Below, one piece after another: positions 1 through 64,000 of a stretch of DNA of 64,000 nt. The DNA comes from Dehalococcoidia bacterium (lineage in GTDB: Bacteria > Chloroflexota > Dehalococcoidia > UBA2979). A program made the translations under genes and the position numbers. How positions within the stretch are numbered: the first letter of the stretch is position 1; each line of letters starts with the position of its first letter. The stretch lies in NCBI GenBank assembly GCA_964291495.2, contig OZ219871.1, forward strand, positions 736,001 to 800,000, written 5' to 3'. Under the pieces are notes generated by a model. That model was not told the origin of the DNA. It worked only from the letters and a program-made list of their open reading frames with translations, and did no database searches.

Positions 1-1
1 C

Positions 2-94
2 TACGTAGTCGAGACGAACTCCGGCCGTGGGGGGCTGGAGCGATACTTCCTCGAGGTCACCGGCGACGAAGCAGAAGGCGTCCGCGAGGCCTGA
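2..94 (+). CDS. 3' end of ABC transporter ATP-binding protein (partial)
   Basis: Frame 2 reads YVVETNSGRGGLERYFLEVTGDEAEGVREA*. 'LE.YFL..TG' is a typical C-terminus of ABC-2 ATPases, and it lies directly upstream of an ABC-2 permease. Confidence 0.6.
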   Translation, partial: YVVETNSGRGGLERYFLEVTGDEAEGVREA

Positions 95-113
95 CGTGCG
101 GGCCTGGAATACG

Positions 114-1157
114 ATGTCGACGCCCCAGGTGCTCCGGCTGGCAAGGTGGGAGTGGTTCAAGGTCCGCCGGCTCCGGATGCCCTGGATCCTCCTCGCGATA
201 GCCGTGCTGATCTCGCAACTGGGCATCTGGGTCAACTATCTCGCGTACCACAACGAGACCGTGCAGGAGATCGTTGGCGGCGGCACCGCCTCGTACAGCG
301 TGTCATGGGACGAGGAGGGCCGAACGTCCCTGAAGATGACGTGTGCGGATGTCGCGAACGATCGCACTCCATCAGGGTTCTACCAGCTCACCGAGGAGCA
401 ACGGAGGGACTTCCTGGACGGGGTGGACGCATGGCGCGCCGGTGGGCCGTGTGACAGCTTCCCGTCGCTCCCCGAGCTTCGCAAGGGTTTCACGGCCCCC
501 AACAGCATCACCGCAAGCATGTCCGGCTTTTCTTCGCTCGGTCCTGTGGCGATAGGCCCACTGCTCATCATGATTCTCGCGGCTTCTCTGGTGGGGACCG
601 AATACGGCTGGGGCACACTGCGGACGGTCCTCAGTGGCGGCGCCGCGCGCTGGAAGTTCCTCTCCGCGAAACTCCTCTTGCTCGGACTGGTGTGCGCCTG
701 CGTCCTTGTCGTCATCTCGCTCGTATCGGTTGCGTCCAGCCTCGCGGCCGCACTGATTCCTCCCGGCGAGACAGGCGGACTTCCCGATGCCGGCAGGTGG
801 TCCGAGGTGGTCGTGATGTTCTTCAAGACCGCTTCGGGGCTCCTGCCACTCGTGGCGCTCAGCGTCCTCGCCACGGTACTCACCGCATCCCGCGGTGTGG
901 GCATTGCCCTTTCGATCGGGTACACGATGGTTGAGTCGCTTGTCGCGCCGCTTCTCCACCTCAACGACACGCTTGCCGAGGTCGCGGACTACCTGCTGAT
1001 TGAGAGCTTTCGCTCGTGGACGGCCATGCCGGACGCAGGGAGCTCTTCGGACGCGCTGCAGGGCCTGACCCCAATCCTCGCCTACACCGTCCTGCTCGTT
1101 GCCACTGCGCTCTGGGTATTCAGGAGGAGGGACATCGGCGGGGCTATCGGCGACTAG
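114..1157 (+). CDS. ABC-2 type transporter permease
   Basis: Motifs 'RWEWFKVRR' and 'LVGTEYGWGTLRTVL', about 6 TM segments, C-terminal 'FRRRDI'. ATG at 114 preferred over GTG at 27. Confidence 0.85.
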   Translation: MSTPQVLRLARWEWFKVRRLRMPWILLAIAVLISQLGIWVNYLAYHNETVQEIVGGGTASYSVSWDEEGRTSLKMTCADVANDRTPSGFYQLTEEQRRDFLDGVDAWRAGGPCDSFPSLPELRKGFTAPNSITASMSGFSSLGPVAIGPLLIMILAASLVGTEYGWGTLRTVLSGGAARWKFLSAKLLLLGLVCACVLVVISLVSVASSLAAALIPPGETGGLPDAGRWSEVVVMFFKTASGLLPLVALSVLATVLTASRGVGIALSIGYTMVESLVAPLLHLNDTLAEVADYLLIESFRSWTAMPDAGSSSDALQGLTPILAYTVLLVATALWVFRRRDIGGAIGD

Positions 1158-1201
1158 GCCACACAACCCCTACTTGCACCTCACGATCCCCAGGACCAGG
1201 C

Positions 1202-1295
1202 CACGCACATCGGCCTCGCTGCTCGGAACGACAAGATCGGGCGCGTGCCGGTGGTGGTGACAGTTGCTCTTGCGAGCGAGGCGCGAGAGGCCCTG
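1202..1295 (+). repeat. Dispersed ~90-bp non-palindromic repeat, family C (copy 1)
   Basis: Core GACAAGATCGRGCGCGTGCCGGTGGTGGTGAC.GT.GCTCT.GCGAG is shared with ~37906, ~38031 and ~46446. Confidence 0.85.
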
Positions 1296-1367
1296 TGGCG
1301 GGTGAGTCCCACGAGCTGAACGCTCCCGAGTGAGCGCGGCGCATGGCGCCCGGAGGCCCGGCTGCGC

Positions 1368-3935
1368 CTACCGCCCCTCTGCTGCGAGCTCGCATACGCG
1401 ACGGTGCTCCGGGTCGATCCGGTGGACGGAGCCCAGCTCGACGTACAGCTCGTAGGGCTGCCTTCGAGCCTCGCGCGCGGCCTCACTGCGCCACACCCCC
1501 GTCTCGGCGGTGATCACGCCCTGCCGTCGGAGTTCGGCGATCTCCGCGGCGTCGAGCCCGGCCTCGCGCAGGATCTCGTCGGCGTGCTCATCGACGCTCG
1601 GCGCCCGTGAGCGCACCGCGAACCCCCGTCCGTCGATCTTCGCCGGGAAGCAGCGCTGCATCGGCACCGTCCCGAAGCCCTCGATTTCGATGGGATCGAA
1701 GAAGTGGCGGGCGCGGAGCTGCTCGTCGGCGAGGATCTCGTCCGCCTTGAGGACGGCGCCGGCGGCCACGCCCGCAGTCTGCAGTCGCCGCATGACCTCG
1801 AGCTTCGTGCGCGTGCTCGTCCAGCGTTCCAGCAAGCCATCGATCTCGTCATGGTGGGCCCGGCGCGCGGCGGCGCTGCCAAAGCGCGGGTCACTCGCCC
1901 ACTCCGGATGTCCGCTGGCTTCGCAGCAGGCTCGCCACGCCTCGTCGTCTGCGATTGAGATCGCGACCCAATCGTCGTCTCCACGACAGCGGTAGATTCC
2001 GCGCACCTCGGCGGGCCGGCGGTTGCCTGCTCGCTGCGGCGCTCGCCCGTTCGCTGCAAAGTCGAGCAGCTGCGGGCCGAGCAGCTGCAGCGTCGCCTCC
2101 TGCATCGAGACCTCGATGTACTGTCCCTCCCCCGTGCGCTCGCGATGGATCAGGGCCGCGATGATCGCGCCGGCGACGTGGACCCCGACGAAGGGGTCGA
2201 CCCAGGTGTTGCCGGTCTTGGACGGCGGGCCATCCGCATAGCCGGTTACCGACGAGATGCCGGCGGCCGGCTCCATGCTGACGCCGCTGGCGCCGAGCCG
2301 TGCATCGGGTCCGGACTGTCCGTAGCCGGATACGGACACCAGGATCAGCCGCGGGTACGAGCTCCGCAGCACATCGAAGTCCAGCCCGAGCCTGCTCATG
2401 ACCCCGGGGGTGAAGTTCTCGACGAGTACGTCGGCGCCGGCGAGCAGCCGGTGGAGCGCATCACGCCCCGGCGCGGACGAGAGGTCGAGGGAGATCGCTC
2501 GCTTGCTGGCGTTGCGGGCATGGAAGTAGGGCGAGCGGTTCCAGTACTCGCCGCTCATGTCGTTGGCCGCGGGGAACAGGGTGCGCGCGGTCTCCGGCGG
2601 GTTGGGACGCTCGACCTTGACCACGTCGGCGCCGAGCTCGGAGAGGATGCGGGTCGCCAGCGGACCCACCCAGACGTGGGCGAGCTCCACCACGCGGAGC
2701 GGCTCGAAGAACGACAGCCGCATACCGTTGCCGCGGCTTCGTGTGCGGACTTCCGGCTCCCTGCCGGGGGAGGCGCGGCCTCCGTCCGAAGGCTCCAGGT
2801 CATCGTCGGCGCCGAGCGCCGGCGCCGGCTCCACGCGCAGCGGTGTGGCCGACATGCGCAACGGTGGGCCGACCGAGACCGGTTCGCGGGACGAGGCGCC
2901 GAAGAAGCGCCGCTCACGGAGGTGCTCGTCCGCCAGCAGCTCCGCTACCGAGGGGGCGGGCCACAGGGCGATGCCAAGCGCGCTGCCGCGCCGCACCACG
3001 TCGGCTACCGTATGCGCCTCGAGCCAGGGGCGGAGCAGCGCCTCGAACTCCCTCCAGCGCAGCATCCGCTCTCGCTGGTCGGCGAACAGGGCGGTCGTGG
3101 CGAGCTCCGGCCGCTCGATCAGCTCCGCCAGAGCCACTGCCGGGTCGCCCGCGAAGCGCGGGGTGAACGTCACGTATCCATCGGCGCAGGCCAACACGTC
3201 GGACGGATAGGAGAGAATGACGCGGGAGTAGTGGCGGCGGCGCACGGCGCCCGCCGCGATGTACATCGCCAGGCTGTAGTCGTCGTCGATGGCCAGCGAC
3301 TCGAACGCCGACACGTCCACATGGCGGTGAGCCGCGCCCCGGCTGCGGTCGGCGAGCGCCGCGAGGGCCGCGGTGAAGGCCATGGCGCCCGCGCTGTAGT
3401 CCGCCAGCTCCACGCCGAGGCTGAGCGGCTCCCGATCGGGGTACCCGCTGATGTAGGACATCCCGGCCAGCGCCTCGAGCACTTGCCCGTCCGCCCTGTA
3501 CGGCGCATAGGGGCCCGTCATCCCGAACGGGCTGACCGCGACGTAGAGGGCGTGCGGGAACAGCGCCGCGATCCGATCCGGCTCCCGGAGGGGAAGCCAC
3601 GATGGGGCTCGCCAGTCGGCGAGCAACACGTCGCTTCGTCCTATCCAGTGGTCGGCTCGCTCGGCGTGCCGCTGGCCGGACGGGTCGAACGTCACGCTGC
3701 GCTTGCCGCCGTTGAGGAAGGCATGCTGCGCACCGCGGTCCAGGTCCATGACATCGTCGGGGAACGGTCCGGCCTGGCGGACGCCGTCACCGTCCTCCCG
3801 CTCCAGCCGGACGACGTCCGCGCCGAAGAGAGCGAACAACCGTCCGCAGTAGGCGACCGCGCTGCCGCTGGCCAGCTCGGCCACGCGTATGCCGGCGAGC
3901 GCGGAGCGCGGCGACTGCTCCCGGGCGGCCGTCAT
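1368..3935 (-). CDS. Family III CoA-transferase (CaiB/BaiF), two domains fused in tandem, 855 aa
   Basis: Two CaiB N-terminal motifs (LAGIRVAEL...GADVVRLE; LRVVELAHVWVGP...LGADVVKVE), NxxKRS motifs, two 'D..G' catalytic-region motifs. Confidence 0.9.
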   Translation of the reverse strand: MTAAREQSPRSALAGIRVAELASGSAVAYCGRLFALFGADVVRLEREDGDGVRQAGPFPDDVMDLDRGAQHAFLNGGKRSVTFDPSGQRHAERADHWIGRSDVLLADWRAPSWLPLREPDRIAALFPHALYVAVSPFGMTGPYAPYRADGQVLEALAGMSYISGYPDREPLSLGVELADYSAGAMAFTAALAALADRSRGAAHRHVDVSAFESLAIDDDYSLAMYIAAGAVRRRHYSRVILSYPSDVLACADGYVTFTPRFAGDPAVALAELIERPELATTALFADQRERMLRWREFEALLRPWLEAHTVADVVRRGSALGIALWPAPSVAELLADEHLRERRFFGASSREPVSVGPPLRMSATPLRVEPAPALGADDDLEPSDGGRASPGREPEVRTRSRGNGMRLSFFEPLRVVELAHVWVGPLATRILSELGADVVKVERPNPPETARTLFPAANDMSGEYWNRSPYFHARNASKRAISLDLSSAPGRDALHRLLAGADVLVENFTPGVMSRLGLDFDVLRSSYPRLILVSVSGYGQSGPDARLGASGVSMEPAAGISSVTGYADGPPSKTGNTWVDPFVGVHVAGAIIAALIHRERTGEGQYIEVSMQEATLQLLGPQLLDFAANGRAPQRAGNRRPAEVRGIYRCRGDDDWVAISIADDEAWRACCEASGHPEWASDPRFGSAAARRAHHDEIDGLLERWTSTRTKLEVMRRLQTAGVAAGAVLKADEILADEQLRARHFFDPIEIEGFGTVPMQRCFPAKIDGRGFAVRSRAPSVDEHADEILREAGLDAAEIAELRRQGVITAETGVWRSEAAREARRQPYELYVELGSVHRIDPEHRRVCELAAEGR

Positions 3936-4189
3936 CGCAAGCCTCCGATCGGATTCGGTCTTGTCACGAGCCTGGAGCTCTGCCGCTCCGGCCCGATGCT
4001 AGCGCGTCATGCGTGCGACGCGGCGGTTCCGAGCGTCACGCCCAACGGAGAGGATCTGCTGAAGGTGTTGACGCTGCCCGTCGTTGAGCATGAGCAGGAT
4101 CCGCTCATGCGCTCGGAGCGTCAGGGCTTATGCTAGGATGACTGCGCCAAATGGATCCTCTGCGACATCACATAAGGAAGGTGTTTAAC

Positions 4190-4870
4190 GTGGGCACAAT
4201 ATCGGTGAATCGGCTGGCGGGTCTGTCCCTCATTTTTGGCCCGGTTATCGCCTTCGTCTTCTTCCTCATCGAACCGGGTGGACTCCTGATCGACAGCGCA
4301 AAGGTATCGGACGCTGTTGGCTCCATCACGGCCAAGAGCTCCAACGAGACGCTGACCAATGTAACCAACATCGCGATCATCCTCGGCCTGGCTCTCATCC
4401 TCTCAGGCCTCTATGCGCTCATGCGGAACGTGACCCTGGAGGGCAACGGCAAGGCGCTCGTTCAAATGGGCTTCTTCATGACCTTCGTCGGGCTGACCGG
4501 TTGGATTCTCTCCGGCGGCATGGACTTCATTCTGGCCGACGCCCAAACCAGCGACGAGATCCGGGGAAGTGTTCCCGTCTACTACGCCGGGTCCGCTCTC
4601 GTTTACGCGGGTGGGATTACGCTCGGGTTTGGCAGCCTCATCTTCGCGTTGGGCCTCTCCACGAGAGACGACTTCAACCAAACAATCTCCCTGTTGGCTG
4701 CCCTTGTCAGCCTGGCCATCATGGTCTTCTTCATCATGGCCATACTCAGCAACGCCGACCGCGACACCTTCATCAGCATGGCCCGAGGCTGCTACGTGCT
4801 GCTGGTCATCTGGTACGGATATCTGGGCCTCGGACTGATGAACCGGCCCGATCCCGATCTCTGGCGATAG
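4190..4870 (+). CDS. Multi-pass membrane protein (DUF4386-like)
   Basis: About 6 hydrophobic helices; RBS AAGGAAGG before GTG 4190. Confidence 0.6.
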   Translation: MGTISVNRLAGLSLIFGPVIAFVFFLIEPGGLLIDSAKVSDAVGSITAKSSNETLTNVTNIAIILGLALILSGLYALMRNVTLEGNGKALVQMGFFMTFVGLTGWILSGGMDFILADAQTSDEIRGSVPVYYAGSALVYAGGITLGFGSLIFALGLSTRDDFNQTISLLAALVSLAIMVFFIMAILSNADRDTFISMARGCYVLLVIWYGYLGLGLMNRPDPDLWR

Positions 4871-4913
4871 ACGGCGTCTAGGATCCGCCGGCGGCCCGTC
4901 CCGCGGTTCGCCC

Positions 4914-7016
4914 TTGCCGTACTCGCGAACCGCGGTGCTGGCCGGTCTCGTCGCCCTGGTCGCGCTGGCGCTGCTCCCCGCGCTGCCCGGCGACCCCGCC
5001 GCACACATCGCGGATGCGCAGGGCGGCGGGGTAACCGTCACCCTCCTCCACAACAATGACGGCGAGTCGGCCCTGCTGCCCCTCACGAACACCGTCGAGG
5101 CAGGCAGCCGCACCGTCGAGGTGCCGGTCGCGGGGATCGCCGCCTACAAGGCCGTGGTCGAGCGGGAGGTGGCCGCTGCGCGCGCGGACGGAAACGCAGT
5201 CCTGGCCGTGTACGCGGGCGATGCGTACCTCTCATCCGCCGCGTTTGTCTGCGGCCAGCGGGAGGGTAGCCCGTTCTTCGATGCGGTCGCCCAGGGCGCC
5301 ATCCCCTACGATGCCCACGTCATCGGCAACCACGAGTTCGACGCGACGCCCGACGTCCTCGAGCGCTTCATTCGCAGCTTCGAGGGCCAGCCCTTCCTGA
5401 GCGCCAACCTCGACTTCTCGGGCGAGCCCGGGTTCGCCGATCTCGTCGACGACGACGGGCTCATCGAGCTGCCCATCGCCGGTGGCCGGGTGGTCGGGCG
5501 CTCGATGGTCCTCGGCGATCCCGTCACCGGCGCACGCTTCGGCCTGGTGGGCGCGACGACCCCGGGCCTGACCAACATCTCCATCCCCCGGAACGTCGCC
5601 GTCACCCCCGATCTGGCCTCGACCGCGGCCGCCGTCCAGTCCGAGATCGATCGCCTGCTCGCGCGGGGCGTCAACAAGATCATCTTTGTCAGCCACCTCC
5701 AGAGCCTCGCGAGCGACGTGGCCATCGTCGCGCTGCTGCGCGGGGTGGACATCGCCGTCTCCGGCGGCGGTCACACCCTGCTCCAGAACACCGGCGTCGA
5801 CGGTTCCGTGCAGCGCCTGCCCGGCGAGCGCGCCCCGGTCGAGGGCGAGTACCCACTGGAAGCCACGGACGCCGACGGCAGGACCGTCTACATGGTGACG
5901 ACCGCGGGCCACTACAGGTATGTCGGTCGCCTCGATGCAGTATTCGACGCTGCGGGCGAGGTCGAGAGCATCGTCGGCGCGTCCAGCTATCCCCGGCCGG
6001 TCGCGCCTGTGAGCGAGGCAGCCACCCTCGCGGGATTCGAGGGCGGCGTCGTCCCCGATCCCACGCTCGTTGCCACCGTTGAGGAGCCGATTGCGGCCTG
6101 CCTTGCCGGTCTCGCGAGCACGACGATCGCGACCACGGAGGTGCTGCTCGATGTGTCGCGCGCCGGCGTGCGCGGGGGCGAGAGCAACGCCGGGAACCTC
6201 ATCGCCGACGCCTTCCTCCATGCCTACGATCGCGCCGCCCGCGGCCTGGGCCTGCCTCAGCGCAGCCCCGACAAACCGGTCATCGCCATCCAGAACAGCG
6301 GCGGCATTCGCCAGAACGCCGGCGACACGCTTCCGACGAGCGGGACGGCCCCCGGCGAGATATTCCTCGTCAATACGCTCGACGTGCTCCCCTTCCCCAA
6401 CGCCGTCTCGGTCGTCGGGAACGTCTCACCTGCCGACCTGAAGGCCGTCTTCGAGATCTCGGGCGAACGCTACCCCGCCCCCAGCGGAGCCTTCCTCCAG
6501 ATCGGCGGGATCGCCGCCGCCTACGACCCCTCCCGCCCCGCCGGGGAACGGGTGGTGAGCCTCACCCTGGCCGGCGGCGCGCCGATCGTCGCGGACGGCG
6601 CGATCGTCGAGGGCGCCCCAGCCGTCGCCGTCGTGACCAGCAGCTTCGTCGCGGATGGAGGTGACGGCTACACGATGCTCGGACGGAACCCCGACAAGCT
6701 GCGCATCGTCGCCAGCTACGAGCAGGCCCTGCGCGAGTACCTGCGCGCCCTCGGGACCGTCCGCGCCGACGACCCTCGCTACGCCCCCGGCGGCGAGGCG
6801 CGCAGCACGTTCGTCGGGGCGTCGCCGGCGGAGGCCGCCCGCGACGCTGAGCGGGACTCCCCTGCCCCGCCCGCCTCGGGTAGCGGACTCGAGCCCGGCG
6901 GGGAGTCGCCGCCGGCGCCCGTGGCTCTCATGCTCCTGATCGTACTGGGCGTGGCGGTCACCCTCGGCGCCGCGTGGACGCGATGCTCCAGCCCTCACGG
7001 AACCCGACGCCACTGA
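4914..7016 (+). CDS. Secreted bifunctional metallophosphoesterase/5'-nucleotidase with C-terminal membrane anchor
   Basis: Signal peptide; LLHNNDGES, AGDAY, GNHEFD, SHLQ, GGGH; C-terminal domain ESNAGNLIADA, NSGGIR, LPFPN, GGDGY; terminal TM helix. Confidence 0.9.
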   Translation: MPYSRTAVLAGLVALVALALLPALPGDPAAHIADAQGGGVTVTLLHNNDGESALLPLTNTVEAGSRTVEVPVAGIAAYKAVVEREVAAARADGNAVLAVYAGDAYLSSAAFVCGQREGSPFFDAVAQGAIPYDAHVIGNHEFDATPDVLERFIRSFEGQPFLSANLDFSGEPGFADLVDDDGLIELPIAGGRVVGRSMVLGDPVTGARFGLVGATTPGLTNISIPRNVAVTPDLASTAAAVQSEIDRLLARGVNKIIFVSHLQSLASDVAIVALLRGVDIAVSGGGHTLLQNTGVDGSVQRLPGERAPVEGEYPLEATDADGRTVYMVTTAGHYRYVGRLDAVFDAAGEVESIVGASSYPRPVAPVSEAATLAGFEGGVVPDPTLVATVEEPIAACLAGLASTTIATTEVLLDVSRAGVRGGESNAGNLIADAFLHAYDRAARGLGLPQRSPDKPVIAIQNSGGIRQNAGDTLPTSGTAPGEIFLVNTLDVLPFPNAVSVVGNVSPADLKAVFEISGERYPAPSGAFLQIGGIAAAYDPSRPAGERVVSLTLAGGAPIVADGAIVEGAPAVAVVTSSFVADGGDGYTMLGRNPDKLRIVASYEQALREYLRALGTVRADDPRYAPGGEARSTFVGASPAEAARDAERDSPAPPASGSGLEPGGESPPAPVALMLLIVLGVAVTLGAAWTRCSSPHGTRRH

Positions 7017-7206
7017 GCACGATCCGGCTCCGGAGTGCAACGTCGTGGCTCCAGGCTGCAGCGAGTCTGACGGCGCGGACACTGCGCGGCTCTTCACGAT
7101 GCGGAACAGCGCGGTCCCTTACCGACGCTGAGTCCTCTGGAGGTGATAACGTGCCGGCGGACGAGTATCAGTGGCGGCGCCGCGGCAGGCATGCAAAGGA
7201 CTCGAA

Positions 7207-8064
7207 GTGCTCACGATCGACTGTCAGGTTCACGCTTACGAACGCGATCACCCCGGGCGACCCTGGGCCGGCACGCTCGTCGGCCCGTCCGAGGTGACCG
7301 GTGACGATATGGTCTCGGCGATGGATGCCGTCGGCGTCGACGGGGCGCTCCTGGTCTCCCCGCACAGAATGTACCGCTTCGACGGGAGCTATGCGCTCGA
7401 AGTGCACGCCCGGCATCCGGGGCGCTTCGGCCTGATCAAGCCCATCGACCCGGAAGCCTCCGATGTCGGCGACGAAGTTGCCCGCTGGGCGGCGAACCCC
7501 GGGGTCGTCGGGGCGCGAATGATGTTGACCCACCTGGATCCGGACGCAACGGCCGATCACCCCGGGCTCAATCAGATCCTGGCCGCGGGAGCGGCCAACG
7601 ACATTCCGATCAACGTGATGTGCTGGCGGAAGCTCGATCTGATCACGGAGCTCGCCCGTCGCCATCCCAACACCCGGGTCGTGATCGACCACCTGGGCAT
7701 CCCCCAGCCCTTCCAGCCGCCGCTACCCGAGCGACCGTTCGCCGACTTGCCCGCCGTCCTCGAGCTGGCGGAGCTCGACAACGTCGCCGTCAAGGTGTCG
7801 GGGGCATGCACGCTGTCGCGGGAGCCGTTTCCCTACGACGACATCTGGGAGCCTCTGGGTCAGATCTTCCGGGCATTCGGGTTCGAGCGGTGCATGTGGG
7901 GCACCGACTGGACCCGTGCGGTCGAGTTCCTGACCTACGAGCAGGGTGTCGAGGCGTTCCGCGTCACCGATCACCTCACGGAGTCAGAACGAGCGGCCCT
8001 CATGGGGGGCAGCCTCGCGCAAATCTACTCGTGGACGCCGGGCGAGGCTGCACGAGACGAGTGA
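7207..8064 (+). CDS. Amidohydrolase family 2 protein
   Basis: IDCQVHAY, VIDHLG, VAVKVSG, CMWGTDW motifs; AAGGA RBS before GTG 7207. Confidence 0.88.
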   Translation: MLTIDCQVHAYERDHPGRPWAGTLVGPSEVTGDDMVSAMDAVGVDGALLVSPHRMYRFDGSYALEVHARHPGRFGLIKPIDPEASDVGDEVARWAANPGVVGARMMLTHLDPDATADHPGLNQILAAGAANDIPINVMCWRKLDLITELARRHPNTRVVIDHLGIPQPFQPPLPERPFADLPAVLELAELDNVAVKVSGACTLSREPFPYDDIWEPLGQIFRAFGFERCMWGTDWTRAVEFLTYEQGVEAFRVTDHLTESERAALMGGSLAQIYSWTPGEAARDE

Positions 8065-8080
8065 TGTTCGCGCCTGACGC

Positions 8081-8330
8081 CTACGGCCCATCGCCCCGCA
8101 CGGTCAGGGGCGTGGCCGCCGGGACGCCGTCCGGGAACAGCCCTCGGAAGCGGGCGTTCACGAACTCCGGCGAGCCGATGATGTACGCCACGTACTCGCC
8201 CGCGACGAGGGCGTAGACGGCCGCGACGTCGCGGTCCTCCGCGCAGGCCCCGAGGTCATCGACGCTCCCGCCCTCGTAGACCACGAGGCTGAAGCTCCCC
8301 GCGATCTCGCACAGACCGAGGCGGCCCACC
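8081..8330 (-). pseudogene. Orphan C-terminal domain fragment of a probable cell-surface protein
   Basis: Protein-like stretch FSLVVYEGGSVDDLGACAEDRDVAAVYALVAGEYVAYIIGSPEFVNARFRGLFPDGVPAATPLTVRGDGP* with GC3-rich codons but no credible start or signal peptide. Confidence 0.5.
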
Positions 8331-8421
8331 GTGCCTCCGCCGAGTAAGCGACGGCGCCTCACCACCTGATACCCAGTCTCTTGCACAGCCCGCTGCGACC
8401 GTGGTACCGTCGTCGGCCATA

Positions 8422-8436
8422 TGAGACGTAGTATCA
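8422..8436. promoter_or_regulatory. Putative Zur/Fur-family box upstream of znuA
   Basis: TGAGACGTAGTATCA, an imperfect 7-1-7 inverted repeat; the same motif occurs at 42297 and 42329. Confidence 0.6.
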
Positions 8437-8482
8437 CTATGGCGCCGCAGCAATGACCGCCCAGCTGGAAGGAACCCAAATC

Positions 8483-9802
8483 GTGCGGAACATCATGGGA
8501 TTGCGGACGCTCGCGACCGCGCTGCTGCTCGCGCTCGCGCTCGCCGCGGCGGCGTGCGCGAGCGACGACGGCGATGACGGTGATGCCGGTGATGCCAGCC
8601 AGGCTGCGGCACAGCCTCCGCAAGTTGAGGAGCGTCTCCAGGTTGTCGCGTCCACCGGCATCATCGCCCACTTTGCCGAACAGATCGCCGGAGACGACGC
8701 CGACGTCGTGTCCGTGATCCCGCCGGGCGCGGACGCGCACAGCTTCACCCCCACCACCACCGCCATCCGCAACATCGCCGCCGCCGACCTCGTGATCGTC
8801 AACGGCTATAACCTCGAAGAGAGCACCCTGGCCACCATCTTCGAGAACCTGCCTGAGGATGCCACGCTCGTTGTCGCCACCGCCGGCATCGCCCCCCTCG
8901 AGGGCGGCCACCACCACCACGAGGACGAACACGGCCACGACGAGGACGAGGACGAACACGGCCACGACGAGGACGAGGACGAACACGGCCACGACGAGGA
9001 CGAGGACGGCCACGACCACGACGAGGACGAAGAAGGCCACGACGACGAAGAGGGCCACGACCACGACGAGGACGAGGACGGCCACGACGACGACGAAGAG
9101 GGCCACGACCACGACGAGGACGAAGAAGGCCACGACGACGACGAAGAGGGCCACGACCACGACGAGGACGAAGAAGGCCACGACGACGAAGAGGGCCACG
9201 ACCACGACGAGGACGAGGACGAGCACGGCCACGACGACGAGAAGATGAAGGTCGCCGCGGAGCACGAGCTCGCAGTCGCCGATGGCGACCCGCACATGTG
9301 GCTGACCGTCCCGAACGCGATGGTCTACGTGCGCAACATCGCCAACGCGATCGTCGCCGCCGACCCGGACAACGGCGCCGCCTACCGCGAGCGCGAGGCG
9401 GCCTACCTCGCCGAGCTACAGCAACTCGACGAGGAGGTGCGGGCCACAATCGCCGGCATTCCGGAGGAAAGCCGCGTGCTGATCGTCTACCACGACGCCT
9501 TCCAGTACTTCGCCGCCGAGTACGGGCTCGAGCTGGCCGCGTCCCTGCTGCCGGGTAACCCCTCGCAGCAGGCGAGCGCCGCCGCCGTCGCCGAGATCAT
9601 CGAGATCGTGGCCGGCCGCCAGGTCGGCGCCGTCTACCGCGAGCCGCAGTTCGCCGCGACCGCACTCGAGGCGATCGCTGAGGAGGCGGGCGTGCGCGCG
9701 CTGACGATCTACTCCGCCGCCTTCACGGACGAGGTCGACAGCTACGTCAAGCTGATGCGGGCGAACGCGGACGCGCTGGTCGAAGGGCTTGGCGGCGGGT
9801 AG
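8483..9802 (+). CDS. znuA: Zinc ABC transporter substrate-binding lipoprotein with very long His/acidic loop
   Basis: Lipobox AAAC; PPGADAHSF, NGYNLE, DPHMWL, YHDAFQYF motifs of the ZnuA/TroA family. Confidence 0.92.
   Translation: MRNIMGLRTLATALLLALALAAAACASDDGDDGDAGDASQAAAQPPQVEERLQVVASTGIIAHFAEQIAGDDADVVSVIPPGADAHSFTPTTTAIRNIAAADLVIVNGYNLEESTLATIFENLPEDATLVVATAGIAPLEGGHHHHEDEHGHDEDEDEHGHDEDEDEHGHDEDEDGHDHDEDEEGHDDEEGHDHDEDEDGHDDDEEGHDHDEDEEGHDDDEEGHDHDEDEEGHDDEEGHDHDEDEDEHGHDDEKMKVAAEHELAVADGDPHMWLTVPNAMVYVRNIANAIVAADPDNGAAYREREAAYLAELQQLDEEVRATIAGIPEESRVLIVYHDAFQYFAAEYGLELAASLLPGNPSQQASAAAVAEIIEIVAGRQVGAVYREPQFAATALEAIAEEAGVRALTIYSAAFTDEVDSYVKLMRANADALVEGLGGG
8909..9243 (+). repeat. Coding tandem repeat (HGHDEDEDE / GHDHDEDEE units)
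   Basis: Repeats of CACGACGAGGACGAGGACGAACACGGC and variants, all in frame. Confidence 0.95.
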
Positions 9803-9832
9803 CGCTCGCAGGGCAGAGGGCGGAGCGGGCCG

Positions 9833-10654
9833 GTGACGTCTCATCGCGAGCCCACGCACACGTGTGGCCCGCTCGCGCTCGAGGTCAGCGGCCTCTGGGC
9901 CGGTTACCCCGGCAAGCCGCCTGCGATCGAGGACGTCAGCTTCGACGTCCCGCAGGGGGAGATGGTCGGCCTCGTCGGGCCGAACGGGGCCGGCAAGTCC
10001 ACGCTCTTCAAGTCGATCCTCGGCGTCATGCGTCCGCTGCTCGGCGAGGTGCGTGTCTTCGGGCGCCCCGTCTCGGAGACGCGGTCGGACGTCGCCTACA
10101 CCCCGCAGGTCGAGGAGGTCGACTGGGAGTTCCCGGTCAGCGTTCGCGACGTGGTGCTGATGGGCCGCTGGCGTGGGACCAGCCCGTTCCGTCGCTGGTC
10201 GCGCGAGGACCGCGAGGCCGCCGAGGACGCACTCGAGCGCGTCGGCCTCGCCGAGCTCTCCGGGCGGCAGGTCGGCGAGCTATCGGGCGGGCAGCGCCGC
10301 CGCGTGCTGATCGCCCGCTCGATCGCGCGAGGCGCGCGGCTGCTGCTGCTCGACGAGCCATTCGCCGGCCTCGACGCCGCCGTCGAGCACGACCTGCTCG
10401 TGATCCTCGGCGAGCTCACCCACGAGGGCTGCAGCATCCTGATCGCCACGCACGACATCTCCTGCGTTGCGAACGCCTGCCACGGGGCGTGCTGCCTGAA
10501 CCGCCGCGTGCAGGGCTACGGGCCGCCCGCCGACGTGCTCACCGAGGACGTGCTCTCGCGCACCTTCGAGCGCGCGCTCGTCCCGGTCGGCGCGGATCGC
10601 GAGTTCGTGGTCGCCGCGGGCACGGCGCCGCCCGGGCGGTCTGAGGGCGGATGA
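9833..10654 (+). CDS. znuC: Zn/Mn ABC transporter ATP-binding protein
   Basis: GPNGAGKST, LSGGQRRR, LLLDEPF, THD motifs; operon context. Confidence 0.92.
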   Translation: MTSHREPTHTCGPLALEVSGLWAGYPGKPPAIEDVSFDVPQGEMVGLVGPNGAGKSTLFKSILGVMRPLLGEVRVFGRPVSETRSDVAYTPQVEEVDWEFPVSVRDVVLMGRWRGTSPFRRWSREDREAAEDALERVGLAELSGRQVGELSGGQRRRVLIARSIARGARLLLLDEPFAGLDAAVEHDLLVILGELTHEGCSILIATHDISCVANACHGACCLNRRVQGYGPPADVLTEDVLSRTFERALVPVGADREFVVAAGTAPPGRSEGG

Positions 10655-11508
10655 TCGTGGAACTCGCGGAGTGGCTGATCGCGCCCTACGAGTACACGTT
10701 CATGCGACGCGCGCTCGGCTCGCTGCTGATCGTCAGCCTGGTCGGCTCGGTCGTCGGCACCTTCGTCGTGCACAAGGGGTTGGCGGCGTCGGGCAACGGG
10801 CTCGCGCACGCGACGCTGGGCGGAGTTGCGATCGCCTTCGTCAACGGCGCCAGCGTAGCGCTGGGCGCCCTCGCCGCGGCCGTCGCGACGGCGCTCGGCA
10901 TCGGCTACGCGCGGCGCACCTCGCGCGTCAGCTACGACACGGCGATCGCGATCTTCTTCGTCTCCGCTTTCTCGCTCGGCATCCTCGTGATCTCGCGCCG
11001 CTCGACCTACACGCCGGACCTCCTCTCCTTCGTGTTCGGCGACATCCTCGGCGTCTCGCGGGCGGACCTGGTCGGCGAGCTCGCGCTTGCCGTCGTCGTG
11101 ATCGGCTTCGTGCTCGCCTTCTACCGGGAGATGGTGATGGTCGCCTACGACCCCGGAATGGCGGCTGCGGCCGGGGTGCGGACTGGGTTCTTCGAATTCT
11201 CGCTGCTGGTCCTGATCGCGCTCGCAGTGGTGGTGGCGCTGCAGGCGATCGGCATCGTGCTGGTCACGGCGACGCTGATCATCCCGCCGGCGACGGCGAG
11301 CCTGCTGTTCCGGCGGATCCCGCTGATCATGGCGACAGGGTTCCTGATCGGCGCGGCCACCTCCGTGGCCGGCCTGTACGCCTCGTTCCACGCGGGCGTC
11401 GCCGCCAGTCCCGCCATCGTGCTCTCCGCGACGGCCACCTTCACCGTCGCGCTGCTGGCCACCTCGCTGCGCCGCACGCGCCTCCCGGCTCCCGCAACCG
11501 CCGAGTAG
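10651..11508 (+). CDS. znuB: Zn/Mn ABC transporter permease
   Basis: ABC-3 motifs 'YTFMRRAL', 'LAHATLGG', 'FGDILG'; ATGA overlap with znuC. Confidence 0.92.
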   Translation: MIVELAEWLIAPYEYTFMRRALGSLLIVSLVGSVVGTFVVHKGLAASGNGLAHATLGGVAIAFVNGASVALGALAAAVATALGIGYARRTSRVSYDTAIAIFFVSAFSLGILVISRRSTYTPDLLSFVFGDILGVSRADLVGELALAVVVIGFVLAFYREMVMVAYDPGMAAAAGVRTGFFEFSLLVLIALAVVVALQAIGIVLVTATLIIPPATASLLFRRIPLIMATGFLIGAATSVAGLYASFHAGVAASPAIVLSATATFTVALLATSLRRTRLPAPATAE

Positions 11509-11639
11509 CGCGCCCCAATCGCGAGGGCGCGAGGGCGCCCTGAGTGCTCCCAGGCATGCTCGTAACGAGCCGATACGGCGCTGAGCGCACCGTCGGCGCC
11601 GTCGGTCGAGCGTCGGGAACTACGTCCGGGCGCGAAAGC

Positions 11640-12386
11640 TCACGCCGTTCCGCCGGTCCTCTCAGTCCCCCGGGATGAGCCCTGCATCGCGGCGAAGTGT
11701 CGCTCTACCCGGCCTGTCAGCAGCATCGCGGCAATCACGACAAGCCACAGCACGAAGGCGATACCGCTGATCCTGTGGACGATCGTTGCGGCATCCACCC
11801 AGATGAACTGCATCCCGATTCCGAGCGCCAGCGAACCCGGTGCAATGCGACGGAGGGCACCGCCGGCCTTCCACTGTCGCTGCGCCGCCGCCAGCAGCGC
11901 CAGTCCCGCGGCCGCGAACCCTGCCGCGCCGGTGATCCAGCGGACGCTCGCGATCGCCTCGGTCGAGCCTTCCACGACGCTGAGGGCTGCGGCCTCCGAC
12001 GCCGCTGGCGCGGACGCGGCGAGCGCGAGGGCGCACACGCCGGATACGGCGGTGAAGGCGCCCGAGACGGCGAGCAGCAGGGGAACGAGCGGAGTGCCGA
12101 GTCGTTCTCGAACGATCCAGGTACACCAGAGGAACCAGGCCCCGGCGATCAGCGCGAGGGCGGAGACAAGACGCGCGGCGCCGCTCACGCTGTACATGGC
12201 CTTGTCGGCGGCAATCGCGCGGATCGATTCCAGCAGGTCCGGTTGGTCGGCATCCGCGGAGACACGCGCAAACACCATCACCACGGTGGCAGCCGCCGTG
12301 AGCAGCAAGAGCAGGCCCGCCTTTCGCGCAGCGGGATCCCGAGGCCGACCGAGGGCGGTCGTCACTGCTTGACCTGACCTGTCCAC
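11640..12386 (-). CDS. Multi-pass membrane protein (DUF4386-like), hypothetical
   Basis: About 6 TM helices; its 3' half is duplicated at 46058-46383. Confidence 0.7.
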   Translation of the reverse strand: MDRSGQAVTTALGRPRDPAARKAGLLLLLTAAATVVMVFARVSADADQPDLLESIRAIAADKAMYSVSGAARLVSALALIAGAWFLWCTWIVRERLGTPLVPLLLAVSGAFTAVSGVCALALAASAPAASEAAALSVVEGSTEAIASVRWITGAAGFAAAGLALLAAAQRQWKAGGALRRIAPGSLALGIGMQFIWVDAATIVHRISGIAFVLWLVVIAAMLLTGRVERHFAAMQGSSRGTERTGGTA

Positions 12387-12400
12387 GCGCCGGACTCCGC

Positions 12401-13432
12401 CTACGGCAGCACGCCGGCCGAACGCAGCAGGCGCAGCGTGCCCTCGAGGTCCGCGAGGTCGCTCAGGTCGATCGGCGGCGGCTGCAGGTCGGCGATGGGC
12501 GTGAGGTGGGGGGCGCTCGGCACGCCCGCGATCAGCGGGTACTCGGAGTTCGTCTCCGCGTAGTAGCGCTGCGCCTCCTCGCCGAGCATGAACTCGAGGA
12601 ACTTCCGCGCCTCGTCGCTGCGGTCCGAGGTCTTGAGGACGCCGGCGCCCGCCACGTTGACGAGCGTGCCGATGTCCCCCGGGCCGGTGTGGTAGTTGCG
12701 CGCGGGGAAGCCCTCGCCCTCCTCGGCAAGGAAGCGGTGCAGGTAGTAGTGGTTGACGAGGCCGACGTCGACCTCGCCGCGGCCGACGGCGGCGACGATC
12801 GACACGTTGTTCGGGAACTCGGCCGCGTCGTTCGCCTTCATGCCCTCAAGCCAGGCGCGCGCGGCCTCCTCGCCCTCGCCGACGCGCAGCGCGGTGACCC
12901 ACGCCTGGAACGAGCCGTTGGCGGGCGCCCAGGCGACGCGGTCGCGCCACTTCGGGTCGGTCAGCTCGAGGATCGAGGTCGGCAGCTCGGAGGGCTCGAG
13001 GACGTCCGTGTTGTAGATCAGCACGCGCGCGCGGCCGGAGAGCCCGACCCACTGTCCCTCGCGCGAGCGGTAGGCCGACGGCACGAGGTCAAGGATGTCG
13101 TCGTCGAGGTCGGCGAACAGTCCGGCCGCCTGCACAGCGCCGAGCGCGCCCGCGTCCTGTGCGATGTAGAGGTCGGCCGGGCTCTGCTCGCCCTCCTCGA
13201 TGAGGAGCGCGGCGAGCTGGGCGGTGCCGCCGTAGCGCACCTTGACGTTGATGCCGGTCTCCTCGGCAAAGCGCTGGAGGAGGGGCCCGACCAGGTCCGG
13301 GCTGCGGCCCGAGTAGATCGTGAGCTCCCGCTCGTCATCGTCGCCGCAGCCGACGGCAAGCAGCGCGCCGGCCGCGGCGACCGCCAGCACCCCGATCGAC
13401 AGCAGCCGCAAGACACTTCCTCGTGACGTCAT
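12401..13432 (-). CDS. Fe(III) ABC transporter substrate-binding lipoprotein (FutA/FbpA family)
   Basis: TIYSGR, EGEQSPAD, VGLSGRARV, GLVNHYY (tandem Tyr iron ligands), EYPL; lipobox AVGC. Confidence 0.9.
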   Translation of the reverse strand: MTSRGSVLRLLSIGVLAVAAAGALLAVGCGDDDERELTIYSGRSPDLVGPLLQRFAEETGINVKVRYGGTAQLAALLIEEGEQSPADLYIAQDAGALGAVQAAGLFADLDDDILDLVPSAYRSREGQWVGLSGRARVLIYNTDVLEPSELPTSILELTDPKWRDRVAWAPANGSFQAWVTALRVGEGEEAARAWLEGMKANDAAEFPNNVSIVAAVGRGEVDVGLVNHYYLHRFLAEEGEGFPARNYHTGPGDIGTLVNVAGAGVLKTSDRSDEARKFLEFMLGEEAQRYYAETNSEYPLIAGVPSAPHLTPIADLQPPPIDLSDLADLEGTLRLLRSAGVLP

Positions 13433-13493
13433 CGCTACCCCGCAGAATTCGTCCCAGCCTACCAGCGTCAGACGTTGACACTATGACCATATA

Positions 13494-13512
13494 TTAGGTT
13501 AGACTGCATTTC
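13494..13512. promoter_or_regulatory. DtxR/IdeR-like iron box in divergent promoter
   Basis: TTAGGTTAGACTGCATTTC matches consensus TTAGGTTAGGCTAACCTAA at 12/19 with a perfect left 9-mer; AT-rich patch with TTGACA at 13475. Confidence 0.5.
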
Positions 13513-13586
13513 GGCATCAGTCCAGAGCCTTACGAGGTCATAGCGCGAATCGTACCACGGATCCCCTCCAAGCGAACAAGGGAGCA

Positions 13587-16500
13587 ATGCCTGGACTCAT
13601 GACGAACGTGGCAGGCAGCACAGGACAACTCCGGGGGCCCGCCCTGCTTGGCCGGCGCTCGCGCTGGCTCGTGGCGGCGCTGCTTACCGTCGTCGCCGCT
13701 GTCGTGGTCCTCCGCGCCGCCGATGGCGCGCTGCTGCGGGAGGGCATCGCCGAGCTGGCGAGGCGCCCCGCATTGCTCGCGCTCCTCTTCGGCGGCTACG
13801 CCGCAGCGTTCGTGCTGCGGGCGTTCGCCTGGCGCGTGCTGCTCGGGCGCGCCCGCGGAGGCGCAAGCAGCGGACGGCTGATCGCGATCCTCCACGCCGC
13901 CCTGCTCGCCAACCACGCGCTGCCCGTCAAGGCGGGCGAGCTGCTGCGACCGGCCCTCGCAGCCCGCGCCGGCATCCCGATCGCCGACGCGACCGTCTCG
14001 ACGGTCGTCGCCCGGGTGCTCGACATCGCCGCGCTGCTCGCGATCGCCGCCGCCCTGCTGCCGCTGACCGCGGGTGGGGATGGCGCGACGGTACTCGCCA
14101 TTCCGGCGCTGCTGCTCGCCGCCGTTGCCGTCGGGCTGCTCTGGTTCCGCGGCACGAGCCTCGCCGGAACCGGCTTCGAGATGTTCGACCGGCTCTGGAC
14201 GCACGCGCGTGACTCGCTCCGCGCGCTCCCGCTTCGCGCCGTCCTGGTCGCGTTCGCCATCACCGTGCCGGGCTGGCTGCTGGAGTCCGTCGTCCTCTAC
14301 GCGGCGGCGCAGGCGCTCGGCCTCGAACTCTCATTGCCAGCGGCAGCCGCGGTGACGGCGTTCACGATCCTCTTCCAGATCGTGCATCTCACGCCCGGCG
14401 GGATCGGCGTCTACGAGGCGAGCATGACCGCCGCCCTGCAGGCGCAGGGCATGCCGGGCGGCGAGGCGCTGACGCTCGCTGTGCTCACGCACGGGCTCAA
14501 GTTCGCCTACGCCTTCGGCCTCGGGGCGCCGCTCACGCTGCTCGCCGTCGGCGGGGTGCCGTCGCTCAGCCGCCTGCGCGGCAGCCGCGAGGACTCGAAG
14601 CGCGCCGGCCGCTTCGAGATCGTGGCGGCCCGGCTCTGGAACGTGCTCAACGAGGGCAAGCCGTTCACCCCCGTGTTCGTCGCCGGCGTGCTGCTGCTGC
14701 TCGGCCTCCCGCACTTCGCCGACGGCGGCTACTGGCTCAGGCAGCTGGTCGCACTCGTCGCGCTGCTGCCGCTGTTCGCCCTGTTCTATCGCTACGCCTT
14801 CCCGCTGCACCTGCGCGGCGGGTTGTGGGTGCTGCTCGCGGCCTGCCTCGCGCTGTTCCGCTTCATCGACGTGCAGGCGATCGCTCTCGTGTTCGCGTTG
14901 TACCTGGGCTTCACCGTCGTGCTCTGGGGCAGCGTCTACTACCACCTGCGCATCGGCACGCCGTGGACGAACGGGCTGCGTTTCTGGCGGCTCGTGCTCG
15001 AGAACCCGGACCCGACGAGCGGGAACTTCCTCGAGCAGGTTCCCAAGGTGCTCATCCTCGTGCTGCTCTCCGGCTTCCTCGTGGACCACCCGGGCCCGCT
15101 CTCGATCGCGGCCGTCGAGGCGTTCACGCTCGGCGCCGCCGTCCTCACCGTACTCACCCACCAGTGGTGGTTCACCTGGGCGCCGCCCGACCCACTGGCG
15201 CCGACGCGGCTGCGTAACGAGGGTGGCCCCGCGCTCTGCCGCCGCGTGATCCTGATCGTGATCGACGGCTGCCGCGCCGACCGGCTCGCCGAGGCGCGCA
15301 CGCCGTTCCTCGACCGTCTCGCCGCCGAGGGCCTCGCCTGCGAGGACATGCGCACGGTCTACCCGGCGCGCACGGTCACCGCGTTCACCTCGATGCTGAC
15401 GGGTGCGACGCCGCGCGTGCACGGCATGCGCAGCAACTTCGTGCCCTCGCTCGGCGCGAAGTGCGAGTCGATCTTCGACGTGCTGGAGCAGCGCGGCATG
15501 CGCGGCCGCCTCGCCGGCATCGCCCACCTCGTCGACTCGTTCGGCGAGGAGGCCGTCGAGACGGTCACCGCCGTCACGCCGAACGAGGAGATCGACGACG
15601 CGCTCGTCGCCCGCGCGCGCGAGGTCATGCGGCGCGACGACCCCGAGCTGCTGGTCCTGCAGACGCTGTCGGTCGACCAGACGGGCCACGCGCGCGGCAG
15701 CTACTACCCCGAGTACCTCGAGCGCATCGAGGCGACAGACCGGCTGCTCGAGGAGTTCGTGGGCTGGTGCCGCGCGGAGGGCTACCTCGACGGCGCGACG
15801 CTGATCGTGACCTCCGACCACGGACAGGGTCGCGGCATCGGCGGGCACGGCCACCTCACCGAGCCGGAGCGCCGCGTGCCCTTCATCGCCTGGGGCGAGG
15901 GCGTCCCGCGCGGCGTGCGCATCGAGGACGACCGGAGCCTGCTCGATGTCGCGCCGACGCTTGCGTACTACCTCGGGGTCCCGCCGCCGGCACGGTCGGT
16001 CGGCCAGGTGCTGTTCACGCCGGACGGCGTGCCGCCGCGCGACGACGGCCCGCTCGCGATCGTCATCCCGGCCTACAACGAGGCCGAGGTGCTGCCGGAG
16101 GTGCTCGCCCGCATCCCGCGCGCGCAGCTCGGCGAGACCGTTGCGATCGTGGTCGACGACGGCTCCGAGGACGGCACCGCCCTCGTCGCGGAACGCACGG
16201 GCGCGGACCTCGTGGTGCGGCACGAGCGCAATCGCGGCCTCGGTGCGGCGCTGCGCACGGGCCTCGAGACCGCGCGCGGGCTCAACGCGCGTGCCGCCGT
16301 CTACCTGGACGCCGACCTCGAGTATGACCCGGCGGAGATCCCGGCGCTGCTCGCGCCGATCGAGGCCGGCGAGGCGGACTACGTCCTCGGCTCGCGCTTC
16401 CTCGGACGCCGCGAGGGGCACGCGCTGTGGCGCTCCTCGGGCAACCGGGTCTTCACGCTGGCGCTGAGCTTCGCCGCCGGCCGGCGCATCTCCGACGGGC

Positions 16501-16724
16501 AGACGGGGTTCCGCGCCTTCTCGGCGCGGGCGCTCAACGTGGCGGAGATCGTCCACGACTACAACTACGCGCAGGTCCTCACGCTGGACCTGCTGCACAA
16601 GGGGATGCGCCTCGCCGAGGCGCCGATCTCCTACCGCAGCCGCACCCGCGGCCGCTCATTCATCAACGGGCACTACCTCTGGCGCGTGCCACTCGGCATG
16701 GCGCGGGAGTTGTTGGGCAGTTAG
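13587..16724 (+). CDS. Triple fusion: LPG-synthase-TM/UPF0104 flippase-like + membrane-bound alkaline phosphatase/phosphodiesterase family + GT2 (DPM1-like) glycosyltransferase
   Basis: N: ANHALPVKAGELLRP, TPGGIGVYE. Middle: ILIVIDGCRAD, YPART, SVDQTGH, TSDHG, GGHG. C: VIPAYNE, VDDGSEDGT, YLDADLEY, DGQTGFRAF. One uninterrupted 1045-aa ORF. Confidence 0.85.
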   Translation: MPGLMTNVAGSTGQLRGPALLGRRSRWLVAALLTVVAAVVVLRAADGALLREGIAELARRPALLALLFGGYAAAFVLRAFAWRVLLGRARGGASSGRLIAILHAALLANHALPVKAGELLRPALAARAGIPIADATVSTVVARVLDIAALLAIAAALLPLTAGGDGATVLAIPALLLAAVAVGLLWFRGTSLAGTGFEMFDRLWTHARDSLRALPLRAVLVAFAITVPGWLLESVVLYAAAQALGLELSLPAAAAVTAFTILFQIVHLTPGGIGVYEASMTAALQAQGMPGGEALTLAVLTHGLKFAYAFGLGAPLTLLAVGGVPSLSRLRGSREDSKRAGRFEIVAARLWNVLNEGKPFTPVFVAGVLLLLGLPHFADGGYWLRQLVALVALLPLFALFYRYAFPLHLRGGLWVLLAACLALFRFIDVQAIALVFALYLGFTVVLWGSVYYHLRIGTPWTNGLRFWRLVLENPDPTSGNFLEQVPKVLILVLLSGFLVDHPGPLSIAAVEAFTLGAAVLTVLTHQWWFTWAPPDPLAPTRLRNEGGPALCRRVILIVIDGCRADRLAEARTPFLDRLAAEGLACEDMRTVYPARTVTAFTSMLTGATPRVHGMRSNFVPSLGAKCESIFDVLEQRGMRGRLAGIAHLVDSFGEEAVETVTAVTPNEEIDDALVARAREVMRRDDPELLVLQTLSVDQTGHARGSYYPEYLERIEATDRLLEEFVGWCRAEGYLDGATLIVTSDHGQGRGIGGHGHLTEPERRVPFIAWGEGVPRGVRIEDDRSLLDVAPTLAYYLGVPPPARSVGQVLFTPDGVPPRDDGPLAIVIPAYNEAEVLPEVLARIPRAQLGETVAIVVDDGSEDGTALVAERTGADLVVRHERNRGLGAALRTGLETARGLNARAAVYLDADLEYDPAEIPALLAPIEAGEADYVLGSRFLGRREGHALWRSSGNRVFTLALSFAAGRRISDGQTGFRAFSARALNVAEIVHDYNYAQVLTLDLLHKGMRLAEAPISYRSRTRGRSFINGHYLWRVPLGMARELLGS

Positions 16725-16761
16725 CCAGAGCGCCACCCGGCGCGGAGGGAGGAATCGAGTC

Positions 16762-18042
16762 ATGAGAGTGGCATTGGCAGGCCTGCGCACGGTCGCGGCG
16801 TTCGTGGTCCTCGCAGCACTGGCGGCGCTTGTCGCCGCCTGCGACGGCGACGATGGCGAGGACCGGCCGGGCACGGTGGAGGTCGTCGACGGGGGATCGG
16901 CGTCGGTATCGGCCTCCGTCTCCGGTGTCAGCGGGTCCGTCTCCGGCACGGGGACTGGCACGGGCACGGCGACCGGCTCCGTTTCCGGCACGGGGACCGG
17001 CACGGGCACGGCGACCGGCTCGGCGACCGGAACCGGCACGGGCACGGCGACCAGGGCTGACGAGCGGGGCCTCTTCATCCCGGTGGGTCAGCCTGCCGAG
17101 ACGGAAGGCCCTACCAGGTCGGACGGCTACTACTACCCCACGACGAACCGGGAGATCTACCAGAAGATCGCCTCGGACTACCAGGAGATCGCCTCACTCA
17201 CCAACGTGATCAAGGATGGCGAACCCTTGCCCGCGGCGGAGATCTGGCTGCTCTATGAAGCTGGTCCGCACACCCGCATCGGCAACCAGAGCCGGACACT
17301 CCGCAGCTTCGCAGCTGGCACCACGCCGGGCCGCTATTTCCCGGATGCCGCGGAGTTCTACGGGTCCGGCACGTTCCTCGACAGCCCGATCCAGAACGCA
17401 GTGCGCCAGCGCGGCGACGCGGCGGACTACACCGACGCGCAACGGCGTCAGGCCATCAACAAGGGCATCCTCCGGGTCCTCTACCACTGGTCCAAGTTCT
17501 ACATGATCATCGGCGGCGACTTCATGCGATCCGGCCTCGTGGACGAGGCATGGGCCGTCTACGTCGGCGAGGAAGTCGACGGCGAGTACCCGAACTCGCT
17601 GGCTGCCCTGGCCCGGTCGCGGGAGGGCAACTTCGGCAGGGAAGGGACGCTGGACGTTCCCCTCCGCGAGGCGATGGAGCAAGCCCGGCAGGCGGCCGAC
17701 GCGGGGGACGAAGCGGCCTACGCAAGCGCGGCGCGGGACGTGTACTCGCGATTCAACGCCATCTTCTACCTGGCAACCGTGCGGTACATCGGCATCGCGC
17801 AGGAAGACGTACAGAACGGCGACGACCCGGGCACGCACCAGGTTGAAGCGCTGGCGTTCTACCAGTCGATCCAGCCCGAGGTCGCCAGGGCCGACCCGGC
17901 TGCCGACGAGACGATCATCGCCTACCTCACGGCTGAGCCGGACCAGGTCACGGCTGCGTCGCGGGACGCGGCTCTGGCCGCGCTCAACAGGACGGCGGAG
18001 GCCCTCCTGCTGAAGCAGAGCGACCTGGTGGCGAGCTACTAG
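16762..18042 (+). CDS. Lipoprotein with Gly/Ser/Thr repeat linker and FEA1-like (low-iron-inducible) domain
   Basis: Lipobox VAAC. 'VDEAWAVYVG...LARSREGNFG', 'FYLATVRY' and 'EALAFYQSIQP' resemble FEA1-family motifs as recalled; not searched. Confidence 0.6.
   Translation: MRVALAGLRTVAAFVVLAALAALVAACDGDDGEDRPGTVEVVDGGSASVSASVSGVSGSVSGTGTGTGTATGSVSGTGTGTGTATGSATGTGTGTATRADERGLFIPVGQPAETEGPTRSDGYYYPTTNREIYQKIASDYQEIASLTNVIKDGEPLPAAEIWLLYEAGPHTRIGNQSRTLRSFAAGTTPGRYFPDAAEFYGSGTFLDSPIQNAVRQRGDAADYTDAQRRQAINKGILRVLYHWSKFYMIIGGDFMRSGLVDEAWAVYVGEEVDGEYPNSLAALARSREGNFGREGTLDVPLREAMEQARQAADAGDEAAYASAARDVYSRFNAIFYLATVRYIGIAQEDVQNGDDPGTHQVEALAFYQSIQPEVARADPAADETIIAYLTAEPDQVTAASRDAALAALNRTAEALLLKQSDLVASY
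16897..17052 (+). repeat. Coding low-complexity repeat (SVSGTGTGTGTATG x2-3)
   Basis: 42-bp unit TCCGTYTCCGGCACGGGGACYGGCACGGGCACGGCGACCGGC repeated in tandem. Confidence 0.9.
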
Positions 18043-18126
18043 CGACCAGCCCCGAGGCGACGCCGGCGGCGGGGCGGCCCCTGCCCCGACTCCGCCGCCG
18101 GCGCCCCGGGCTCGGAGGATCCGACC

Positions 18127-18945
18127 ATGAAGATCACCATCGCGGGCTACGGCTCGATCGGCCACTACGTCGCCGACCTGTTCCGCGACCTCGAGCCTGC
18201 CCTCTACGACCCGCCGCTCGGCCTCGGCACGGTCGAGGATCTGCGCGACACGGACTTCGTGATCGTCTGCGTACCGACGCCGCCCCTGCCCTCCGGCGCG
18301 TGCGACACCTCCATCGTCGAGGAAGTCGTGAGGCTCGCCGATCCGCGCGTGGCGATCGTCTGTCACAGCACGGTCGCCGTCGGCACGACGGAGCGGCTGA
18401 TCGCGGGGACGGGGAAGCCGATCGTCTTCGTCCCCGAGTACGCGGGCGAGGCGGACGATCATCCGCTGCGCAACCCCGCGAACCGCCGCTTCCTGATCTA
18501 CGGCGGCCACGAGCCCGCGACGTCCGCCGTACAGGCGCTCTACGAGCAGGCGTACGGACCCGGCCTGCGGCACTTCCGCGTGGCCCCGACGCTCGCCGAG
18601 GTCGTGAAGTACATGGAGAACGCCTTCCTCGCCGCGAAGGTCGCGTTCTGCAACGAGTTCTTCGACCTCTGCAACGCGGCGGGCGTGGACTACGAGTGGG
18701 CCCGCCTGCTCTGGCTGCAGGACGATCGCATCAACCCCAGCCACACCGTCGTCACCGAGGAACGCGGCTACGGCGGGCAGTGCCTGCCCAAGGACGTGGC
18801 CGCGGTCTGCGACGCCGGACGCGAGCTGGGCGCGCCGATGGCGATCCTCGAGGCGGTCCAGGCGGCGAACGTGCGGCATCGAATCAGCGGCGCGAGCGCG
18901 GCGGCGGCCGCGCTGCCCGCCGCTGCGGGGGTACAGGGAAGATGA
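18127..18945 (+). CDS. UDP-glucose/GDP-mannose dehydrogenase family protein, short form without the C-terminal domain
   Basis: GYGSIG, CVPTP, STVAVGTT, PEY, KYMENAFLAAKVAFCNE, GYGGQCLPKD (catalytic Cys); only 272 aa. Confidence 0.85.
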   Translation: MKITIAGYGSIGHYVADLFRDLEPALYDPPLGLGTVEDLRDTDFVIVCVPTPPLPSGACDTSIVEEVVRLADPRVAIVCHSTVAVGTTERLIAGTGKPIVFVPEYAGEADDHPLRNPANRRFLIYGGHEPATSAVQALYEQAYGPGLRHFRVAPTLAEVVKYMENAFLAAKVAFCNEFFDLCNAAGVDYEWARLLWLQDDRINPSHTVVTEERGYGGQCLPKDVAAVCDAGRELGAPMAILEAVQAANVRHRISGASAAAAALPAAAGVQGR

Positions 18946-19436
18946 ACGGCCGACGCATGAAGATCGGCGGCATGAGCCGCTGCGACTGCGGGCGCCACAC
19001 CTGGCTGGTGCTCCACGAACGCGAAGGCGAGACGCACGTCTGGCTGCGCGTTCACGCGGACCTCGCCAGCTGGTTCACGCCGGACCACGGCGGCATCACG
19101 CGCCTCGTCCGGGCCCTCGGCGACGTGCTGCAGGGCATCGGCCAGGAGCCGCGCGCCGTGATCGTCAGCTACGACGCGAAGCGCCGCATCCGGCTGCGCC
19201 TGCGCCTCGCCGGGAGCGTCGGCGAGACCGACGTCGAGTGCGAGCCGGGGGTCGCGCTGCTCGCCGCCGAGCGGATCGGGCTGCCGATCCTGCTGCAGTC
19301 GGCAGCACCCGACGGCGATTCGCCGGCGCGTCCCGCCGAGCCGGCGAAGACCGCGATCCCCGAGGTCTACCGCGAGGCGCTGGCTGAGCTGGGGCTGCTG
19401 GAAGGGGCGCCGGACTGCCTGGACCGGCTCGACTGA
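18942..19436 (+). CDS. Degenerate DUF151/bifunctional-nuclease-like protein
   Basis: ATGA-coupled to the upstream gene; 'WLVLHERE', and 'VECEPGVALLAAERIGLPI' parallels DUF151 'IDARPSDAIALA.R...PI'. Confidence 0.45.
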   Translation: MNGRRMKIGGMSRCDCGRHTWLVLHEREGETHVWLRVHADLASWFTPDHGGITRLVRALGDVLQGIGQEPRAVIVSYDAKRRIRLRLRLAGSVGETDVECEPGVALLAAERIGLPILLQSAAPDGDSPARPAEPAKTAIPEVYREALAELGLLEGAPDCLDRLD

Positions 19437-20872
19437 TTCGACGGCGCGGGCGGCCCCCGGCGTCCCGCGCGGGGACGCCAGGTGAGAGCCGCCCACGCCG
19501 CCAGGGCGAGGCCTCCGAGGCCAAGCCAGGCGACGGTGAGCAGCCACGTTTCGGTCGTCCACGAGGTGTACTGCGGGAACAGTCCGGCCACGCCCCGGAA
19601 GAACACGGCCTGTAGCTCGAACGGGTCGACCGCGATCACGACCTCGCGCGAGCGGCCGGCCTCGGCGAGCGCCGCCGTCACGGCGAGCGAGTAGACGCCG
19701 AGCGCCACGAGCGCGGCGCGCCAGGCACGACCGCCCCTCGAGGCGACGAGGACGAGCGGGATCGGCAGCAGCGGGAAGACCGTCACGAGCGTGCGGCCGG
19801 GGAACCACCAGCCCATCATCGTGATTACGACGAAGGTCGCGATCAGCACCTGCACGGCGACGAGGCCCAGCACGAGGCGCTGCCTCTCGTCGCCGCGCGC
19901 CAGCAGCAGCAACCCCGGCACGACGGCGAGCAGCAGCGGCGCCCAGCGCGCGACGCCGAAACGCCGGTCGATCAGCAGCCCCCACAGCCGGTAGACCCGA
20001 TCGCCGAACTCGACGTGCTCCCCGACGATCGTGGCCGTGGAGCCGCCCGCGTAGACGAGGTTCACGTTGTACGGCGTGAGCGACTCATAGGTCACGAGGT
20101 GGAACGCGCCGTAGACGAGCCCGGAGACGGCCCCGCCTCCGAGGAGCACGAGCCGCCCTCGGGGTTCGGCGCGCCAGAGGACGTAGAGCGCGACCAGCGC
20201 GGCGAGCGGCGCGTACTTCGCGCCCAGCCACGGCAGCGCGGAGAGCAGCAGCACCAGCACCAGCACCCGACCGGCCGGGAGGCGCTCGCGCCCCGTCGCG
20301 ACGAGCAGCGCCCCCACGAGCGCGAGGGCGGCAGGTACCTCGGGATAGACCTCGGAGGAGTAGATAAACGCCGTCGCGCTGAGGGCAACGGCGGCTGTCG
20401 CCAGCCAGACCGGCAGCGGCCGCGCCTCGGTCAGCCGCAGCGCGAGCAGGTAGGCGAGCGCCCAGGTCAGCGCCGCGATCAGCACGAGTTGGAGCTGTGC
20501 CCCCGCCAGCCCAGTGAGGGCGAACCCCGGCAGGAGCAGCACGGAAAGCCCGACGTTGTGCGGGCTCAGCACCCGTCCGTCCTCGAGCGGGACGGACTGC
20601 GTCCACAGCCCGTCGCGATGGTCGAAGAACGACTCGTACGAGCGCGTCGCGTACTGCTCGCGGAGATCGAGGTTCCCGTCCTCCAGCAGGCTCTGCGTCG
20701 TGATCAGGTAGAACGGTTCATCGCCGGTGATCGAGGCGCCTCGGCTGGCGCGGATGTCGATCGACGTGCTGTAGACGACGGCCAGCAGTGCAAAGAGCGC
20801 GATCGCCCCGGCCATGCCCGGCCGGGCGCGGGCGAGTTGCGCCAGTGAGCCTGTCGCGTCCGTCAGTCGCAC
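19367..20872 (-). CDS. GT-C fold (PMT-like) multi-pass glycosyltransferase
   Basis: 'ITGDEPFYL' DE motif after TM1, 'YSSEVYPE', 'LPWLGAKY', 'GWWFPGRTL'; about 12 TMs. GTG 20872 follows GGAGAG. Confidence 0.7.
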   Translation of the reverse strand: MRLTDATGSLAQLARARPGMAGAIALFALLAVVYSTSIDIRASRGASITGDEPFYLITTQSLLEDGNLDLREQYATRSYESFFDHRDGLWTQSVPLEDGRVLSPHNVGLSVLLLPGFALTGLAGAQLQLVLIAALTWALAYLLALRLTEARPLPVWLATAAVALSATAFIYSSEVYPEVPAALALVGALLVATGRERLPAGRVLVLVLLLSALPWLGAKYAPLAALVALYVLWRAEPRGRLVLLGGGAVSGLVYGAFHLVTYESLTPYNVNLVYAGGSTATIVGEHVEFGDRVYRLWGLLIDRRFGVARWAPLLLAVVPGLLLLARGDERQRLVLGLVAVQVLIATFVVITMMGWWFPGRTLVTVFPLLPIPLVLVASRGGRAWRAALVALGVYSLAVTAALAEAGRSREVVIAVDPFELQAVFFRGVAGLFPQYTSWTTETWLLTVAWLGLGGLALAAWAALTWRPRAGRRGPPAPSNQSSRSRQSGAPSSSPSSASASR

Positions 20873-21031
20873 GGCGCTCTCCGGGAGGATTGACGCGCAA
20901 TCGAGGGCTCCTCGGGACCCCTCACGCCGCCATTGTCGCACCACTGGCGGGATTGCCACCGCGTCGCGACCCACGCGCGCCTTCGAGCGCGTGCCGCGCG
21001 AAACGACACGCGCCTGGAGAGCTACCCTAAC

Positions 21032-21059
21032 TTTCTACATTATGTCTATCATGCACACA
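21032..21059 (-). other. dif-like XerCD recombination site (putative)
   Basis: Minus strand TGTGTGCATGA-TAGACA-TAATGTAGAAA vs E. coli dif GGTGCGCATAA-TGTATA-TTATGTTAAAT (8/11 and 7/11 in the arms); isolated AT-rich intergenic patch. Confidence 0.5.
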
Positions 21060-21121
21060 CATGGTTCCCCTGTTCAGAGCTGCTAACGCAGGGTTGCCCA
21101 AGATGCCGCCGGAGCGACGGC

Positions 21122-21934
21122 TCAGCGCAGCTTCCACTCGGGCGGGCGCCTCTCGGCAAAGGCCCTCGGGCCTTCGATCGAGTCTTCCATCGCCTCGACC
21201 TTGTCGAACAGGGCGAGCCCGAAGCGCTGCGCCCAGTGATCGTCCTGGAAGAGGTAGCGGTAGATGAGCTCCTTGTGCGTCCAGACCGAGACCGGGCCCA
21301 TCTCGCAGACCTCCTCGGCCCACTGGATGGCTTCGTCGAGCAGTTGCTCCCTCGGCACGACCTTGTTGACCCAGCCGACCTCGTACATCCGCTGAGCGGT
21401 GTATTGCCGTGCACCCCACAGGGTCATCTCCATGACCATTGCGGGCGGAATCATGCGTGCCGCCTGCGCCATGAACGACGCCGGGAGGTTCCAGCGCACC
21501 TCCGGAACCCCGAACATCGCGTGCTCCGCAGCGATGCGCACATCGCAGATCTGGGAGAGGAACCAGCCCCCTGCCACGGCGAAGCCGTTGACCGCGCCGA
21601 TGATCGGCTTCCAAAACTCGTGGTCCACCGGGGCGAGCTTGGCCCAGCCACCCTGATCGTCGACGTACTGGACGAAGCCGCCCTCGTACTCCTCGTCCAG
21701 CTCGGCGCGATCCTTGAGGTCCTCGCCGGCGCAGAAGAAGCGGTCACCCACCGCGGTCAGGATCACAGCCCAGATTTCGTCGTCGGCCTTGAGCCGCGGC
21801 CACTCCTGAGCAAGGCGGCGCGCGAGGTCGAAGTTGATCGAGTTCCCGCGCTCCTCGCGGTTCACGGTCAGCACCGCATAGTGCTTCTCCGGCACCCGCT
21901 CGACGAGCAGCACGTCATCTCCGCGTATCGCCAT
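21122..21934 (-). CDS. Enoyl-CoA hydratase/isomerase
   Basis: FCAGEDL, KPIIGAVNGFAVAGG, FGVPEV, EGPRAFAERRPPEW. Confidence 0.92.
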   Translation of the reverse strand: MAIRGDDVLLVERVPEKHYAVLTVNREERGNSINFDLARRLAQEWPRLKADDEIWAVILTAVGDRFFCAGEDLKDRAELDEEYEGGFVQYVDDQGGWAKLAPVDHEFWKPIIGAVNGFAVAGGWFLSQICDVRIAAEHAMFGVPEVRWNLPASFMAQAARMIPPAMVMEMTLWGARQYTAQRMYEVGWVNKVVPREQLLDEAIQWAEEVCEMGPVSVWTHKELIYRYLFQDDHWAQRFGLALFDKVEAMEDSIEGPRAFAERRPPEWKLR

Positions 21935-21958
21935 GTCGTCCCTCCCCGGGTTCCGCAC

Positions 21959-22408
21959 TCACTCCCGCGAGGGGAGCAGCACGGTGCCTTGCGCCGGTGT
22001 CGCAACCCCCTCGCGGTCGTTTGCGATCGAGAGCTCGATCTCGACGGCGTTGCCGTCGTCGGTCTGTTCCTTGGCGACCACCTTGCCGCTCACTGTGATG
22101 GTGTCGTCCGGCATGTTCATGCGCCGCATCTCGAAGTGCAGCCTGCGCACCCAGCCCTCCGGTCCGGCAAAGTCTGCGAGGAGTCGGTAGAGCTGCGCGC
22201 GCGTCCAGCCGGTGTTGTAGAAGACGGTGCGGTGCCCTCCCGACTGCGCAAACGGCGGGTCGTGATGCACCGCGTAGAAGTCCTGCGAGCCGCTCACCTG
22301 TTTGACCATCTCCGTCCAGTCGAGCGGGTAGGAGAAGCCCGGCAGTTCGTCGCCCACGCTCACGTCCTCGAAGTAGATCTGCGGTAGCGGGTCCAGCTTG
22401 ACGGCCAT
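21959..22408 (-). CDS. MaoC-family (R)-hydratase subunit (ChsH1-like)
   Basis: YFEDVSVGDELP; hydratase motif SQDFYAVHHD. Confidence 0.85.
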   Translation of the reverse strand: MAVKLDPLPQIYFEDVSVGDELPGFSYPLDWTEMVKQVSGSQDFYAVHHDPPFAQSGGHRTVFYNTGWTRAQLYRLLADFAGPEGWVRRLHFEMRRMNMPDDTITVSGKVVAKEQTDDGNAVEIELSIANDREGVATPAQGTVLLPSRE

Positions 22409-22432
22409 CGCCGTGCTCCCTCGTCTGTGGGC

Positions 22433-23008
22433 CTACGCCGCGTGCAGCCCGAGCGGGTCGGGGTTGGCCTCGACCTCCTCGGGCGCGCGGTGGCGCAGGC
22501 TCGTGTTGCGGCTGATCGCGACGAGCTCGTCGTCCTGGTTGTAGAAGCGCGTCTCGTCGATGATCCAGATCGCGTTCGGGTCGAGGCCGATCGGCTTGAC
22601 GAAGACGTCCGCGATCGAGGGCTGCAACCAGAGCCTGTCGCCGATCTTGATGGCCTTCAAGAACTCCCACGTCGTGCTGAGGTTGATCGCCCGATCGCCG
22701 ATTACGGGAACGTCGAGGTCCTCGTTGTCGGGCGCCGGGATATCGGGGCCGCCGTTCCAGTTTGGCCACGTCCCGTCGCCGGCGAAGTAGTCGGCCATCA
22801 CGCCGGGGGCGATGTTGTCGCCGTACTGGCTGTTCCGCCCGTACTCGGGGTCGATGAACAGCGGGTTCCTCCCGTAGCACATGTGCTCATGACGGCGGAT
22901 CGGATCATGCTCCACCGGGTAGAGGCCATCCTTCCGCTCGCCCGTTCGTCCTATGTACCGCTCCCGGATCTGGTCGATGTCGTAATCGGCCGCTGCTACC
23001 TTCGGCAT
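22433..23008 (-). CDS. MaoC-like hot-dog fold subunit (ChsH2 N-terminal-like)
   Basis: NPLFIDPEYG...IAP, EFLKAIKIGDRL, FYNQDDELVA. Confidence 0.8.
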   Translation of the reverse strand: MPKVAAADYDIDQIRERYIGRTGERKDGLYPVEHDPIRRHEHMCYGRNPLFIDPEYGRNSQYGDNIAPGVMADYFAGDGTWPNWNGGPDIPAPDNEDLDVPVIGDRAINLSTTWEFLKAIKIGDRLWLQPSIADVFVKPIGLDPNAIWIIDETRFYNQDDELVAISRNTSLRHRAPEEVEANPDPLGLHAA

Positions 23009-23059
23009 TGACTCCCCCTCACCCGACGCCACGCACGGGCGCCGGCTCACCGGCGCCGC

Positions 23060-23530
23060 TTAGATGTACGCCCAGTGCACCAGCGAGTACGGGGGGTCGT
23101 GATCGGGGTGGTGCTCGAACACCGCCTCGACCTCGGCGCCGATGACGACGTCTCCCTCCGGCTCGCCGAGCAGGTTCCCGAGCATGCGGATGTTCCCGGC
23201 CTGCGGGAGCTCGACGAGGACAACCACGTACGGCACTGCCTCGACGAGCGCCGGGTGCACCGGATGCCACGCGCGCTCCCAGGAGTAGATTCGCCCGCGC
23301 GGCTCCACCTCCCGCCACTCGAGGTCGTACGTGTGACAGCTGTAGCAGAGCCACTCCGGGCCCCACTGCCATACCTCGCAGGAGGGGCAGAACTGAACCA
23401 GCAGCTCGTTGCGGGCGGCGCCCTCCCAGTAGGGGCGGTCGAGCTCGTTCATCAACGGCACCGGGAACGCCGGAGCCTCGGCGAAGTATGCGCCGCCGGC
23501 CTGGATCTCGGACCTCGTCGCGTTGGCCAT
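23060..23530 (-). CDS. DUF35 zinc-ribbon/OB-fold protein
   Basis: PYWEGAARNELLVQFCPSC...CYSC, GRIYSW, VPYVVVLVEL. Confidence 0.9.
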   Translation of the reverse strand: MANATRSEIQAGGAYFAEAPAFPVPLMNELDRPYWEGAARNELLVQFCPSCEVWQWGPEWLCYSCHTYDLEWREVEPRGRIYSWERAWHPVHPALVEAVPYVVVLVELPQAGNIRMLGNLLGEPEGDVVIGAEVEAVFEHHPDHDPPYSLVHWAYI

Positions 23531-23540
23531 CGTTCGTTCC

Positions 23541-24713
23541 CTACACTTCCGCACCGAGGATGAGGTTGCTTGTCGGCTCGACCATCGGCCCCGAGGCGAC
23601 GAGCGAGATCTCCGCGCCCTCGACCTGTGAGGTCGAGGTGCCGCGTACCTGGCGCGTCGCCTCGGTGATCAGCTCGAAGCCGTGCATGTAGCACTCGGCC
23701 AGATTGCCGCCGCTCGTGTTCAGCGGGAGGTCTCCCGTGTCGAAACGGAAGTTCTCGAGGGTGAATTCCTCGTTGACCCGCTCCGCCGGAACCAGCCCGT
23801 GCTCGACGATGCTCATCATCACGCCGCCGGTGAAGTTCTCGTACATCTGCACGACGTCGACCTCGTCCGGCTTGACCTCGGCCATCTCGTAGAGCCGCTT
23901 GGCCGTCACCTTGAAGTTGGAGGTCGCGTAGTCCGGCGCGTTGTGGGCCGAGGCGGATTGCCGGTAGCCCGACCCCTGAGCGGCCCCCAGGATGTACGCC
24001 GGCTTCTGCTTCAGGTCGCGGGCGCGCTCGGCGCTGGTGATGATCGCCGCCGCCGAGCCGTCGTTCTCCTGGCAGCAGTCGTAGAGGTGGAACGGCTCGA
24101 CGATCCAGCGCGAGTTGTCGTACGTCTCCTCGTCGAGTGGGCGGCCATACATGACCGCGCGCGGGTTGCGCTGGGCGTGGTAGTAGCAGGCGAGCGAGAT
24201 CGCCCGCAGCGCCGACTGTTCCACGCCGTGCTCGTACATGTAGCGGTGGGTCTTCATCGCGAACATCTGCGCCGGCGACATCACCCCGTATGGCATCGCG
24301 AGGGCGTCCGGCCCCTCCACGCCGCCCGCCGCGACAGGCCCGCCGAAGCGTCCGAACTCGCCCTGCGAGAGCGCGCGGTAGGCGACGGCGTAGTCGCAGA
24401 GCCCGGTGGCCACGGCCGCGGCCGCGTTCATGATCGCGGCCGAGCCGCCGCCGCCGCCGCCGCCCCAGACCATCGAGCTGACCTTCAGGTCCTCGATACC
24501 CAGCGCCGTGGCGAAGCGGATCCCCTCGTTGCGGTCCATCGAGTAGGAGAAGAAGCCGTCGATCTCGCGAATGTCGATGCCGGCATCGTCGGCCGCCTTC
24601 TGCATGGCCATCAGGCCAAGCTTGAACTCGGCGTCCTCTGCCCCGCCCCGCTTGTAGTAGGCGGTCTCCCCGATGCCGACGATCGCGGCCTTCCCCCGAA
24701 TCGTCTCCGTCAT
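23541..24713 (-). CDS. Thiolase-like protein (Ltp2/SCP2-type, probable aldolase)
   Basis: AIVGIGET, HLYDCCQENDG, QMYENFTG, NTSGGNLAECYMHG; a poly-Gly stretch replaces the thiolase nucleophile Cys region. Confidence 0.88.
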   Translation of the reverse strand: MTETIRGKAAIVGIGETAYYKRGGAEDAEFKLGLMAMQKAADDAGIDIREIDGFFSYSMDRNEGIRFATALGIEDLKVSSMVWGGGGGGGSAAIMNAAAAVATGLCDYAVAYRALSQGEFGRFGGPVAAGGVEGPDALAMPYGVMSPAQMFAMKTHRYMYEHGVEQSALRAISLACYYHAQRNPRAVMYGRPLDEETYDNSRWIVEPFHLYDCCQENDGSAAAIITSAERARDLKQKPAYILGAAQGSGYRQSASAHNAPDYATSNFKVTAKRLYEMAEVKPDEVDVVQMYENFTGGVMMSIVEHGLVPAERVNEEFTLENFRFDTGDLPLNTSGGNLAECYMHGFELITEATRQVRGTSTSQVEGAEISLVASGPMVEPTSNLILGAEV

Positions 24714-24756
24714 CTGCCCCTCCAATCGCTGCTCGTGCAGACCCGTTGTTCTCCGC

Positions 24757-26148
24757 TCACGCTGTGGCGTCGCTCCCGTACGTGTCGCCGAACCGCTCCA
24801 TCATGCGTTCCCTGTAGCGGGTATCGAACTCGACGATCCGCAGTTGAGCCGCGGGCGGCAGGTTCAGCCGCTCCTCGAGGTCGGCGGGCGGCGGCTTCAT
24901 CTCGGCCGCATCCGGGGTGACTCCCATCGCACCCGAGGCGACGTACTGCTCGTACTCCTCCTCGCTGCATCCCAGCAGCTCGGTCGCAACCAGGTGGTTG
25001 TGCTCGCCGAGCATAGGGGCGCGCGCACGCAGTTCGGCGGGGGTGCGGGAGAGCACAGCCGAGGCGCCGGGCCAGGCCCGGCGGCCGGCCCCCTGCTCCG
25101 GCGCATGGTCGACGAGCCAGAAGAACCCGCGGGCCTCGAGGTGTGGGTCGAGCAGCAGGTCGCGCGCGTTGGCCGCGACGGCGGCCGGCACGCCTCGAGC
25201 CTGCAGCTCGGAGACCGCCTCGTCGCCGTCGCGGGACCGCGCCCACGTCTCCAGCGCCTCGTGGATCCGTTCCTGCTCGGCGGCGGAGAGCGGCTGCGCC
25301 CAGGGATCGCGATCGCCGTCGAGCGCCTCGAATTCGATCAGCTCGCGCAGCCCGTCCCACGCGGCGCGGTCGCAGACGTCGACCGCGAGCCAGCGCGAGC
25401 CGTCGGCGCACGGGTAGCAGCCGGCGATCGGGTGACCGTCGTCGCCGTTCCCGCGCGGACCGGGGACGCTCGCGCCGAAGGCGCGGGCGACGTGCGCGTC
25501 GCCGATCAGGTTGACGCCCACCTCGTACTGCGAGACGTCCACCCATGCGCCCTTGCCGGTGCGGTCGCGCCGCTCGAGCGCGGCGACCATGAGGAAGGCG
25601 ATGTGATAGGTCGCTGGGTGGTCGGTGAGGGGAATCGTGCCGCGCTGGGCTTCCTCGCCCGCGTAGCCGTTGAGCGAGGTAATCCCGCTCATGACCTCGC
25701 TCATCATTCCGTACGAGCGGATCTCGCTGTAGGGACCGCCGTACCCGTAGCCGGAGGTGGAGACGTAGACGAGATCCTCGCGCGCGGCGCGCAGGTCCTC
25801 GTAGCCCAGCCCAAGGTCCTCCATGAGCCCCGGCGGATGGCTATCGAGGACGATGTCGCAGTCGGCGACCAGGCGCAGGAACAACTCGCGGCCCTGCGGG
25901 TTCCCCACGTCCAGCCCAACGCAGTAGTCCTTGTTCCGATGCTGCTCCAGGTAGATGCCGCTCTGCTCCCAGTACGGATCGCCGGCGACGCCGTCGGGGA
26001 AGCAGAAGTTCCGCCCCAGGTCCGGCCGCCGGTAGTGCTCGACGCGGACGATCTCGGCGCCGAAGTCGGCGAGCAGGCGCGCGGGGAACGTGCCCGCCTG
26101 CACGATCCCGTTGTCCAGCACGCGCACGCCGTCGAGTGCGCCGGGCAT
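24757..26148 (-). CDS. Family III CoA-transferase (Asp-containing subunit)
   Basis: LDGVRVLD, LADFGAEIVRVE, PLTDHPA; TGATG coupling to the upstream gene. Confidence 0.9.
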   Translation of the reverse strand: MPGALDGVRVLDNGIVQAGTFPARLLADFGAEIVRVEHYRRPDLGRNFCFPDGVAGDPYWEQSGIYLEQHRNKDYCVGLDVGNPQGRELFLRLVADCDIVLDSHPPGLMEDLGLGYEDLRAAREDLVYVSTSGYGYGGPYSEIRSYGMMSEVMSGITSLNGYAGEEAQRGTIPLTDHPATYHIAFLMVAALERRDRTGKGAWVDVSQYEVGVNLIGDAHVARAFGASVPGPRGNGDDGHPIAGCYPCADGSRWLAVDVCDRAAWDGLRELIEFEALDGDRDPWAQPLSAAEQERIHEALETWARSRDGDEAVSELQARGVPAAVAANARDLLLDPHLEARGFFWLVDHAPEQGAGRRAWPGASAVLSRTPAELRARAPMLGEHNHLVATELLGCSEEEYEQYVASGAMGVTPDAAEMKPPPADLEERLNLPPAAQLRIVEFDTRYRERMMERFGDTYGSDATA

Positions 26149-27326
26149 CAGATCACCCCCGTTGCCGCGGCGGCCTGCAACTCGCCGTCCGAGTGGCCGA
26201 GCAGCTCGCCGAACACGGCGGCATTGTGCTCGCCGAGCCGTGGGACCGCCCGCGTGCGCTCCGTGGCGCCCTCGGAGAGCGCGTACGGCGGCCCGGGGAC
26301 GCGTCCCTCGGCGCCGTCCGGCAGCCGCAGCGAGCCGAAGTGGGCGCGCGCCTCCAGGTGTTCGCAGGCCGCGACCTCGTCCAGCGTTTGCACCATGCCC
26401 GCGGGGACGCGGTGCTCCTTCGCCCGCGCGAGCCACTCGCGGCGCGTGCGGTTGCGCATCGAGCGGGAGATGACGTCGGCCACGCGCCCGGCGTTCGCGG
26501 TCATCGAGAGCGGCGGTTGCAGCTCGGGATCGAGGATCAACTCCTCCGCCTCGAGCGCGATGGCGAAGACATCCCAGGGAACCGCGGTGTGCCAGTTCAC
26601 GATGATCGGGCCGTCGGAGGCGGGTTTCAGGTCGAGCCAGCCACGAGCCTGGAGCGCCCCCTGGTACTGGTAGTCGGCGAAGTGCATGAAGTACGAGGCG
26701 ATCAGAGACTCCTCGATGGAGACGTCCACGTGCTGGCCCTCGCCGCTTAGCCGGGCGTGCCGCCGGGCGATGAGGGCGGCGTGCGCGGCATTGGATCCGG
26801 CCCAGTACTCGGAGATGTGGCGCGGGTAGCGCAGCGGCTCGCGGTCCTCGTCGCCGTTGCCGTCCATGAGCGCGGCGGCTGCCTGCAGGGTCAGCGAGGT
26901 GCCTCGCAGGTCACGCGACGGCCCACTGCCGCCGAAGTTCGTGATGCTCACCCACACCACCGAGGGGTTCACGCCCAGCATCTCGTCCACGCCGAAGCCA
27001 TGGCGCTCGAGCGTACCGGGCGCGAAGTTCTCGACGACGATGTCGGCCCAGCGCACCAGCTCGCGCAACCACTCGGCGCCGGTCGGCGTCGTGAAGTCGA
27101 GCGTGACCGATCGCTTGTCCGCGTTCAGGAAGGCGTAGACGGCGCTGACCGCCTCGCCCGAGCCGTCGTCGAGCAGGGGCGGGAGCGCCCGCGCGGGGTC
27201 GCCGGCGCCGGGGCGCTCGACGTGGATGACATCGGCTCCCGCGTCCGCGAAGAGCTTCGCGCAGTACGGCCCGGCGGTGTAGTGGCCGAGATCGAGGATC
27301 CGCAGTCCCTCCAGCAGATCGTTCAT
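26148..27326 (-). CDS. Family III CoA-transferase (partner subunit)
   Basis: LEGLRILDL, GADVIHVE, LNADKRSVTLD; true start ATG 27326. Confidence 0.9.
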   Translation of the reverse strand: MNDLLEGLRILDLGHYTAGPYCAKLFADAGADVIHVERPGAGDPARALPPLLDDGSGEAVSAVYAFLNADKRSVTLDFTTPTGAEWLRELVRWADIVVENFAPGTLERHGFGVDEMLGVNPSVVWVSITNFGGSGPSRDLRGTSLTLQAAAALMDGNGDEDREPLRYPRHISEYWAGSNAAHAALIARRHARLSGEGQHVDVSIEESLIASYFMHFADYQYQGALQARGWLDLKPASDGPIIVNWHTAVPWDVFAIALEAEELILDPELQPPLSMTANAGRVADVISRSMRNRTRREWLARAKEHRVPAGMVQTLDEVAACEHLEARAHFGSLRLPDGAEGRVPGPPYALSEGATERTRAVPRLGEHNAAVFGELLGHSDGELQAAAATGVI

Positions 27327-28234
27327 GCCACTGACCCCCGGAGGCGCGGATCGAGGGTGTCTCGCAGACCGTCGCCGAGCACGTTGATCGCGAATACCGT
27401 TACGGCCAGGGCGACGCCCGGGAAGAACGCCATCCAGGGCGCGCGTGTGACGTACGGCCGGGCCTCCACCCCCATCATCTGCCCCCAGGTCGGGTCCGGC
27501 GGCTGCACACCGTAGCCGAGGAAGCTGAGCACGGACTCCGCGAGGATCGCCGAGCCGAGATTCAGGGAGGCGATGATGATGACGGGCGCGATCACGTTGG
27601 GGAGCACGTGCCGCGCCATGACGCGTACGGGCGTGGCGCCGATGGTGGTGGCCGCCTCGACATAGACCTCCTCGCGCACGCTCATCACGGCGCCGCGCAC
27701 GATCCGGGAGCTTGTGACGCCCTGATAGAGCCCGATGATGAGCGCGATGCTCAGGAAGCTGGCGCCCGCCATGGTGACGATCAGCAGCAGGAAGAGGATG
27801 AACGGGATGCCTATCGCGGCGTCCACGATGCGCTGGAGGACCATGTCGGCGATGCCCCCGGCGTAGCCGGAGATCACCCCGACCAGCACGGCGATGAAGA
27901 GACCGAAGACCACGGCGGCCAGTCCCAGGAGCAGCGAGAAGCGCGTCGCGACCAGTACGCGGCTGAGGATGTCGCGGCCGAGATTGTCGGTCCCGAGCAG
28001 GTACCCCTCCCCCGGTGAGCGCAGCCCGTTCAGCACGTCCGTATCGTACGGATCCTTCGGGGTGATGGAGGGCCCGATCACGGCAATGACCAGTCCGAAC
28101 AGCAACACGAACGCCCCGAACGTCGCCAGCGGCTGTCGCCGGGCGAACACCCTGAGCGCGCGCCACCACTCCAGGGCCGCGCTCGCGCGGCCCGCGCCGA
28201 ATTCGCCTTCCCTGCCTACACCCGTCGTAGCCAT
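27323..28234 (-). CDS. Peptide/nickel ABC permease (DppC/OppC-like)
   Basis: LGTDNLGRDILSR, YVEAA, HVLPN, LSFLGYG, PTWGQM. Confidence 0.92.
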   Translation of the reverse strand: MATTGVGREGEFGAGRASAALEWWRALRVFARRQPLATFGAFVLLFGLVIAVIGPSITPKDPYDTDVLNGLRSPGEGYLLGTDNLGRDILSRVLVATRFSLLLGLAAVVFGLFIAVLVGVISGYAGGIADMVLQRIVDAAIGIPFILFLLLIVTMAGASFLSIALIIGLYQGVTSSRIVRGAVMSVREEVYVEAATTIGATPVRVMARHVLPNVIAPVIIIASLNLGSAILAESVLSFLGYGVQPPDPTWGQMMGVEARPYVTRAPWMAFFPGVALAVTVFAINVLGDGLRDTLDPRLRGSVA

Positions 28235-28241
28235 CGCACTC

Positions 28242-29198
28242 CTATCCGGCGCGGCTGTGCCGGATGCGTGGATCGATGAACCCGTACGAGATGTCGACGG
28301 CCAGGTTCGTCACGATGATGATCGCCGCCATGAACAGCGTGACCGCCTGCACGACCTGGTAGTCGCGCCTCGACAGTGCGTCGAGCGACAGCTGACCCAG
28401 CCCGGGGAGCGCGTAGATGCTCTCCAGCACGACCGAGCCGCTGAGCAGGAAGATGAAGCGGATGCCGATCAGGGTGACGACGGGGATGAGCGCGTTCCGC
28501 AGCGCGTGGCGGCGGATCTGCGTTGCCATCGAGAGCCCCTTCGCGGCGGCCGTGCGCATGTAGTCCAGGCGCAGCACCTCGAGCATCGTGGCGCGCAGCA
28601 TGCGCATGATCGACCCCGAGAGGTACACGGTGCCGACCAGCGCGGGAGCGAGCATGTGCTGGATGCTCGCGAGCGGATCCTCCTGCAGTGGCACGTGCCC
28701 GATCGGAGGCGTCCAGCGCCAGTAGTACGCCGGGAGCGATATGGTGAGAACCCCGATCCAGAAGAACGGGATCGAGATGCCGCCGATCGCGATCGTACGC
28801 AACAGGTAGTCGAGCGCCGACCCGCGCATCACCGCTGAGAGCACGCCGAGCGGCAGGCCGATCGCCAGGCTGAAGATGAGCGTCATCATCGCCAGCTGGA
28901 GCGTCACCGGCGTCCGGGCGCGGATCACGTCGGAGAGATCCCGGCCGGAGGCGAGCGACTCGCCGAGGTCTCCGCGCGCAAGCTCGCCGAGGTAGCGGGC
29001 GAACTGCACTGGAATCGGATCGCTGAGCCCGAGCTTCTCCCGCAGCGCCTCCGCCTGGCCCGGCCGGGCGCCGGTGTCCTGGAAGAACTGGTCGACAATG
29101 TCGCCCGGCATGAGCCGCACCGCGACGAAGACGATCACGACCACAAGCACCAGCGAGATGCTCGAGACCACCAGGCGGCCGAGAAGGTATCGCACCAC
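28242..29198 (-). CDS. Peptide/nickel ABC permease (DppB/OppB-like)
   Basis: MPGD, GDLGES, DYMRTAAAKGL, HALRNAL, DPRIR. Confidence 0.92.
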   Translation of the reverse strand: MVRYLLGRLVVSSISLVLVVVIVFVAVRLMPGDIVDQFFQDTGARPGQAEALREKLGLSDPIPVQFARYLGELARGDLGESLASGRDLSDVIRARTPVTLQLAMMTLIFSLAIGLPLGVLSAVMRGSALDYLLRTIAIGGISIPFFWIGVLTISLPAYYWRWTPPIGHVPLQEDPLASIQHMLAPALVGTVYLSGSIMRMLRATMLEVLRLDYMRTAAAKGLSMATQIRRHALRNALIPVVTLIGIRFIFLLSGSVVLESIYALPGLGQLSLDALSRRDYQVVQAVTLFMAAIIIVTNLAVDISYGFIDPRIRHSRAG

Positions 29199-29247
29199 GA
29201 GCCAGTTGCTACTCAGTCGCGCCCGTCGCTCCGGCTGTCAACGCTCC

Positions 29248-31122
29248 TTACTTCTGCACGTAGACCTGATCCACGCGCCCGCTGTCCCAGAGCATCGGGA
29301 TGCCCTGGATGCGCGAGAGCGCGGCGTAGGAGAAGGGCCCCGATCCCGTCCAGGCGTTGGCGATCTCCTCCGGCGAGTTGACGAAGCGCTGCATGTCCTG
29401 CATCAGGGAGATCCGCTCCTCGATGTCGAAGGTGCTCTCCTCGACGGCGAGCATGCGGTCGAGGTCCGGGTTCGCGTATTGCGAGAAGTTCCGGCCTCCC
29501 TCGCTGTGGTACATCTTCTGCATCGCGTCGTGGGCGTCGACGCCCATCGAGTAGGCCGACGAGATCATCTGGAACTCATGCAGCGCCTCGGCCTGCTTCC
29601 AGGCGCCCCACTCGAGCGCCTGCTCCGAGGGCTGCAGGACGTTGCCGGAGACATCCTTGTACATGTCGACCGCGATCTGCAGCTGGTCGATGCCGACAAG
29701 GGTCTGCGGCACGGACCACCCCATGATCTGCCACTCCATCGGGTTGTCGGCGTCGAAGCCCGCCGCGGCGAGCATCTGGAGTCCCTCGGCGACGTCCTGG
29801 TCACGCCGGCCCAGGCCGAAGCCGGGCATCGCCTCGAACTCCGCATCCGGGAGATGGAACGCCAGATGCCCCATTCCGAGTGCGATCGACGGCTTCGCTC
29901 CGATTGGCCAGCCATACGTCCGGTTCGGCAGGCGATCCATGATCAGGTTGATCGCCCAACGCACGCGGATGTCGGCGAAGACCGGATCCTGCGTGTTCAT
30001 GAAGTGCCCGTGCGCGGAGGCGGCCATCACCTCCGAGTACACGTACCCGTCGATCCCCTCGGACTCGAGGAATCCCGCGAACGAGTCGTGGCCCGGGAGC
30101 AGTTCGGCGGGGACCAGCACGATATCGATGTTCCCCGCCCGGAACTGCGACCAGTGGTCCTCGACATCGAGCTGCTCGAGTTCGTCGAGGTACGGGAGTC
30201 CCTCGCGCCAGTAGTCGGGGTTCCGGACGAGCTTGGCGCCGAAGTCGGGCGCGAAGCTCTCGACGATGAACGGCCCCGTGCCGATCGTCGCCTCCGGGCT
30301 CTTGATGTCCCCGAACTGGTCGATCACCTCGGGCGCGACGGGAATCCACTGGTAGCCCGCGAGCATGGTGAGGATGATGGCCGTCGGGTACTTCGTGGTG
30401 AGTCGCACGGTGGAGGCGTCCGGCGCCTCGATCGTATCGACGACGGCCAGGTCGCCGCTGTGGATGAACGAGGGGTCGTCCGAGCGCGCCCGTTCGAGGC
30501 CGAACACCACGTCGCTCGCCGTGAAGTCACGGCCGTTGACCGGGGGCTTGTTCTGCCACTTCACGCCCTCGTGGAGCTTGAAGACGACGTCTGTGCCGGC
30601 CTGCTCCCAGGACTGCGCGACATCGGGCTCGGGCAGCTGGGCGTCACCGCGATAGCGGACCAGCCGGTTGTAGGTGGCGCCGATGATCTGCTGCGCCCCG
30701 GAGATGCTGTCCTGGTGGATATCGAGGTGGGCCGTCGTGTTCTGGGCCCACGACATCTTCCCGCCTCGCTTCGCCTCGTCCTCCGCAGTGGTGGCGGCCT
30801 GGGTCGGGGTGGCTGTCGCCTGTGGCGCCACGGTGGCCGTCGCCCGCGCAGGCGCCGGCCGCGGAGTGGCTGTGGCTGTTGCCGGCGCCGCGGTGGCCGT
30901 CGCCGGCGCCGCGGTGGGTGTCGCCTGGACCGGGGCGGCGGTAGGCGTCGCTGCCGGCGGCGGCGCCTCGTCGTCGTCGTCGTCGCAGCCGATCAGCGCG
31001 GCAGTGGCGAGTCCGGCGGCTCCAAGGACGCTCCCTCGCAGGAGCGCCCGGCGCCCGATGCGCGTCTTTGCCAGCCTCTGGTACGTGGTAGCGACTTCAC
31101 TCTGGTCATCTCGCGCGGCCAT
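29248..31122 (-). CDS. Family 5 ABC substrate-binding protein, Tat lipoprotein
   Basis: RRALL...AALIGC, P/A/T-rich linker, IGTGPF, RNPDYW..GLPYLD. Confidence 0.9.
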   Translation of the reverse strand: MAARDDQSEVATTYQRLAKTRIGRRALLRGSVLGAAGLATAALIGCDDDDDEAPPPAATPTAAPVQATPTAAPATATAAPATATATPRPAPARATATVAPQATATPTQAATTAEDEAKRGGKMSWAQNTTAHLDIHQDSISGAQQIIGATYNRLVRYRGDAQLPEPDVAQSWEQAGTDVVFKLHEGVKWQNKPPVNGRDFTASDVVFGLERARSDDPSFIHSGDLAVVDTIEAPDASTVRLTTKYPTAIILTMLAGYQWIPVAPEVIDQFGDIKSPEATIGTGPFIVESFAPDFGAKLVRNPDYWREGLPYLDELEQLDVEDHWSQFRAGNIDIVLVPAELLPGHDSFAGFLESEGIDGYVYSEVMAASAHGHFMNTQDPVFADIRVRWAINLIMDRLPNRTYGWPIGAKPSIALGMGHLAFHLPDAEFEAMPGFGLGRRDQDVAEGLQMLAAAGFDADNPMEWQIMGWSVPQTLVGIDQLQIAVDMYKDVSGNVLQPSEQALEWGAWKQAEALHEFQMISSAYSMGVDAHDAMQKMYHSEGGRNFSQYANPDLDRMLAVEESTFDIEERISLMQDMQRFVNSPEEIANAWTGSGPFSYAALSRIQGIPMLWDSGRVDQVYVQK

Positions 31123-31190
31123 GCTGTTCTCTCCCCCCGCGGCGGAGCAGCTCCTCGCTCCGCTGAGCTGGTACCAAGCGTGGTATCGCG

Positions 31191-31219
31191 ATTGTTCTCA
31201 AGCGGCCCCGGCGTGTCAA
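31191..31219 (-). promoter_or_regulatory. Sigma70-type promoter for the SBP operon
   Basis: Minus strand TTGACA-17 bp-AACAAT. Confidence 0.55.
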
Positions 31220-31352
31220 CCGAGCAGTCCTCGGGTGGGGCGGGTGTGGGCGCTCCTCCCGGCCCCACCAGAGCGCCGAACTCTGAGCCGGGAAGGGAGC
31301 GCTTCTCGCCGGCGCGTAGATCTTCCGACGAGTACGCGATTCGCACCCGGAC

Positions 31353-32321
31353 CTACTCGTAGCGGATCCTCGGATCGAGCGCTCCGTAGCTCAGATCGAC
31401 GACGAGGTTCGTAGCGAGGAACCCGATCGCGGCAAAGAGTACCGTTGTCTGGATGACCGGGTAGTCGCGCTGGTTGATGGCGGTGAGAATGAACTCGCCG
31501 AGGCCAGGAAGCCCGAACACGTTCTCGATCACCACCGAGCCGCCGATAAGGAAGCCGACCTGTAGGCCAATCACCGTGACCACGGGAATCAGGCTGTTCC
31601 GCAGCACATGCTTGTAGATCACGGTGGCCTCTGTCAGCCCTTTGGCGCGCGCGGTTCTCACGTAGTCCTGACGGAGCACCTCCAGCACCTCGGATCTCGT
31701 GATCCGCATGATCGACGCGGAGAGCGACCAGCCCAGGGTGAGGCTGGGCAGGGCGAACTGCTCGAGATTCCGCCGCGGGTCGTCCGGGAACGGGCTGTAT
31801 CCGAGCGGGGGCAGGTAGCCCCACCACAGCGCGGGCAGCAGGATCACCAGCAAGGCGATCCAGAAGTTCGGCAGGGAGAGGCCAAGCACTCCGATCAGCC
31901 TCCCCAGATAGTCGATGGGGGTGTCCTGGAAGACGGCCGAAATCACTCCGACCACCAGTCCGGTCGTAACGGCGATGAGAACGCTGAACACCAGCAACTC
32001 GATCGTCACGGGCAACCGCCGCTTGATCTCGCTGATCACGGAGTTCCCCGACCAATAGGACGTCCCGAAGTCCAACCGCACGGTTTCGCCAAGCCAGACC
32101 GCGTACTGGATGGGAATCGGTTTGTCGATCCCCAGTTCGCGGCGCATCTCCTCAATGACTGCAGGATCGGTCTCACCCTCCAAGATGAGATCGTCACCGG
32201 CGAATGCCTGTAGCAGCGCTGCGTCCCCTGGCATGAGCCGGACCAGCAGGAACAGGATCACCGAGAGCCCGAGGAGCGTCGGCAGCATCGCCACGAGCCT
32301 GCGAAAGATATACCCGGTCAT
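31353..32321 (-). CDS. Peptide/nickel ABC permease (DppB-like)
   Basis: MTGYIFRR, DFGTSY, QDYVRTARAKGL, DPRIRY. Confidence 0.92.
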   Translation of the reverse strand: MTGYIFRRLVAMLPTLLGLSVILFLLVRLMPGDAALLQAFAGDDLILEGETDPAVIEEMRRELGIDKPIPIQYAVWLGETVRLDFGTSYWSGNSVISEIKRRLPVTIELLVFSVLIAVTTGLVVGVISAVFQDTPIDYLGRLIGVLGLSLPNFWIALLVILLPALWWGYLPPLGYSPFPDDPRRNLEQFALPSLTLGWSLSASIMRITRSEVLEVLRQDYVRTARAKGLTEATVIYKHVLRNSLIPVVTVIGLQVGFLIGGSVVIENVFGLPGLGEFILTAINQRDYPVIQTTVLFAAIGFLATNLVVDLSYGALDPRIRYE

Positions 32322-32404
32322 CCGCGCGGCCCACCCCTCTTGAGGTTCCAGTGAGCGCCGACTGTCGCCGTCCCGTTCTCCGCCCGACGCCGAGCGGACC
32401 GCAG

Positions 32405-32428
32405 ACAAGAGCGAGCGCTCGCTCTTGT
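32405..32428. promoter_or_regulatory. Perfect 24-bp palindrome, TetR-like operator candidate
   Basis: ACAAGAGCGAGCGCTCGCTCTTGT; a related ATGAGCGCTCGCTCAT lies at 32561-32576. Confidence 0.55.
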
Positions 32429-32518
32429 ACAACGATTGTATGTACCGAAGGAGCCCGCGCCGGTCAAGCAGCTTCCCTCACTCGCACTGCCTTGCCGCGG
32501 GCCCCGCTCCGGCAGGCC

Positions 32519-32547
32519 TTGACGCCTTCAAGTGTGGATTCTATAAC
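32519..32547 (+). promoter_or_regulatory. Sigma70-type promoter
   Basis: TTGACG-17 bp-TATAAC upstream of the SBP at 32618. Confidence 0.65.
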
Positions 32548-32617
32548 GTTTGATCATAGTATGAGCGCTCGCTCATGACTCTGCGGGTGGAGATCCCGTG
32601 GAGAGGGGGGACGTAGC

Positions 32618-34399
32618 ATGCAGTACACGGAGTTCTCGAACTGGCTTTCGCGCCGGCGCTTTCTGACGCAGACGGCGATCGGCGGGGTCGGCCTCGGTGC
32701 AGCGGCTCTGATCGGCTGTGGCGATGACGATGACGATGACGACGACGGTGCGACGCCTGCCGCTACCGCAGCGCCGGCCACTGCGGCCCCGACCGCGACG
32801 CCGGCTGCCACGGCAACGCCGACCCCCGAGGCGGCGCCCAGCGGCCCCAAGAGCGGAGGCTTCCTCCGCTACATCACGCCCCCCGGCATTTCCCCCACGA
32901 ACCTCGACCCGTACTACACCGACAAGCCAATCAGCAATCTGCTGTTCGGCAAGTTCGTCTACGAGTCGCTCATCGAGGTGGATTTCACGAACGCGGAGTG
33001 GCGCAGCCCCTACAACCTGGTGGGCCACCTTGCCGAGAGCTGGGAACAGCAGCCCGACAACGTCACGTTCGTATTCAAGATCCGCGGGGGCGTGCAGTTC
33101 CACAACGGAGCAACGCTCACGGCGGACGATGCTGCCTTCAGCTTCACGAGAGCGCAGGATCCGGAAGCGAACAACAACGCGTTCCGCCGCAGCGTGAGCG
33201 AGCCTGTCGAGGCGATCGATGATTCGACGCTGCGCGTGGTTGCGGACGAGCCCGATGCAGAGTTCCTCGAGGTGATCAACGGCTACATCGGGCAGGTGGC
33301 GATCATGCCGAGGAGCTTTGCGGATGGTGGCGGCGACTTCGCGCGTGAAGCCGTCGGAACGGGGCCGTTCAGACTGGCCAGCCACCAGGCGGGCTCTACC
33401 GCCCTCCTCACGCGCTTCGATGACTACTGGCAGCCGGGTCGGCCGTACCTCGACGGGATTCACATCGTGTGGGACACGGCGGACGCTACGCTGTCCGCCG
33501 CCTTCATCGCGAAGGAATCCGATGTCCTGACGCGCAATGACGGGGTCCAGGCGAAGCCGGTCCTGAACGCGAATCCCGATGCGCTCTCGGACTCGTGGGC
33601 GTCGGACTTCATCTACGGCCCGTTCTTCAACCTGACCCGCAAGCCGTTCGATGACGTCCGCGTACGGCAGGCGCTGCATCTGACGATCAACCGGGAGGAT
33701 GCGGAGGCCGTCGTCACCTTCGGTGACGGCGTCATCAGCGGGCCGATGATGATCGAGCGGGAGGGCTACACCCTGCCGCACGCCGAGCTGCTCAAGCTGC
33801 CCGGCTACCGCATGCCGAAGGACGCCGACATCGCGGAGGCGGTCAGCCTCCTCGGCGCCGCCGGCTACGGCGATGGGTTCTCGATGGACATGGGGTTCAG
33901 GAGCGACTTCGCATTCGCGGAGTCATACGCGACCAACCTCAAGCAGCAGTACGCGGAGGCGCTGAACGTCGACGTAACCATCCAACCTCTTGAGTCTGCG
34001 CTGATGAGGGAGGTGCAAACCCAGACCGGCGAGTACGACACGCTCCTCACCTCGGTCAGTGGGGTCGCGCGGCCGGGCAGCGGTGTGGCCAGGTGGCACT
34101 CCAGCCACCCCAACGCGGTTGCACAGGGGATCAACGATGCGGAGCTCGACGCGCTGATCGACGCGCAACGGGTGGCGTTCGACCCCGTCGAGCGCGGCAA
34201 AGTCTTCCAGGACATCGAGCAGCGGCTGCTCGAGCAGATGTACTTCGCGGGCATCTCCGCGGCTTCGCTGTTCCGGATGTGGCAGCCCTGGGTGCACGAC
34301 TGGCGGGACAACCGCGCTCGCTTCGCCTCGATCATGAATCCGAGCTGGATGTGGATTGACCTGGACGAGGCTCCCGGTGACCGCGCGTCGGCTCCCTGA
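32618..34399 (+). CDS. Family 5 ABC substrate-binding protein, Tat lipoprotein
   Basis: SRRRFL...AALIGCGDDDD, LAESWE, VGTGPF, PFDDVRVRQAL. Confidence 0.9.
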   Translation: MQYTEFSNWLSRRRFLTQTAIGGVGLGAAALIGCGDDDDDDDDGATPAATAAPATAAPTATPAATATPTPEAAPSGPKSGGFLRYITPPGISPTNLDPYYTDKPISNLLFGKFVYESLIEVDFTNAEWRSPYNLVGHLAESWEQQPDNVTFVFKIRGGVQFHNGATLTADDAAFSFTRAQDPEANNNAFRRSVSEPVEAIDDSTLRVVADEPDAEFLEVINGYIGQVAIMPRSFADGGGDFAREAVGTGPFRLASHQAGSTALLTRFDDYWQPGRPYLDGIHIVWDTADATLSAAFIAKESDVLTRNDGVQAKPVLNANPDALSDSWASDFIYGPFFNLTRKPFDDVRVRQALHLTINREDAEAVVTFGDGVISGPMMIEREGYTLPHAELLKLPGYRMPKDADIAEAVSLLGAAGYGDGFSMDMGFRSDFAFAESYATNLKQQYAEALNVDVTIQPLESALMREVQTQTGEYDTLLTSVSGVARPGSGVARWHSSHPNAVAQGINDAELDALIDAQRVAFDPVERGKVFQDIEQRLLEQMYFAGISAASLFRMWQPWVHDWRDNRARFASIMNPSWMWIDLDEAPGDRASAP

Positions 34400-34517
34400 G
34401 TAACCGGCCGGAGCACTCGCGAGGATGTCGGACCGCACTCACGACTTCGCTGGCGACGTCAGCGATCGTGGGCGCGGCGCACCGAGGAAGGCTCCCGCGA
34501 CGCGGGAGTGCGCGGAG

Positions 34518-35324
34518 ATGATGGTGATGGTTGGCGGCGCTGTGATCTACGAGAAGAAGGGCCGTACTGCGTACGTCACCCTGAATCGGCCGGAAGCGCT
34601 GAACGCGCTCAATCGCGAGGCCAGCGAGGCGCTGACGGCGGCAATGCTCGACTTCCGGGACGATCCGGACCTCTGGGTCGCGATCCTCACCGGCGCGGGA
34701 GACCGGGCGTTCTGCGCCGGAGCCGATATCAAGGACATGGCCCCGCGACTGCTCGGTGACGAGCCGGCGCCGAGCCCGGACCGGCCGCGGTCCGCCCAGC
34801 CGTCGTTCACGAGTCCGGAGTTCGAGTTGTGGAAGCCAGTGATCGCCGCGGTCCACGGGTACGCGCTCGGCGCCGGCGCCGAGCTCGCCCTCGCCTGCGA
34901 CATGATCGTGGCGGCGGACACCACCCAGTTTGGCATCGTCGAGGGCCGGCTCGGCTACATCGCCGCGGGCGCGGTCGTGCACCGCCTGCCTCGCCAGATC
35001 CCGCTGAAGCTGGCAATGGAGATGATCCTGACGTCGAAGCACGTCGGCGCCGAGGAGGGCTACCGGGTGGGGCTCTTCAATGAAGTGGTGTCTCGCGAGG
35101 AGTTGATGGAGGCGGCCGAGCGGCTTGCCGGCGCCATCATCGCGTGCTCACCCGTGGTCGTGCAGGCTTGTAAGCAGGGAATCATGGTAGGCCTCGAGTC
35201 GCCTCTGCGTGTTGCCCATCCGGTCAACTATGAGCTGATGGACCGCGTCGCCACGTCAGAGGACGTGCAGGAGGGCATCAGCGCCTTCCTGGAGAAGCGG
35301 GAACCGCGGTGGAAGGGTCGCTAG
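34518..35324 (+). CDS. Enoyl-CoA hydratase (CaiD-like)
   Basis: LNRPEALNA, FCAGADI, KPVIAAVHGYALGAGAE, EGISAFLEKREP; start approximate. Confidence 0.9.
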   Translation: MMVMVGGAVIYEKKGRTAYVTLNRPEALNALNREASEALTAAMLDFRDDPDLWVAILTGAGDRAFCAGADIKDMAPRLLGDEPAPSPDRPRSAQPSFTSPEFELWKPVIAAVHGYALGAGAELALACDMIVAADTTQFGIVEGRLGYIAAGAVVHRLPRQIPLKLAMEMILTSKHVGAEEGYRVGLFNEVVSREELMEAAERLAGAIIACSPVVVQACKQGIMVGLESPLRVAHPVNYELMDRVATSEDVQEGISAFLEKREPRWKGR

Positions 35325-35386
35325 GCTCCGCTCGTGCGAACTGAGGCCGGTTCGGCCCCCGCCGCGCAATCGAAGCCGGACGCCTG

Positions 35387-36607
35387 ATGCCGCTCAATCT
35401 GCTCTCCGGGGTACGTGTTCTCGAGTTTGCGGAGCTCGCCTGCGGACCGTTCTGCGGGAAGGTACTGGCCGACCTCGGCGCCGATGTGATCAAGGTCGAG
35501 CCGCCAGGGAGCGGTGACGAGGCGCGCCGGCGCGGCCCCTTTCTGAACGATGACCCCGACCCCGAAGCCAGCGTGCTCTTTCTGGCGCTGAACACCGACA
35601 AGCGCGGGATCACCCTCGACCTCACCACCGCGGATGGACGGGAGCTGCTCCTCGCACTGCTGCGGAGCGCCGACGTACTGATCGAGGACAGGGCTCGCCG
35701 GTTCTGGCTCGACCTGGAGCTACCCGTCGAGCGGCTGCACGAGGCCAACCCGGAGTTGGTCATGACCTCGATCACGCCGTTTGGCCAGACCGGAGCTCAC
35801 AGTGACTACCGGGCACATCCGATTAACGTCGAGCACGCCGGCGGGGGCGGCTATCTGAACCCCAACGGCCGCATCTCATGGGAGAGTTCGCCCGGGAGGC
35901 CACCGACGAAGCACGGGGCCTACCTCATGGAGTGCGAGATCGGCCTGAACGCCGCCCTGGCCACCATGGGCGCAGTGTGCGCCCGGCAGTTCGGCGCCGG
36001 GGGCCAGCACGTCGATTTCTCCAAGCAGGAGTCCCAGATCTCGTCCTACCGATTGCCGCTCGATCGCTACGGCGACGACGGGACGGTGCATGATCGCCTC
36101 AACGTCGGCTTCCCGAGCCTGGGCCTAATGCCTGCCAGGGACGGCTGGACGCTGCCGCTCCTCCTGGAGCAGCACATGTGGGAGAGCCTCGCGCGCCTCA
36201 TGGGCTCGCCGGACTGGACACACGAGCCGTGGTTCGACGACCCGATCCAGATGCGGGAGCGGGCGGACTTCATCAACGAGCACGTTGGGGCGTGGCTACT
36301 CGAGCAGCGAGTGGAAGAGTTCTACCATTCGGCCCAGGAGCAGGGCGTGCCGGTGGGCATGGTCGCGACGGCCAGGGATCTGGTTGAGTCGGATCAGCTG
36401 GAGGCGCGGGCGTTCTTCCGCCCAACCGATCATCCGGTCGCCGGACGCCACCCGCACCCCTCGATACCGCTCACCGTGTCCGGGCAGAGCTACGGGGCAA
36501 GTACGCCCGCACCCCTGCTGGGCCAACACAATCAGGAGGTGTACTGCGGCCTGCTGGGCTACTCGACATCCGACCTCGTACGCCTACGACAGGCCGGGGT
36601 GATCTAG
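35387..36607 (+). CDS. Family III CoA-transferase (partner subunit)
   Basis: LSGVRVLE, LGADVIKVEPP, LNTDKRGITLD. Confidence 0.9.
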   Translation: MPLNLLSGVRVLEFAELACGPFCGKVLADLGADVIKVEPPGSGDEARRRGPFLNDDPDPEASVLFLALNTDKRGITLDLTTADGRELLLALLRSADVLIEDRARRFWLDLELPVERLHEANPELVMTSITPFGQTGAHSDYRAHPINVEHAGGGGYLNPNGRISWESSPGRPPTKHGAYLMECEIGLNAALATMGAVCARQFGAGGQHVDFSKQESQISSYRLPLDRYGDDGTVHDRLNVGFPSLGLMPARDGWTLPLLLEQHMWESLARLMGSPDWTHEPWFDDPIQMRERADFINEHVGAWLLEQRVEEFYHSAQEQGVPVGMVATARDLVESDQLEARAFFRPTDHPVAGRHPHPSIPLTVSGQSYGASTPAPLLGQHNQEVYCGLLGYSTSDLVRLRQAGVI

Positions 36608-36625
36608 GAGCAAGAGGCTCGACAG

Positions 36626-37828
36626 ATGAATCAGGCACTCGCGGGCATCAGAATCATCGACTTCTCGCACATGCAGGCTGGCCCGTTCTGCACGATGATC
36701 ATGGCGGCGATGGGCGCCGAGGTCATCAAGATCGAGAGCATGCAGCATATCGACCCTTACCGGCGTGCATCGCCGGAAGGGGTCGACATGAGCTTTGGAT
36801 TCAACGAGTTCAACCTCGGAAAGAAGAGCGTCCGCCTCAACCTGCGCCAGCCACGCGCGGTCGAGCTCGCCAAGGGGCTCGTCGCCCTCGGGGATGCAAC
36901 CGTCGTGAACATGCGGCCGGGCGTGATCGACCGCCTCGGGCTGGGCTACGACGAGCAGCGGCAGGTGCGTCGCGACATCATCATGGTGCACATCTCCTAC
37001 TCGGGGTGGGCCGACGGCCCGGAACGAAACTACGCCGGCTATGCGGGCACCTTCTCCGCGATCGGTGGAGCCGCCCACATCTCGGGACATCCCGATGGCC
37101 CCCCGACCGAGGATGCGATGACAGGCTGGGCCGACTGCTCCACCGGCGTCTGGGCAGCGACGGCGCTGCTGGCCGCGGTGCAGCGCCGCGAGCTCACCGG
37201 CGAAGGAGCGTTCATCGACATCTCGGCCCGAGAGGGCGTCGCCGCCCTCATCCCCGATGTCCTGCTGGATTACATCCTGACCGGCCGCGTTGCCGGCAGG
37301 AGCGGGAACCGCGACACCGCGATGGCGCCGCACAACTGCTATCCGTCGAAGGGTGCGGACCGCTGGGTCAGCATCGCGGTCGGCAGCGACGCGGAGTGGG
37401 CCGCGCTCCGCCAGGCGATGGGTAGCCCGGCCTGGGCCGAGGCGCCGCGATTCGCCACCGCCCTCGGACGGTGGCGGCACCAGGATGAACTGGACGGGCT
37501 CATCGGCGCGTGGACCGTAGAATTCACTGCGGCCGAGCTAACCGAGCGCCTGCAGGCCGTCGGCGTCGCATCCGCTCCTTCCTACGACAGCCGTGAACTG
37601 CACGATAGCGAGCACCTCCGTCAGCGCGGCTTCTGGGTGACGGTTGACCATCCCTTCGACGGCAGGCAGGTGAAAGCGGGACTACCGTGGCGCTACAACA
37701 GAACCCCGACGAGCATCACTGAGCCGGCGCCTTGGATGGGCCAGCATACAGACGAGGTGCTGCGAGACCTGCTTGGCCTGTCGGACGCCGAGATCAGCCA
37801 GCTGGTCGACGAGGGTGTCGCGTACTGA
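36626..37828 (+). CDS. Family III CoA-transferase (Asp-containing subunit)
   Basis: LAGIRIIDFS, AGP, NLGKKSV, GWADCSTG. Confidence 0.9.
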   Translation: MNQALAGIRIIDFSHMQAGPFCTMIMAAMGAEVIKIESMQHIDPYRRASPEGVDMSFGFNEFNLGKKSVRLNLRQPRAVELAKGLVALGDATVVNMRPGVIDRLGLGYDEQRQVRRDIIMVHISYSGWADGPERNYAGYAGTFSAIGGAAHISGHPDGPPTEDAMTGWADCSTGVWAATALLAAVQRRELTGEGAFIDISAREGVAALIPDVLLDYILTGRVAGRSGNRDTAMAPHNCYPSKGADRWVSIAVGSDAEWAALRQAMGSPAWAEAPRFATALGRWRHQDELDGLIGAWTVEFTAAELTERLQAVGVASAPSYDSRELHDSEHLRQRGFWVTVDHPFDGRQVKAGLPWRYNRTPTSITEPAPWMGQHTDEVLRDLLGLSDAEISQLVDEGVAY

Positions 37829-37905
37829 CGCTCGCCGAACCTGTGCTCGCGAGTGGACTACTCCCTCGGAGCCCCGTCGCCCGCTGCGCATCGCTAACCC
37901 CGAGC

Positions 37906-38128
37906 GACGAACGTGGGCCCACTGCTCGGGATCGACAAGAGCGAGTGCGTGGTGGCGGCGGCGGTGGATCTCTCGAGGCACCACAGGCGCGATCGAGCAA
38001 GCTCGGCGCGTCGAGGTCTCGGTCATACGAGTAGCACGACAAGATCGAGCGCGTGCCTGTGGTGGTGACGGTGGCTCTCGCGAGGCGCGGCAGGCGCGAC
38101 TGAGCAAGCCCGGCGTTTGCGGTCCCGG
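37906..38128 (+). repeat. Two tandem copies of repeat family C
   Basis: GACAAGAGCGAGTGCGTGG...GCGCGATCGAGCAAG (~37906-38005) and GACAAGATCGAGCGCGTGCC...GCGCGACTGAGCAAG (~38031-38128). Confidence 0.8.
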
Positions 38129-38301
38129 CCATCAATGGGCTCGACCCGCGATGGGTGGCGGATCCCGCGTCTGCGGCCCGCTTGAGTTGTCGCCGAGCCC
38201 CTCCCGCGACACGACCCGGTCGGTGACGATCGCCTCCGGCATGGGCGGTTCTCGGACGCCCGGAACGTCGCGAACGACAACGTCAGTGCCCGGCGCGCAG
38301 A

Positions 38302-39099
38302 TCAACTCCCGCCGGTGCCGATCGGCAGGCAGATCATCCGACCGGACTCGGGGTTGGTGAAGATCCTCGCTGCCACCCCGAACACGGCCCGCATCAGCTC
38401 GACGGTAAGCACCTCCGAGGGCGCGCCGTCCGCCACGATCCGGCCGCCGTCCACGACGACGACCCGGTCCGCGTAGTTCGCCGCGTGCACGAGGTCGTGG
38501 AGCACCATGACGACGGTCATGCCGCGGCTCGCGCAGAGGGACGCAACGAGGTCGAGCACCTCGAACTGGTGCCGGACATCGAGGAACGTCGTGGGCTCGT
38601 CCAGGAGCAGGGTGCTGGCGCCCTGCGCGAGCGCGAGCGCGACCCACGCGCGCTGGCGTTCGCCCCCCGAGAGCTCGTCGATGGGACGCTCCGCGAAGTC
38701 GCTCAACCCCGTGAGCGTGAGCGCTGATTCCACCGCGAGTGCGCCCTCGGCGCCGAGTCGTCCGAACAGCCCGGTATGGGGGAAGCGGCCCAACTCGACC
38801 AACTCGCGAACCGTCAGCCCCGGTGGGCTCGATGGCGATTGGGGAAGGACGGATAGCAGGCGGGCGATATCGCGAGATCCGAAGCTCCGGATGTCCTCTC
38901 CAGCGAGGAGTACGACGCCGCTCCGCGCCGGAAGCAGCCGGGCCATCGCCCGGATCACCGTGGACTTCCCCGACCCGTTCGGTCCGACGATGGCGGTGAG
39001 GGTGCCCTGTTGCAGTCCCAGGTCGAGGCCGTCGAGCACCATCCGCTGCCCGTAGCCGGCGCTGACCTCTGCCAGTCTGAGGGGGTCGACTTCGTTCAT
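38302..39099 (-). CDS. Metallophore/iron-complex ABC ATPase (FecE/FhuC-like)
   Basis: GPNGSGKST, LSGGERQRAW, LLDEPTTFLD, VLHDL. Confidence 0.92.
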   Translation of the reverse strand: MNEVDPLRLAEVSAGYGQRMVLDGLDLGLQQGTLTAIVGPNGSGKSTVIRAMARLLPARSGVVLLAGEDIRSFGSRDIARLLSVLPQSPSSPPGLTVRELVELGRFPHTGLFGRLGAEGALAVESALTLTGLSDFAERPIDELSGGERQRAWVALALAQGASTLLLDEPTTFLDVRHQFEVLDLVASLCASRGMTVVMVLHDLVHAANYADRVVVVDGGRIVADGAPSEVLTVELMRAVFGVAARIFTNPESGRMICLPIGTGGS

Positions 39100-40121
39100 C
39101 TGATGCTCCTCCGAAGAAGGACGATGAGTAGCGGCGCCCCGAACAGGGCCAACACGGCTCCGACGGGGAGGCCTACGCGATACGACGAGGAGGGGATTGG
39201 CGGCCTGATGGAAAGCGATTGGGCAACGAGGTCGGCCGCCAGCAGGAGCACGCAGCCGATGAGGGCGGACAGGGGCAAGACGCGGCGGGCGTCGGCGCCG
39301 GCGATAGCCCTCGCGGCGTTCGGGGCCATGAGGCCCACGAACGGGATGGCTCCCGAGACACTCACAGCCCCGGCAGCCAGTACGGCGGCCAGCCCGAAGA
39401 GCGCGACTCGAGCGGGCTGCAACGGGAGGCCGAGCGCGCGGCCGGACTCGTCGTCAAGCTGGAGCACGTTCGCTGCCCGTGCAGCCAGCAGCCCCGCCGG
39501 GATGCCGACGGCAGCCCACGGCAATGCAAGCCAGACGTCATCCCAGACGCGGCCGTTCAGCGAGCCGATGAGCCAGGCGAGGATGCTGCCAAGCGCCTGC
39601 TGAGAGCGCAGCATGACGATCGAAGTCAACGATCCAAGAATCGCGTTGACGATGACTGCCGTGAGGATCAGTCGCAGTGGATCAATGCGTCCGCGCACCG
39701 AACTCGTGAAGAGCACCAGAATCCCGCCCCCCAGGGCGCCCGCGAGCACGATGAACGGAAGCAGCCGCCCGGGTGGCGGCAGTCCCCACATGCCCGCGAG
39801 GAAGAGGACCGCAGCGAGGATTCCCCCCGCCGAGACCCCGGTGAGTCCGGGCTCGGCGAGACGGTTGCGCATGACGACCTGCAGCAATGCCCCCGAAAGA
39901 CCCAGCATGCAGCCCACCAGGAGCCCGAGAATCGCTCGAGGCAGCCGCAGCTCACGGACGATGGTCAGATCCGTGGGGTTCGTCGATCGATCCATCAGGG
40001 CGAGAACGACACGATCCGGTGGGATCCAGACCGTGCCCAGTCCCAGGTGGAGGATGAAGAGCACGGCAGCCGCGATGCTCGCGAGCAGCGTCAGAAACAC
40101 AAACGAACGCGCGGATGTCAC
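39096..40121 (-). CDS. FecCD-family permease
   Basis: LRLPR, RNRLAEPG, IPFVGLMAP, PVGAV. Confidence 0.92.
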   Translation of the reverse strand: MTSARSFVFLTLLASIAAAVLFILHLGLGTVWIPPDRVVLALMDRSTNPTDLTIVRELRLPRAILGLLVGCMLGLSGALLQVVMRNRLAEPGLTGVSAGGILAAVLFLAGMWGLPPPGRLLPFIVLAGALGGGILVLFTSSVRGRIDPLRLILTAVIVNAILGSLTSIVMLRSQQALGSILAWLIGSLNGRVWDDVWLALPWAAVGIPAGLLAARAANVLQLDDESGRALGLPLQPARVALFGLAAVLAAGAVSVSGAIPFVGLMAPNAARAIAGADARRVLPLSALIGCVLLLAADLVAQSLSIRPPIPSSSYRVGLPVGAVLALFGAPLLIVLLRRSIR

Positions 40122-40122
40122 G

Positions 40123-41148
40123 TTAGCGGTTCAGCCCGAGGTTTGTACGGCGAAGGAGCAGGAGGATCATCGGGGCGGCCAGGAGGGTCGTGCACAGCCC
40201 CACAGGGACCTCTCGCGGATAGAGCACGACCTTGGAGAGCACGTCGGCCGCCAGTAGCAGGAGCGCTCCGATCGCCGTGGTGACCGGAAAGAGAATCCTC
40301 GCGTCCGGCCGTGCGACGATCAGGCGAGCGATGTGCGGCGTGAGCAGCCCAACCCAGGCGATGGGCCCGGCGACGGCCACAATGCTCCCGACGAGCAACG
40401 CGGCCAGTGCGATGAAGACGAGGCGCATGCGCTTCGCCTGCATCCCCAGCGACGAGGCGACATCCTCGTGCAGTTGCAGCACATTGGCGCCTCGAGCGAG
40501 GAGGAACGCTGCGGGAATCCCCACAATCACCCACGGCCACACGAGCCCGACATGGTCCCATGTCCTGTTCGAGAGGTTGCCGACCGTGAAGAGGAAGTAG
40601 ACCTGCACCGCACCCGATGAGGCCGCGAGACTGATCACCGCGAGGATGATCCCCTGGAGGAGCGCCGCAACCGCGACGCCGATCAGCGCGGCTTCCACCG
40701 GTGTTCGCGCCCCCCGCGATGCCGCGAGGACGATCAGGCCGCCGCCGAGGCCCCCGGCAAGCGCCACGACGGGATGAAGTGCGAACAGGATCGGTGCGTT
40801 CAGCAGCAGGATCACCGCCATCGCCAGCGATGCGCCCGCCGACACGCCGAGCAGCTCCGGCGAGGCAAGCGGATTCCTGAGCACGAACTGCAGGATGGCC
40901 CCGGCGAGCCCGAGCGCCGCGCCGGAGAACAGCGCCAGGATCAGTCGCGGCACTCGCAGCTCACGGACCACGAGCCGATCGATCCGGTCGCCGGACTCGC
41001 CCGTCAGGATCCCGGGAAGATGCCCGGGCGCCACCATCGGCTCACCCGTGCTCAGGTGGGCCACGGCGAGGCCGGCGAGCGCCGCGACGATCGCTCCGGC
41101 GACGAGTACCCGGGGCCAGCCCGGAGCCGCGACCCGGGCTGCACTCAA
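40123..41148 (-). CDS. FecCD-family permease
   Basis: LRVPR, RNPLASPELLGVSAGA, VGLLTPH, EVPVG. Confidence 0.92.
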   Translation of the reverse strand: MSAARVAAPGWPRVLVAGAIVAALAGLAVAHLSTGEPMVAPGHLPGILTGESGDRIDRLVVRELRVPRLILALFSGAALGLAGAILQFVLRNPLASPELLGVSAGASLAMAVILLLNAPILFALHPVVALAGGLGGGLIVLAASRGARTPVEAALIGVAVAALLQGIILAVISLAASSGAVQVYFLFTVGNLSNRTWDHVGLVWPWVIVGIPAAFLLARGANVLQLHEDVASSLGMQAKRMRLVFIALAALLVGSIVAVAGPIAWVGLLTPHIARLIVARPDARILFPVTTAIGALLLLAADVLSKVVLYPREVPVGLCTTLLAAPMILLLLRRTNLGLNR

Positions 41149-42284
41149 GGCAGAGGCGCCGGGAATACCTCCGGGTAGATCTTCGGCATCGCCTCGTCAA
41201 GCGCGACGGTCGTGCCGCGAATGCCCCGGGACGTGCCCCAGACGAAGAAGTCCACCTCGTACACCTCGCCGTTCTGGACCGCCTTGAGCTCGCTCCAGAT
41301 CGCGTTGTCAGCGAGCTGCTCGGACACCGGCTGCGGGGGCACAGGCCCGAACCCGAACGTCTGGACGAAGATCACGTCGGGATCGATGCTCAGCAACTGC
41401 TCCACGGAGAAGCTCGGGAACTCGCCGTGGATACAGCCGGGGAAGTCCAGGCCGTACGTCGCTGCGCGACCCAGCGCATCGATGGGCGGCGTGCACAGGG
41501 TATCGGCCCCGATGTTGACATCGGACCCGAACACGACCATGACGGACCGCTTCGTGGTGACTCCCGCAACGTATTGCTCGAGCCGGGATTCGAATGCCGC
41601 CGCCGCGGCCGCGGCCTCGTCTTCCATGCCGAGGAGTGTTCCGATTTCCACGACATGCGCGAGCATCCCGTCGACGCCGATCGGGTTGACGATGAAGAGC
41701 GGGGCGATGCTCGCGAGGCCCGGGCGCAGGGCGTCATGAACGGCGGAGAGCCCGATCACGATGTCGGGTTCCGCCTGAGCGATGTCTTCCAGACTTGGCT
41801 CAAAGAACGAGCCGCCTATGGCTCCGATCTCGCTCTCGTCCGGTCCCCAGTAGTTGGCGTCCTTGTGGAGCAGGTCGTTCGCAGCGATCGGCTTGACCCC
41901 GAGCACGAACATCGTATCGACGCAGAGCCCCGTGAGGCAGACAACACGGACCGCCGGCGCCTCCAGCGTGACCGTCTCGCCTGTCGCGTCTTCGACGGTG
42001 ATGGGCTGGGCAGGCGTCGCCGCAGGGGTTGCGGCCGCAGTCGCAGTCGCAGTCGGCGAGGCGGTCGGTGTCGCGGGCGCGGCTGTTGCAGCCGCCGTCG
42101 GCGAAGCGGTCGGAGTCGCGGGTGCGGGCGTTGCAGTCGCCGCCGGCGAAGCGGCAGCGGGAGTCGTGGGCGCTGCTGTTGCAACGGGTGTGGTGCTCTC
42201 GTCGCCATCCCCGTCGCAGGCCACGGCCAGTGACAGTGCCACGGCCGCCACGAGCGTAAGCGCCATTCGTCGAAGCATCTTCAC
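41145..42284 (-). CDS. Periplasmic-binding-protein type 2 (FecB/FhuD-like) lipoprotein
   Basis: Lipobox AVAC, P/A/T linker, VEDATG, EPSLEDIAQAEPD, WSELKAVQNGEVY. Confidence 0.88.
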   Translation of the reverse strand: MKMLRRMALTLVAAVALSLAVACDGDGDESTTPVATAAPTTPAAASPAATATPAPATPTASPTAAATAAPATPTASPTATATAAATPAATPAQPITVEDATGETVTLEAPAVRVVCLTGLCVDTMFVLGVKPIAANDLLHKDANYWGPDESEIGAIGGSFFEPSLEDIAQAEPDIVIGLSAVHDALRPGLASIAPLFIVNPIGVDGMLAHVVEIGTLLGMEDEAAAAAAAFESRLEQYVAGVTTKRSVMVVFGSDVNIGADTLCTPPIDALGRAATYGLDFPGCIHGEFPSFSVEQLLSIDPDVIFVQTFGFGPVPPQPVSEQLADNAIWSELKAVQNGEVYEVDFFVWGTSRGIRGTTVALDEAMPKIYPEVFPAPLP

Positions 42285-42296
42285 GTTCTTTCCATG

Positions 42297-42343
42297 CGAT
42301 ACCTAGTCTCAGTGGCACCGTATCATATTGAGACCCTGTATCG
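42297..42343. promoter_or_regulatory. Two (plus one partial) Zur/Fur-family boxes in divergent promoter
   Basis: CGATACCTAGTCTCA (42297-42311; reverse complement TGAGACTAGGTATCG) and TGAGACCCTGTATCG (42329-42343). Confidence 0.6.
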
Positions 42344-42468
42344 TATCCGCTCGCGCCGAGCTTTCCGGCGAGCCTCCAGAAGGGCGCGGTAACGCGGATG
42401 GCGCCTGTCACGGGCCTGGGCCTGTGCCGCCACGGGCGGCGGAGGCGCGGAGACCACATGCACCACCC

Positions 42469-44201
42469 ATGATGATCCACAGGCGAATCGTGGGGCTGAC
42501 TGTTGGCGTGCGTCGGCTCCTGGCCCTCTCCATTGCGCTTGGCCTTGCCATCTCCGCGACCTGGGTCGCCCAGGGGGTGCTCGTCGCGCTGATCGTGCGG
42601 CGAATCCTCGATGGCGGTGACTGGACGGCGATCGCCGGGTTCGTCGCCGCCGTCGGCGGCCTGACCTTGCTTCGAGCGGCACTGATCTTCGCCCGCGAGG
42701 TTCTGGCGAAGCAGGTCGCAGCCGCCGTCAAGACCAGGCTGCGCGGCCGGCTGTTCGCTCAACTGCTCCTGCTTGGACCCGGCTACCTGGAGCACACGGA
42801 GACGGGCACGGTGCAGTCGGCCCTGGTCGATGGTGTCGAGGCGCTCGAGACGTATGTTGGCTACTACCTGCCCCAGGCCGTGGTGTCGGTCGTCGTTCCG
42901 ATCTGCATTGTCGGCTTCATCGTGCTTCTCGACCCGCTCATCGGCGGCGTTGTCCTGGCCTTTGCGCTGGCCGTCCCGCTGATTCCGCGAATCTGGGACC
43001 GCGTCCTGGGCGAGTACGGCCAGCGGCACTGGGCCGCGTACTCGTCGCTGGATGCCCGGTTTGTCGACTCCATGCAGGGCATGGTCACGCTGAAGGCGCT
43101 CAACGCCAGCGAACGGCGAGGGGAGGAGCTCCGCAACGCCAGCCGGGCGCTCTACCAGGCCACCATGGCGCAGCTTTCGATCTCGATGATCCGCAACGGG
43201 CTGGTCGGATTCGCGATGAGCGGCGGTGTCGCGCTCGCCGTCGCCATCGGAAGCTTCCAGGTGGCCGCCGGCGAACTGGGGATCGCCGCACTGCTGATGA
43301 TCCTCTTCCTCTCGGCCGAGTGCTTTCGGCCGCTCGTCGAACTGGATACCTACTGGCATGCCGGCTACATGGGCATCTCGGCCTCGACGGGCATCTTCGA
43401 GTTGCTCGATACCGAACCGGGGGTTGATGACGTGGCCGCCGCGCGGACCGGCGTCGCCACGGCGCCCGGCGGAGCGATCGCCCTCCACGACGTGACGTTT
43501 CGCTACTCCAACAACGCCCGCCCGGCTGTCGAGGATGTATCGCTGGAGATTCGCGAGGGCGAGACGGTCGCGATCGTCGGCGGCTCCGGCGCCGGCAAGA
43601 CCACGGTCGCATCGCTCCTGCTCCGGTTCTTTGATCCGCAGGAGGGCCGGCTGAGATTCGGCGAAACTGACTTCCGTGACATCCCCCTGGACGACCTGCG
43701 GAAGTCCATCGGCTACGTCTCCCAGGACACGTACCTGTTCTATGGGACGATCGAGGACAACCTCCGCATCGGCCGGCCCGACGCCACGCCGGAAGCGATC
43801 CGGGATGCAGCCGGGACGGCGAACATCCACGCCTTCATCCAGTCGCTTCCGGATGGCTACGAGACGATCGTCGGCGAGCGCGGCGCGAAGCTCTCGGGAG
43901 GCGAACGCCAGCGCATCGCCATCGCCCGCGCTCTCCTGAAGGATGCGCCCGTGCTCATCCTTGATGAGGCTACCTCGAACCTCGACGGCGCGAACGAGGC
44001 AGCGATCCGGGAGGCGCTTGGCTCGCTCACCCGAGGGCGGACGACCGTCGTCATCGCCCATCGCCTCTCATCGGTCGTCCACGCGGACCGCATCGTGGTC
44101 CTCGATAACGGCCGGGTCGCGGAGTCCGGCCGTCATGGGGAGCTCGTGTCGCGCGACGGCCACTACGCGCAGCTGGTTCGCGCACAGCGGGAGGGTGCGG
44201 C

Positions 44202-44205
<4 letters not shown>
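42469..44205 (+). CDS. Exporter-fold ABC half-transporter (IrtA/YbtP/CydD-like)
   Basis: TMD plus GGSGAGKTT, LSGGERQR, LDEATS. Confidence 0.88.
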
Positions 44206-46013
<1,808 letters not shown>

Positions 46014-46028
46014 GCACTTCGGGCTGTG

Positions 46029-46383
46029 CTAGCGATAGCCCGCCCGGGGTGGGTCCGGCATCGCGGCGAAGTGTCGCTCTACCCGACCTGTCAGCAGCAT
46101 CGCGGCAATCACGACAAGCCACAGCACGAAGGCGATACCGCTGATCCGGTGCACGATCGTTGCGGCATCGACCCAGATGAACTGCATCGCGATGCCGAGC
46201 GCCAGCGAACCCGGCGCAATGCGCCGGATCGCGCCGCCGGCCTTCCACTGTCGCTGCGCCGCCGCCAGCAGCGCCAGTCCCGCGGCCGCGAACCCTGCCG
46301 CGCCGGTGATCCAGCGGACGTTCGCGACCGCCTCGGTCGAGGCATCCACGACGCTGAGGGCGGCGGCCTCCGACGCAGCCGGC
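46029..46383 (-). pseudogene. 5'-truncated paralog of the membrane protein at 11640-12386
   Basis: Near-identical to ~11683-12008 (VRWITGAAGFAAAG...ERHFAAM); homology stops abruptly at ~46383. Confidence 0.85.
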
Positions 46384-46445
46384 TCAGATCCGGGTCGAGG
46401 TGCCCCCGATCGAGCCGGGAATAGCGCGAGATTCTGTCACCATTG

Positions 46446-46565
46446 CACGAACATCGGCATCACTGCTCCGGAACGACAAGATCGAGCGCGTGCCGGTGGT
46501 GGTGACGGTGGCTCTCGCGAGGCGCAGCAAGCGCGACTGAGCAAGTGGCCGGAGATTCGGTCCCG
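46446..46565 (+). repeat. Repeat family C (copy 4)
   Basis: CACGAACATCGGCATCACTGCTCCGGAACGACAAGATCGAGCGCGTGCCGGTGGTGGTGACGGTGGCTCTCGCGAGG... Confidence 0.85.
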
Positions 46566-46597
46566 CATGGTGGGCCTGGACGTACGTACTGCGGCCG

Positions 46598-48025
46598 CTA
46601 CGCCTCCTCGCCGCCCGGTGCGTCGTCCGGCGGCGCCTGGAGGTGCCAGTCCGTCGCCTGCTGATAGGCATGGCCCATGCGTACGAGTAGCGCTTCGGCG
46701 AATGGCGCCCCGACGATCTGCGCGGACAGCGGCAGCCCGAGCTCGGACGAGAACCCCGACGGCAGCGCGAGCGCGGGATACCCGAGCAGGTTGAACGGCG
46801 CCGCGTAGCTCGGCTGCGTCAGCCGCCGGTTCACGTCGGGCGGCGGGTATGCGGCCGCCGGCTCGTGGGTCATCGGCACGACGAGCACGTCGACGTCCGC
46901 CATCACGCGCGCGGCCTGCCTCGCGTACCAGCTGCGAAAGCGCTGCGCCTGGACGTAGTCGGCCGCCGAACAGAGGGCGGCGCGGCTGATCATGCCCCGC
47001 GCGCCCTTGCCGTACTCGGTCCAGCGCTCGCTCCCCATGTCCATGCGGTGGTAGGCGAAGGCCTCGCAGAGCATCGTCAGGCTGTTCGCCTCCTTCGCGA
47101 TGTCCGAGTGCGGGAGCTTCACCTCGACGATCTCCGCGCCGAGGCCGGCGAGCGTGTCGATCACCGCCTCGGTCGCCAACCGCACCTCCGCGTCGAGCTC
47201 CTCGTGGTCGAAGAAGTACTCGCGCGGGACGCCCATCCGCAGCCCCGCGACCCCGCCCTCGACGCCCGCGAGGTAGTCCTCGGTGGGTTCGGCCGACGCG
47301 GTGGGGTCGCGCGGGTCGTGGCCGGCGATGACGTTGAGGATCGCGCCGCAGTCGTAGGCCGAGCGGGCCATCGGGCCGATCGAGTCGAGCGTGTAGCCGA
47401 GGGGGACGCAGCCCCACTTCGGGACGCGGCCGTAGGTGACCTTGAGGCCGCTGTGCCCGCAGTAGGCGGCGGGGAAGCGCACGGAACCCCCGGTGTCGGT
47501 CCCGAGCCCGCCGAGCACCATGCCGGTGGAGACGGCGATGCCCGTGCCCGACGACGACCCGCCTGGACTGCGGTCCAGCCGCCACGGGTTCCGCGGGATC
47601 GGGAACGGCTTCTCCCCGTCCGGCGCGCCGAGGGCGAATTCGGAGAGCACGAGCTTGCCCATCATGACCGCGCCGGCGTCGCGGACGCGTTCGGCGACGG
47701 CCGAGTCGTAGCCCTCGCCCCATGCGCGGTCGAGGATGAGCGAGTTGGCCGTCGTCGGCTGGTCCTTCGTGGCGAGGATGTCCTTGAGCCCGAACGGGAT
47801 GCCCTGCAGTGGCCCGCGGTCCAGGCCCGCCGCGAGGTCGGCGTCGGCCTGCTCGGCCTGCTGCAGCGCGCCCGCCTCGTTGACCGCGATGAACGCGCCG
47901 AGACGCTCGTCGAGCGCGGCGATGCGCTCCAGCGCCTCTTCGGTCAGCTCGACGCTGCTCGCCTCGCCGCTGCGGAGCGCCGCGGCGGCCGATTCGATGG
48001 TGCGGGGTGTGGTCATCTCACTCAC
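46598..48025 (-). CDS. Amidase signature family enzyme (GatA/AtzE-like)
   Basis: GIPFGLKD, PGGSSSG, GTDTGGSVRFPA (Ser-cisSer-Lys triad). Confidence 0.92.
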   Translation of the reverse strand: MSEMTTPRTIESAAAALRSGEASSVELTEEALERIAALDERLGAFIAVNEAGALQQAEQADADLAAGLDRGPLQGIPFGLKDILATKDQPTTANSLILDRAWGEGYDSAVAERVRDAGAVMMGKLVLSEFALGAPDGEKPFPIPRNPWRLDRSPGGSSSGTGIAVSTGMVLGGLGTDTGGSVRFPAAYCGHSGLKVTYGRVPKWGCVPLGYTLDSIGPMARSAYDCGAILNVIAGHDPRDPTASAEPTEDYLAGVEGGVAGLRMGVPREYFFDHEELDAEVRLATEAVIDTLAGLGAEIVEVKLPHSDIAKEANSLTMLCEAFAYHRMDMGSERWTEYGKGARGMISRAALCSAADYVQAQRFRSWYARQAARVMADVDVLVVPMTHEPAAAYPPPDVNRRLTQPSYAAPFNLLGYPALALPSGFSSELGLPLSAQIVGAPFAEALLVRMGHAYQQATDWHLQAPPDDAPGGEEA

Positions 48026-48221
48026 CCTTCGCCGGCGGGACGGGCGTGAAGATCAGCGCGGGCTCCTCGTAGCGGACCTCCTCGATGTAGAGCTTGTCGA
48101 CCAGCTCGCGCAGCGTCGGATAGCCGTCGACGAGCGACTGGAACTCCTCGTCGCTGACGGGCAGTCCCGCCGCGTCGACGAGCGCGCGGACCGTCGCTTC
48201 GACGTTGTCTGGTACGGGCAT
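48018..48221 (-). CDS. Small GatC/AtzG-like amidase partner, 67 aa
   Basis: AAGLPVSDEE...EEPALIFTP; GGAGGGG RBS; overlaps the amidase start. Confidence 0.7.
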   Translation of the reverse strand: MPVPDNVEATVRALVDAAGLPVSDEEFQSLVDGYPTLRELVDKLYIEEVRYEEPALIFTPVPPAKGE

Positions 48222-48346
48222 TGGGACCCCCTCCTGTGCACGTGGCCGCAGAGCGATGCGCGCAGCATAGCGGCGCGCCCCGCGGCCCTCCCCGGATGCG
48301 TTCGTCTACTCGGTCGCGGCGCCCTCCGCCTCGTCGGCAGCGAAGA

Positions 48347-49241
48347 TCACTTCGGGGGCCGAGGCCACCATCCAGCCGCCGTTACGGGGTGGCGGCGTGC
48401 GAGGATCCCCTCCATCCGCGCGCGGATGGCGTGGTCGGCCCGGTCGGGGTGCGTGAGGATGTAGAACCTCTCGTCGCGCACGGCCGCGACGACCTGCGCC
48501 GCGACATCGGCAGGGTCCATGCCCTCCTTGAACTCGCCAGCGGCAACGGCGCCGCCCGCTGCGTCTCTCGCGGCCGTCGGCGAGCGGAGCGCTTCGCCTT
48601 CGCGGCCCGGCCGGGGCGACGCCGCCATCCGGATGCGCGTCGCCACGGGGCCCGGGCAGAGCACGGACACACCCACCGCGCTGCCGGCCAGCTGCCGCGC
48701 GAGCGTCTCCGTGAGCGCGACGACCGCGTGCTTCGTCGCCGCGTAGATGCCGTAGTGCTCACGCGTGACCAGACCCAGGTCCGAGCCGGTGTTGACCAGA
48801 TGACCCTCCTCCTGCTCGATCAGGACCGGGACGAACGTCCGGATGCCGTGCACGACGCCCCAGAGGTTCACGTCGAACAGCCAGCTGAAGGCGTCGTGCG
48901 ACTGCTCCCAGAGCCGCAGGCCGAGGCCGGCCTCGGCGGGGTCCCCGGTCGGAGTTCACGGTGACGCCGGCGTTGTTGCAGACGAGGTGGATCGCCCCGA
49001 ACGCCTCGAGCGCCTCGTCGCGCAGTCGCTCGACTGCTGCCGCGTCGCTGACGTCGGTCACGACGCCGATCACGTCGCTTCCCTGCTCACGCAGCTCGTG
49101 TACGGCGAGGTCCAGTGCGGGCTCCTCGACATCGGCGAGGACGACCCGCATGCCCTCGGCGGCACTCCGTTCGGCGATAGCGCGACCGATGCCGCTGGCG
49201 CCCCCGGTCACGACGGCCACGCGTCCCTCAAGCTCCCGCAC
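48347..49241 (-). pseudogene. Short-chain dehydrogenase split by a frameshift near 48915-48960
   Basis: TGGASGIG and NNAGV in one frame; LFDVNLWG, NTGS and YAATK in another. Confidence 0.8.
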
Positions 49242-49309
49242 GTCACCCTCCATCCGTAGCGTCACCGCGCAACCTCCAACACCCTTAACACACCCCGCGG
49301 GCACCCGGT

Positions 49310-49324
49310 GTTCATATTGCGCAA
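49310..49324. promoter_or_regulatory. Candidate IclR operator 1
   Basis: GTTCATATTGCGCAA, inside a ~47-bp block shared with 57433-57479. Confidence 0.55.
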
Positions 49325-49344
49325 TCGCGCCTCCGGCCCCTTCC

Positions 49345-49411
49345 CGTCATTCCGGCGAAAGCCGGAATCCAGGCGCGCCGGACCACCCGCGCGACCCGAG
49401 AGCCCCGAGCG
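49345..49411 (+). repeat. REP-like palindrome family B (GTCATTCCGGCGAAAGCCGGAATCCAG) plus tail
   Basis: Also at ~57549, ~61225 (reverse) and ~62263. Confidence 0.85.
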
Positions 49412-49479
49412 AAGCGCTAGGGATACTCGCGGACGACGTCGACCACCTCCCCGGAGGGAGGAGGGATGGCGCTCGCTGC

Positions 49480-51264
49480 CTACGGATCCGGCTGACGGAC
49501 GACCAGGCGCTGGTTCGCCTCGACGTCGGTGATCACGGTTTCGCTGCCGTCGGGCCACTGCACACGCAGCTCGTCGACCGTGTCATGCCCCAGTCCGAAG
49601 ATCTGCTCCGTCGGATTCTGCGACACGAAATTGCTGGCGATACTGATCTCCCGCAGCTGTGTGACGCCCCCCGCCGAGAGCATGATGCGGCTGCCCGCGG
49701 CCTCCGTATTCGGCGCCCGGCCCTCGAGCCGGACACTGAGGAAGCTGCCGCCGCTGGCATCGTTTCGCCAGAGGTTCGCGCCGGTAAACGTCAGCTCCAG
49801 AATGTCGATATCGCCGTCGCCGTCGAAGTCGGCGCAGACGACGCCGCGTCCTTCACCGCTATCGTCCAACCCCAGCTCGGCGGCGTTCTCCTCGAACTGC
49901 CCGGAGCCGTCGGACACGAACACCCGGCTCTTGTCCGCCTCGAACTCGTTGGCGTAGCGATCGGCGAATGGATATCCATTGGTGTGATAGATATCGAGAT
50001 CTCCATCGTTCTCGATGTCGAGGAAACAGGACGCCCAGCCCCAGCCCCCATCGGCAACGCCGGCCTCGTCCGTTGCGTCCGTGAACACTCCCCCGTCGTT
50101 TCGGTACAGCCGGTTGCCGATGGCCCGGCGCAAACTCCCCTTCATGAGGATGCTCGACACAAACCAGTCGAGGTCCCCGTCGTGATCGTAGTCGCCCAGC
50201 GCGGATCCCATTCCGTTGTCATCGGTCAGCACCTCTACATCGGTCGCGTTGCGGAACGTGCCGTCCCGGTTGTTGACGAAGTAGTGGGTGTGGTTGTAGT
50301 CCCCGACGCTCAGGATGTCGGGGTACAGGTCGTCGTCGATGCGTGCGAACGAGGGGGTGAACGTGTGGTCCCAGAACCGCAGCGAGATCAGCGGATCGGG
50401 CAGGGTCAGGATGCTCGGTGAAATCCCTGCCTCGACGCTGACGCTGGTGAAGCGAATACCGCTCGCGTCCGAGTCGTTCCGCCACAGGTGCTCGGTATCC
50501 CCGGGCTCGCTGTAATCGCGCTCCGTACCCCAGTGGGAGATGAACAGATCGAGGTCGCCATCCAGATCGTAGTCGCCGAACGCCGCCCCGACACTCTGTT
50601 CGGAGCGCATCGCATCGAGGCCGGATCCCGCAGTGACGTCAAGAAAGACCCCGGCGCCCTCGTTCCTGAAGATCAGGCACGGGTCGCCCTCGAGGCCGCC
50701 GAGGAACAGGTCGAGATCGCCGTCACCGTCCATGTCGGCGAACATCGGTCCCGCATGGCGGTAGTTCTCGTTCGCGGACTTCGTGTTGGCCAGCCCCGCC
50801 GCCGCCGCAACCTCCTCGAAGGTCAGATTGCCGAGGTTGCGGTAGAGCAGGTTCGGGCCAATGTCTCCCCGGACGATGAATACGTCGATGTCTCCATCGC
50901 CGTCGTAGTCACCGGCCGCGACACCGCCGGGAGCGTATGTCCGATCCAGGTCGAAGCGCCCCAGGGGGGCCAGGAAGCCGGGGGCATAGGCGATGCCGGA
51001 GGCTGCCGTCACGTTGACGAAGTGCGTCGTCGGCGGCTCCTGACCACCGCAGGCGGTGATCAGGAGCGCCACGGCCAGCGCAATGCAGGATCGCTGCCGG
51101 GAGCTGTTCCAGGAGGCGCTCGCCTGGGCTCCCTGCCGCGCCACGCGTCGCACGGCTCTGCGAATCGCCAACAGTCCGTCCCCTGTCCCATGGCTGTTGC
51201 GCGGTCCCGGGTGTGCGGAGAGCGTCCATTGTAGGGACTGTGACGCGTACCCCGTTTGCACCAT
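49480..51264 (-). CDS. CRTAC1-family protein (FG-GAP repeats + ASPIC/UnbV domain), probable lipoprotein
   Basis: Repeated D.DGDGDLD motifs, C-terminal HFG-like 'QIFGLG...VQWPDG', lipobox LITAC. Real start probably downstream of 51264. Confidence 0.85.
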   Translation of the reverse strand: MVQTGYASQSLQWTLSAHPGPRNSHGTGDGLLAIRRAVRRVARQGAQASASWNSSRQRSCIALAVALLITACGGQEPPTTHFVNVTAASGIAYAPGFLAPLGRFDLDRTYAPGGVAAGDYDGDGDIDVFIVRGDIGPNLLYRNLGNLTFEEVAAAAGLANTKSANENYRHAGPMFADMDGDGDLDLFLGGLEGDPCLIFRNEGAGVFLDVTAGSGLDAMRSEQSVGAAFGDYDLDGDLDLFISHWGTERDYSEPGDTEHLWRNDSDASGIRFTSVSVEAGISPSILTLPDPLISLRFWDHTFTPSFARIDDDLYPDILSVGDYNHTHYFVNNRDGTFRNATDVEVLTDDNGMGSALGDYDHDGDLDWFVSSILMKGSLRRAIGNRLYRNDGGVFTDATDEAGVADGGWGWASCFLDIENDGDLDIYHTNGYPFADRYANEFEADKSRVFVSDGSGQFEENAAELGLDDSGEGRGVVCADFDGDGDIDILELTFTGANLWRNDASGGSFLSVRLEGRAPNTEAAGSRIMLSAGGVTQLREISIASNFVSQNPTEQIFGLGHDTVDELRVQWPDGSETVITDVEANQRLVVRQPDP

Positions 51265-51307
51265 GCGATTACGGGTCTACTCGAGGGCGCTCGCTCCGGC
51301 TGTGCCG

Positions 51308-51490
51308 GAGTCCCCCTCACCCTAACCCTCTCCCGCCGGGGGAGAGGGGACCGGAGTCCGGCTCCCTCTCCCCTCGCGGGAGAGGGCGGGGGGTGAGGGG
51401 GCCCGCGCGACAGCGCGGCCAGCGCGGCCAGTCAGGTCCGGAGTCCCCCTCACCCTAACCCTCTCCCGCCGGGGGAGAGGGGACCGGAGG
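51308..51490. repeat. Cluster of three REP-like family A elements (CCCTCACCCTAACCCTCTCCC...GGGAGAGGG)
   Basis: Copies at ~51308, ~51361 (inverted) and ~51441. Confidence 0.9.
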
Positions 51491-51516
51491 GAGGAGACCC
51501 GAGGCAAGAGGGGCCG

Positions 51517-52452
51517 CTAGCCGATGCACGCCGCGGGGCAGTTCACGGATCTGTTGCGGGTGCGCGGGTCGAGGGCGAAGCGCAGGCCGTCGCCGACGAG
51601 GTTGAAGCAGACCGCGGTGATGCCGATCACGAGGCCCGGCACGGTCGCGATGTGCGGCGCCACGCCGAGCAGCGTCCGGCCCTCGGCGGTCATCAAGCCC
51701 CACTCCGGCGTCGGCGGGCTGATGCCGAGGCCGAGGAAGCCCAGACCAGCGACGAAGATGATCACCAGCCCGATCAGCGTCGAGGAGTAGACCAGCACGG
51801 ACGGGAAGGCGCCGGGCGCGATGTGCACCAGCATCAGCCGCAGCGGCGTCGCCCCGGTCGCCCGCGCCGCGTCCACGAAGTCGCGGCCGCGTTGCTCGCG
51901 GACGGCGATGTAAGCGACGCGGGTGATCGGCGCCACCAGCACGGCGACGACGACGAGCGCGAGGCTGGGGTACGAGTTGCCCACGAGGATCGCGACCACG
52001 ATCGCGAGCACCACCGTCGGGAACGCGTAGAGCATGTCCACGAGGCGCATCAGGGTGGTCCCCACGAGGCCGCCGACATACCCGGCGACGAGGGCGAGCG
52101 CCATGCTGATCGCCATCGCGAGCGCGACCGGGATGACGGCGAGCGGGATCGAGGTCCGGCCGCCCCAGATCAGGCGACTGAGTATGTCGCGGCCCTGGCC
52201 GTCGAGACCCAGCAAGCGACCCTCCGTCCCGTACCCCTGAAGCCGCAGCGAGGATTCCGTTTCGTACGGATCGAAGGGGGCAACGATCGGCGCGGCGATC
52301 GCCGCGGCGATGATGATCAGCAGCACGATGCCCGCAATGACCGCGAAGCGATCCTTGCGGAACGCCCTCCAGGTCACGGCGATCCAATGCTCACTGCCGG
52401 CCTTCACGAGCTCAGGACCTGCCTCGCGCCCTTCCCGTCCGGCTACCGGCAT
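51517..52452 (-). CDS. ABC permease DppC-like (copy 1)
   Basis: LGLDGQGRDILSRL, FVDAARATG, PEWGLM. Confidence 0.9.
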   Translation of the reverse strand: MPVAGREGREAGPELVKAGSEHWIAVTWRAFRKDRFAVIAGIVLLIIIAAAIAAPIVAPFDPYETESSLRLQGYGTEGRLLGLDGQGRDILSRLIWGGRTSIPLAVIPVALAMAISMALALVAGYVGGLVGTTLMRLVDMLYAFPTVVLAIVVAILVGNSYPSLALVVVAVLVAPITRVAYIAVREQRGRDFVDAARATGATPLRLMLVHIAPGAFPSVLVYSSTLIGLVIIFVAGLGFLGLGISPPTPEWGLMTAEGRTLLGVAPHIATVPGLVIGITAVCFNLVGDGLRFALDPRTRNRSVNCPAACIG

Positions 52453-52468
52453 CGCATGGGCTCCGATC

Positions 52469-53428
52469 TCATTCCAGCCGCACGCGAGGATCAAGCAGAC
52501 TCTGGGCAACGTCCGCGATGAGGGTCATCAAGACGAAGGTGGCCGCGACGAGCATCGTAATGGCCAGGATGGCTGCCGTTTCGCGCGACGCGACCACCCC
52601 GAGGAGCAGGCCGCCGAGGCCCGGCCAGGCGAAGACCACCTCGACGAAGACCGTACCGCTGATCAGGTAGCCGAACTGCAGCGTCACGATGTTGATGGCC
52701 GTCGGTGCAATGTTGCGCGCCGCGTGCCGCCGGATCACGGCCCGCTCGTGCAAGCCCTTCGCCCTCGCCGTGCGGATGTAGTCCTGCTGCATCACCTCGA
52801 TCATCGCGGAGCGCACGAGCCGCGAGATCACCGCGGTCGGCACCGCGGCGAGGGTGAGCGCCGGCAGGATCAGGTGCAGCCCGAGATCGCGGAGCCCGCC
52901 TGGATTCCGGGTATCCCACATCCCGGCGGCGGGCAGCCAGTCCAGGTGCAGGGCGAAGAGGGCGATCAACATCAGGCCGAGCCAGTACTGGGGCACGCTC
53001 GCCGCCAGAACCGACAGCGTCGTGATCGATCGGTCGGCCAGGCTGTTGGGCCTGGTCCCGGCGAACACGCCGGCTCCCACTCCAAGCGCCGTGCTCGGCA
53101 CGAAGGCGGCCACGGCCAGCACCAGGGTGTTCTTCAGCGCGTCCCACACGAGCTCCGCGACAGGGGCCCTGTAAATGACGCCGTATCCGAAGTCGCCCCG
53201 GACGAAATCGCCGAGCCAGACGACATATCGCTCATACCAGGGCCGGTTCAGCCCCATCTCCTCCCTGAGTTGCTCGAGCGCCTCCGGGTTTCTCGAGGCC
53301 CCCCACACGCCGAGGATTTCGCTCGCCAGGTCTCCGGGGAGGATGGCGACCAGCATGTAGGTCAGGGCGCTGATACCCCAGAGGACCAGGAGCGTGACTG
53401 CCAACCGCCGGGCGAGGAACCGTCCCAA
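52469..53428 (-). CDS. ABC permease DppB-like (copy 1)
   Basis: LPGD, GDFG, QDYIRTARAKGL, DPRVR; GGAGGTG RBS and TTG start. Confidence 0.9.
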   Translation of the reverse strand: MGRFLARRLAVTLLVLWGISALTYMLVAILPGDLASEILGVWGASRNPEALEQLREEMGLNRPWYERYVVWLGDFVRGDFGYGVIYRAPVAELVWDALKNTLVLAVAAFVPSTALGVGAGVFAGTRPNSLADRSITTLSVLAASVPQYWLGLMLIALFALHLDWLPAAGMWDTRNPGGLRDLGLHLILPALTLAAVPTAVISRLVRSAMIEVMQQDYIRTARAKGLHERAVIRRHAARNIAPTAINIVTLQFGYLISGTVFVEVVFAWPGLGGLLLGVVASRETAAILAITMLVAATFVLMTLIADVAQSLLDPRVRLE

Positions 53429-53557
53429 CTACACACCTCCGGGCGCGCGCGACGCTCTGCCTGACTCCTCCGGCTGCGCCGGAGTCCCCCTCCCCCTCAC
53501 CCTCTCCCGCCGGGGGAGAGGGGACCGGAGGGAGGAGACCCGAGGCGAGAGGGGCCG

Positions 53558-54466
53558 CTAGCCGATGTTGCGGGTGCGCGGGTCGAGGGCGAAGCGCAGG
53601 CCGTCGCCGACGAGGTTGAAGCAGACCGCGGTGATGCCGATCACGAGGCCCGGCACGGTCGCGATGTGCGGCGCCACGCCGAGCAGCGTCCGGCCCTCGG
53701 CGGTCATCAAGCCCCACTCCGGCGTCGGCGGGCTGATGCCGAGGCCGAGGAAGCCCAGACCAGCGACGAAGATGATCACCAGCCCGATCAGCGTCGAGGA
53801 GTAGACCAGCACGGACGGGAAGGCGCCGGGCGCGATGTGCACCAGCATCAGCCGCAGCGGCGTCGCCCCGGTCGCCCGCGCGGCGTCCACGAAGTCGCGG
53901 CCGCGTTGCTCGCGGACGGCGATGTAGGCGACGCGGGTGATCGGCGCCACCAGCACGGCGACGACGACGAGCGCGAGGCTGGGGTACGAGTTGCCCACGA
54001 GGATCGCGACCACGATCGCGAGCACCACCGTCGGGAACGCGTAGAGCATGTCCACGAGGCGCATCAGGGTGGTCCCGACGAGGCCGCCGACATACCCGGC
54101 GACGAGGGCGAGCGCCATGCTGATCGCCATCGCGAGCGCGACCGGGATGACGGCGAGCGGGATCGAGGTCCGGCCGCCCCAGATCAGGCGACTGAGTATG
54201 TCGCGGCCCTGGCCGTCGAGACCCAGCAAGCGACCCTCCGTCCCGTACCCCTGAAGCCGCAGCGAGCTTTCCGTTTCGTACGGATCGAAGGGGGCAACGA
54301 TCGGCGCGGCGATCGCCGCGGCGATGATGATCAGCAGCACGATGCCCGCAATGACCGCGAAGCGATCCTTGCGGAACGCCCTCCAGGTCACGGCGATCCA
54401 ATGCTCACTGCCGGCCTTCACGAGCTCAGGACCTGCCTCGCGCCCTTCCCGTCCGGCTACCGGCAT
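53558..54466 (-). CDS. ABC permease DppC-like (copy 2)
   Basis: Identical protein to copy 1 except the C-terminus. Confidence 0.9.
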   Translation of the reverse strand: MPVAGREGREAGPELVKAGSEHWIAVTWRAFRKDRFAVIAGIVLLIIIAAAIAAPIVAPFDPYETESSLRLQGYGTEGRLLGLDGQGRDILSRLIWGGRTSIPLAVIPVALAMAISMALALVAGYVGGLVGTTLMRLVDMLYAFPTVVLAIVVAILVGNSYPSLALVVVAVLVAPITRVAYIAVREQRGRDFVDAARATGATPLRLMLVHIAPGAFPSVLVYSSTLIGLVIIFVAGLGFLGLGISPPTPEWGLMTAEGRTLLGVAPHIATVPGLVIGITAVCFNLVGDGLRFALDPRTRNIG

Positions 54467-54482
54467 CGCATGGGCTCCGATC

Positions 54483-55442
54483 TCATTCCAGCCGCACGCG
54501 AGGATCAAGCAGACTCTGGGCAACGTCCGCGATGAGGGTCATCAAGACGAAGGTGGCCGCGACGAGCATCGTAATGGCCAGGATGGCTGCCGTTTCGCGC
54601 GACGCGACCACCCCGAGGAGCAGGCCGCCGAGGCCCGGCCAGGCGAAGACCACCTCGACGAAGACCGTACCGCTGATCAGGTAGCCGAACTGCAGCGTCA
54701 CGATGTTGATGGCCGTCGGTGCAATGTTGCGCGCCGCGTGCCGCCGGATCACGGCCCGCTCGTGCAAGCCCTTCGCCCTCGCCGTGCGGATGTAGTCCTG
54801 CTGCATCACCTCGATCATCGCGGAGCGCACGAGCCGCGAGATCACCGCGGTCGGCACCGCGGCGAGGGTGAGCGCCGGCAGGATCAGGTGCAGCCCGAGA
54901 TCGCGGAGCCCGCCTGGATTCCGGGTATCCCACATCCCGGCGGCGGGCAGCCAGTCCAGGTGCAGGGCGAAGAGGGCGATCAACATCAGGCCGAGCCAGT
55001 ACTGGGGCACGCTCGCCGCCAGAACCGACAGCGTCGTGATCGATCGGTCGGCCAGGCTGTTGGGCCTGGTCCCGGCGAACACGCCGGCTCCCACTCCAAG
55101 CGCCGTGCTCGGCACGAAGGCGGCCACGGCCAGCACCAGGGTGTTCTTCAGCGCGTCCCACACGAGCTCCGCGACAGGGGCCCTGTAAATGACGCCGTAT
55201 CCGAAGTCGCCCCGGACGAAATCGCCGAGCCAGACGACATATCGCTCATACCAGGGCCGGTTCAGCCCCATCTCCTCCCTGAGTTGCTCGAGCACCTCCG
55301 GGCTTCTCGAGTTCGCCCACACGCCGAGGATTTCGCTCGCCAGGTCTCCGGGGAGGATGGCGACCAGCATGTAGGTCAGGGCGCTGATACCCCAGAGGAC
55401 CAGGAGCGTGACTGCCAACCGCCGGGCGAGGAACCGTCCCAA
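54483..55442 (-). CDS. ABC permease DppB-like (copy 2)
   Basis: Differs from copy 1 at WANSRSPEVL vs WGASRNPEAL. Confidence 0.9.
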   Translation of the reverse strand: MGRFLARRLAVTLLVLWGISALTYMLVAILPGDLASEILGVWANSRSPEVLEQLREEMGLNRPWYERYVVWLGDFVRGDFGYGVIYRAPVAELVWDALKNTLVLAVAAFVPSTALGVGAGVFAGTRPNSLADRSITTLSVLAASVPQYWLGLMLIALFALHLDWLPAAGMWDTRNPGGLRDLGLHLILPALTLAAVPTAVISRLVRSAMIEVMQQDYIRTARAKGLHERAVIRRHAARNIAPTAINIVTLQFGYLISGTVFVEVVFAWPGLGGLLLGVVASRETAAILAITMLVAATFVLMTLIADVAQSLLDPRVRLE

Positions 55443-55625
55443 CTACACACCTCCGGGCGCGCGCGACGCTCTGCCTGACTCCTCCGGCTGCGCCGGAGTC
55501 CCCCTCACCCTCACCCGCCAGGGGAGAGGGGACCGGAGACCCCCTCACCCCGAGGGTGAGGGGGTCGGTGCCAGAAGCGCGGCGCGCCGGCCGCGCCGCC
55601 GGGACTCGCCCCTGCTTCAGCCGAT

Positions 55626-57380
55626 CTACGCGTCCTCCAGCCAGACGATGCTCATGTCGTTCCACTGGGCAGCCACGTGGACGAAGCCCTGGACCTCGTC
55701 CCGCATGCCGATGGGCGCCGAGTCGTGGACGACCGGCAGCGCGTACGCCTGATCCATAACGAGGCGGTTCGCGTCGCGATACAGTTCGTTGGCAGCGTCC
55801 GGGTCGGTCTCGAACTGGGCCCGATCGAGGATGTCCAGGGCTTCGTCCCCGATGGCCTCAGGCATGGAATTCCACACGCCGACGTTGAGGCCGAAGACGT
55901 TGCCCCACCAGTTAACGGCCATCCCCCACGACCCGCTGGCGGACGCGCCATCTGTATACAGGTCGGGCCACATGGAGCCGAAGGCATTCCACTCCACAAT
56001 TTCCGCGCCCATGTTGAAGCCGATCTCGGCGTACTTGCTCTGCATCCACTGCGCCATCTGAACGGGCAGAAGGTTGCCCGAGCCGGCAGAGGGGAACCAC
56101 CACGTGTCCTCGATGCTCTCCACCCCGGCCGCGGACAGGAGCTTCTTTGCCTCGGCCGGGTCGTAGGCGTACGAGACGTAGTCGGGGTCGAACGCGGGCT
56201 GGCCGGGCACGTTGGGCCCATACGCCGGAATCACGGTGTCCCGCAACAGGTCCGTTGCGATTCCCGGCCTGTCCATCCCATGTTGCAGCGCCTGCCGCAC
56301 CCGCAGATCCTGGAAACTCTCGTTCCGCGGGTTCATGGTGATCCACCAGATGTGCGGTACCAGTCCCTGCACGACCTTGAAGCCCTGATCCAGCAGCTGC
56401 GGGATCGAGTCCGGTGGCACCACCCAGATGATGTCGGCCTCGCCGGTCTGCAGCGCCGTCACACGCGTCGCCGGCTCGCCCCGGGGGATCATGATGAGCC
56501 GGTCGAGGAAGGCCTTATCGCCCCAGTAATCCTCGTTGCGGTCAAACACGAGGCGCTCATCCTCGACGCGCTCGTTGAACTTGAACGGGCCGGAGGCGAC
56601 GGGGGCGTTCGCGAATTCCTCGTTCCCAACCTTCTCGACTTGCGTCGGGCTGCAGATGTAGTTGCCGAAGATGCTCTGGGTCCAGAGGTTCAGGAAGTCA
56701 GGGAAGAAGCGGTTGTTGACCATCTTGATCGTGTAGTCGTCGACCACCTCAACGCGGTCGGTATGCTGGTGCAGCTGCGGATGCCCCCAGCCGGAGACCT
56801 GGGTGAAGGAGATGTCCGTATCTTCCCTCCAGAACCGGTCATAGTTGCGATTGACCGCTTCCGCGTTGACGTCAGTCCCGTCGTGAAACTTGGCGCCCCT
56901 GCGGAGCTTGAAGGTGTACTCCAAGCCGTCGTCGCTGACCTCCATGCTTTCGGCAAGCTTCATGACTATGGGCTGCAGCGGATCGGTATAGTCCGGCTGC
57001 CTGGTGTGGGGTGGGACCGTGAGGTCGGCCTCGATCAGCTTGTCCGACATCTGATCTTTCGTGCGATGCGTCACCCAGTTGCCGACCGAATGCGGATCAC
57101 TGTTGCCGATCCAGCTTTCCATCGCCCAGACGAGCGTGCCGCCGGACTTCGGACCGGCCGGCGCCTCGGTGGGCGTGGGGGTCGGCTCGGCGGTCGCCGC
57201 GGCGGTCGCCGCGGCGGGCGTCGCGGTTGCGGCAGCGGGGGCCTGCGTGGCGGCGGGCGCCGGCGCGTCGTCGTCGTCGTCGCCTGTGCATCCGATAAGT
57301 GCGGCGCCGGCGACGCCGGCGACGCCGATCGCTCCTGCTCTCAGAAAGCCCCGGCGGCTCAGGCCTGACCAGTCGCTCAT
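55626..57380 (-). CDS. Family 5 ABC substrate-binding protein, Tat lipoprotein
   Basis: SRRGFL...AALIGC, LAESME, KFHDGT, SGPFKF, DLRVRQAL; GGAGG RBS before ATG 57380. Confidence 0.9.
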   Translation of the reverse strand: MSDWSGLSRRGFLRAGAIGVAGVAGAALIGCTGDDDDDAPAPAATQAPAAATATPAAATAAATAEPTPTPTEAPAGPKSGGTLVWAMESWIGNSDPHSVGNWVTHRTKDQMSDKLIEADLTVPPHTRQPDYTDPLQPIVMKLAESMEVSDDGLEYTFKLRRGAKFHDGTDVNAEAVNRNYDRFWREDTDISFTQVSGWGHPQLHQHTDRVEVVDDYTIKMVNNRFFPDFLNLWTQSIFGNYICSPTQVEKVGNEEFANAPVASGPFKFNERVEDERLVFDRNEDYWGDKAFLDRLIMIPRGEPATRVTALQTGEADIIWVVPPDSIPQLLDQGFKVVQGLVPHIWWITMNPRNESFQDLRVRQALQHGMDRPGIATDLLRDTVIPAYGPNVPGQPAFDPDYVSYAYDPAEAKKLLSAAGVESIEDTWWFPSAGSGNLLPVQMAQWMQSKYAEIGFNMGAEIVEWNAFGSMWPDLYTDGASASGSWGMAVNWWGNVFGLNVGVWNSMPEAIGDEALDILDRAQFETDPDAANELYRDANRLVMDQAYALPVVHDSAPIGMRDEVQGFVHVAAQWNDMSIVWLEDA

Positions 57381-57457
57381 GTGATGCCTCCGTCTCGCGC
57401 GCGGCGAACCTCGCCAACTCTGAACGCAATAGTTAACACACCCCGCAGGCACCCGGT

Positions 57458-57472
57458 GTTCACATTACGCAA
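57458..57472. promoter_or_regulatory. Candidate IclR operator 2
   Basis: GTTCACATTACGCAA upstream of the SBP. Confidence 0.6.
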
Positions 57473-57526
57473 CCGCGCCACCGGTTCCGCCCTCGGTGCT
57501 TCGGCGCGCCCGCAGCCCCCCTTCTT

Positions 57527-57747
57527 CGTCATTCCGGAGCCCCTTCTCCGTCATTCGGGCGAACGCTGGAATCCAGGCGCGCCGGACCGCCCGCGCGACC
57601 CCGAGCGCCCCGATGGCGCGACGACACTCGGGGGGGCGCCCTCACCCTGACCCTCTCCCTCGGGGAGGGGGATTGGATGGAGCACGTACGAACTGCAGAG
57701 GGCTAGTCCGGCTCCGTCTCCCTGGGGACCGGAGGGAGGGGGGAGGG
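57527..57747. repeat. Composite repeat (family B + linker + family A)
   Basis: ~57537-57672 is colinear with ~62251-62383. Confidence 0.85.
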
Positions 57748-59142
57748 CTAGCTGGTGCTCAGTTCGACGCGTCCGTTCGGGCCCTCGAGGGTGGCCCAGA
57801 GGCGGGGCTCGGGGCCGGGCGTGACTTCCAGATCGGCGGCGAGGCCGAGGACGTCAAGCTGGGAGCGAATCAACTCCGGCTCCGGATGCTCGCCGCGGAA
57901 CGCCACCAGCTTCACGCCGCCGGGCGAGGTTGCCGCCGGGTGCTCCTCCGTCTCACTCCAGTCGACCAGCCTCGGGAAGAGATCGCCAAGGGGCCCATCG
58001 ATGGCGGCGACCTTCCAGCGCAGCGAGCCGCGGTCGGGGCGGTCCACTCCCGCCCGCCGTACCGGGCCGAAGTCCGCGCCGGCGGCGCGTGCCGCCTCGA
58101 CACACTGGTCGAAGTTCCGCACCCGCGCGGACCACCCACGGAGCGAGGGGTGGTCCAGGCCGCTGGTGTTCACGTCCAGCTCCGTGTCGGGGCCGATCAC
58201 GAGGAGGTAGGACCCGCCGTCGATAGAGAGCACGGCGGTGCCCCTGCCCCCCTCGCCGAGGGCGGGCCGCACGCCGAGCCGTTCCTCAAGCTCGTCGATC
58301 ACCGGCTCCAGGTCCGGGGTCCAGTACGCGATCGAGTCAATCGCCGGAATGCTCCAGCGGTGCAAACCGGGCCGTGCGCGCCGCGCCGCGATGTCGCTCG
58401 CGCCCGCGGAGAGGGCCTCGGCGACGCTCGCGATGCGGGGCGTGGAGGCGCTGCCGATCGGCATCGAGCAGCTGAGCGCCCCGATCACGTGCCCTTCGCC
58501 GTCATGCACGGCGACGGCGACGGAGGCGACCTCCGGGTCGCCTTCGGCGAGCTCGATCGCATGGCCCCGGACGATCGTCTCGGCGAGTTCCTTGACGAAC
58601 TCTTCCAGCGACCTCCCCCCCGGGGTGGTTCGGCGCTGCCAGCCCAGCGGGAGCACGGCGTCGCGCTCGGCCGGCGACATCGCGGCGAGGATCGCGCGGC
58701 CGGCCGCGCTCGAGGTGTAGCGAACCACGGTACCGGGCTCGAGGGTGATTCTGAGCGGACCCTCGCTCGGCGCCTCGCTCCAGACCACCATCACGCTGCC
58801 GATCACGGGGATGCCTAGCGAGACGGTCTCGCCCAGCTCCTCGACGAGCATCTCGATGACGGGGCGGGCGGCGACCTCGAGGGCGCTCGCCGCGACGGCG
58901 AGGCGGGCGTAGCGGGTGAGGCGCAGGCCGAGGGCGTAGCGCCCGCCGTCGCGCTCCTGGTCGAGGAAGCCGCGGTCGCGCAGCGTCGCGGCGAGGCGGC
59001 TTGCGGTGGAGTGGGAGACCTCGAGCTCGTCGGCGATCTCGCGGATGCCGAGGAGCCGGCGCTCGCGGGCGAGCGCCTCGATGATCGCGAGTCCGCGGTC
59101 GAGCGACTGCACGCGAGCGGTGCGGTGCACGGGTCGTCCCAT
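57748..59142 (-). CDS. IclR-family regulator fused to a C-terminal glyoxalase-like (VOC) domain
   Basis: VQSLDRGLAIIE HTH, YALGLRL, ETVSLG, SSAAGRAILA, SVAVAV; then IDSIAYWTPDL...LEERLGVRP...FPRLVDW...HPA...LEGPNGRVEL. Confidence 0.85.
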   Translation of the reverse strand: MGRPVHRTARVQSLDRGLAIIEALARERRLLGIREIADELEVSHSTASRLAATLRDRGFLDQERDGGRYALGLRLTRYARLAVAASALEVAARPVIEMLVEELGETVSLGIPVIGSVMVVWSEAPSEGPLRITLEPGTVVRYTSSAAGRAILAAMSPAERDAVLPLGWQRRTTPGGRSLEEFVKELAETIVRGHAIELAEGDPEVASVAVAVHDGEGHVIGALSCSMPIGSASTPRIASVAEALSAGASDIAARRARPGLHRWSIPAIDSIAYWTPDLEPVIDELEERLGVRPALGEGGRGTAVLSIDGGSYLLVIGPDTELDVNTSGLDHPSLRGWSARVRNFDQCVEAARAAGADFGPVRRAGVDRPDRGSLRWKVAAIDGPLGDLFPRLVDWSETEEHPAATSPGGVKLVAFRGEHPEPELIRSQLDVLGLAADLEVTPGPEPRLWATLEGPNGRVELSTS

Positions 59143-59244
59143 CCTGCGTCGAAGCGGGCGAGATCCGGTCGGCACGGCGCCGCGGACACCCGGCCCGCCG
59201 GGACCTGTGTAGTGCAAGACCATTTTGCAAGCGTGGCGGGCGCT

Positions 59245-59287
59245 GCGATCTCACAATGCGCAACGCAAAGCCGCATTGTGAGATCGC
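59245..59287. promoter_or_regulatory. 16-bp perfect inverted repeat carrying paired candidate IclR operators
   Basis: GCGATCTCACAATGCG-11 bp-CGCATTGTGAGATCGC between the divergent IclR and oxidoreductase genes. Confidence 0.65.
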
Positions 59288-59408
59288 CAGTTCTGGCAAG
59301 GGCGGCTCCGGTTCCCTCGCCCCGAGGCGGAGGGTTAGGGTGAGGGAGCGCGGGCCGACCCCGCTCGACGCGGCGTTTCGCAAGCCCGCGGGAAGTCGAA
59401 GATAGGCC

Positions 59409-61088
59409 ATGGCAATGCCGCGAGTTCGCGCGTGGTGGCCGGGAGCGGTCGCGGGACTCGTGGCCGCGGCGCTGGCGCTGGCCGTCGGCGAGCTCGTCGC
59501 GCGGCTCCTCGAGGGCGAGTCGCTGGTGCGAGCGATCGGCGACGTGGTCGTCGACAGTTCCCCGCGCGCCGTCTCCGGCGTGGCGATCGAAACCTTCGGC
59601 ACGAACAACAAGCCCGCGCTGCTCAGCGGCGTCGTCGCCCTCTCGCTGTTGCTGGGCGCGCTGCTGGGTCCGCTCGCGATGCGCTACCGCGCGATCGGTG
59701 TCGGCGCCATGGCGGCCTTCGCCCTCGCCGGCGGCCTCGCGGCGGCGCGCGATCCGTTCACCTCGCCCGCGCAGGCCTGGACCACCGCGGCGGCCGCCGG
59801 CGGCGCCGGCATCGCGACGCTGCTCTGGCTGCTGCGGATGGCGAACGAGGGCGACGTCGACGCCCGCGCCGCGCCTCCTGATCCTCGCCTGAAGCGCCCG
59901 GGGCGCAGGCGCTTCCTGCAGTTCGCCGGCGGCGGGCTGGCGGTGGCGGCCCTCTCCGTGCCCCTGGGGCGGCGCCTGATCGAACCGGCGGGCGATGTCG
60001 ACGCGCAGCGCGCGGCAATCGTGCTGCCGCCGCCGAGTACCCCCGCGCCGAGTACCCCCACGCCGGCCTCGGAGGAGGCGACGCCGCAGCCCCCGCCGGA
60101 CGCTCCCACGCCGGCGTCGCGGGAGCCGACGCCCGAGCCCTCGCCGGCCGTCCAGAGCGGCCCCGCCTCGGTCCCCGGCATCTCGCCGCTCGTCACACCG
60201 AACAGCGAGTTCTACCGCATCGACACCAGGCTCTCGGTCCCCCGCATCGACAGCGCGCGGTGGCGGCTCCGGATTACCGGGATGGTCGAGCGGCCGGCCG
60301 AGTTCACGTTCGACGAGCTGCTCGCGATGGACCTGCGCGAGGAGGTGAGCACCCTCGCCTGTGTCTCGAACGAAGTCGGCGGGGATCTCGTCGGGACCGC
60401 CTACTGGCTCGGTGTCCCGCTACCGGCGCTGCTGCGCGGAGCGGGCGTCCAGGCCGATGCGACGCAGGTGATCGGGCGCTCCGTCGATGGGTTCACCGTC
60501 GGCTTCCCGACGGACGTCGCGCTCGATGGGCGTGAATCGCTGGTGGTGTTCGGCATGAACGGCGAGCCGCTGCCCGCCGACCACGGGTTCCCCGCCCGCC
60601 TGATCGTCCCCGGGCTCTACGGCTACGTCTCCGCCACGAAGTGGCTCGGCGAAATCGAGCTCTCGAGGCTCGACAGCTTCGACGCCTACTGGGTGTACCG
60701 GGGCTGGCCCCAGCAGGCGCCGATCAAGCTGCAGTCGCGCATCGACGTACCGCGCGGCGGACAATCGCTCGCGCCCGGCAAGATGCGCATCGCGGGCGTC
60801 GCCTGGGGCGGGCTGAGCGGCGTCAGCGGCGTTCAGGTGCGGGTGAGCCGGCGGTCTACGGGCGGGGAGCGTTCGGAAGGCGCATGGACCGACGCCGAAC
60901 TTGGCGAGGAGCTGTCCGATAGCAGCTGGCGCCAGTGGGTGGCCGACTGGGTCGCCAGCGAGGGCGTCTTCGACCTCGAGGTGCGCGCAATCGATCGCAG
61001 CGGCATGGTGCAGACGGCCGAGGAGGCCCCGCCCTTCCCCGACGGCGCGACCGGACACCACTCGATTCGGGTACGAATCCGGGCATAG
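59409..61088 (+). CDS. Molybdopterin-dependent oxidoreductase (sulfite oxidase family) with N-terminal TM region and internal twin-arginine motif
   Basis: FYRIDT, LACVSN, DHGFPARLIVPGLYGYVSATKWL, GVAW, SWRQW; RRRFL after about 5 TMs. Confidence 0.9.
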   Translation: MAMPRVRAWWPGAVAGLVAAALALAVGELVARLLEGESLVRAIGDVVVDSSPRAVSGVAIETFGTNNKPALLSGVVALSLLLGALLGPLAMRYRAIGVGAMAAFALAGGLAAARDPFTSPAQAWTTAAAAGGAGIATLLWLLRMANEGDVDARAAPPDPRLKRPGRRRFLQFAGGGLAVAALSVPLGRRLIEPAGDVDAQRAAIVLPPPSTPAPSTPTPASEEATPQPPPDAPTPASREPTPEPSPAVQSGPASVPGISPLVTPNSEFYRIDTRLSVPRIDSARWRLRITGMVERPAEFTFDELLAMDLREEVSTLACVSNEVGGDLVGTAYWLGVPLPALLRGAGVQADATQVIGRSVDGFTVGFPTDVALDGRESLVVFGMNGEPLPADHGFPARLIVPGLYGYVSATKWLGEIELSRLDSFDAYWVYRGWPQQAPIKLQSRIDVPRGGQSLAPGKMRIAGVAWGGLSGVSGVQVRVSRRSTGGERSEGAWTDAELGEELSDSSWRQWVADWVASEGVFDLEVRAIDRSGMVQTAEEAPPFPDGATGHHSIRVRIRA

Positions 61089-61124
61089 GGCAAACCCCGC
61101 GTCATTGACGGCGAAGCCCGATCC

Positions 61125-61285
61125 GGTCCCCTCTCCCCGCGGGAGAGGGCGGAGGGTGAGGGAGGCGCTCGCCGAAGCCCCGAGGGCGCAACGAGGCAAT
61201 CGCGGATGGCAACCGCCGGCGCGCCTGGATTCCGGCTTTCGCCGGAATGACGGGAGGGGGGAGCCGGAATGACGGGAGGGGTGGG
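61125..61285. repeat. Family A and family B repeats
   Basis: CCCTCTCCCCGCGGGAGAGGGCGGAGGGTGAGGG and CTGGATTCCGGCTTTCGCCGGAATGACG. Confidence 0.85.
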
Positions 61286-61327
61286 TCTCGCAATGTGAAA
61301 CGACCCGCGCTCCTGGTCACATATGCT
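61286..61327 (+). promoter_or_regulatory. Candidate IclR operator plus -10 element
   Basis: TCTCGCAATGTGAAA-21 bp-TATGCT. Confidence 0.6.
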
Positions 61328-61349
61328 CAGCCTCCCCGGAGGTGTCGAC

Positions 61350-61907
61350 GTGCCAATCTACGAGTACGCATGCGCCGAGTGCGGGTCCGGCTTCGAGCTG
61401 CTGCGGCCCATGCGGGACGCCGGGCGCAGTCAGCCCTGTCCCGAGTGCGACGCCGAAGCGGGTCCGACGGTCCCCACACGCTGGAACGCCTACACGTACC
61501 GCGATGGCAACCCTCGCCTGCTGCCGGACAACGGCAAGTTCCGGCACCTGGGCCACGAGGTGTCAAAGCCGTACACCGGCGGCACCGGCAGCCCCTTGCA
61601 GCACCCGGAGGTCACGAAGCCGCAGCCGACCCGGGCCCCGAGCGTCGAGGAGGCCGAGCAGTACGCGCACAAGCGCGAGCTGCAGCGCAACGCCGACCTC
61701 GAGCGCGGCGGGATCGTCGAGCGGACAGAGGTCGAGGGGGAACGGCGCGAGTTCCTGCGCCGCCTGCGCGCGCCCGCCGCGTCGCAACGAGACGCGCGCG
61801 TCACGAGGCGCATCGCTGCTGATACCGAACGCAAGGACGCCGCCGTGAAGCAGCAGCTGCGGACGGAGGCGAAGTTGCGCCAACAGCGCCACAAGGAAAC
61901 CCGCTAG
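61350..61907 (+). CDS. FmdB-family zinc-ribbon protein with charged C-terminal extension
   Basis: (M)PIYEYACAECG..FE...CPEC; GGAGGTG RBS before GTG 61350. Confidence 0.85.
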   Translation: MPIYEYACAECGSGFELLRPMRDAGRSQPCPECDAEAGPTVPTRWNAYTYRDGNPRLLPDNGKFRHLGHEVSKPYTGGTGSPLQHPEVTKPQPTRAPSVEEAEQYAHKRELQRNADLERGGIVERTEVEGERREFLRRLRAPAASQRDARVTRRIAADTERKDAAVKQQLRTEAKLRQQRHKETR

Positions 61908-61992
61908 ACCGGACACTCCCATTGCGCTTGTGGCGCCGGCCGCAATGCGCAGCGGCGACGCGACCGAGGCGCCCGACAAGAAACTCGCGGCA

Positions 61993-62034
61993 TCTCGTAA
62001 TGCGAAACGACGCGGTCACCCCATCACCTATGCT
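61993..62034 (+). promoter_or_regulatory. Candidate IclR operator plus -10 element, no clear downstream gene
   Basis: TCTCGTAATGCGAAA-21 bp-TATGCT. Confidence 0.55.
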
Positions 62035-62250
62035 CGGTCCTCCGGAGCTGTCGGCGTGCCTGCCGAACGTCAGCGGCGTGCGGAGGTAGCGGTCCGCACG
62101 CAGCGCTTCGGGCAGAGCCGCCAGACGGCCCCCCACCCCCCCGTTGAACGAGGCCCAGCCTGCCCGGGCCTCGTTCAACCTGCCCGGCGTACGCCTCATG
62201 GTGAGGGCGCCGGCAGGTTGCGCAAACGGTCTCCCTGGGGGAGGGGAGCG

Positions 62251-62552
62251 GAGCCCCTTCTCCGTCATTCCGGCGAAAGCCGGAATCCAGGCGCGGCGGA
62301 CCACCCGCGCGCCCCGACAGCCCCGATGGCGCGACGACACTCCGGCGAGGCGCCCTCACCCTCACCCTCTCCCTCTCGGGAGACCTTTGCGAAACTCGCA
62401 CAAGCCCGATCCGGCCCCCTCTCCCTGGGGAGAGGGCGGGGGTGAGGGGGGAGACTCCCGCGCGCCTCCGAAAGCTCCGATGGCGCAACGCAATCCCGGA
62501 GGCGGACCCTCCCTCACCCTAACCCTCTCCCTCGGGGAGAGGGGACCGGAGG
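62251..62552. repeat. Composite repeat cluster (family B + three family A copies)
   Basis: Family B at ~62263; family A at ~62352, ~62413 (inverted) and ~62510. Confidence 0.85.
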
Positions 62553-62588
62553 GATGCGCTCGCTGCCCCACTCGCGGCCTGAGCCGGG

Positions 62589-64000
62589 TCAGTCGCCGTC
62601 GGTCGACGGAGTGTCGAGCACGAACCAGCGCCCTTCCCAGGAACGCCCCATGGCGAAGGTGACCGCCAGCTCGTGCGAGCCCCCGTCACGGACCGCCCCG
62701 GTTCGGTAGTCGACGAACTCGTACTCGACCGTGCCGATCGCCTTGAACCCGTGGCTGGCCGTGGTCTGCATGTTGCCCAGCCAGACCGCGATCAACTCCA
62801 GCTCGTCCACGTGATACGTCGCCACGCGCACCTCGGTCCCGTCCTGCCCGGCGGCGACCACATCGAGCAGCCGGAACAGTCGGTTGCCGTGGTTGACCGC
62901 GCTGAGCCAGCCCGCCTCGCCGCGTCGCAGGGCCTCCGACTCGATGGCCAGGTTCTGGCCGAGCATGGCGGCGATGGCATCGGCCTCGGCCTGGGTCGGG
63001 TTGCCGAGGATGACCTGGCCCTCACCGAGCGTTGGCGACGGCATGGCGAACGGCTCGATCGCCGGCAGCTCGGCCAGATCCATGATCTCGCCCTCGCCCG
63101 GCACGTCCACCGCGCTGCGCGCCGGGGAGCCGGCGAGGACGATCGCGCCCGCCGCCAGCGCCACGGCCGGCGCCGCCAGCAGCAGGAACGCGCGCGATCG
63201 GCGGCGAGGCGCCCTCGCCTCGGGGACGGGCGGAGCGGCTTCGGCGTCCGCGGCGACGGGCGGGCCGAACCGATCGAAGGCGGGTCGCAGCGCGCACAGC
63301 AGGACCAGGCCGGCGAGCAGGCCGACCTTGGCGCCGAACTCGTCGGTCGCCGGCGCGATCAGCAGGGTCGACACGAGCGCCACGCCCACCGCGAACGCCA
63401 CCCGAGACCTCGGTGCAACGGGGATCGTCCGCGGGTCGGTGATCATGAAGAACAGGAAGATCAGCGTCTCGGGTGAGCTGACCACGACCCACCAGAAGTC
63501 GCCGTCGCAGACCGGATCGACCGACCAGCGCGCCGTCATGCAGTGCCCGGACGCGGCCAGGACCCCCAGGCCCGCCGCCAGCGCCAGCCAGAACGCCGCG
63601 CCCATGGCCAGCAGCGCCAGGCGCGAGGTGATGAGCACACCGCCGATCAGGATCACGCCGTAGGCCAACGCCATCCACGGCGACAGCGGGGCCCACCAGA
63701 AGTCGAGCGGCTCGACCCGGTTGCTGCCGAGCAGTACGAACGCCGCGACGAGCGCCACGTTGGACGGGTTGAGCAGGTGGGTTCCGCCATAGCGGATCGC
63801 GTACTTCGAGAGCATGGCGCCGCCGCTGACCGCGGCGAACAGCGCCACGTCGCCGGTCGCCCAGTAGTCGCCGTGCTCGGTGCCGATCACGCGGAAGATC
63901 AGGGCGATGCCGCTCCCGGTCAGCATGGCGCTCGCCGGCCAGACCAGCCGCTGTTCGCGAACGAAGATCCAGACCACCTCGATCAGCGCGCTGACCAGGA
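62589..64000 (-). CDS. RnfD/NqrB-like (UnbU-type) membrane protein with extracytoplasmic C-terminal domain, 5' partial
   Basis: SAMLTGSG, SKYAIRYGGTHLLNPSN, FLFFMITDPRT; the frame stays open to the window edge. Confidence 0.75.
   Translation of the reverse strand, partial: LVSALIEVVWIFVREQRLVWPASAMLTGSGIALIFRVIGTEHGDYWATGDVALFAAVSGGAMLSKYAIRYGGTHLLNPSNVALVAAFVLLGSNRVEPLDFWWAPLSPWMALAYGVILIGGVLITSRLALLAMGAAFWLALAAGLGVLAASGHCMTARWSVDPVCDGDFWWVVVSSPETLIFLFFMITDPRTIPVAPRSRVAFAVGVALVSTLLIAPATDEFGAKVGLLAGLVLLCALRPAFDRFGPPVAADAEAAPPVPEARAPRRRSRAFLLLAAPAVALAAGAIVLAGSPARSAVDVPGEGEIMDLAELPAIEPFAMPSPTLGEGQVILGNPTQAEADAIAAMLGQNLAIESEALRRGEAGWLSAVNHGNRLFRLLDVVAAGQDGTEVRVATYHVDELELIAVWLGNMQTTASHGFKAIGTVEYEFVDYRTGAVRDGGSHELAVTFAMGRSWEGRWFVLDTPSTDGD

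Follow-up and report, generated by a model that had tools for sequence, protein, structure and literature searches.

What is a set of glycosylation genes doing beside an iron-binding protein? The question is raised by a locus in a 64,000-nucleotide stretch of DNA from a Dehalococcoidia bacterium (this whole stretch is called the window, and its genome G000). A preliminary description of positions 12401-20872 had listed a fusion of flippase-like, phosphodiesterase and GT2 parts, a lipoprotein, a dehydrogenase, a convergent GT-C transferase and an opposite substrate-binding protein (SBP), and had read them as an iron-linked glycan modification system built around an FEA1-like lipoprotein.

Organization of the locus

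ORF calling and Pfam searches agree with this inventory: all six genes are real, and their layout, including the operator-like site, is as described (Table 1). The arrangement is kept in relatives and is therefore not due to chance. All three domains recognized earlier in the fusion were found (PF03706, aa 28-309; PF01663/sulfatase, aa 554-797; PF00535, aa 825-983), and between the first two lies a further one, a membrane domain of 6 helices at about aa 340-530, which makes four parts in all. The parts are referred to here as L (putative flippase), P (anchor and catalytic domain) and G (GT2), and Bacillota-type and Rubrobacteria-type loci encode them in separate genes. The 164-aa ORF has no Pfam match of its own, and calling it DUF151-like holds only transitively, through an hhalign link (96%) to a sister family of which 13/13 members match PF02577; its close homologs are present in 7 loci and the sister family in 16.

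Table 1. Features of the locus, numbered from the first nucleotide of the window.
Feature	Position	Strand	Evidence or remark
Accessory membrane protein, DUF998-like (weak), downstream of fbpA	11640..12386	-	in 25/93 loci
FbpA-type Fe(III)-binding lipoprotein	12401..13432	-	best PDB match 7w3w, E 5e-90
DtxR-family-type operator-like palindrome	13490..13511	.	divergent promoter; TTAG-N6-CTAA core, 2 mismatches
Four-part fusion L-P(TM)-P(catalytic)-G, 1045 aa	13587..16724	+	PF03706, PF01663/sulfatase, PF00535
L, putative flippase, LPG_synthase_TM domain	13668..14513	+	PF03706 E 1e-36; TIGR00374 weak
P anchor, six predicted membrane helices	14586..15200	+	family marker; invariant polar motifs
P catalytic domain, alkaline-phosphatase-superfamily fold, compact	15243..16013	+	structure match to PafA, ENPP7, NPP
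G, GT2 polyprenyl-phosphate sugar synthase-like domain	16053..16724	+	PF00535
FEA1-related lipoprotein, divergent allele	16762..18042	+	NF038033 E 1e-34, 120 bits
EDRP motif and Pro-free Gly/Ser/Thr tract behind lipobox Cys	16858..17052	+	six-frame motif match
Short NDP-sugar 6-dehydrogenase, 272 aa	18127..18945	+	PF00984; TIGR03026 below cut-off
DUF151/BFN-like small accessory protein, 164 aa	18942..19436	+	transitive hhalign link
GT-C fold glycosyltransferase, GDEPFY first-loop motif, 482 aa	19427..20872	- (convergent)	fold match

The phospho-enzyme P

The six-helix anchor of P has neither a Pfam match nor a PDB sequence match. It carries polar motifs (WNxxNE, YYHxRxG and DxTSGNxxEQ) in invariant columns of 51 sequences, WNxxNE and DxTSGN each being present in 159 of 160 P sequences, and these motifs probably face the cytoplasm. 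In the structure model of P (pLDDT 89), the catalytic domain matches PafA and ENPP7 with a Z of 28.2 and NPP with 27.7 (rmsd 2.2-2.3 Å over about 255 aa), against a Z of 22 for LtaS/LtaP. Its catalytic motifs are found in 148-159 of the 160 sequences. The fold, a Thr nucleophile and a two-metal ligand set place P with the NPP/PafA branch; by NPP numbering, Thr596 is presumably the nucleophile, and D560, D697, H701, D744, H745 and H754 are candidate Zn ligands. The nucleophile and the NPP-type ligand set point to phosphoryl chemistry. No membrane span is predicted beyond aa 523 of the fusion (maximum 19-aa hydropathy past aa 545, 1.14), so that P and G should lie on one side, and P is predicted to be membrane-anchored with its catalytic domain on the cytoplasmic side. 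An outside transferase of the LtaS/EptA/GacH type was considered for P and rejected, because no span is predicted between the catalytic domain, which comes after the six helices, and the GT2 joined to it; P would thus face the cytoplasm.

Glycosyltransferases and sugar supply

G matches PF00535 above its cut-off and the AglJ, PpgS and DolP-hexose transferase models below theirs, and is also near DPM synthase and ArnC-like enzymes (PDB 5mlz, E 2e-15); from sequence, it is probably a GT-A (GT2) polyprenyl-phosphate-sugar synthase. The flippase candidate L is PF03706/TIGR00374-like rather than of the GtrA or Wzx type. The GT-C protein has no Pfam match, and its structure model (pLDDT 82) fits ALG12 best (Z 23.7, rmsd 3.8 Å, 327 aa), followed by ArnT (20.3), AglB (20.1) and Pmt (19.1). 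Its top 20 fold matches are all GT-C-type or GPI-pathway membrane proteins, in agreement with Foldseek. The GT-C fold supports the proposed three-part lipid-linked route of GT2, flippase and GT-C. The GT-C slot is filled by three barely related families according to lineage, the pattern predicted for a common donor and an acceptor that depends on the envelope.

In the dehydrogenase, at least 90% of 15 short homologs retain K161, C219 and D223, and G7/G9/G12 are conserved, so that the catalytic Lys, Cys and Asp and the Rossmann motif of UDP-glucose 6-dehydrogenases are all present; no match to the C-terminal UDP-binding domain PF03720 was found. Its best PDB matches are UDP-glucose dehydrogenases, and it is the sole such match in G000. 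Most cassette-linked SDRs bear the motif R[YF]FTVYGPxxRP[DE]M, and a Bacillota SDR matches 6zl6 (E 4e-49), which we take to be a UDP-GlcA 4-epimerase. Thus the dehydrogenases of Dehalococcoidia and the uronate-4-epimerase-type SDRs point to a uronate, as suggested earlier, as the likeliest sugar. Against this stand a sizeable minority of Dehalococcoidia SDRs without the RPDM motif and the 12 of 103 loci that lack an NDP-sugar enzyme.

Distribution and linkage to iron transporters

A search of GTDB species genomes gave at least 570 matches to P. Counts of loci in this section refer to 103 loci of at least 12 kb, which are top matches and their kin and not independent samples. G is present in 101 of these, GT-C in 99, an NDP-sugar enzyme in 91 and L in 88 (absent from 15). 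The core of the cassette is this lipid-linked glycosylation set (GT2, putative flippase, GT-C, NDP-uronate enzyme and P), not the FEA1-like lipoprotein. The fusion is found in 12 of 41 relatives, and the GT-C is full-length in the same 12, with one further fragment. FbpA is present in 24/24 family relatives, 10 of which have the fusion, so iron uptake does not need the cassette. The cassette is accessory; where relatives lose it, they lose it whole and retain FbpA.

An iron transporter gene lies in 95 of the 103 loci (65/69 Chloroflexota-type, 14/14 Rubrobacteria-type, 16/18 Bacillota-type and 0/2 archaeal-like, the last with P beside GT-C and/or GT2). The partners are unrelated transporters (FbpABC, FTR1, EfeUOB, imelysin), and their genes are physically interleaved with the cassette in all three iron-linked groups; Bacillota-type loci show one apparent operon with FEA1, an FEA1-related anchored protein and FTR1. 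Locus L148, with GT-C, P and G, has no iron transporter gene within 12 kb. This neighbourhood, together with the operator-type boxes described below, upholds the iron linkage across phyla. In the window, homology and Tyr-Tyr ligands place the SBP with the FbpA ferric-binding proteins, and a likely permease gene lies at G000:C5:429648-430901. The SBP is of the two-Tyr type (NHYY), with Asn in the third-Tyr position, as in 70 of 77 linked SBPs. VmFbpA, also of this type, is described as needing an anion and binding weakly, at about 17 µM (PMC10804667).

Operator-like sites

The iron-box-like site noted earlier differs by 7 mismatches from what we take to be the 19-bp IdeR box, a fit no better than that of shuffles; it fits the shorter TTAG-N6-CTAA palindrome, a motif picked post hoc after the IdeR comparison had failed. 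This palindrome is perfect before homologs in 13 of 67 cases (0.22 expected), and a matrix from the 13 perfect sites, all in other genomes, ranks the window site 2nd in its genome. Against it, none of the other top-ranked TTAG-type sites in G000 lies before recognizable iron genes, and the second iron locus of the window has no TTAG-type site with fewer than 3 mismatches. The palindrome is also kept at fbpA in 6/6 examined relatives without an intact cassette; since in this genus fbpA retains the box when the cassette is gone, the window box by itself is no demonstration that the cassette is controlled by it. A DtxR homolog is encoded at G000:C1:1681-2235; DtxR-family proteins can also sense Mn. 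Fur-type boxes (at most 3 mismatches) precede the operon in 13/13 Bacillota-type cases (0.83 expected) and in 7/19 Rubrobacteria-type cases (0.03 expected), and L148 has a 1-mismatch Fur box directly upstream despite its missing transporter gene. Where EfeUOB splits the cassette in Rubrobacteria-type loci, P has its own Fur-type box, and archaeal-like homologs have no Fur box. With operator-like sites above chance, the cassette appears to carry the operators of a Fur/DtxR iron regulon.

It could be argued that an ordinary glycosylation cassette has hitch-hiked in an iron island and that the link is historical. The patchy spread (12/41 relatives, 0/300 genomes sampled evenly across the phylum, and one copy on a plasmid) and the archaeal-like copies without an iron link fit such a history. 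However, the link persists through gene splitting, reordering and swaps of GT-C, transporter and operator type, and the cassette has its own box where it stands apart from transporters, and we consider hitch-hiking highly improbable.

The FEA1-related lipoprotein and its tag

The window lipoprotein has no Pfam match and scores 120 bits on NF038033 ('FEA1-related lipoprotein'), below the cut-off of 250, whereas the same-position allele in G014 scores 464. Kinship with FEA1 is nevertheless borne out, as 8 of 17 aligned family members match PF07692 (E up to 0.1, best 4e-30), with support from Atlas rows at 0.90; no solved relative was found by sequence. The FEA1-related lipoproteins fall into two divergent allele classes, with the domain single or doubled. 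Algal PF07692 members (FEA1/ISIP2a) have a homologous domain and are described as binding iron or rising under low iron (PMC7676907); the bacterial protein is a lipoprotein which, in the relatives searched, occurs only with the cassette. FEA1 is present in 74 of the 103 loci and in 10 of the 41 relatives, each of them one of the 12 that have the fusion, and in 0/29 without the cassette; it is lost together with the cassette. The cassette occurs without FEA1 (0/14 Rubrobacteria-type loci, G006, L148), and the reading of a system built around this lipoprotein is not supported. FEA1 is a dependent passenger.

A further possibility, which keeps the same chemistry and iron control, is that iron-binding lipoproteins are the acceptors, a Pgf-like O-glycosylation reading the EDRP-Gly/Ser/Thr tag and stabilizing, retaining or arming them. 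These loci encode unrelated lipoproteins, FEA1-like and cupredoxin-like, that have the tag in common, and in G000 it marks one lipoprotein (of two six-frame matches, just one lies behind a lipobox). The confinement of FEA1 to cassette-bearing relatives and the T/E/G-rich tethers on Rubrobacteria-type FbpA and EfeO also fit, as do the Pmt and AglB fold matches of GT-C (Z 19-20). Pgf of Streptococcus mutans likewise modifies surface proteins with a GT2 and partner genes (two membrane proteins, PgfE), with no P domain in the account given (PMC5856776); one Bacillota G matches the PgfS model (E 1e-20) far below its cut-off. However, the enzymes are kept where FEA1 is absent, no tag was seen in Bacillota-type or Rubrobacteria-type proteins, and the window FbpA is without the tract. 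In G000, S/T-rich tethers occur widely (at least 12 S/T in 30 aa in 18 of 60 candidate lipoproteins), a second GT-C adjoins a second PF03706-like gene, and the best GT-C matches use lipid acceptors. We regard lipoprotein acceptors as possible but unlikely.

Comparison with known systems

The Ugd/Arn/EptA set modifies lipid A, and of this set a protective cassette would be the mirror image. Iron would then control an envelope remodelling (defence by surface charge against phage, peptides or other metals; membrane stability) that is co-regulated with uptake and does not feed it. The cassette has the parts found in Arn/Ept and Gac routes (a G that is ArnC-like, an ArnT fold), FbpA works without the cassette, and L148 combines a Fur box with no transporter. 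In Gram-positive bacteria, such modifications are described as having roles towards peptides, phage and stress (PMC8035078, PMC9574508). The interleaving of transporter genes in each of the three groups, with the apparent FEA1/FTR1 operon as one case, and the joint loss of FEA1 speak against it, and we judge protection improbable.

CsbB/GtcA/YfhO, GtlA/GtcA/GtlB and GacI/J/K/L are alike in having a GT-A lipid-phosphate-sugar synthase, a flippase and a GT-C; their flippases are GtrA or Wzx, unlike the PF03706 candidate here, and the cassette differs from that account further in its boxes for iron regulators, its linkage to iron transporters and its fused, cytoplasm-facing enzyme of the alkaline phosphatase superfamily (PMC8035078). 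GacH, beside GacIJKL, is like P a membrane enzyme of this superfamily by a lipid-linked route and adds negative charge, as glycerol-phosphate on the group A carbohydrate; GacH is LtaS-like and acts outside, whereas P is predicted inside, nearer PafA/NPP and with its own six-helix anchor (PMC9574508). Halobacterium Agl30/Agl31, alkaline-phosphatase-like transferases, act on uronic acids of an N-glycan, a precedent for P, but are described as adding sulfate in AglB N-glycosylation, unlike P with its Thr nucleophile and NPP-type ligands (PMC11980604). Rhizobial Rgt shares a polyprenyl-phosphate-uronate donor (RgtE, bactoprenyl-P-GalA synthase) and membrane transferases (RgtD/F, for GalA); its acceptor is lipid A, and no P enzyme or iron link appears in that account (PMC7663294). 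A targeted literature search found no description of such an iron-linked glycosylation cassette.

Proposed pathway

We propose, with a probability of about one half, that at low iron the cell assembles a phospho-substituted uronate on a polyprenyl carrier, flips it and places it on an envelope acceptor, where it traps Fe(III) for weak binding proteins. At plentiful metal, a DtxR-family regulator (Dehalococcoidia) or Fur (Bacillota-type, Rubrobacteria-type) would repress the cassette through the sites found. A dehydrogenase and/or 4-epimerase would supply UDP-GlcA or UDP-GalA, judging from their families, and G would load the uronate onto polyprenyl phosphate at the inner face. On the same face P, often fused to G and with the fold, catalytic set and predicted sidedness given above, may move a phosphoryl or phosphodiester group via Thr596 onto the lipid-linked sugar, or may service the carrier. 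L would flip the lipid-linked sugar, and the GT-C, by its fold, would pass it to an acceptor, for which a membrane lipid or a wall glycopolymer is the best candidate; against such acceptors, the protein-acceptor GT-Cs AglB and Pmt lie within about 4 Z of ALG12. In the weakest step, the carboxylate/phosphate-rich product would trap Fe(III) at the membrane and feed the host's FEA1-like protein, FbpA, EfeO or imelysin. In favour of the pathway, every part of the lipid-linked route co-occurs across loci. The observations of the preliminary description are confirmed, and its interpretation is partly supported. Two of the three refuting conditions that it had set were checked, and neither held.

A glycosylation cassette beside iron uptake, with iron-sensor-type sites in three distant groups, suggests an undescribed surface coating made at iron scarcity. 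Its product might, we think doubtfully, be a membrane-tethered carbohydrate iron chelator, a phospho-uronate glycolipid serving as cell-bound siderophore or synergistic-anion source and handing Fe(III) to FEA1-like proteins, FbpA or EfeO/imelysin. If the proposal is true, iron would be captured by a route other than a secreted siderophore, a reductase or a bare binding protein, and P would represent a new class of cytoplasm-facing lipid-glycan phosphotransferase.

Gene content of the window

ORF calls recover the genes listed in the preliminary description at the same coordinates (Table). In the domain scan, the 1045-aa fusion matches PF03706, PF01663/sulfatase and PF00535, that is, a flippase-like part (L), an alkaline-phosphatase-superfamily enzyme (P) and a GT2 part (G). 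The same scan gives a sub-threshold NF038033 match for the lipoprotein and marks the NDP-sugar dehydrogenase as C-terminally short; neither the 164-aa ORF nor the convergent membrane protein falls in a Pfam family. The divergently encoded substrate-binding protein (SBP) is an FbpA (PDB match 7w3w, E 5e-90).

Coordinates of features in the window and, where a genome (G000, the window's own) or another mapped locus (L) is named, elsewhere
Feature	Coordinates	Strand
ZnuA/C/B-type metal ABC operon	8453-11508	
Second close copy of this operon	G000:C5:1504547-1506885	
Gene with a partial second copy	11640-12386	
Partial second copy	~46029-46349	
fbpA	12401..13432	-
Palindromic site	13490..13511	
L-P-G fusion	13587-16724	+
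FEA1-related lipoprotein	16762-18042	+
FEA1 alleles compared with it	L015:5831-7120; L017:11434-12642	
GT-C transferase	19427..20872	-
Second iron-type locus	38302-46013	
Tandem ABC permease copies	51552-53502; 53566-55516	
PF03706-like gene with PMT_2 GT-C	G000:C6:105181-109825	
HTTM/VKGC gene next to cassette (example)	L028:3112-4476	

The SBP of the Znu-type operon carries a long His/Asp/Glu repeat; ZnuA is present in 5/93 loci, and the operon lies outside the conserved cassette. The second iron-type locus consists of a FecCD/Peripla_BP_2 ABC importer and two divergent ABC exporter-type genes, and is followed by the partial gene copy; palindromes with fewer than three mismatches were sought in this locus and none was found. 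The tandem copies of two ABC permease genes (~1.95 kb, 12 mismatches) represent either a recent duplication or an assembly artefact.

Conservation of the cassette and linkage to iron genes

A total of 173 loci were mapped, namely the window, those of 11 relatives and of one plasmid, and 80 each from genomes and metagenomes; all-against-all clustering was performed on filtered ORFs. Counts refer to the 103 loci of at least 12 kb, with the 70 shorter ones omitted and near-duplicates kept in. G is present in 101/103, the GT-C transferase in 99/103, the NDP-sugar enzyme in 91/103 and L in 88/103 of these. FEA1 is found in 74/103 and was discarded as the core of the system, and the earlier view of a locus built around an FEA1-like lipoprotein is not upheld.

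An iron transporter gene, defined as FbpA/B, FTR1, EfeO/B or imelysin with FEA1 excluded, accompanies the cassette in 95/103 loci, so that the iron linkage expected of fusion homologs is borne out; since the loci are best hits and kin, the locus counts speak for consistency and not for independent trials. Locus groups were defined by GT-C type, the archaeal-like group being our interpretation from gene content and placement in the tree, and the Bacillota group comprises one named plasmid, cluster names and metagenome contigs sorted in this way. Transporter genes occur in 65/69 Chloroflexota-type, 14/14 Rubrobacteria-type, 16/18 Bacillota-type and 0/2 archaeal-like loci. Of the eight loci without one, L013, L048 and L070 run off the contig edge near the fusion, L073 begins at the fusion, and L148 and L152 represent a single Bacillota-type arrangement; the remaining two are archaeal-like. 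The three bacterial groups and the archaeal-like group separate in a FastTree tree. That the cassette merely hitch-hikes beside iron genes is, in our estimate, very improbable.

The commonest Bacillota-type order is FEA1-SDR-L-P-G-anchored partner-FTR1-GT-C, where SDR is a candidate uronate-4-epimerase-type enzyme and the anchored partner is FEA1-related (hhalign 94%). In genome G100, whose P is identical to P0050 (assigned by one source to Rubrobacter xylanophilus DSM 9941), fbpBA and FTR1 run divergently from a Fur-type box and an SDR-GT-C-L-P-G array. Dehalococcoidia loci frequently add imelysins, DHOR, HTTM, DtxR and ferritins. An HTTM/VKGC (gamma-carboxylase-like) gene, two imelysins and DHOR adjoin the cassette in 16 loci (between L025 and L084).

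FbpA is present in 24/24 family relatives. P is patchy, occurring in 12/41 relatives. In three of the six cassette-free relatives inspected, a 5' stub is left of the fusion, and in one, fragments of GT2 and GT-C; this implies loss of the cassette by block deletion, with differing break points.

The P enzyme and its marker domain

A six-helix domain without a family name separates the flippase-like and catalytic parts of the fusion. Used as a query, it retrieved 110 representatives at 50% clustering, split P forms of ~480 aa in Rubrobacteria and, in a set of 72,556 plasmids, one operon on a Bacillus plasmid; the viral contigs searched held no relative. Six-helix and catalytic domain together gave at least 570 confirmed matches among the best 600 candidates from GTDB species genomes. 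P occurs in 0/300 genomes drawn evenly from the phylum of the window's host, in 8/201 from the phylum of genome G041, and in 31/61 from the class of G041 (two of the 31 flagged unpublished).

The predicted model of P (pLDDT 89) matches PafA, ENPP7 and NPP with Z 27.7-28.2 over the catalytic domain (model residues 213-475), while a PDB sequence search with the anchor gave no match. The Thr nucleophile and metal-ligand motifs, whose roles we presume from NPP chemistry, are conserved in 148-159 of 160 sequences. Because no membrane span is predicted beyond aa 523 of the fusion, the catalytic domain and GT2 lie on the same side, and the nucleotide-sugar substrate of GT2 suggests that this side faces the cytoplasm.

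Several P relatives depart from this pattern. Three Bacillota-type paralogs (P0181, whose cluster is named from Risungbinella, P0201 and P0152) have degraded metal ligands and are possibly pseudo-enzymes. In L114-L116, an archaeal-like P is fused to a VTT/DedA domain, and genes for a DUF6541-like membrane protein and a GT2 come next; these P genes adjoin mutS/mutL, with no iron genes there. The single 1100-aa record P0143 joins P-G to a protein that resembles the anchored partner of Bacillota and may be a true fusion or a read-through artefact.

The GT-C transferase

Support from sequence is weak: PMT is matched in 1/22 members of the window GT-C family and in 12% of members of its Atlas row, and a PDB sequence search gave no match. 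The predicted fold (pLDDT 82) supports the preliminary GT-C call, with ALG12 at Z 23.7 (rmsd 3.8 A, 327 aa), followed by ArnT (20.3), AglB (20.1) and Pmt (19.1), Z falling to 7.5 beyond rank 20; Foldseek concurs. Bacillota-type and Rubrobacteria-type loci carry other GT-C families (PMT_2 matches), the Bacillota family aligning to that of the window at just 64% in hhalign. Elsewhere in G000, a second PF03706-like gene is grouped with genes for a PMT_2 GT-C and an oxidoreductase-like protein, possibly a housekeeping glycosylation locus.

FEA1-like lipoproteins and the acceptor

The FEA1 kinship of the lipoprotein family holds, with 8/17 members matching PF07692 and the Atlas row in agreement (for background on FEA1, see PMC7676907); a PDB sequence search of the family gave no match. 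FEA1 is found in 10/41 relatives, each time within the cassette locus, in two allele classes ~30-35% identical and with the domain single or doubled, doubling being seen in many loci. The alleles of L015 and L017 are 31-38% identical to that of the window while their flanking neighbours are 82-89% identical, which suggests that alleles were exchanged or differentially retained.

An EDRP plus Gly/Ser/Thr tag is common to the FEA1-like and cupredoxin-like lipoproteins of the same loci. S/T richness was dropped as an acceptor mark, as S/T-rich tethers are common in G000, and this genome encodes a second GT-C. We consider a protein acceptor unlikely, roughly a one-in-four reading in our judgement, and slightly favour an envelope lipid or polymer.

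Operator-like sites

Upstream regions were compared with consensus boxes. The full 19-bp IdeR box is not enriched upstream of fusions and was dropped for a 14-bp core, TTAG-N6-CTAA, a motif noticed post hoc in the IdeR-box output. It occurs perfectly upstream of 13/67 fusions (0.22 expected) and with at most one mismatch upstream of 31 (6.4 expected). The window palindrome has two mismatches to it and ranks second in its own genome. A matrix scan of that whole genome brought up no iron regulon, the other top sites not being iron genes. These other sites, the post hoc choice of the motif and the persistence of the palindrome at fbpA after cassette loss count against regulation of the cassette through it.

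Fur-type boxes with at most three mismatches precede 13/13 Bacillota-type operons for which the upstream DNA is long enough (0.83 expected; the set includes several close kin) and 7/19 Rubrobacteria-type operons (0.03 expected), nine more of the latter having four mismatches. One-mismatch boxes occur at L148, which lacks a transporter gene, and L174, and at none of the archaeal-like L113 and L115 or the Chloroflexota-type L133, L134 and L085.

Proposed role and relation to known systems

From the observed cassette parts, predicted folds, iron linkage and operator-like sites, we propose, with a probability of about 0.5, that the cassette makes an iron-repressed uronate glycan which is placed on an envelope lipid or polymer and traps iron. 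Repression by iron is likely. The donor would, with moderate likelihood, be a uronate, as dehydrogenases and uronate-epimerase-type SDRs suggest. P could plausibly act as a transferase on the lipid-linked sugar, for which Agl30/31 provide a precedent of transfer onto a glycan (PMC11980604), or alternatively in carrier recycling. Iron trapping is the weakest step. The FbpA type linked to the cassette shows anion-dependent, weak binding in a solved relative (PMC10804667); this fits iron trapping, yet is equally true of relatives without the cassette. Protective remodelling of the envelope, in which the product would shield the cell, is a rather improbable alternative to iron trapping.

The multi-component transmembrane glycosylation systems (PMC8035078) work in a similar way, and Gac plus GacH (PMC9574508), Rgt (PMC7663294) and Pgf (PMC5856776) resemble the cassette; however, as described there, none of them equals it in flippase type, in where the phospho-enzyme faces and how it is anchored, or in iron control. 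A description of the locus was not found in the literature, judged by titles and abstract openings; data may exist in closed papers or in supplements. The locus is real and widespread and, as far as the searchable literature goes, undescribed; its iron role is concrete but putative.

The cassette links a lipid-linked glycosylation route with iron homeostasis across at least three distant bacterial groups, some of whose hosts are cultured. P represents an uncharacterised enzyme family recognisable by its marker domain, and bacterial FEA1-like proteins, relatives of algal low-iron proteins, gain a genetic context for their role. Even if the product were merely protective, an anionic envelope modification controlled by an iron sensor would, by the searchable literature, still be new to Fur/DtxR biology.

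Follow-up and report, generated by a model that had tools for sequence, protein, structure and literature searches.

The 64,000-nucleotide stretch of Dehalococcoidia DNA analysed here (the window) carries on its plus strand a single gene (P0001; 13587..16724) whose 1045-amino-acid product was evaluated by Pfam matches, coding signal and comparison with full-length relatives. The protein combines a flippase-like membrane domain (part A), a second membrane bundle joined to an alkaline phosphatase (AP) superfamily domain (part B), and a GT2 domain (part C). The gene begins with ATG, with the sequence AAGGGAG located 4 nt upstream, and its third-position GC content remains at 0.84–0.99 in one frame over the entire length. 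Therefore, no frame change occurs within the open reading frame, as had been claimed from the letters alone. Upstream of the gene, a block in the promoter region (13475..13514, + strand) composed of TTGACA and an invariant 23-nt stretch is identical in five of five aligned relatives, and its flanks vary; no second copy of the block was found in the window or in the genome.

A long reading frame of this kind could also arise if three genes had been joined by an error of assembly or annotation, or in a pseudogene undergoing decay. Single frameshifts are indeed present in two near-identical or related assemblies (P0250 and G472, the latter being the record of locus L004), but these look like indels, and G472 is a long-read assembly. 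Of the 120 top-ranking relatives in the database (57–90% identity, ~1000–1080 amino acids), 119 have all three domain sets, and thus the fusion is not an assembly artefact. Likewise, the one-ORF form occurs in 34 of 65 genome loci, the catalytic residues are invariant in 35 full-length fusions, and a Logan contig from another study is identical over positions 14957–16603, which span the junction between the AP and GT2 domains. As far as sequence goes, the artefact or pseudogene explanation is refuted, and we consider its probability to be negligible. The gene is real, intact and strongly constrained, and it places three predicted catalytically complete modules on one chain. Structure models of the protein are confident (pLDDT 84.3 and 85.9).

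Part A (aa 1 to ~330; 13587..14576, + strand) is an LPG_synthase_TM/UPF0104 flippase-like domain with about eight transmembrane helices, as delineated by Pfam, an AF2 model and hydropathy. It is a member of PF03706 (COG0392), as evident by a match over aa 28–309 with an E-value of 1.3e-36 and 127 bits versus a cut-off of 33.4, and the N-terminal UPF0104/LPG-synthase module proposed by the sequence-only reading is therefore present. A partial match to the TIGR00374 flippase-like domain yields 37.1 bits versus a cut-off of 43.2. According to the accounts in PMC12713373 and PMC5898192, lipid flippase activity of UPF0104 domains has been shown for MprF alone and is predicted for AglD and GpgF.

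The C-terminal GT2 assignment was also borne out. Part C (aa 820–1045; 16044..16724, + strand) is a GT2 catalytic domain of the DPMS/ArnC/AglJ type that lacks its own transmembrane anchor, as judged by Pfam, motifs and Foldseek. Residues 825–983 match Glycos_transf_2 (PF00535; E 1.8e-25, 90.2 bits), and the DDGS and DAD (DxD) motifs of its GT-A fold, the latter named in the earlier reading, align with those of DPMS (5mlz) and ArnC and are invariant in 35 of 35 sequences. The Foldseek matches include ArnC (9asc; E 3.6e-10, target-normalised TM 0.58) and DPMS (5mlz; E 1.2e-9). Scores against NCBIfam equivalog models fall far below every cut-off (AglJ, 91 versus 325; PpgS, 78.8 versus 370; Dol-P-hexose transferase, 72.7 versus 375; ArnC, 45.1 versus 529), and therefore neither the sugar nor the acceptor can be assigned from them. 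From only its closest relatives and a GT-C-like partner described below, we infer that the acceptor is polyprenyl phosphate.

Part B begins with a bundle of six transmembrane helices and two conserved juxtamembrane helices (part B1; aa 335–545, 14589..15221, + strand), as defined by hydropathy, the model and conservation. Its hydrophobic portion (aa ~360–525) is the second membrane bundle noticed earlier. Among 25 B sequences from Bacteria and Asgard archaea, which amount to four lineages, 37 bundle residues are invariant; these are mostly polar and are located on the bundle's cytoplasmic side. No family model for the bundle was found in Pfam or NCBIfam, and the best ESM Atlas score was 0.76. 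The bundle is followed by a minimal, NPP-like AP-superfamily core (part B2; aa ~548–812, 15228..16022, + strand), recognized by Pfam, by alignment with the Xanthomonas NPP (2gsn) and by VIA-align. Residues 553–800 match Phosphodiest (8.4e-26), Sulfatase (2.4e-18) and Metalloenzyme (5.2e-12). The motifs listed in the sequence-only reading could be placed precisely: IDG, PART (with its Thr), DQTGH, SDHG and GGHGH align with catalytic residues of 2gsn, whose six metal ligands, Thr nucleophile and phosphoryl-binding Asn are all conserved. Residues D227, T263, N284, D364, H368, D411, H412 and H423 (B-alignment numbering) are invariant in all 25 sequences.

The AP core most closely resembles human NPP7 (5udy; Z 28.9), PafA (28.7) and the Xanthomonas NPP (28.3), and hence the top match, which is an alkaline sphingomyelinase, ties with non-lipid enzymes. 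NPPs share with B the two-metal site, the Thr nucleophile and the phosphoryl-binding Asn, but are soluble, secreted proteins of ~380 residues with substrate-binding insertions, whereas B has a core of only ~265 residues attached to a membrane bundle. The structurally characterised proteins nearest to B in sequence are nucleotide pyrophosphatases (Xac NPP, E 4.8e-12; ENPP4), and B adjoins the GT2 domain on what appears to be the cytoplasmic side; B might therefore be a nucleotide pyrophosphatase/phosphodiesterase that clears UDP or GDP or trims nucleotide sugars, pulling the reversible GT2 reaction forward while the bundle serves only as an anchor. However, the residue following the nucleophile is Val in B rather than the Phe of Xac NPP, which presumably stacks on the nucleotide base, and the middle and insertion loops of NPPs have no counterpart in the 2gsn alignment. 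Furthermore, the invariant polar residues of the bundle go far beyond the needs of an anchor. We regard this nucleotide-removal function as very unlikely.

Membrane enzymes such as LtaS, EptA/MCR-1 and PbgA/YejM resemble B in that an N-terminal membrane domain precedes an AP fold with a Thr nucleophile. LtaS/EptA-type enzymes carry five transmembrane helices and an extracytoplasmic catalytic domain. In contrast, B has six helices, no hydrophobic segment before the GT2 domain and a predicted cytoplasmic catalytic domain, and its AP core is nearer to NPPs than to LtaS (Z 23.3), PbgA (22.9), or EptA and MCR-1 (both 20.3). The membrane part of EptA does not match the B bundle (rmsd 5.1 over 337 residues).

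The cytoplasmic location proposed earlier for the AP domain is supported by topological logic. Neither hydropathy nor the model reveals a hydrophobic segment between the AP and GT2 domains, the number of helices in the B bundle is even, and the loop at aa 328–359 is rich in K and R. In addition, A domains are fused to either flank of the cytoplasmic GT2, as evident by the GT2-A order of AglD (as depicted in PMC5898192) and the A-GT2 order in the present loci. The accompanying claim that this location is unusual for the superfamily must be narrowed, because soluble cytoplasmic members exist (iPGM and phosphopentomutase, both of which were matched); what is unusual is a polytopic member that faces inward. 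To our knowledge, the membrane enzymes of this superfamily (LtaS, EptA/MCR-1 and the GPI ethanolamine-phosphate transferases) all act outside, which would make B the first polytopic member to face inward. The B family is small (125 clusters among 1.84 billion representatives) and is named in databases solely as ‘alkaline phosphatase family protein’. It is a previously undescribed family that joins a six-helix bundle to a minimal, predicted cytoplasm-facing AP core.

The three parts also exist as separate genes. In four Bacillota loci (L052, L053, L054 and L061), A, B and C are adjacent and in the same order as in the fusion; in L061, A and B overlap by 4 nt (A ends at 8957 and B starts at 8954, by RefSeq-length protein) and C begins 6 nt past B. 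Among the 65 loci, some of which come from related genomes and are not independent samples, the single ABC reading frame accounts for 34, separate genes for seven, B and C without A for 11, A-C without B for nine, and other arrangements for four. Alternative fusions include A-B (P0169), B-C (P0138, P0144, P0146 and P0140), VTT-B (P0132) and A-C. Wherever B occurs in these loci, C adjoins it, whereas A-C pairs lack B in nine; judged by gene content, B depends on C but C does not depend on B. These arrangements show A, B and C to be separable partners in an accessory, patchily distributed cassette. The Rosetta-stone argument, in which three usually separate proteins act in one membrane pathway, is thereby strengthened by both split neighbours and alternative fusions, which together make an unusually clean genomic case for three membrane activities operating as one unit.

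B is fused to lipid translocators of two unrelated families, namely UPF0104 in the bacterial proteins and VTT/DedA in those of Asgard archaea. Because each is joined to B in a different lineage, their unproven flippase roles gain independent support. NPP-type sites cleave pyrophosphate bonds, and B could conceivably be a cytoplasm-facing polyprenyl-diphosphate or lipid-phosphate phosphatase, or a pyrophosphatase, that feeds polyprenyl phosphate to the adjacent GT2 domain. The tight coupling of B to C and the VTT-B fusion would fit, given that VTT/DedA proteins are proposed polyprenyl-phosphate transporters in a preprint (10.1101/2022.02.03.479048, as far as its account goes). However, one would not expect a housekeeping step to be rare or accessory, and a phylum-wide sample of 400 other genomes yielded no B bundle; in the order, 21 of 99 genomes have it. 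Moreover, A-C systems manage without B in the nine loci noted above. This role in acceptor supply seems improbable.

Genes for sugar metabolism and iron capture surround the cassette. At least one iron marker (a FEA1-like lipoprotein, FTR1/EfeU, imelysin, DyP or FbpAB-like gene, as identified by Pfam) is present in 46 of 56 B-containing loci versus three of nine A-C-only loci. Within the order, 21 of the 99 genomes carry the fusion, 20 carry a FEA1-like gene and 19 carry both, and in 18 of these 19 a single contig holds the two genes, no more than about 4 kb apart. In the window, a FEA1-related lipoprotein (P0121; 16762..18042, + strand; NF038033, E 1.1e-34) is encoded 38 nt downstream of the fusion and has a lipobox Cys and a linker rich in Ser, Thr and Gly; with 119.8 bits versus a cut-off of 250, it is a relative rather than a certified member of that family. 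On the minus strand, a family match identifies a divergent FbpA-like solute-binding protein (12401..13432; SBP_bac_6/1/11 type) with putative iron specificity; the FbpA-like assignments draw on broad SBP families. In L016 and L025, homologues sit within the cassette itself, accompanied by a double permease and by an ATPase with a TOBE domain. FTR1, imelysin and DyP occur in Bacillota and Rubrobacter loci; no FTR1 was found in this organism’s own genome (93.7% complete), and iron markers are absent from the three Asgard loci and from seven further loci, B-containing or partial, of which several are short. Sites resembling a Fur-box consensus are located upstream of the Bacillota operon holding A, B and C, but chance matches are inflated where intergenic DNA is AT-rich; in L052, for example, four matches (≤3 mismatches) were found versus 4.5 expected.

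Two further neighbours bear on the sugar and its fate. Sequence comparison identifies a short protein of 272 amino acids (18127..18945, + strand) that resembles nucleotide-sugar dehydrogenases but is without the UDP-binding C-terminal domain, and sugar-nucleotide enzymes (dehydrogenase and epimerase) neighbour the cassette. The second is a polytopic protein of 535 amino acids (19367..20974, - strand), which hydropathy (12 hydrophobic segments) and a weak family match mark as a candidate GT-C-like transferase with an invariant acidic motif (GDEPFY) in the loop after the first transmembrane segment. Its tie to GT-C is weak: it matches NF047440 (‘putative glycosyltransferase’) with an E-value of 4.6e-8 and 32.3 bits, under the cut-off of 200, and the ESM Atlas gave only leads to clusters bearing PMT/PMT_2. 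A profile search of PDB sequences gave no match, and no similarity to the polytopic neighbours of Bacillota or Asgard loci was detected. Of the 56 B-containing loci, 44 include a match to one of four polytopic queries; the Rubrobacter partner (L062) is a PMT_2 member (33.1 bits versus a Pfam cut-off of 26.1), and in the Asgard locus L045 VTT-B and GT2 flank a polytopic DUF6541 protein of 729 aa. The cassette is thus embedded in loci for iron uptake, where a GT-C-like membrane protein and sugar-nucleotide enzymes accompany it; the earlier reading had noticed neither this iron context nor the GT-C partner.

On balance, we lean towards a pathway of polyprenyl-phosphate-sugar glycosylation that includes a cytoplasmic phosphoryl-transfer or hydrolysis step and serves iron capture, in which the chemistry of B and the acceptor are conjectural. 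At the cytoplasmic face, part C would load polyprenyl phosphate with a sugar taken from a nucleotide-sugar donor; the neighbouring dehydrogenase and epimerase make a uronic acid or one of its derivatives the probable sugar. Part B, whose NPP-type two-metal/Thr site abuts the conserved, cytoplasm-facing surface of the six-helix bundle, would then perform a phosphoryl-transfer or phosphodiester step on the lipid-linked intermediate. On the model of every polytopic AP-superfamily enzyme that has been characterised, we favour a reaction in which a membrane phospholipid donates its phospho-head group to the lipid-linked sugar, with hydrolytic editing as the alternative. Part A would carry the product to the outer leaflet, and the GT-C-like protein would pass the sugar to an extracytoplasmic acceptor, most plausibly the iron-capture lipoprotein(s) encoded alongside, or the adjoining envelope. 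Bacillota FEA1-like proteins are without the Ser/Thr-rich linker present in Chloroflexota, which makes a single shared protein acceptor less likely.

The same genes might instead serve a glycerolipid head-group pathway, in which B acts like a phospholipase C or D on a membrane phospholipid, C glycosylates the glycerolipid so formed or one related to it, and A flips the (phospho)glycolipid end-product to the outer leaflet. The dehydrogenase and epimerase would suit a uronic-acid lipid, and this anionic product could aid iron capture, leaving the GT-C-like neighbour unrelated or secondary. NPP7, the top structural match of the AP core, acts on a lipid (although tied with non-lipid enzymes), and the Peribacillus A protein weakly matches NF053789 (‘GlcN-PG flippase’; E 2.1e-4). 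GT-C enzymes use polyprenyl-phosphate sugars, and the frequent GT-C-like partner of B therefore argues against a glycerolipid end-product, as does the fact that the nearest counterparts of part C, in fold as well as in sequence, are polyprenyl-phosphate glycosyltransferases (DPMS, ArnC, AglJ and PpgS). UPF0104 flips modified glycerophospholipids in MprF and is proposed to do so in the gpgSDF and hexSDF systems (PMC12713373 and PMC5898192, in their accounts of these proteins), but GpgS of the GlcN-PG pathway is described in PMC12713373 as a GT4 enzyme. We consider a glycerolipid pathway unlikely, and return to polyprenyl-linked glycosylation.

Several known systems provide precedents for such a route. 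ArnC/ArnD/ArnEF/ArnT and CsbB/GtcA/YfhO are three-component systems, and the Arn modifier acts between synthase and flippase. The fusion differs in that its candidate flippase is UPF0104 (or VTT) rather than GtrA, SMR or MATE, its intermediate enzyme is a polytopic AP-superfamily protein, and three cytoplasm-side functions reside on one chain. In GtrB/GtrA/GtrC-type systems, as outlined in PMC11127046, a cytoplasmic GT2 likewise loads polyprenyl phosphate, a flippase exports the product and sugar transfer on the outside is carried out by a GT-C enzyme. The same source describes Citrobacter youngae ORF15/ORF14/ORF12, in which a synthase is fused to a phospho-esterase that edits a lipid-sugar phosphate before flipping, but with a PRPP synthase instead of a GT2, a soluble HAD phosphatase, a MATE flippase and an O-antigen target. 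The gpgSDF (Pseudomonas aeruginosa) and hexSDF (Clostridioides difficile) triads similarly combine synthase, modifier and a predicted UPF0104 flippase to yield a membrane glycolipid; in the account of PMC12713373 they differ by using GT4, a deacetylase modifier and phosphatidylglycerol or diradylglycerol substrates, with no GT-C partner described. The sequence-only reading allowed that the architecture might already be characterised, and this holds for one pairing: AglD of Haloferax volcanii (arCOG00899) unites a DPMS-like GT2 with a predicted UPF0104 flippase, has PMT/STT3-like neighbours and serves S-layer N-glycosylation (PMC5898192). However, AglD has the order GT2 then UPF0104 and lacks an AP-superfamily module, and the description in PMC5898192 includes no link to iron.

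A more specific proposal, which we regard as possible but doubtful, is an accessory, probably iron-regulated pathway in which a new class of inward-facing polytopic AP-type transferase phospho-substitutes a uronic-acid-type polyprenyl sugar that, once flipped, GT-C attaches to extracytoplasmic iron-capture proteins or their surroundings. If so, these monoderm bacteria would need a dedicated anionic glycan for high-affinity iron uptake, with FEA1/phytotransferrin-like, EfeM/imelysin and FbpA-like lipoproteins as candidate targets, and the enzymatic core (translocator-B, GT-C and GT2) would be common to these bacteria and Asgard archaea. Our literature searches returned no description of lipid-linked sugar chemistry tied to iron acquisition, a connection that the loci suggest for three bacterial phyla (FTR1/EfeUOB, FbpABC-like and FEA1-like systems). 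The split operon is carried by culturable hosts (Peribacillus asahii, P. butanolivorans and Cytobacillus dafuensis), which opens the B system to direct experiment.

The gene at window positions 13587-16724 (+) is a single ORF of 1045 codons that begins with ATG, and the sequence AAGGGAG is located four bases 5′ of this start. The DNA around the fusion is 72% GC, and third-codon-position GC is 0.84-0.99 in one frame from start to stop, with lower values in the other two frames. Therefore, the ORF carries no hidden frame change. Pfam searches of the product identify LPG_synthase_TM at amino acids 28-309 (E 1.3e-36; part A, flippase-like), the overlapping alkaline-phosphatase (AP) superfamily models Phosphodiest, Sulfatase and Metalloenzyme at amino acids 553-800 (E 8.4e-26, 2.4e-18 and 5.2e-12; part B), and Glycos_transf_2 at amino acids 825-983 (E 1.8e-25; part C, or GT2). 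No Pfam or NCBIfam model matches the hydrophobic region between the LPG_synthase_TM and AP models (amino acids ~360-525). When 5.8 billion clustered proteins were searched and 8000 candidates scored, 759 relatives reached E ≤ 0.001, and all three domain sets are present in 119 of the best 120 of these 759 (57-90% identity, 907-1149 aa), the exception among the 120 listed being P0024, which is without a GT2 model. These relatives share the three-domain architecture proposed by the sequence-only reading. The few names that sources give them are ‘hypothetical protein’ or ‘lysylphosphatidylglycerol synthase domain-containing protein’ (Dehalococcoidia MAGs).

Sequencing data also bear on the integrity of the gene. 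Six pieces of it are identical in Logan contigs of one run (X1), and a 1647-nt Logan contig from another study (X2) is identical over 14957-16603, a segment that bridges the B-C junction. The sole indel listed among Logan contigs, in a single contig from a relative, is a +1/-1 pair whose members compensate each other. These identical contigs and the one-frame GC signal agree with the initial description of an intact ORF lacking stops or frameshift scars. One frameshift each occurs in two related assemblies, the near-identical P0250 and genome G472 (the record of L004; L068, G472:C1:550500-556500), with one falling within the region of the GGHGH motif and the other close to the C-terminus of GT2, and we read these as errors or recent decay that provide no argument against the fusion. 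A natural four-part fusion with the downstream FEA1-like lipoprotein was also considered, as the 1484-aa P0250 and a 1534-aa open frame in G472 would imply, and was rejected since each is a single frameshift. Such frames mimic a 1460-1530-aa ‘four-part fusion’ because the high GC content gives a stop-free run-on, in a GC-rich alternative frame, into the lipoprotein gene. The fusion is real, and its initial interpretation is supported. Contigs with 90-99% similarity to parts of the gene (window 13400-16900) occur in two runs labeled ‘sponge metagenome’ by the search tool (X3 and X4), which serves as a habitat lead only.

The closest solved structure to the AP part by alignment is the Xanthomonas nucleotide pyrophosphatase/phosphodiesterase 2gsn (Xac NPP). 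The paired motifs of the fusion and Xac NPP are IDGCRAD and IDGLRAD, YPARTV and YPSLTF (carrying the Thr nucleophile), HGMRSN and HGIVHN, VDQTGH and VDEAGH, SDHG in both, and GGHGH and GSHGY. We take the aligned Xac NPP positions to be the six metal ligands, the nucleophile and the phosphoryl-binding Asn. In all 25 B sequences compared, which come from Chloroflexota, Bacillota, Actinomycetota and Asgard archaea, the metal-ligand, nucleophile and Asn positions do not vary. Likewise, the GT2 part aligns to dolichyl-phosphate mannose synthase 5mlz (E 2.3e-15) and to ArnC with DDGS and DAD in register, and these two motifs, as well as D-x-Q-T-G-F-R, are invariant in all 35 full-length fusions. The earlier claim of intact catalytic motifs is therefore well founded, and the single chain of the fusion, as judged by its sequence, combines three catalytic or transport modules that are each complete.

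An AlphaFold2 model of the whole fusion (35 sequences) has a mean pLDDT of 84.3 and a pTM of 0.69, and a model of B alone (25 sequences) reaches a pLDDT of 85.9 and a pTM of 0.85. In the latter, B starts with an amphipathic helix at its N-terminus, followed by four membrane helices and a highly conserved loop that contains a short helix, and ends with two further membrane helices and a compact α/β core. Foldseek matches the GT2 part to ArnC 9asc (E 3.6e-10) and DPMS 5mlz (1.2e-9); for the AP part, its match is Xac NPP (1.1e-9). When the B model was compared with all representatives by VIA-align, which covered only model residues 212-482, the leading rows were NPP7 5udy (Z 28.9; 263 residues, rmsd 2.6), PafA (28.7) and Xac NPP (28.3), followed by many sulfatases (24-27), LtaS (23.3), PbgA (22.9), and EptA and MCR-1 (20.3). 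Rows within 1 Z are ties, and the tied top rows therefore place B near the NPP/PafA branch of the superfamily without indicating a substrate. The membrane bundle has no match in Pfam or NCBIfam and a best ESM Atlas value of 0.76, which is not evidence of a new fold given the residues covered by VIA-align.

Hydropathy indicates roughly eight helices for A and six for B; no long loop is hydrophobic, and the linker at residues 328-359 carries eight Lys/Arg. Neither hydropathy nor the AlphaFold2 model places a membrane segment between the AP core and GT2. A GT2 that uses nucleotide sugars must be cytoplasmic. AglD has GT2 followed by UPF0104 (PMC5898192), unlike nine loci in our collection that have UPF0104 followed by GT2. 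UPF0104 is therefore found on both sides of a cytoplasmic GT2, and both ends of A should be inside the cell. It follows that B would also start and end inside. By this logic the AP core, the N-terminal helix of B, and its TM2-3 and TM4-5 loops are all predicted to face the cytoplasm, and most of the 37 invariant residues of the bundle sit in these two loops. The cytoplasmic placement of the AP domain beside GT2, previously given as probable, is thus favored by the even helix count in B and the uninterrupted AP-GT2 junction.

The sequence-only reading had argued on Rosetta-stone grounds that the three parts act in one membrane pathway, and had proposed looking for them as adjacent separate genes. 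We scanned 185,579 species, each represented by one genome, obtained 65 loci, and assigned each part to its ORF. A-B-C resides in one ORF at 34 loci, all bearing Chloroflexota-type MAG labels except L024 (Actinomycetota) and L028 (Elusimicrobia). At seven loci, A, B and C are three adjacent ORFs: four from Bacillota (L052, L053, L054 and L061), two from Actinomycetota MAGs, and, subject to possible frameshifts, L046. These neighboring separate ORFs bear out the Rosetta-stone claim. For example, Peribacillus asahii (L061) encodes consecutive RefSeq proteins of 313, 486 and 265 aa corresponding to A, B and C, named nothing more specific than ‘UPF0104 family protein’, ‘alkaline phosphatase family protein’ and ‘glycosyltransferase family 2 protein’. 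B and C are adjacent without A at 11 loci (eight Rubrobacter-type, three Asgard archaea), A and C are fused without B at nine (Microthrixaceae, Acidimicrobiia and others), and four loci are truncated or frameshifted. The modules are therefore separable and alternatively fused, and in these loci B depends on C, which itself occurs without B.

The Asgard homologues (Promethearchaeota, Borrarchaeum; L043 6471-8606, L045 6944-9079 and L047 5179-7296) carry an N-terminal VTT/DedA domain (PF09335, E ~1e-17) on a B part that is 44-45% identical to that of bacteria, and form a three-gene unit in which VTT-B comes first, a polytopic DUF6541 protein of 729 aa second and GT2 third. B is thus fused to two unrelated lipid-translocator families. 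A bundle-only profile of 200 positions, searched against 1.84 billion representative proteins, gave 125 matches at E ≤ 0.001, of which 92 reach E ≤ 1e-10 and 48 reach E ≤ 1e-30; fragments are common among them. The Phosphodiest model is present in 23 of 27 bundle matches of at least 446 aa that were scanned for domains (leaving out the already known P0021), so the bundle is essentially always accompanied by the AP core. Their architectures include A-B-C, A-B (P0169, 845 aa), B-C (P0138, P0144, P0146 and P0140, the last of which has 400 extra residues without an explanation), VTT-B (P0132) and B alone. Of 99 genomes from the order to which the window belongs, 21 carry the bundle (14 of the 48 that are of high quality), with 7 of the 21 genera represented; it was found in none of 400 genomes, other than the window’s own, that were sampled evenly across the phylum. 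B is an accessory, patchily distributed trait. This patchiness, together with identities of 44-65% between phyla and domains, suggests horizontal spread.

The fusion gene is followed, 38 nt downstream, by a gene for an FEA1-related lipoprotein of 426 aa (NF038033, E 1.1e-34, under the family cut-off) with a lipobox Cys and a long Ser/Thr/Gly linker. Next is a short nucleotide-sugar-dehydrogenase-like protein (272 aa; window 18127-18945 (+)) that keeps the Rossmann GxGxxG and the catalytic Cys motif and lacks the entire UDP-binding C-terminal domain. The same ~270-aa form is found in L001 (15095-15913), L006 (12566-13378), L019 (12329-13126) and L014, and this conservation excludes a frameshifted UDP-glucose dehydrogenase. 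The short enzyme might oxidize a non-nucleotide-linked sugar, such as a lipid-linked hexose. Between it and the GT-C-like gene, window 18942-19436 (+) shows coding-like third-position GC of 0.92-0.96 and encodes a ~160-aa product (within P0122) with no Pfam match. The convergent GT-C-like gene encodes a 535-aa protein with 12 hydrophobic segments, an invariant GDEPFY in the loop following the first helix, a weak match to an NCBI family named ‘putative glycosyltransferase’, and ESM Atlas leads to PMT/PMT_2-bearing clusters (12-14% of members). A 17-sequence profile of this polytopic neighbor found no PDB relative, and neither BLASTP nor hhalign linked the Chloroflexota, Bacillota and Asgard polytopic neighbors into a common GT-C family.

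Upstream of the fusion is a divergent gene for an SBP_bac_6/1/11 solute-binding protein. A block of TTGACA plus 23 nt (window 13475-13514) is identical in five relatives (85-95% protein identity) amid variable intergenic DNA, and the first nine bases of the 23-nt block resemble a DtxR/IdeR half-site. A search for a regulon that shares the block was negative: no second copy exists in the window or genome save one site with three mismatches, and a reversed control matched more. Window 8453-11508 (+) encodes a ZnuA-type binding protein, an ABC ATPase and an ABC-3 permease, which form a metal-ion ABC importer, so the region is a metal-uptake neighborhood.

Iron-uptake genes surround the cassette in each lineage examined. 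The Bacillota operon encodes, in order, an FEA1-like lipoprotein, an SDR epimerase/dehydratase, A, B, C, an imelysin-like protein (a weak match, E 0.013), an FTR1/EfeU permease (NF041756, E 1.9e-57) and a 491-aa polytopic protein, with a full-length UDP-glucose dehydrogenase divergent to it. In Rubrobacter L062, B and C are flanked by an epimerase, a PMT_2 GT-C protein (33.1 bits, above the cut-off), imelysin (8.5e-37) and FTR1; the polytopic partner in this lineage is thus a certified PMT_2 member. In Dehalococcoidia L016 and L025, an ABC transporter (SBP, double-permease and TOBE-ATPase) lies between the FEA1-like and GT-C-like genes, a layout that we take to match ferric-ion FbpABC systems, and in L006 the cassette is preceded by ferrochelatase and followed by imelysin and a DyP peroxidase (an EfeO/EfeB pair). 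With neighbor proteins as BLASTP queries (E < 1e-6) within the fetched flanks, at least one iron marker was found at 46 of 56 B-containing or partial loci versus three of nine A-C-only loci, and one of four polytopic candidates at 44 of the 56. The three Asgard loci and several short contigs are among the ten such loci that lack an iron marker. FTR1 has no match in the window’s own genome.

Among the 99 genomes of the order, the FEA1-like gene is present in 20; 19 have both it and the fusion, two (G410 and G471) carry the fusion alone, one (G450, 77% complete) carries the FEA1-like gene alone, and the remaining 77 carry neither. In 18 of the 19 genomes with both, the two genes share a contig and are within about 4 kb of each other. 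We consider this a co-inherited cassette and attach no statistic, because related genomes are not independent.

Sites resembling the Bacillus Fur box are located just upstream of the first (FEA1-like) gene of the Bacillota operon in four of four loci (L052 5689-5703; L053 5729-5778; L054 5657-5671; L061 5731-5745). In L061 and L054, the operon-front site is the sole match at two or fewer mismatches in 19 kb, where about 0.4 would be expected from whole-locus shuffles, although AT-rich intergenic DNA makes chance matches easier than the shuffles imply. A perfect site and one with a single mismatch are found in L052 (11134-11148) and L053 (11245-11259) between GT2 and the imelysin-like gene, ahead of the imelysin-like and FTR1 genes. 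These sites suggest iron control of A, B and C in Bacillota.

Dehydrogenase or epimerase neighbors are enriched in B-containing loci: a dehydrogenase accompanies 22 of 34 one-ORF fusions and four of seven split loci, the latter having an epimerase in six of seven, versus none and one, respectively, of the nine A-C-only loci. A pathway can be proposed in which C would load a sugar, probably uronic-acid-derived, on polyprenyl phosphate, B would act at the inner leaflet on the resulting lipid-linked sugar, which A (in Asgard archaea, VTT) would flip, and the GT-C-like enzyme would pass the sugar to an extracytoplasmic acceptor linked to iron capture. For B, we tentatively rank first the transfer of a phospho-head group from a phospholipid donor, to which we assign roughly one third of our belief in the overall model, because to our knowledge every characterized polytopic AP-superfamily enzyme carries out such a transfer. 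The stripped AP core against a conserved polar membrane surface also looks suited to two lipid substrates. Next in rank, B may hydrolytically edit the lipid-linked sugar, for which an HAD phosphatase fused to a synthase offers precedent (PMC11127046). After that comes a role for B in polyprenyl phosphate supply.

The GT2-UPF0104 pairing and its GT-C neighborhood were predicted in 2015 (PMC5898192), and ‘synthase, modifier, flippase’ triads and three-component systems are already established (PMC12713373, PMC11127046). A full-text search of openly accessible papers found no description of the three-part architecture, of the B family, of B between flippase and synthase, or of the unit within iron-uptake loci. 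The fusion system contains an unnamed enzyme family in an unexpected physiological context, and the culturable Bacillota hosts make the chemistry of B and the acceptor testable.

Two further observations concern neighboring genes. A mannosylglycerate-hydrolase-like GH (PF22422, E 1e-111) is encoded at L062 12053-13453 near B and C, probably by coincidence. Window 21122-24725 (-) carries enoyl-CoA hydratase, ChsH2-like OB-fold/zinc-ribbon and thiolase-like genes, an unrelated cluster of the lipid/steroid side-chain degradation type.

Follow-up and report, generated by a model that had tools for sequence, protein, structure and literature searches.

A predicted IclR regulon around a three-domain IclR-VOC regulator in a Dehalococcoidia genome

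Described IclR operators and the boxes of this locus

The closest described systems are the operators of IclR group 1, for which the consensus GKTYCRYW3-4RYGRAMC and the subgroups GTT-11-AAC and WTT-11-AAW are given in the sections of the published survey drawn on here (Suvorova and Gelfand, 2021; PMC8222616). According to the same sections, tandem IclR sites lie 18-22 nt apart and are bound by a tetramer, and many members of the family repress or have a dual role (PMC8222616). The operator of TphR from Comamonas sp. E6 is TTTTTGCGCATAGCGCAAAAA (Table 1 of PMC8222616).

The window analyzed here is the whole 64-kb stretch of the Dehalococcoidia contig. A first-pass annotation had proposed a local IclR regulon in it, made up of five 15-bp boxes, each followed at 21 nt by a -10-like hexamer (TTAAGG, TTAACT, CAAAAT, TATGCT, and TATGCT). 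All five boxes were found at the positions and on the strands it gave, with the hexamers exactly 21 nt downstream. We add a sixth, box B, which that list lacked. Boxes, -10 candidates, and genes, the latter assigned with Pfam, are as follows.

49310..49324 (-): box 1, TTGCGCAATATGAAC, 5' of the SDR/amidase unit
49283..49288 (-): TTAAGG, weak -10 candidate of box 1; TTAAGT in G001/G014
57458..57472 (-): box 2, TTGCGTAATGTGAAC, 5' of the SBP gene
57431..57436 (-): TTAACT, weak -10 candidate of box 2; AACTAT at 23 nt matches nAnnnT
59249..59263 (-): box 3 (A), TTGCGCATTGTGAGA, 5' of the regulator gene
59222..59227 (-): CAAAAT, -10 candidate of box 3, 21 nt after it
59269..59283 (+): box B, AGCCGCATTGTGAGA, newly added, facing the Mo-oxidoreductase gene
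61286..61300 (+): box 4, TCTCGCAATGTGAAA, 5' of the FmdB-type gene
61322..61327 (+): TATGCT, -10 candidate of box 4 (TAnnnT), exactly 21 nt after it
61993..62007 (+): box 5, TCTCGTAATGCGAAA, 5' of the orphan transcript candidate
62029..62034 (+): TATGCT, -10 candidate of box 5, 21 nt after it; CATGCT in G014
62041..62227 (+): orphan transcript candidate, unique in the genome and strongly structured
57748..59142 (-): regulator gene, HTH_IclR + IclR_C + degenerate Glyoxalase_3 (VOC)
55626..57380 (-): SBP_bac_5 solute-binding protein gene (peptide/opine-type ABC transporter)
51517..55442 (-): two tandem permease pairs (BPD_transp_1 with OppC_N; BPD_transp_1 with BPD_transp_1_N), a duplication
49480..51264 (-): FG-GAP/ASPIC-UnbV protein gene, 3' of the permeases
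48347..49267 (-): short-chain dehydrogenase (SDR) gene
46598..48025 (-): amidase-signature family gene, 3' of the SDR gene
59409..61088 (+): molybdopterin oxidoreductase (Oxidored_molyb) gene, divergent from the regulator
61350..61907 (+): FmdB-type zinc-ribbon gene (Zn_ribbon_8), GTG start 8 nt after GGAGG

The boxes fit the group-1 operators as 15-17-bp palindromes of the form KTYCRY-W3-RYGRAM, differing at half-site position 3, which is G or T here and Y in the published consensus (PMC8222616). Box 4 with its flanks has one mismatch to the 17-nt version of that consensus (PMC8222616), and 23 sites in the genome have at most one mismatch to its 15-nt core, five of them in C5:785-801 kb (boxes 1, 2, 4, 5, and C5:800418) and a sixth at C6:758497. 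The core of the TphR operator (TTGCGCATAGCGCAA) and the box at the regulator's own promoter in G001 (TTGCGCATTGTGCAA) differ at only 2 of 15 positions; the pathway under TphR control (terephthalate) is unrelated to the regulon described here. The centers of boxes 3 and B lie 20 bp apart, and the two form an inverted repeat (59247-59260/59272-59285); tandem sites with the same center-to-center spacing occur in G014/G011 and L026, and with 22 bp in L025, matching the published tandem sites of about two helical turns (PMC8222616). In relatives, the counterpart of box 3 in G009 and G005 is the perfect palindrome TTGCACAATGTGCAA, the position of box B in G014/G011 holds a full TTGCGCATTGTGAGA, and box 2 is identical in G011 despite flanks that are only ~86% identical. 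The co-regulated genes of group 1 include DdpA-DppBCD-type transporters, which the SBP/permease operon resembles, whereas the host differs, Chloroflexi contributing ~2% of the group-1 motifs in the survey (PMC8222616).

The five boxes, really six or more, are very probably operators of the adjacent IclR-type regulator, judging from sequence comparison. As a whole, the best explanation is that they are read by this three-domain protein and define its regulon, to which we assign a probability of about 0.8.

Distribution of the motif in the genome and at homologous loci

The pattern TYKCGYAWTRYGARM has seven strand-matches in the window against 0.02 expected, a number reached in 0 of 100 shuffles. 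Genome-wide, it occurs at only seven places in 3,079,595 bp, five of which fall within the 12.7-kb stretch around the regulator gene. Boxes 1 and 2 have ~47 bp in common and boxes 4 and 5 ~70 bp, comprising box, TATGCT, SD, and GTG start; therefore, the five boxes represent three promoter families and not five independent events. These shared segments, together with the three boxes that adjoin repeat copies, are what could suggest that the boxes are remnants of promoter duplication, or pieces of REP-like repeats, that no factor binds. We consider this very improbable, and several results stand against it. The three families resemble one another only across the 15-bp box, and in a leave-one-family-out test, in which each family is sought with a matrix made from the others, the left-out boxes rank 4th to 9th of ~3.08 million positions. 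The first-pass annotation had itself named membership of a repeat element as a way for its proposal to fail, but a box lies within 120 bp of only 3 of the 71 REP-like repeat cores, all three of them at the regulator locus. Moreover, unrelated genomes have the motif at their IclR homologue genes.

A further concern of the first-pass annotation, that the motif might be equally frequent in random intergenic DNA, was not borne out either. Of the 17 matches with a score of at least 13 in crude non-coding DNA, 7 fall in C5:785-801 kb, which has 2,521 non-coding bases, and the remaining 10 are spread over ~562 kb, giving a local density ~150-fold that elsewhere in the genome. The position weight matrices (PWMs) were trained on the boxes of the first-pass annotation, and the independent checks are the published group-1 consensus and the homologue loci.

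Some high-scoring sites were judged to be chance or unrelated matches. These are window position 29472, inside an SBP coding region; C5:377617, over the apparent start (by eye) of a small Phd/YefM-like ORF; C6:701127, intergenic and 5' of a phosphoribosyltransferase (DBI_PRT) gene; and C6:834347, C6:88907, and C6:628212, which fall inside called ORFs or right at their starts. The strong box at C6:758497, outside the locus, is an 11-13-bp insertion specific to one lineage, and the two -10 elements on either side of it are also conserved where it is absent. Three of the six genomes with the regulator lack this box, and neither -10 lies 21 nt from it.

Genome contigs were also scanned for homologue loci with a 5-sequence alignment. 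All four loci of non-fused homologues (40-58% identity) have a box within 200 bp 5' of the homologue's own gene, with symmetric-PWM scores of 16.0-25.0, against a background of seven non-training matches of at least 16 in 3.08 Mb. SBP_bac_5 and permease genes come after the IclR homologue in three of these four (L025, L026, and L028), and L025 has additional boxes between the IclR and SBP genes. Among 96 more distant loci with the recognition-helix pattern, 27 have a match of at least 13 within 250 bp 5', and these account for 27 of all 37 such matches in 524 kb. The same palindrome precedes IclR homologues of other lineages, one of them a Gemmatimonadaceae MAG. Within the genus, genomes with the regulator have 4-13 strand-matches vs. 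0-3 in the 13 without it. Genus-mates are 97-98% identical over the locus, so there is almost no within-genus footprinting power, and only G011 (~77-95%) adds a little.

Could another factor read the boxes? The proximal half-site (GTGAAAC, GCGAAAC) looks like the TGAAAC-type -35 motifs of ECF sigma factors, and a hexamer follows at fixed spacing, as would suit an ECF-type sigma factor using this half as its -35; an unrelated regulator could also be proposed. Yet the distal half is equally conserved, the site is palindromic (perfectly so in G009/G005), it occurs at IclR homologues as far away as Gemmatimonadaceae, and it matches the published IclR consensus (PMC8222616). The sigma-factor version was rejected on account of the palindrome and the link to IclR genes, and we regard any other reader as very improbable. 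IclR_C (PF01614) has one match in the whole genome, the regulator gene, and a scan of 42 window ORFs turned up no other family of DNA-binding regulators, which leaves the regulator as the sole candidate reader of the boxes.

The regulator and its fused VOC domain

The first-pass annotation described the regulator as an IclR-VOC fusion, and Pfam agrees, giving HTH_IclR (PF09339, E 2.6e-14, residues 40-90), IclR_C (PF01614, E 3.1e-22, residues 116-279), and Glyoxalase_3 (PF13468, E 1.1e-13). The recognition-helix stretch STASRLAATLRDRG is common to the homologues, and sequence matches in the PDB are IclR-family structures such as 2g7u, 3r4k, and 1mkm. Started at ATG 59142, the protein has 464 aa; the frame stays open as far as ATG 59223 (491 aa), a codon that overlaps the CAAAAT hexamer, and gene calls in relatives give 461-464 aa. 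With 464-491 aa and a third domain it departs from the ~250-aa two-domain IclR architecture, and its nearest relatives outside the genus (250-323 aa) have no Glyoxalase_3 domain.

Among the best 150 of 20,700 matches that an exhaustive search gave in 1.84 billion representatives, no genus but this one showed the fusion, and only P0002 covers both the IclR and VOC domains. A word-indexed search gave six proteins, and the fusions were all from the same genus. Six matches of 497-568 aa that could have passed for further fusions are in fact tandem double IclR proteins, and other long VOC matches are fused to NTP_transf_3 or Clp_N. The nearest named clusters in the ESM Atlas are all plain IclR proteins of 263-294 aa with no fusion, and a search of the literature for an IclR and glyoxalase fusion found no apparently related work.

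An AF2 model of the fused domain (pLDDT 93.9) shows paired beta-alpha-beta-beta-beta modules, and Foldseek matches it to VOC enzymes at probability 1.00 with TMq up to 0.62, the nearest solved structures being HPPD, hydroxymandelate synthase, and 3p8a. Its fold is that of the free-standing Glyoxalase_3 (PF13468) VOC proteins of ~205-215 aa, and it is 32-45% identical to 35 free homologues; unlike them, it is joined to an IclR regulator. Residues that are 94-100% invariant in these 35 are changed in the fused domain (H to S, H deleted, N to T or absent, E to L, and R to V). It scores 52 bits against the Pfam Glyoxalase_3 model, whereas five longer Glyoxalase_3-containing homologues score 126-143 bits. 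The five lost polar residues (H, H, N, E, R) are presumed to form the metal/substrate site of the family, and the extra domain is apparently a dead enzyme-like domain. More speculatively, with its invariant polar residues gone, it may serve as a sensor or oligomerization module rather than as an enzyme.

Promoter geometry and the predicted regulon

Boxes 4 and 5, as well as two sites not used in training, C5:800418 and C5:1433739, are followed at exactly 21 nt by TAnnnT, an element with a genome frequency of 7.3e-4 per position; at these four sites the box center is 28 nt 5' of the first base of the hexamer. The -10 candidates of boxes 1-3 are weak, and box B has none at 18-24 nt. A caution already attached to the original proposal, that two of the candidates were weak, is justified for boxes 1 and 2, where nAnnnT is at 23 nt and not 21. 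Downstream of box 3, the G014/G011 sequence has CTATAG at 21 nt and, one base further on, TATAGT at 22 nt. In a formal sequence scan of the six G000 box regions, no -35 (at least 4/6) was found at 16-18 bp from a -10.

TphR is an activator, and at class II activator-dependent promoters the sites of CRP and FNR are centered at -41.5. The box-21-TAnnnT promoters without a -35 would work alike, with a dimer site ~41 bp 5' of the inferred start, over the place of the missing -35 and at a fixed distance to the -10; the protein family is different. We lean toward the view that the regulator is a class-II-type activator at these promoters, with the box centered near -41 of the inferred start. The same operators and regulator could, at less than even odds, work the other way, with a ligand-released repressor bound at -48 to -34 that blocks RNA polymerase from the upstream promoter half until an effector relieves it. 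Two of the four distant loci (L027 and L028) have a canonical -35/-10 beside or over the box region, which would suit auto-repression, one L025 box lies, by eye, between TTGACA and a possible -10 5' of the SBP gene, and the paired boxes at the regulator's own promoter resemble a classical auto-repression site. Repression or dual control is also common among the IclR proteins surveyed (PMC8222616). However, the six G000 box regions offer no recognizable -35 to occlude, and an exact 21-nt spacing at four promoters with different flanks is expected of an activator that contacts polymerase and is unnecessary for occlusion.

A regulator dimer would read each 15-17-bp palindrome through a half-site of ~TYKCRYA, and a tetramer probably occupies the paired boxes 20 bp apart before the regulator's own gene. 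The predicted regulon would comprise this gene, the SBP_bac_5/permease operon, the SDR-amidase unit, the FmdB-type zinc-ribbon gene, and the orphan structured transcript. It would also take in an enolase-superfamily gene located shortly after the window end, an HpcH-aldolase operon in some genomes and, probably, the divergently transcribed Mo-oxidoreductase gene. The FG-GAP/ASPIC-UnbV gene is possibly within the permease transcription unit. The SDR gene is broken into two frames here by one extra base near 48940 and is intact in G001, G014, and G011. The Mo-oxidoreductase gene, a possible target via box B, was not found in G009. Two further sites lie just beyond the window end, 5' of the enolase-superfamily gene, and a remote site lies 5' of the HpcH-aldolase operon, where a box is found in four of the six regulator-bearing genomes and in 0 of the 13 others. 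Independent comparative evidence strongly backs the core of the first proposal, a local regulon with the boxes as operators, including that of the regulator's own gene. The activation proposed with it is plausible. The regulon was drawn too narrowly, as it left out box B and the enolase-superfamily and HpcH sites.

Two RNA-labeled runs (X1 and X2) were left out of the evidence. Their assembled contigs, short and of low depth, cover parts of the SBP, regulator, Mo-oxidoreductase, and FmdB genes and may stem from carried-over DNA, and strands and starts are unreadable in them.

The orphan transcript candidate contains a hairpin with a 13-bp stem (62144-62190). An ORF from GTG 62056 was rejected as protein-coding, as a poly-C tract differing by 1-2 nt among relatives breaks the frame. 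Searched against Rfam at gathering thresholds, the whole window gave 0 matches, and the box-5 transcript is therefore not explained by any known RNA family. The orphan box-5 promoter may drive a regulated small RNA.

A bolder scenario, which we think doubtful in its entirety, is that the genus captured a VOC enzyme domain and stripped it of its catalytic residues, leaving a dead domain that works as an additional sensor, or as a clamp, for an activator of the class II type. Bound strictly at -41, this activator would turn on the transporter/amide-catabolism cluster, the zinc-ribbon protein, and a small structured RNA that arose from a duplicate of the zinc-ribbon gene's promoter.

The operator motif and local regulon are textbook IclR biology. 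Overall, this is a real and fairly ordinary IclR regulon whose regulator has an unusual set of three domains. Its main value is a clean, testable regulon prediction for an uncultured, possibly sponge-associated member of the Dehalococcoidia in which almost nothing is known of regulation. The exact 21-nt geometry at several unrelated promoters provides a sharp activation hypothesis and, if true, the IclR-VOC fusion would illustrate in compact form how an enzyme domain can be recruited for regulation.

Locus, boxes and further sites

The genome containing the window (C5:736001-800000 of G000) measures 3.08 Mb, with 71% G+C and 8 contigs, and Pfam domain matches show the first-pass gene calls in this locus to be correct.

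Genes of the locus (window coordinates, Pfam)
46598-48025, minus strand, amidase gene
48347-49267, minus strand, short-chain dehydrogenase (SDR) gene
49480-51264, minus strand, FG-GAP/ASPIC protein gene
51517-55442, minus strand, two tandem permease pairs
55626-57380, minus strand, SBP_bac_5 solute-binding protein gene
57748-59223, minus strand, regulator gene (HTH_IclR + IclR_C + Glyoxalase_3)
59409-61088, plus strand, molybdopterin oxidoreductase gene
61350-61907, plus strand, FmdB-type zinc-ribbon protein gene

The transporter locus (49480-57380) holds no ABC ATPase gene beside its SBP and permease genes, so the ATPase must be shared or encoded elsewhere. Two near-identical copies of the permease gene pair lie in tandem (51552-53544 and 53546-55543, offset ~2.0 kb); among relatives, G009 and G005 also have two pairs and G001, G014 and G011 have one. 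The SDR gene falls into two frames in the genome studied because of a single extra base in a short run of G/C at about 48935-48949, which may be a sequencing error or mark a genuine pseudogene; the frame is whole in G001, G014 and G011. The Mo-oxidoreductase gene (59324-61283 region) is absent from G009, where the FmdB box lies ~85 bp from the regulator's own box. Paralogues of CoA-transferase family III, enoyl-CoA hydratase and luciferase-like monooxygenase are numerous in and around the window (window 1368-3998 and 35345-37828; C5:377666-378967 on the same contig; C6:625739-627022 on another).

The first-pass annotation had proposed five 15-bp boxes, upstream of the SDR (box 1), SBP (box 2), regulator (box 3) and FmdB (box 4) genes and of a predicted unannotated transcript (box 5), each 21 bp from a -10-like hexamer. 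All five are present in the positions and on the strands assigned to them, and in every case the hexamer follows after exactly 21 nt. Their halves (TTGCGCA/GTTCATA, TTGCGTA/GTTCACA, TTGCGCA/TCTCACA, TCTCGCA/TTTCACA and TCTCGTA/TTTCGCA) form a palindrome whose half-site is TYKCRYA. In the window the degenerate pattern has 7 strand-matches where 0.02 would be expected; genome-wide it occurs at only 7 places, 5 of them inside 12.7 kb, and with a box-derived matrix the top six genome scores are 22.3-26.0, followed by a gap before the next at 20.2. Boxes 1 and 2 have ~47 bp in common, and boxes 4 and 5 share the box, TATGCT, a Shine-Dalgarno sequence and GTG; these pairs are not independent, so the boxes were treated as three families, each omitted in turn from the matrix (leave-one-family-out), and the omitted boxes rank 8/9, 6 and 4/5 among ~3.08 million positions. 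When hits were confined to the 565 kb left as non-coding by a crude GC3-based caller, 7 of 17 fell within 2,521 non-coding bases of C5:785-801 kb.

This observation is not only confirmed but extended by further sites. A sixth box, AGCCGCATTGTGAGA, at 59269-59283 (+), is oriented toward the Mo-oxidoreductase gene, with its centre 20 bp from that of box 3; G014 and G011 carry a full TTGCGCATTGTGAGA there. Just beyond the window end, C5:800349 and C5:800418 stand upstream of an enolase-superfamily gene, and the latter recurs in relatives. The site at C5:1433739 precedes an HpcH-aldolase/Ldh_2 operon, with its promoter form found in 4/6 regulator-bearing genomes and 0/13 others. We did not count C6:758497, which is identical to box 2, as support because it is a lineage-specific insertion of 11-13 bp, placed between a pair of conserved divergent -10 elements, and is missing from 3/6 regulator-bearing genomes.

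The boxes are exactly the site type described for IclR operators by Suvorova and Gelfand (PMC8222616), whose consensus for group 1 reads GKTYCRYW3-4RYGRAMC (subgroups GTT-11-AAC and WTT-11-AAW) and who report tandem sites 18-22 nt apart in 94 orthologous groups. This consensus is independent of the boxes in this locus; with at most one mismatch, its 17-mer matches 4 genome sites, including box 4 and C5:800418, and its 15-nt core matches 23, of which 5 lie in C5:785-801 kb. The own-promoter box (59249-59263) varies most among the boxes, though relatives are otherwise 97-98% identical: comparison of L017/L018 (the G009 and G005 loci) and L015 (G001) with the window gives TTGCGCATTGTGAGA, TTGCGCATTGTGCAA and TTGCACAATGTGCAA, the last being a perfect palindrome present in G009 and G005.

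REP-like repeats crowd the intergenic DNA (49330-49410, 57500-57660, 61100-61280, 62228-62588 and elsewhere), and stretches within 62228-62588 have matches at as many as 213 further genome positions. The possibility, raised at first pass, that the motif is simply part of a repeat is not borne out, as the REP-like core GTCATTCCGG..CCAGG has 71 genome copies and a box lies within 120 bp of only three, all in this locus.

The protein that probably reads the boxes

The regulator gene is the single match to PF01614 (IclR_C) genome-wide; HTH_IclR has two further matches above threshold, both weak and neither accompanied by IclR_C, and other DNA-binding regulator families had no match among the 42 window ORFs scanned. 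The fused regulator was found in 5/18 genus-mates and in none of 22 genomes searched outside the genus. In G011 a frameshift inside IclR_C splits its gene (L013/L014, L019), residues 2-204 and 198-483 being matched separately; boxes 2 and 3 show no change there, and the 20 kb retrieved showed no FmdB/box 4-5 region.

The strongest evidence linking regulator and boxes comes from homologues. The recognition helix is common to the regulator and to non-fused IclR proteins at 40-58% identity, whose loci L025-L028 come from Dehalococcoidia MAGs and one Gemmatimonadaceae MAG. In 4/4 of these loci the IclR gene has a box no more than 200 bp upstream, with scores of 16.0, 18.3, 19.1 and 25.0 against a background of 7 non-training hits of at least 16 in 3.08 Mb. 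SBP_bac_5 and permease genes come after the IclR gene in L025, L026 and L028, and L025 has two further boxes in the gap from IclR to SBP, corresponding in position to box 2 of the window. Of 96 loci more distant still (25-38% identity), a hit of at least 13 within 250 bp upstream occurs in 27, and these make up 27/37 of all such hits in 524 kb. Accordingly, the motif tracks this branch of the IclR family. We put the probability that the regulator binds the boxes at roughly 80-85%. The local IclR regulon proposed at first pass is well supported by computation (clustering, consensus fit and homologues), while the activation proposed with it is inferred.

Promoter geometry and the candidate box 5 transcript

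TAnnnT has a genome frequency of 7.3e-4 per position, yet it follows boxes 4 and 5 at exactly 21 nt and does the same at two non-training sites, C5:800418 (TAGCGT) and C5:1433739 (TAGGCT). Box 3 is followed at 21 nt by CAAAAT, and in G014 and G011 TATAGT lies one base farther off; boxes 1 and 2 have only nAnnnT, at 23 nt. Strict 21-nt spacing argues for contact with polymerase. With a start ~7 nt after the hexamer, the box would span -48 to -34, with a predicted centre near -41. No -35 element (at least 4/6) occurs 16-18 bp from the -10 in the six box regions scanned. A box centred near -41 without a -35 element has the geometry of class II activation. Against activation, a canonical -35/-10 pair lies beside or over the box region in L027 and L028, which would suit a repressor in those loci, and IclR proteins are often repressors or dual regulators (PMC8222616). 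We lean slightly toward the regulator acting as an activator from the boxes.

As far as the start codon, the box 5 promoter duplicates that of FmdB in diverged form. The next 190 nt occur nowhere else in the genome, fold much better than shuffles (z = -4.3) and end in a hairpin (62144-62190) with a perfect 13-bp stem, GTTGAACGAGGCC ... GGCCTCGTTCAAC, of which there is one other partial genome copy. In G001 and G014 this hairpin directly abuts the 3' end of a convergent gene, as would be expected of a bidirectional terminator. Our best guess, a weak one, is that box 5 drives a regulated small RNA. A protein-coding ORF from GTG 62056 was rejected, as poly-C length variation among relatives breaks it.

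The three-domain regulator

The start of the regulator ORF, ATG 59223, overlaps the CAAAAT hexamer, and gene calls in relatives begin at its residue 28-32, which makes 464 aa the probable length of the protein. Among the best 150 of 20,700 hits from an exhaustive search covering 1.84 billion representatives, P0002, from the same genus, is the only one to span both the IclR and VOC parts; six hits of 497-568 aa are tandem double IclR proteins, and other long VOC hits are fusions with different domains. The VOC domain is modeled confidently as a VOC fold (pLDDT 93.9). It no longer carries five residues that 35 free homologues conserve at 94-100%, and scores 52 bits against the Pfam model vs. 126-143 bits for five longer Glyoxalase_3-containing homologues; we read it as a putatively degenerate, non-catalytic module. 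The usual IclR regulon comprises the regulator's own gene and one or two adjacent operons (PMC8222616). The system described here is a standard IclR regulon, but its three-domain regulator is non-standard.
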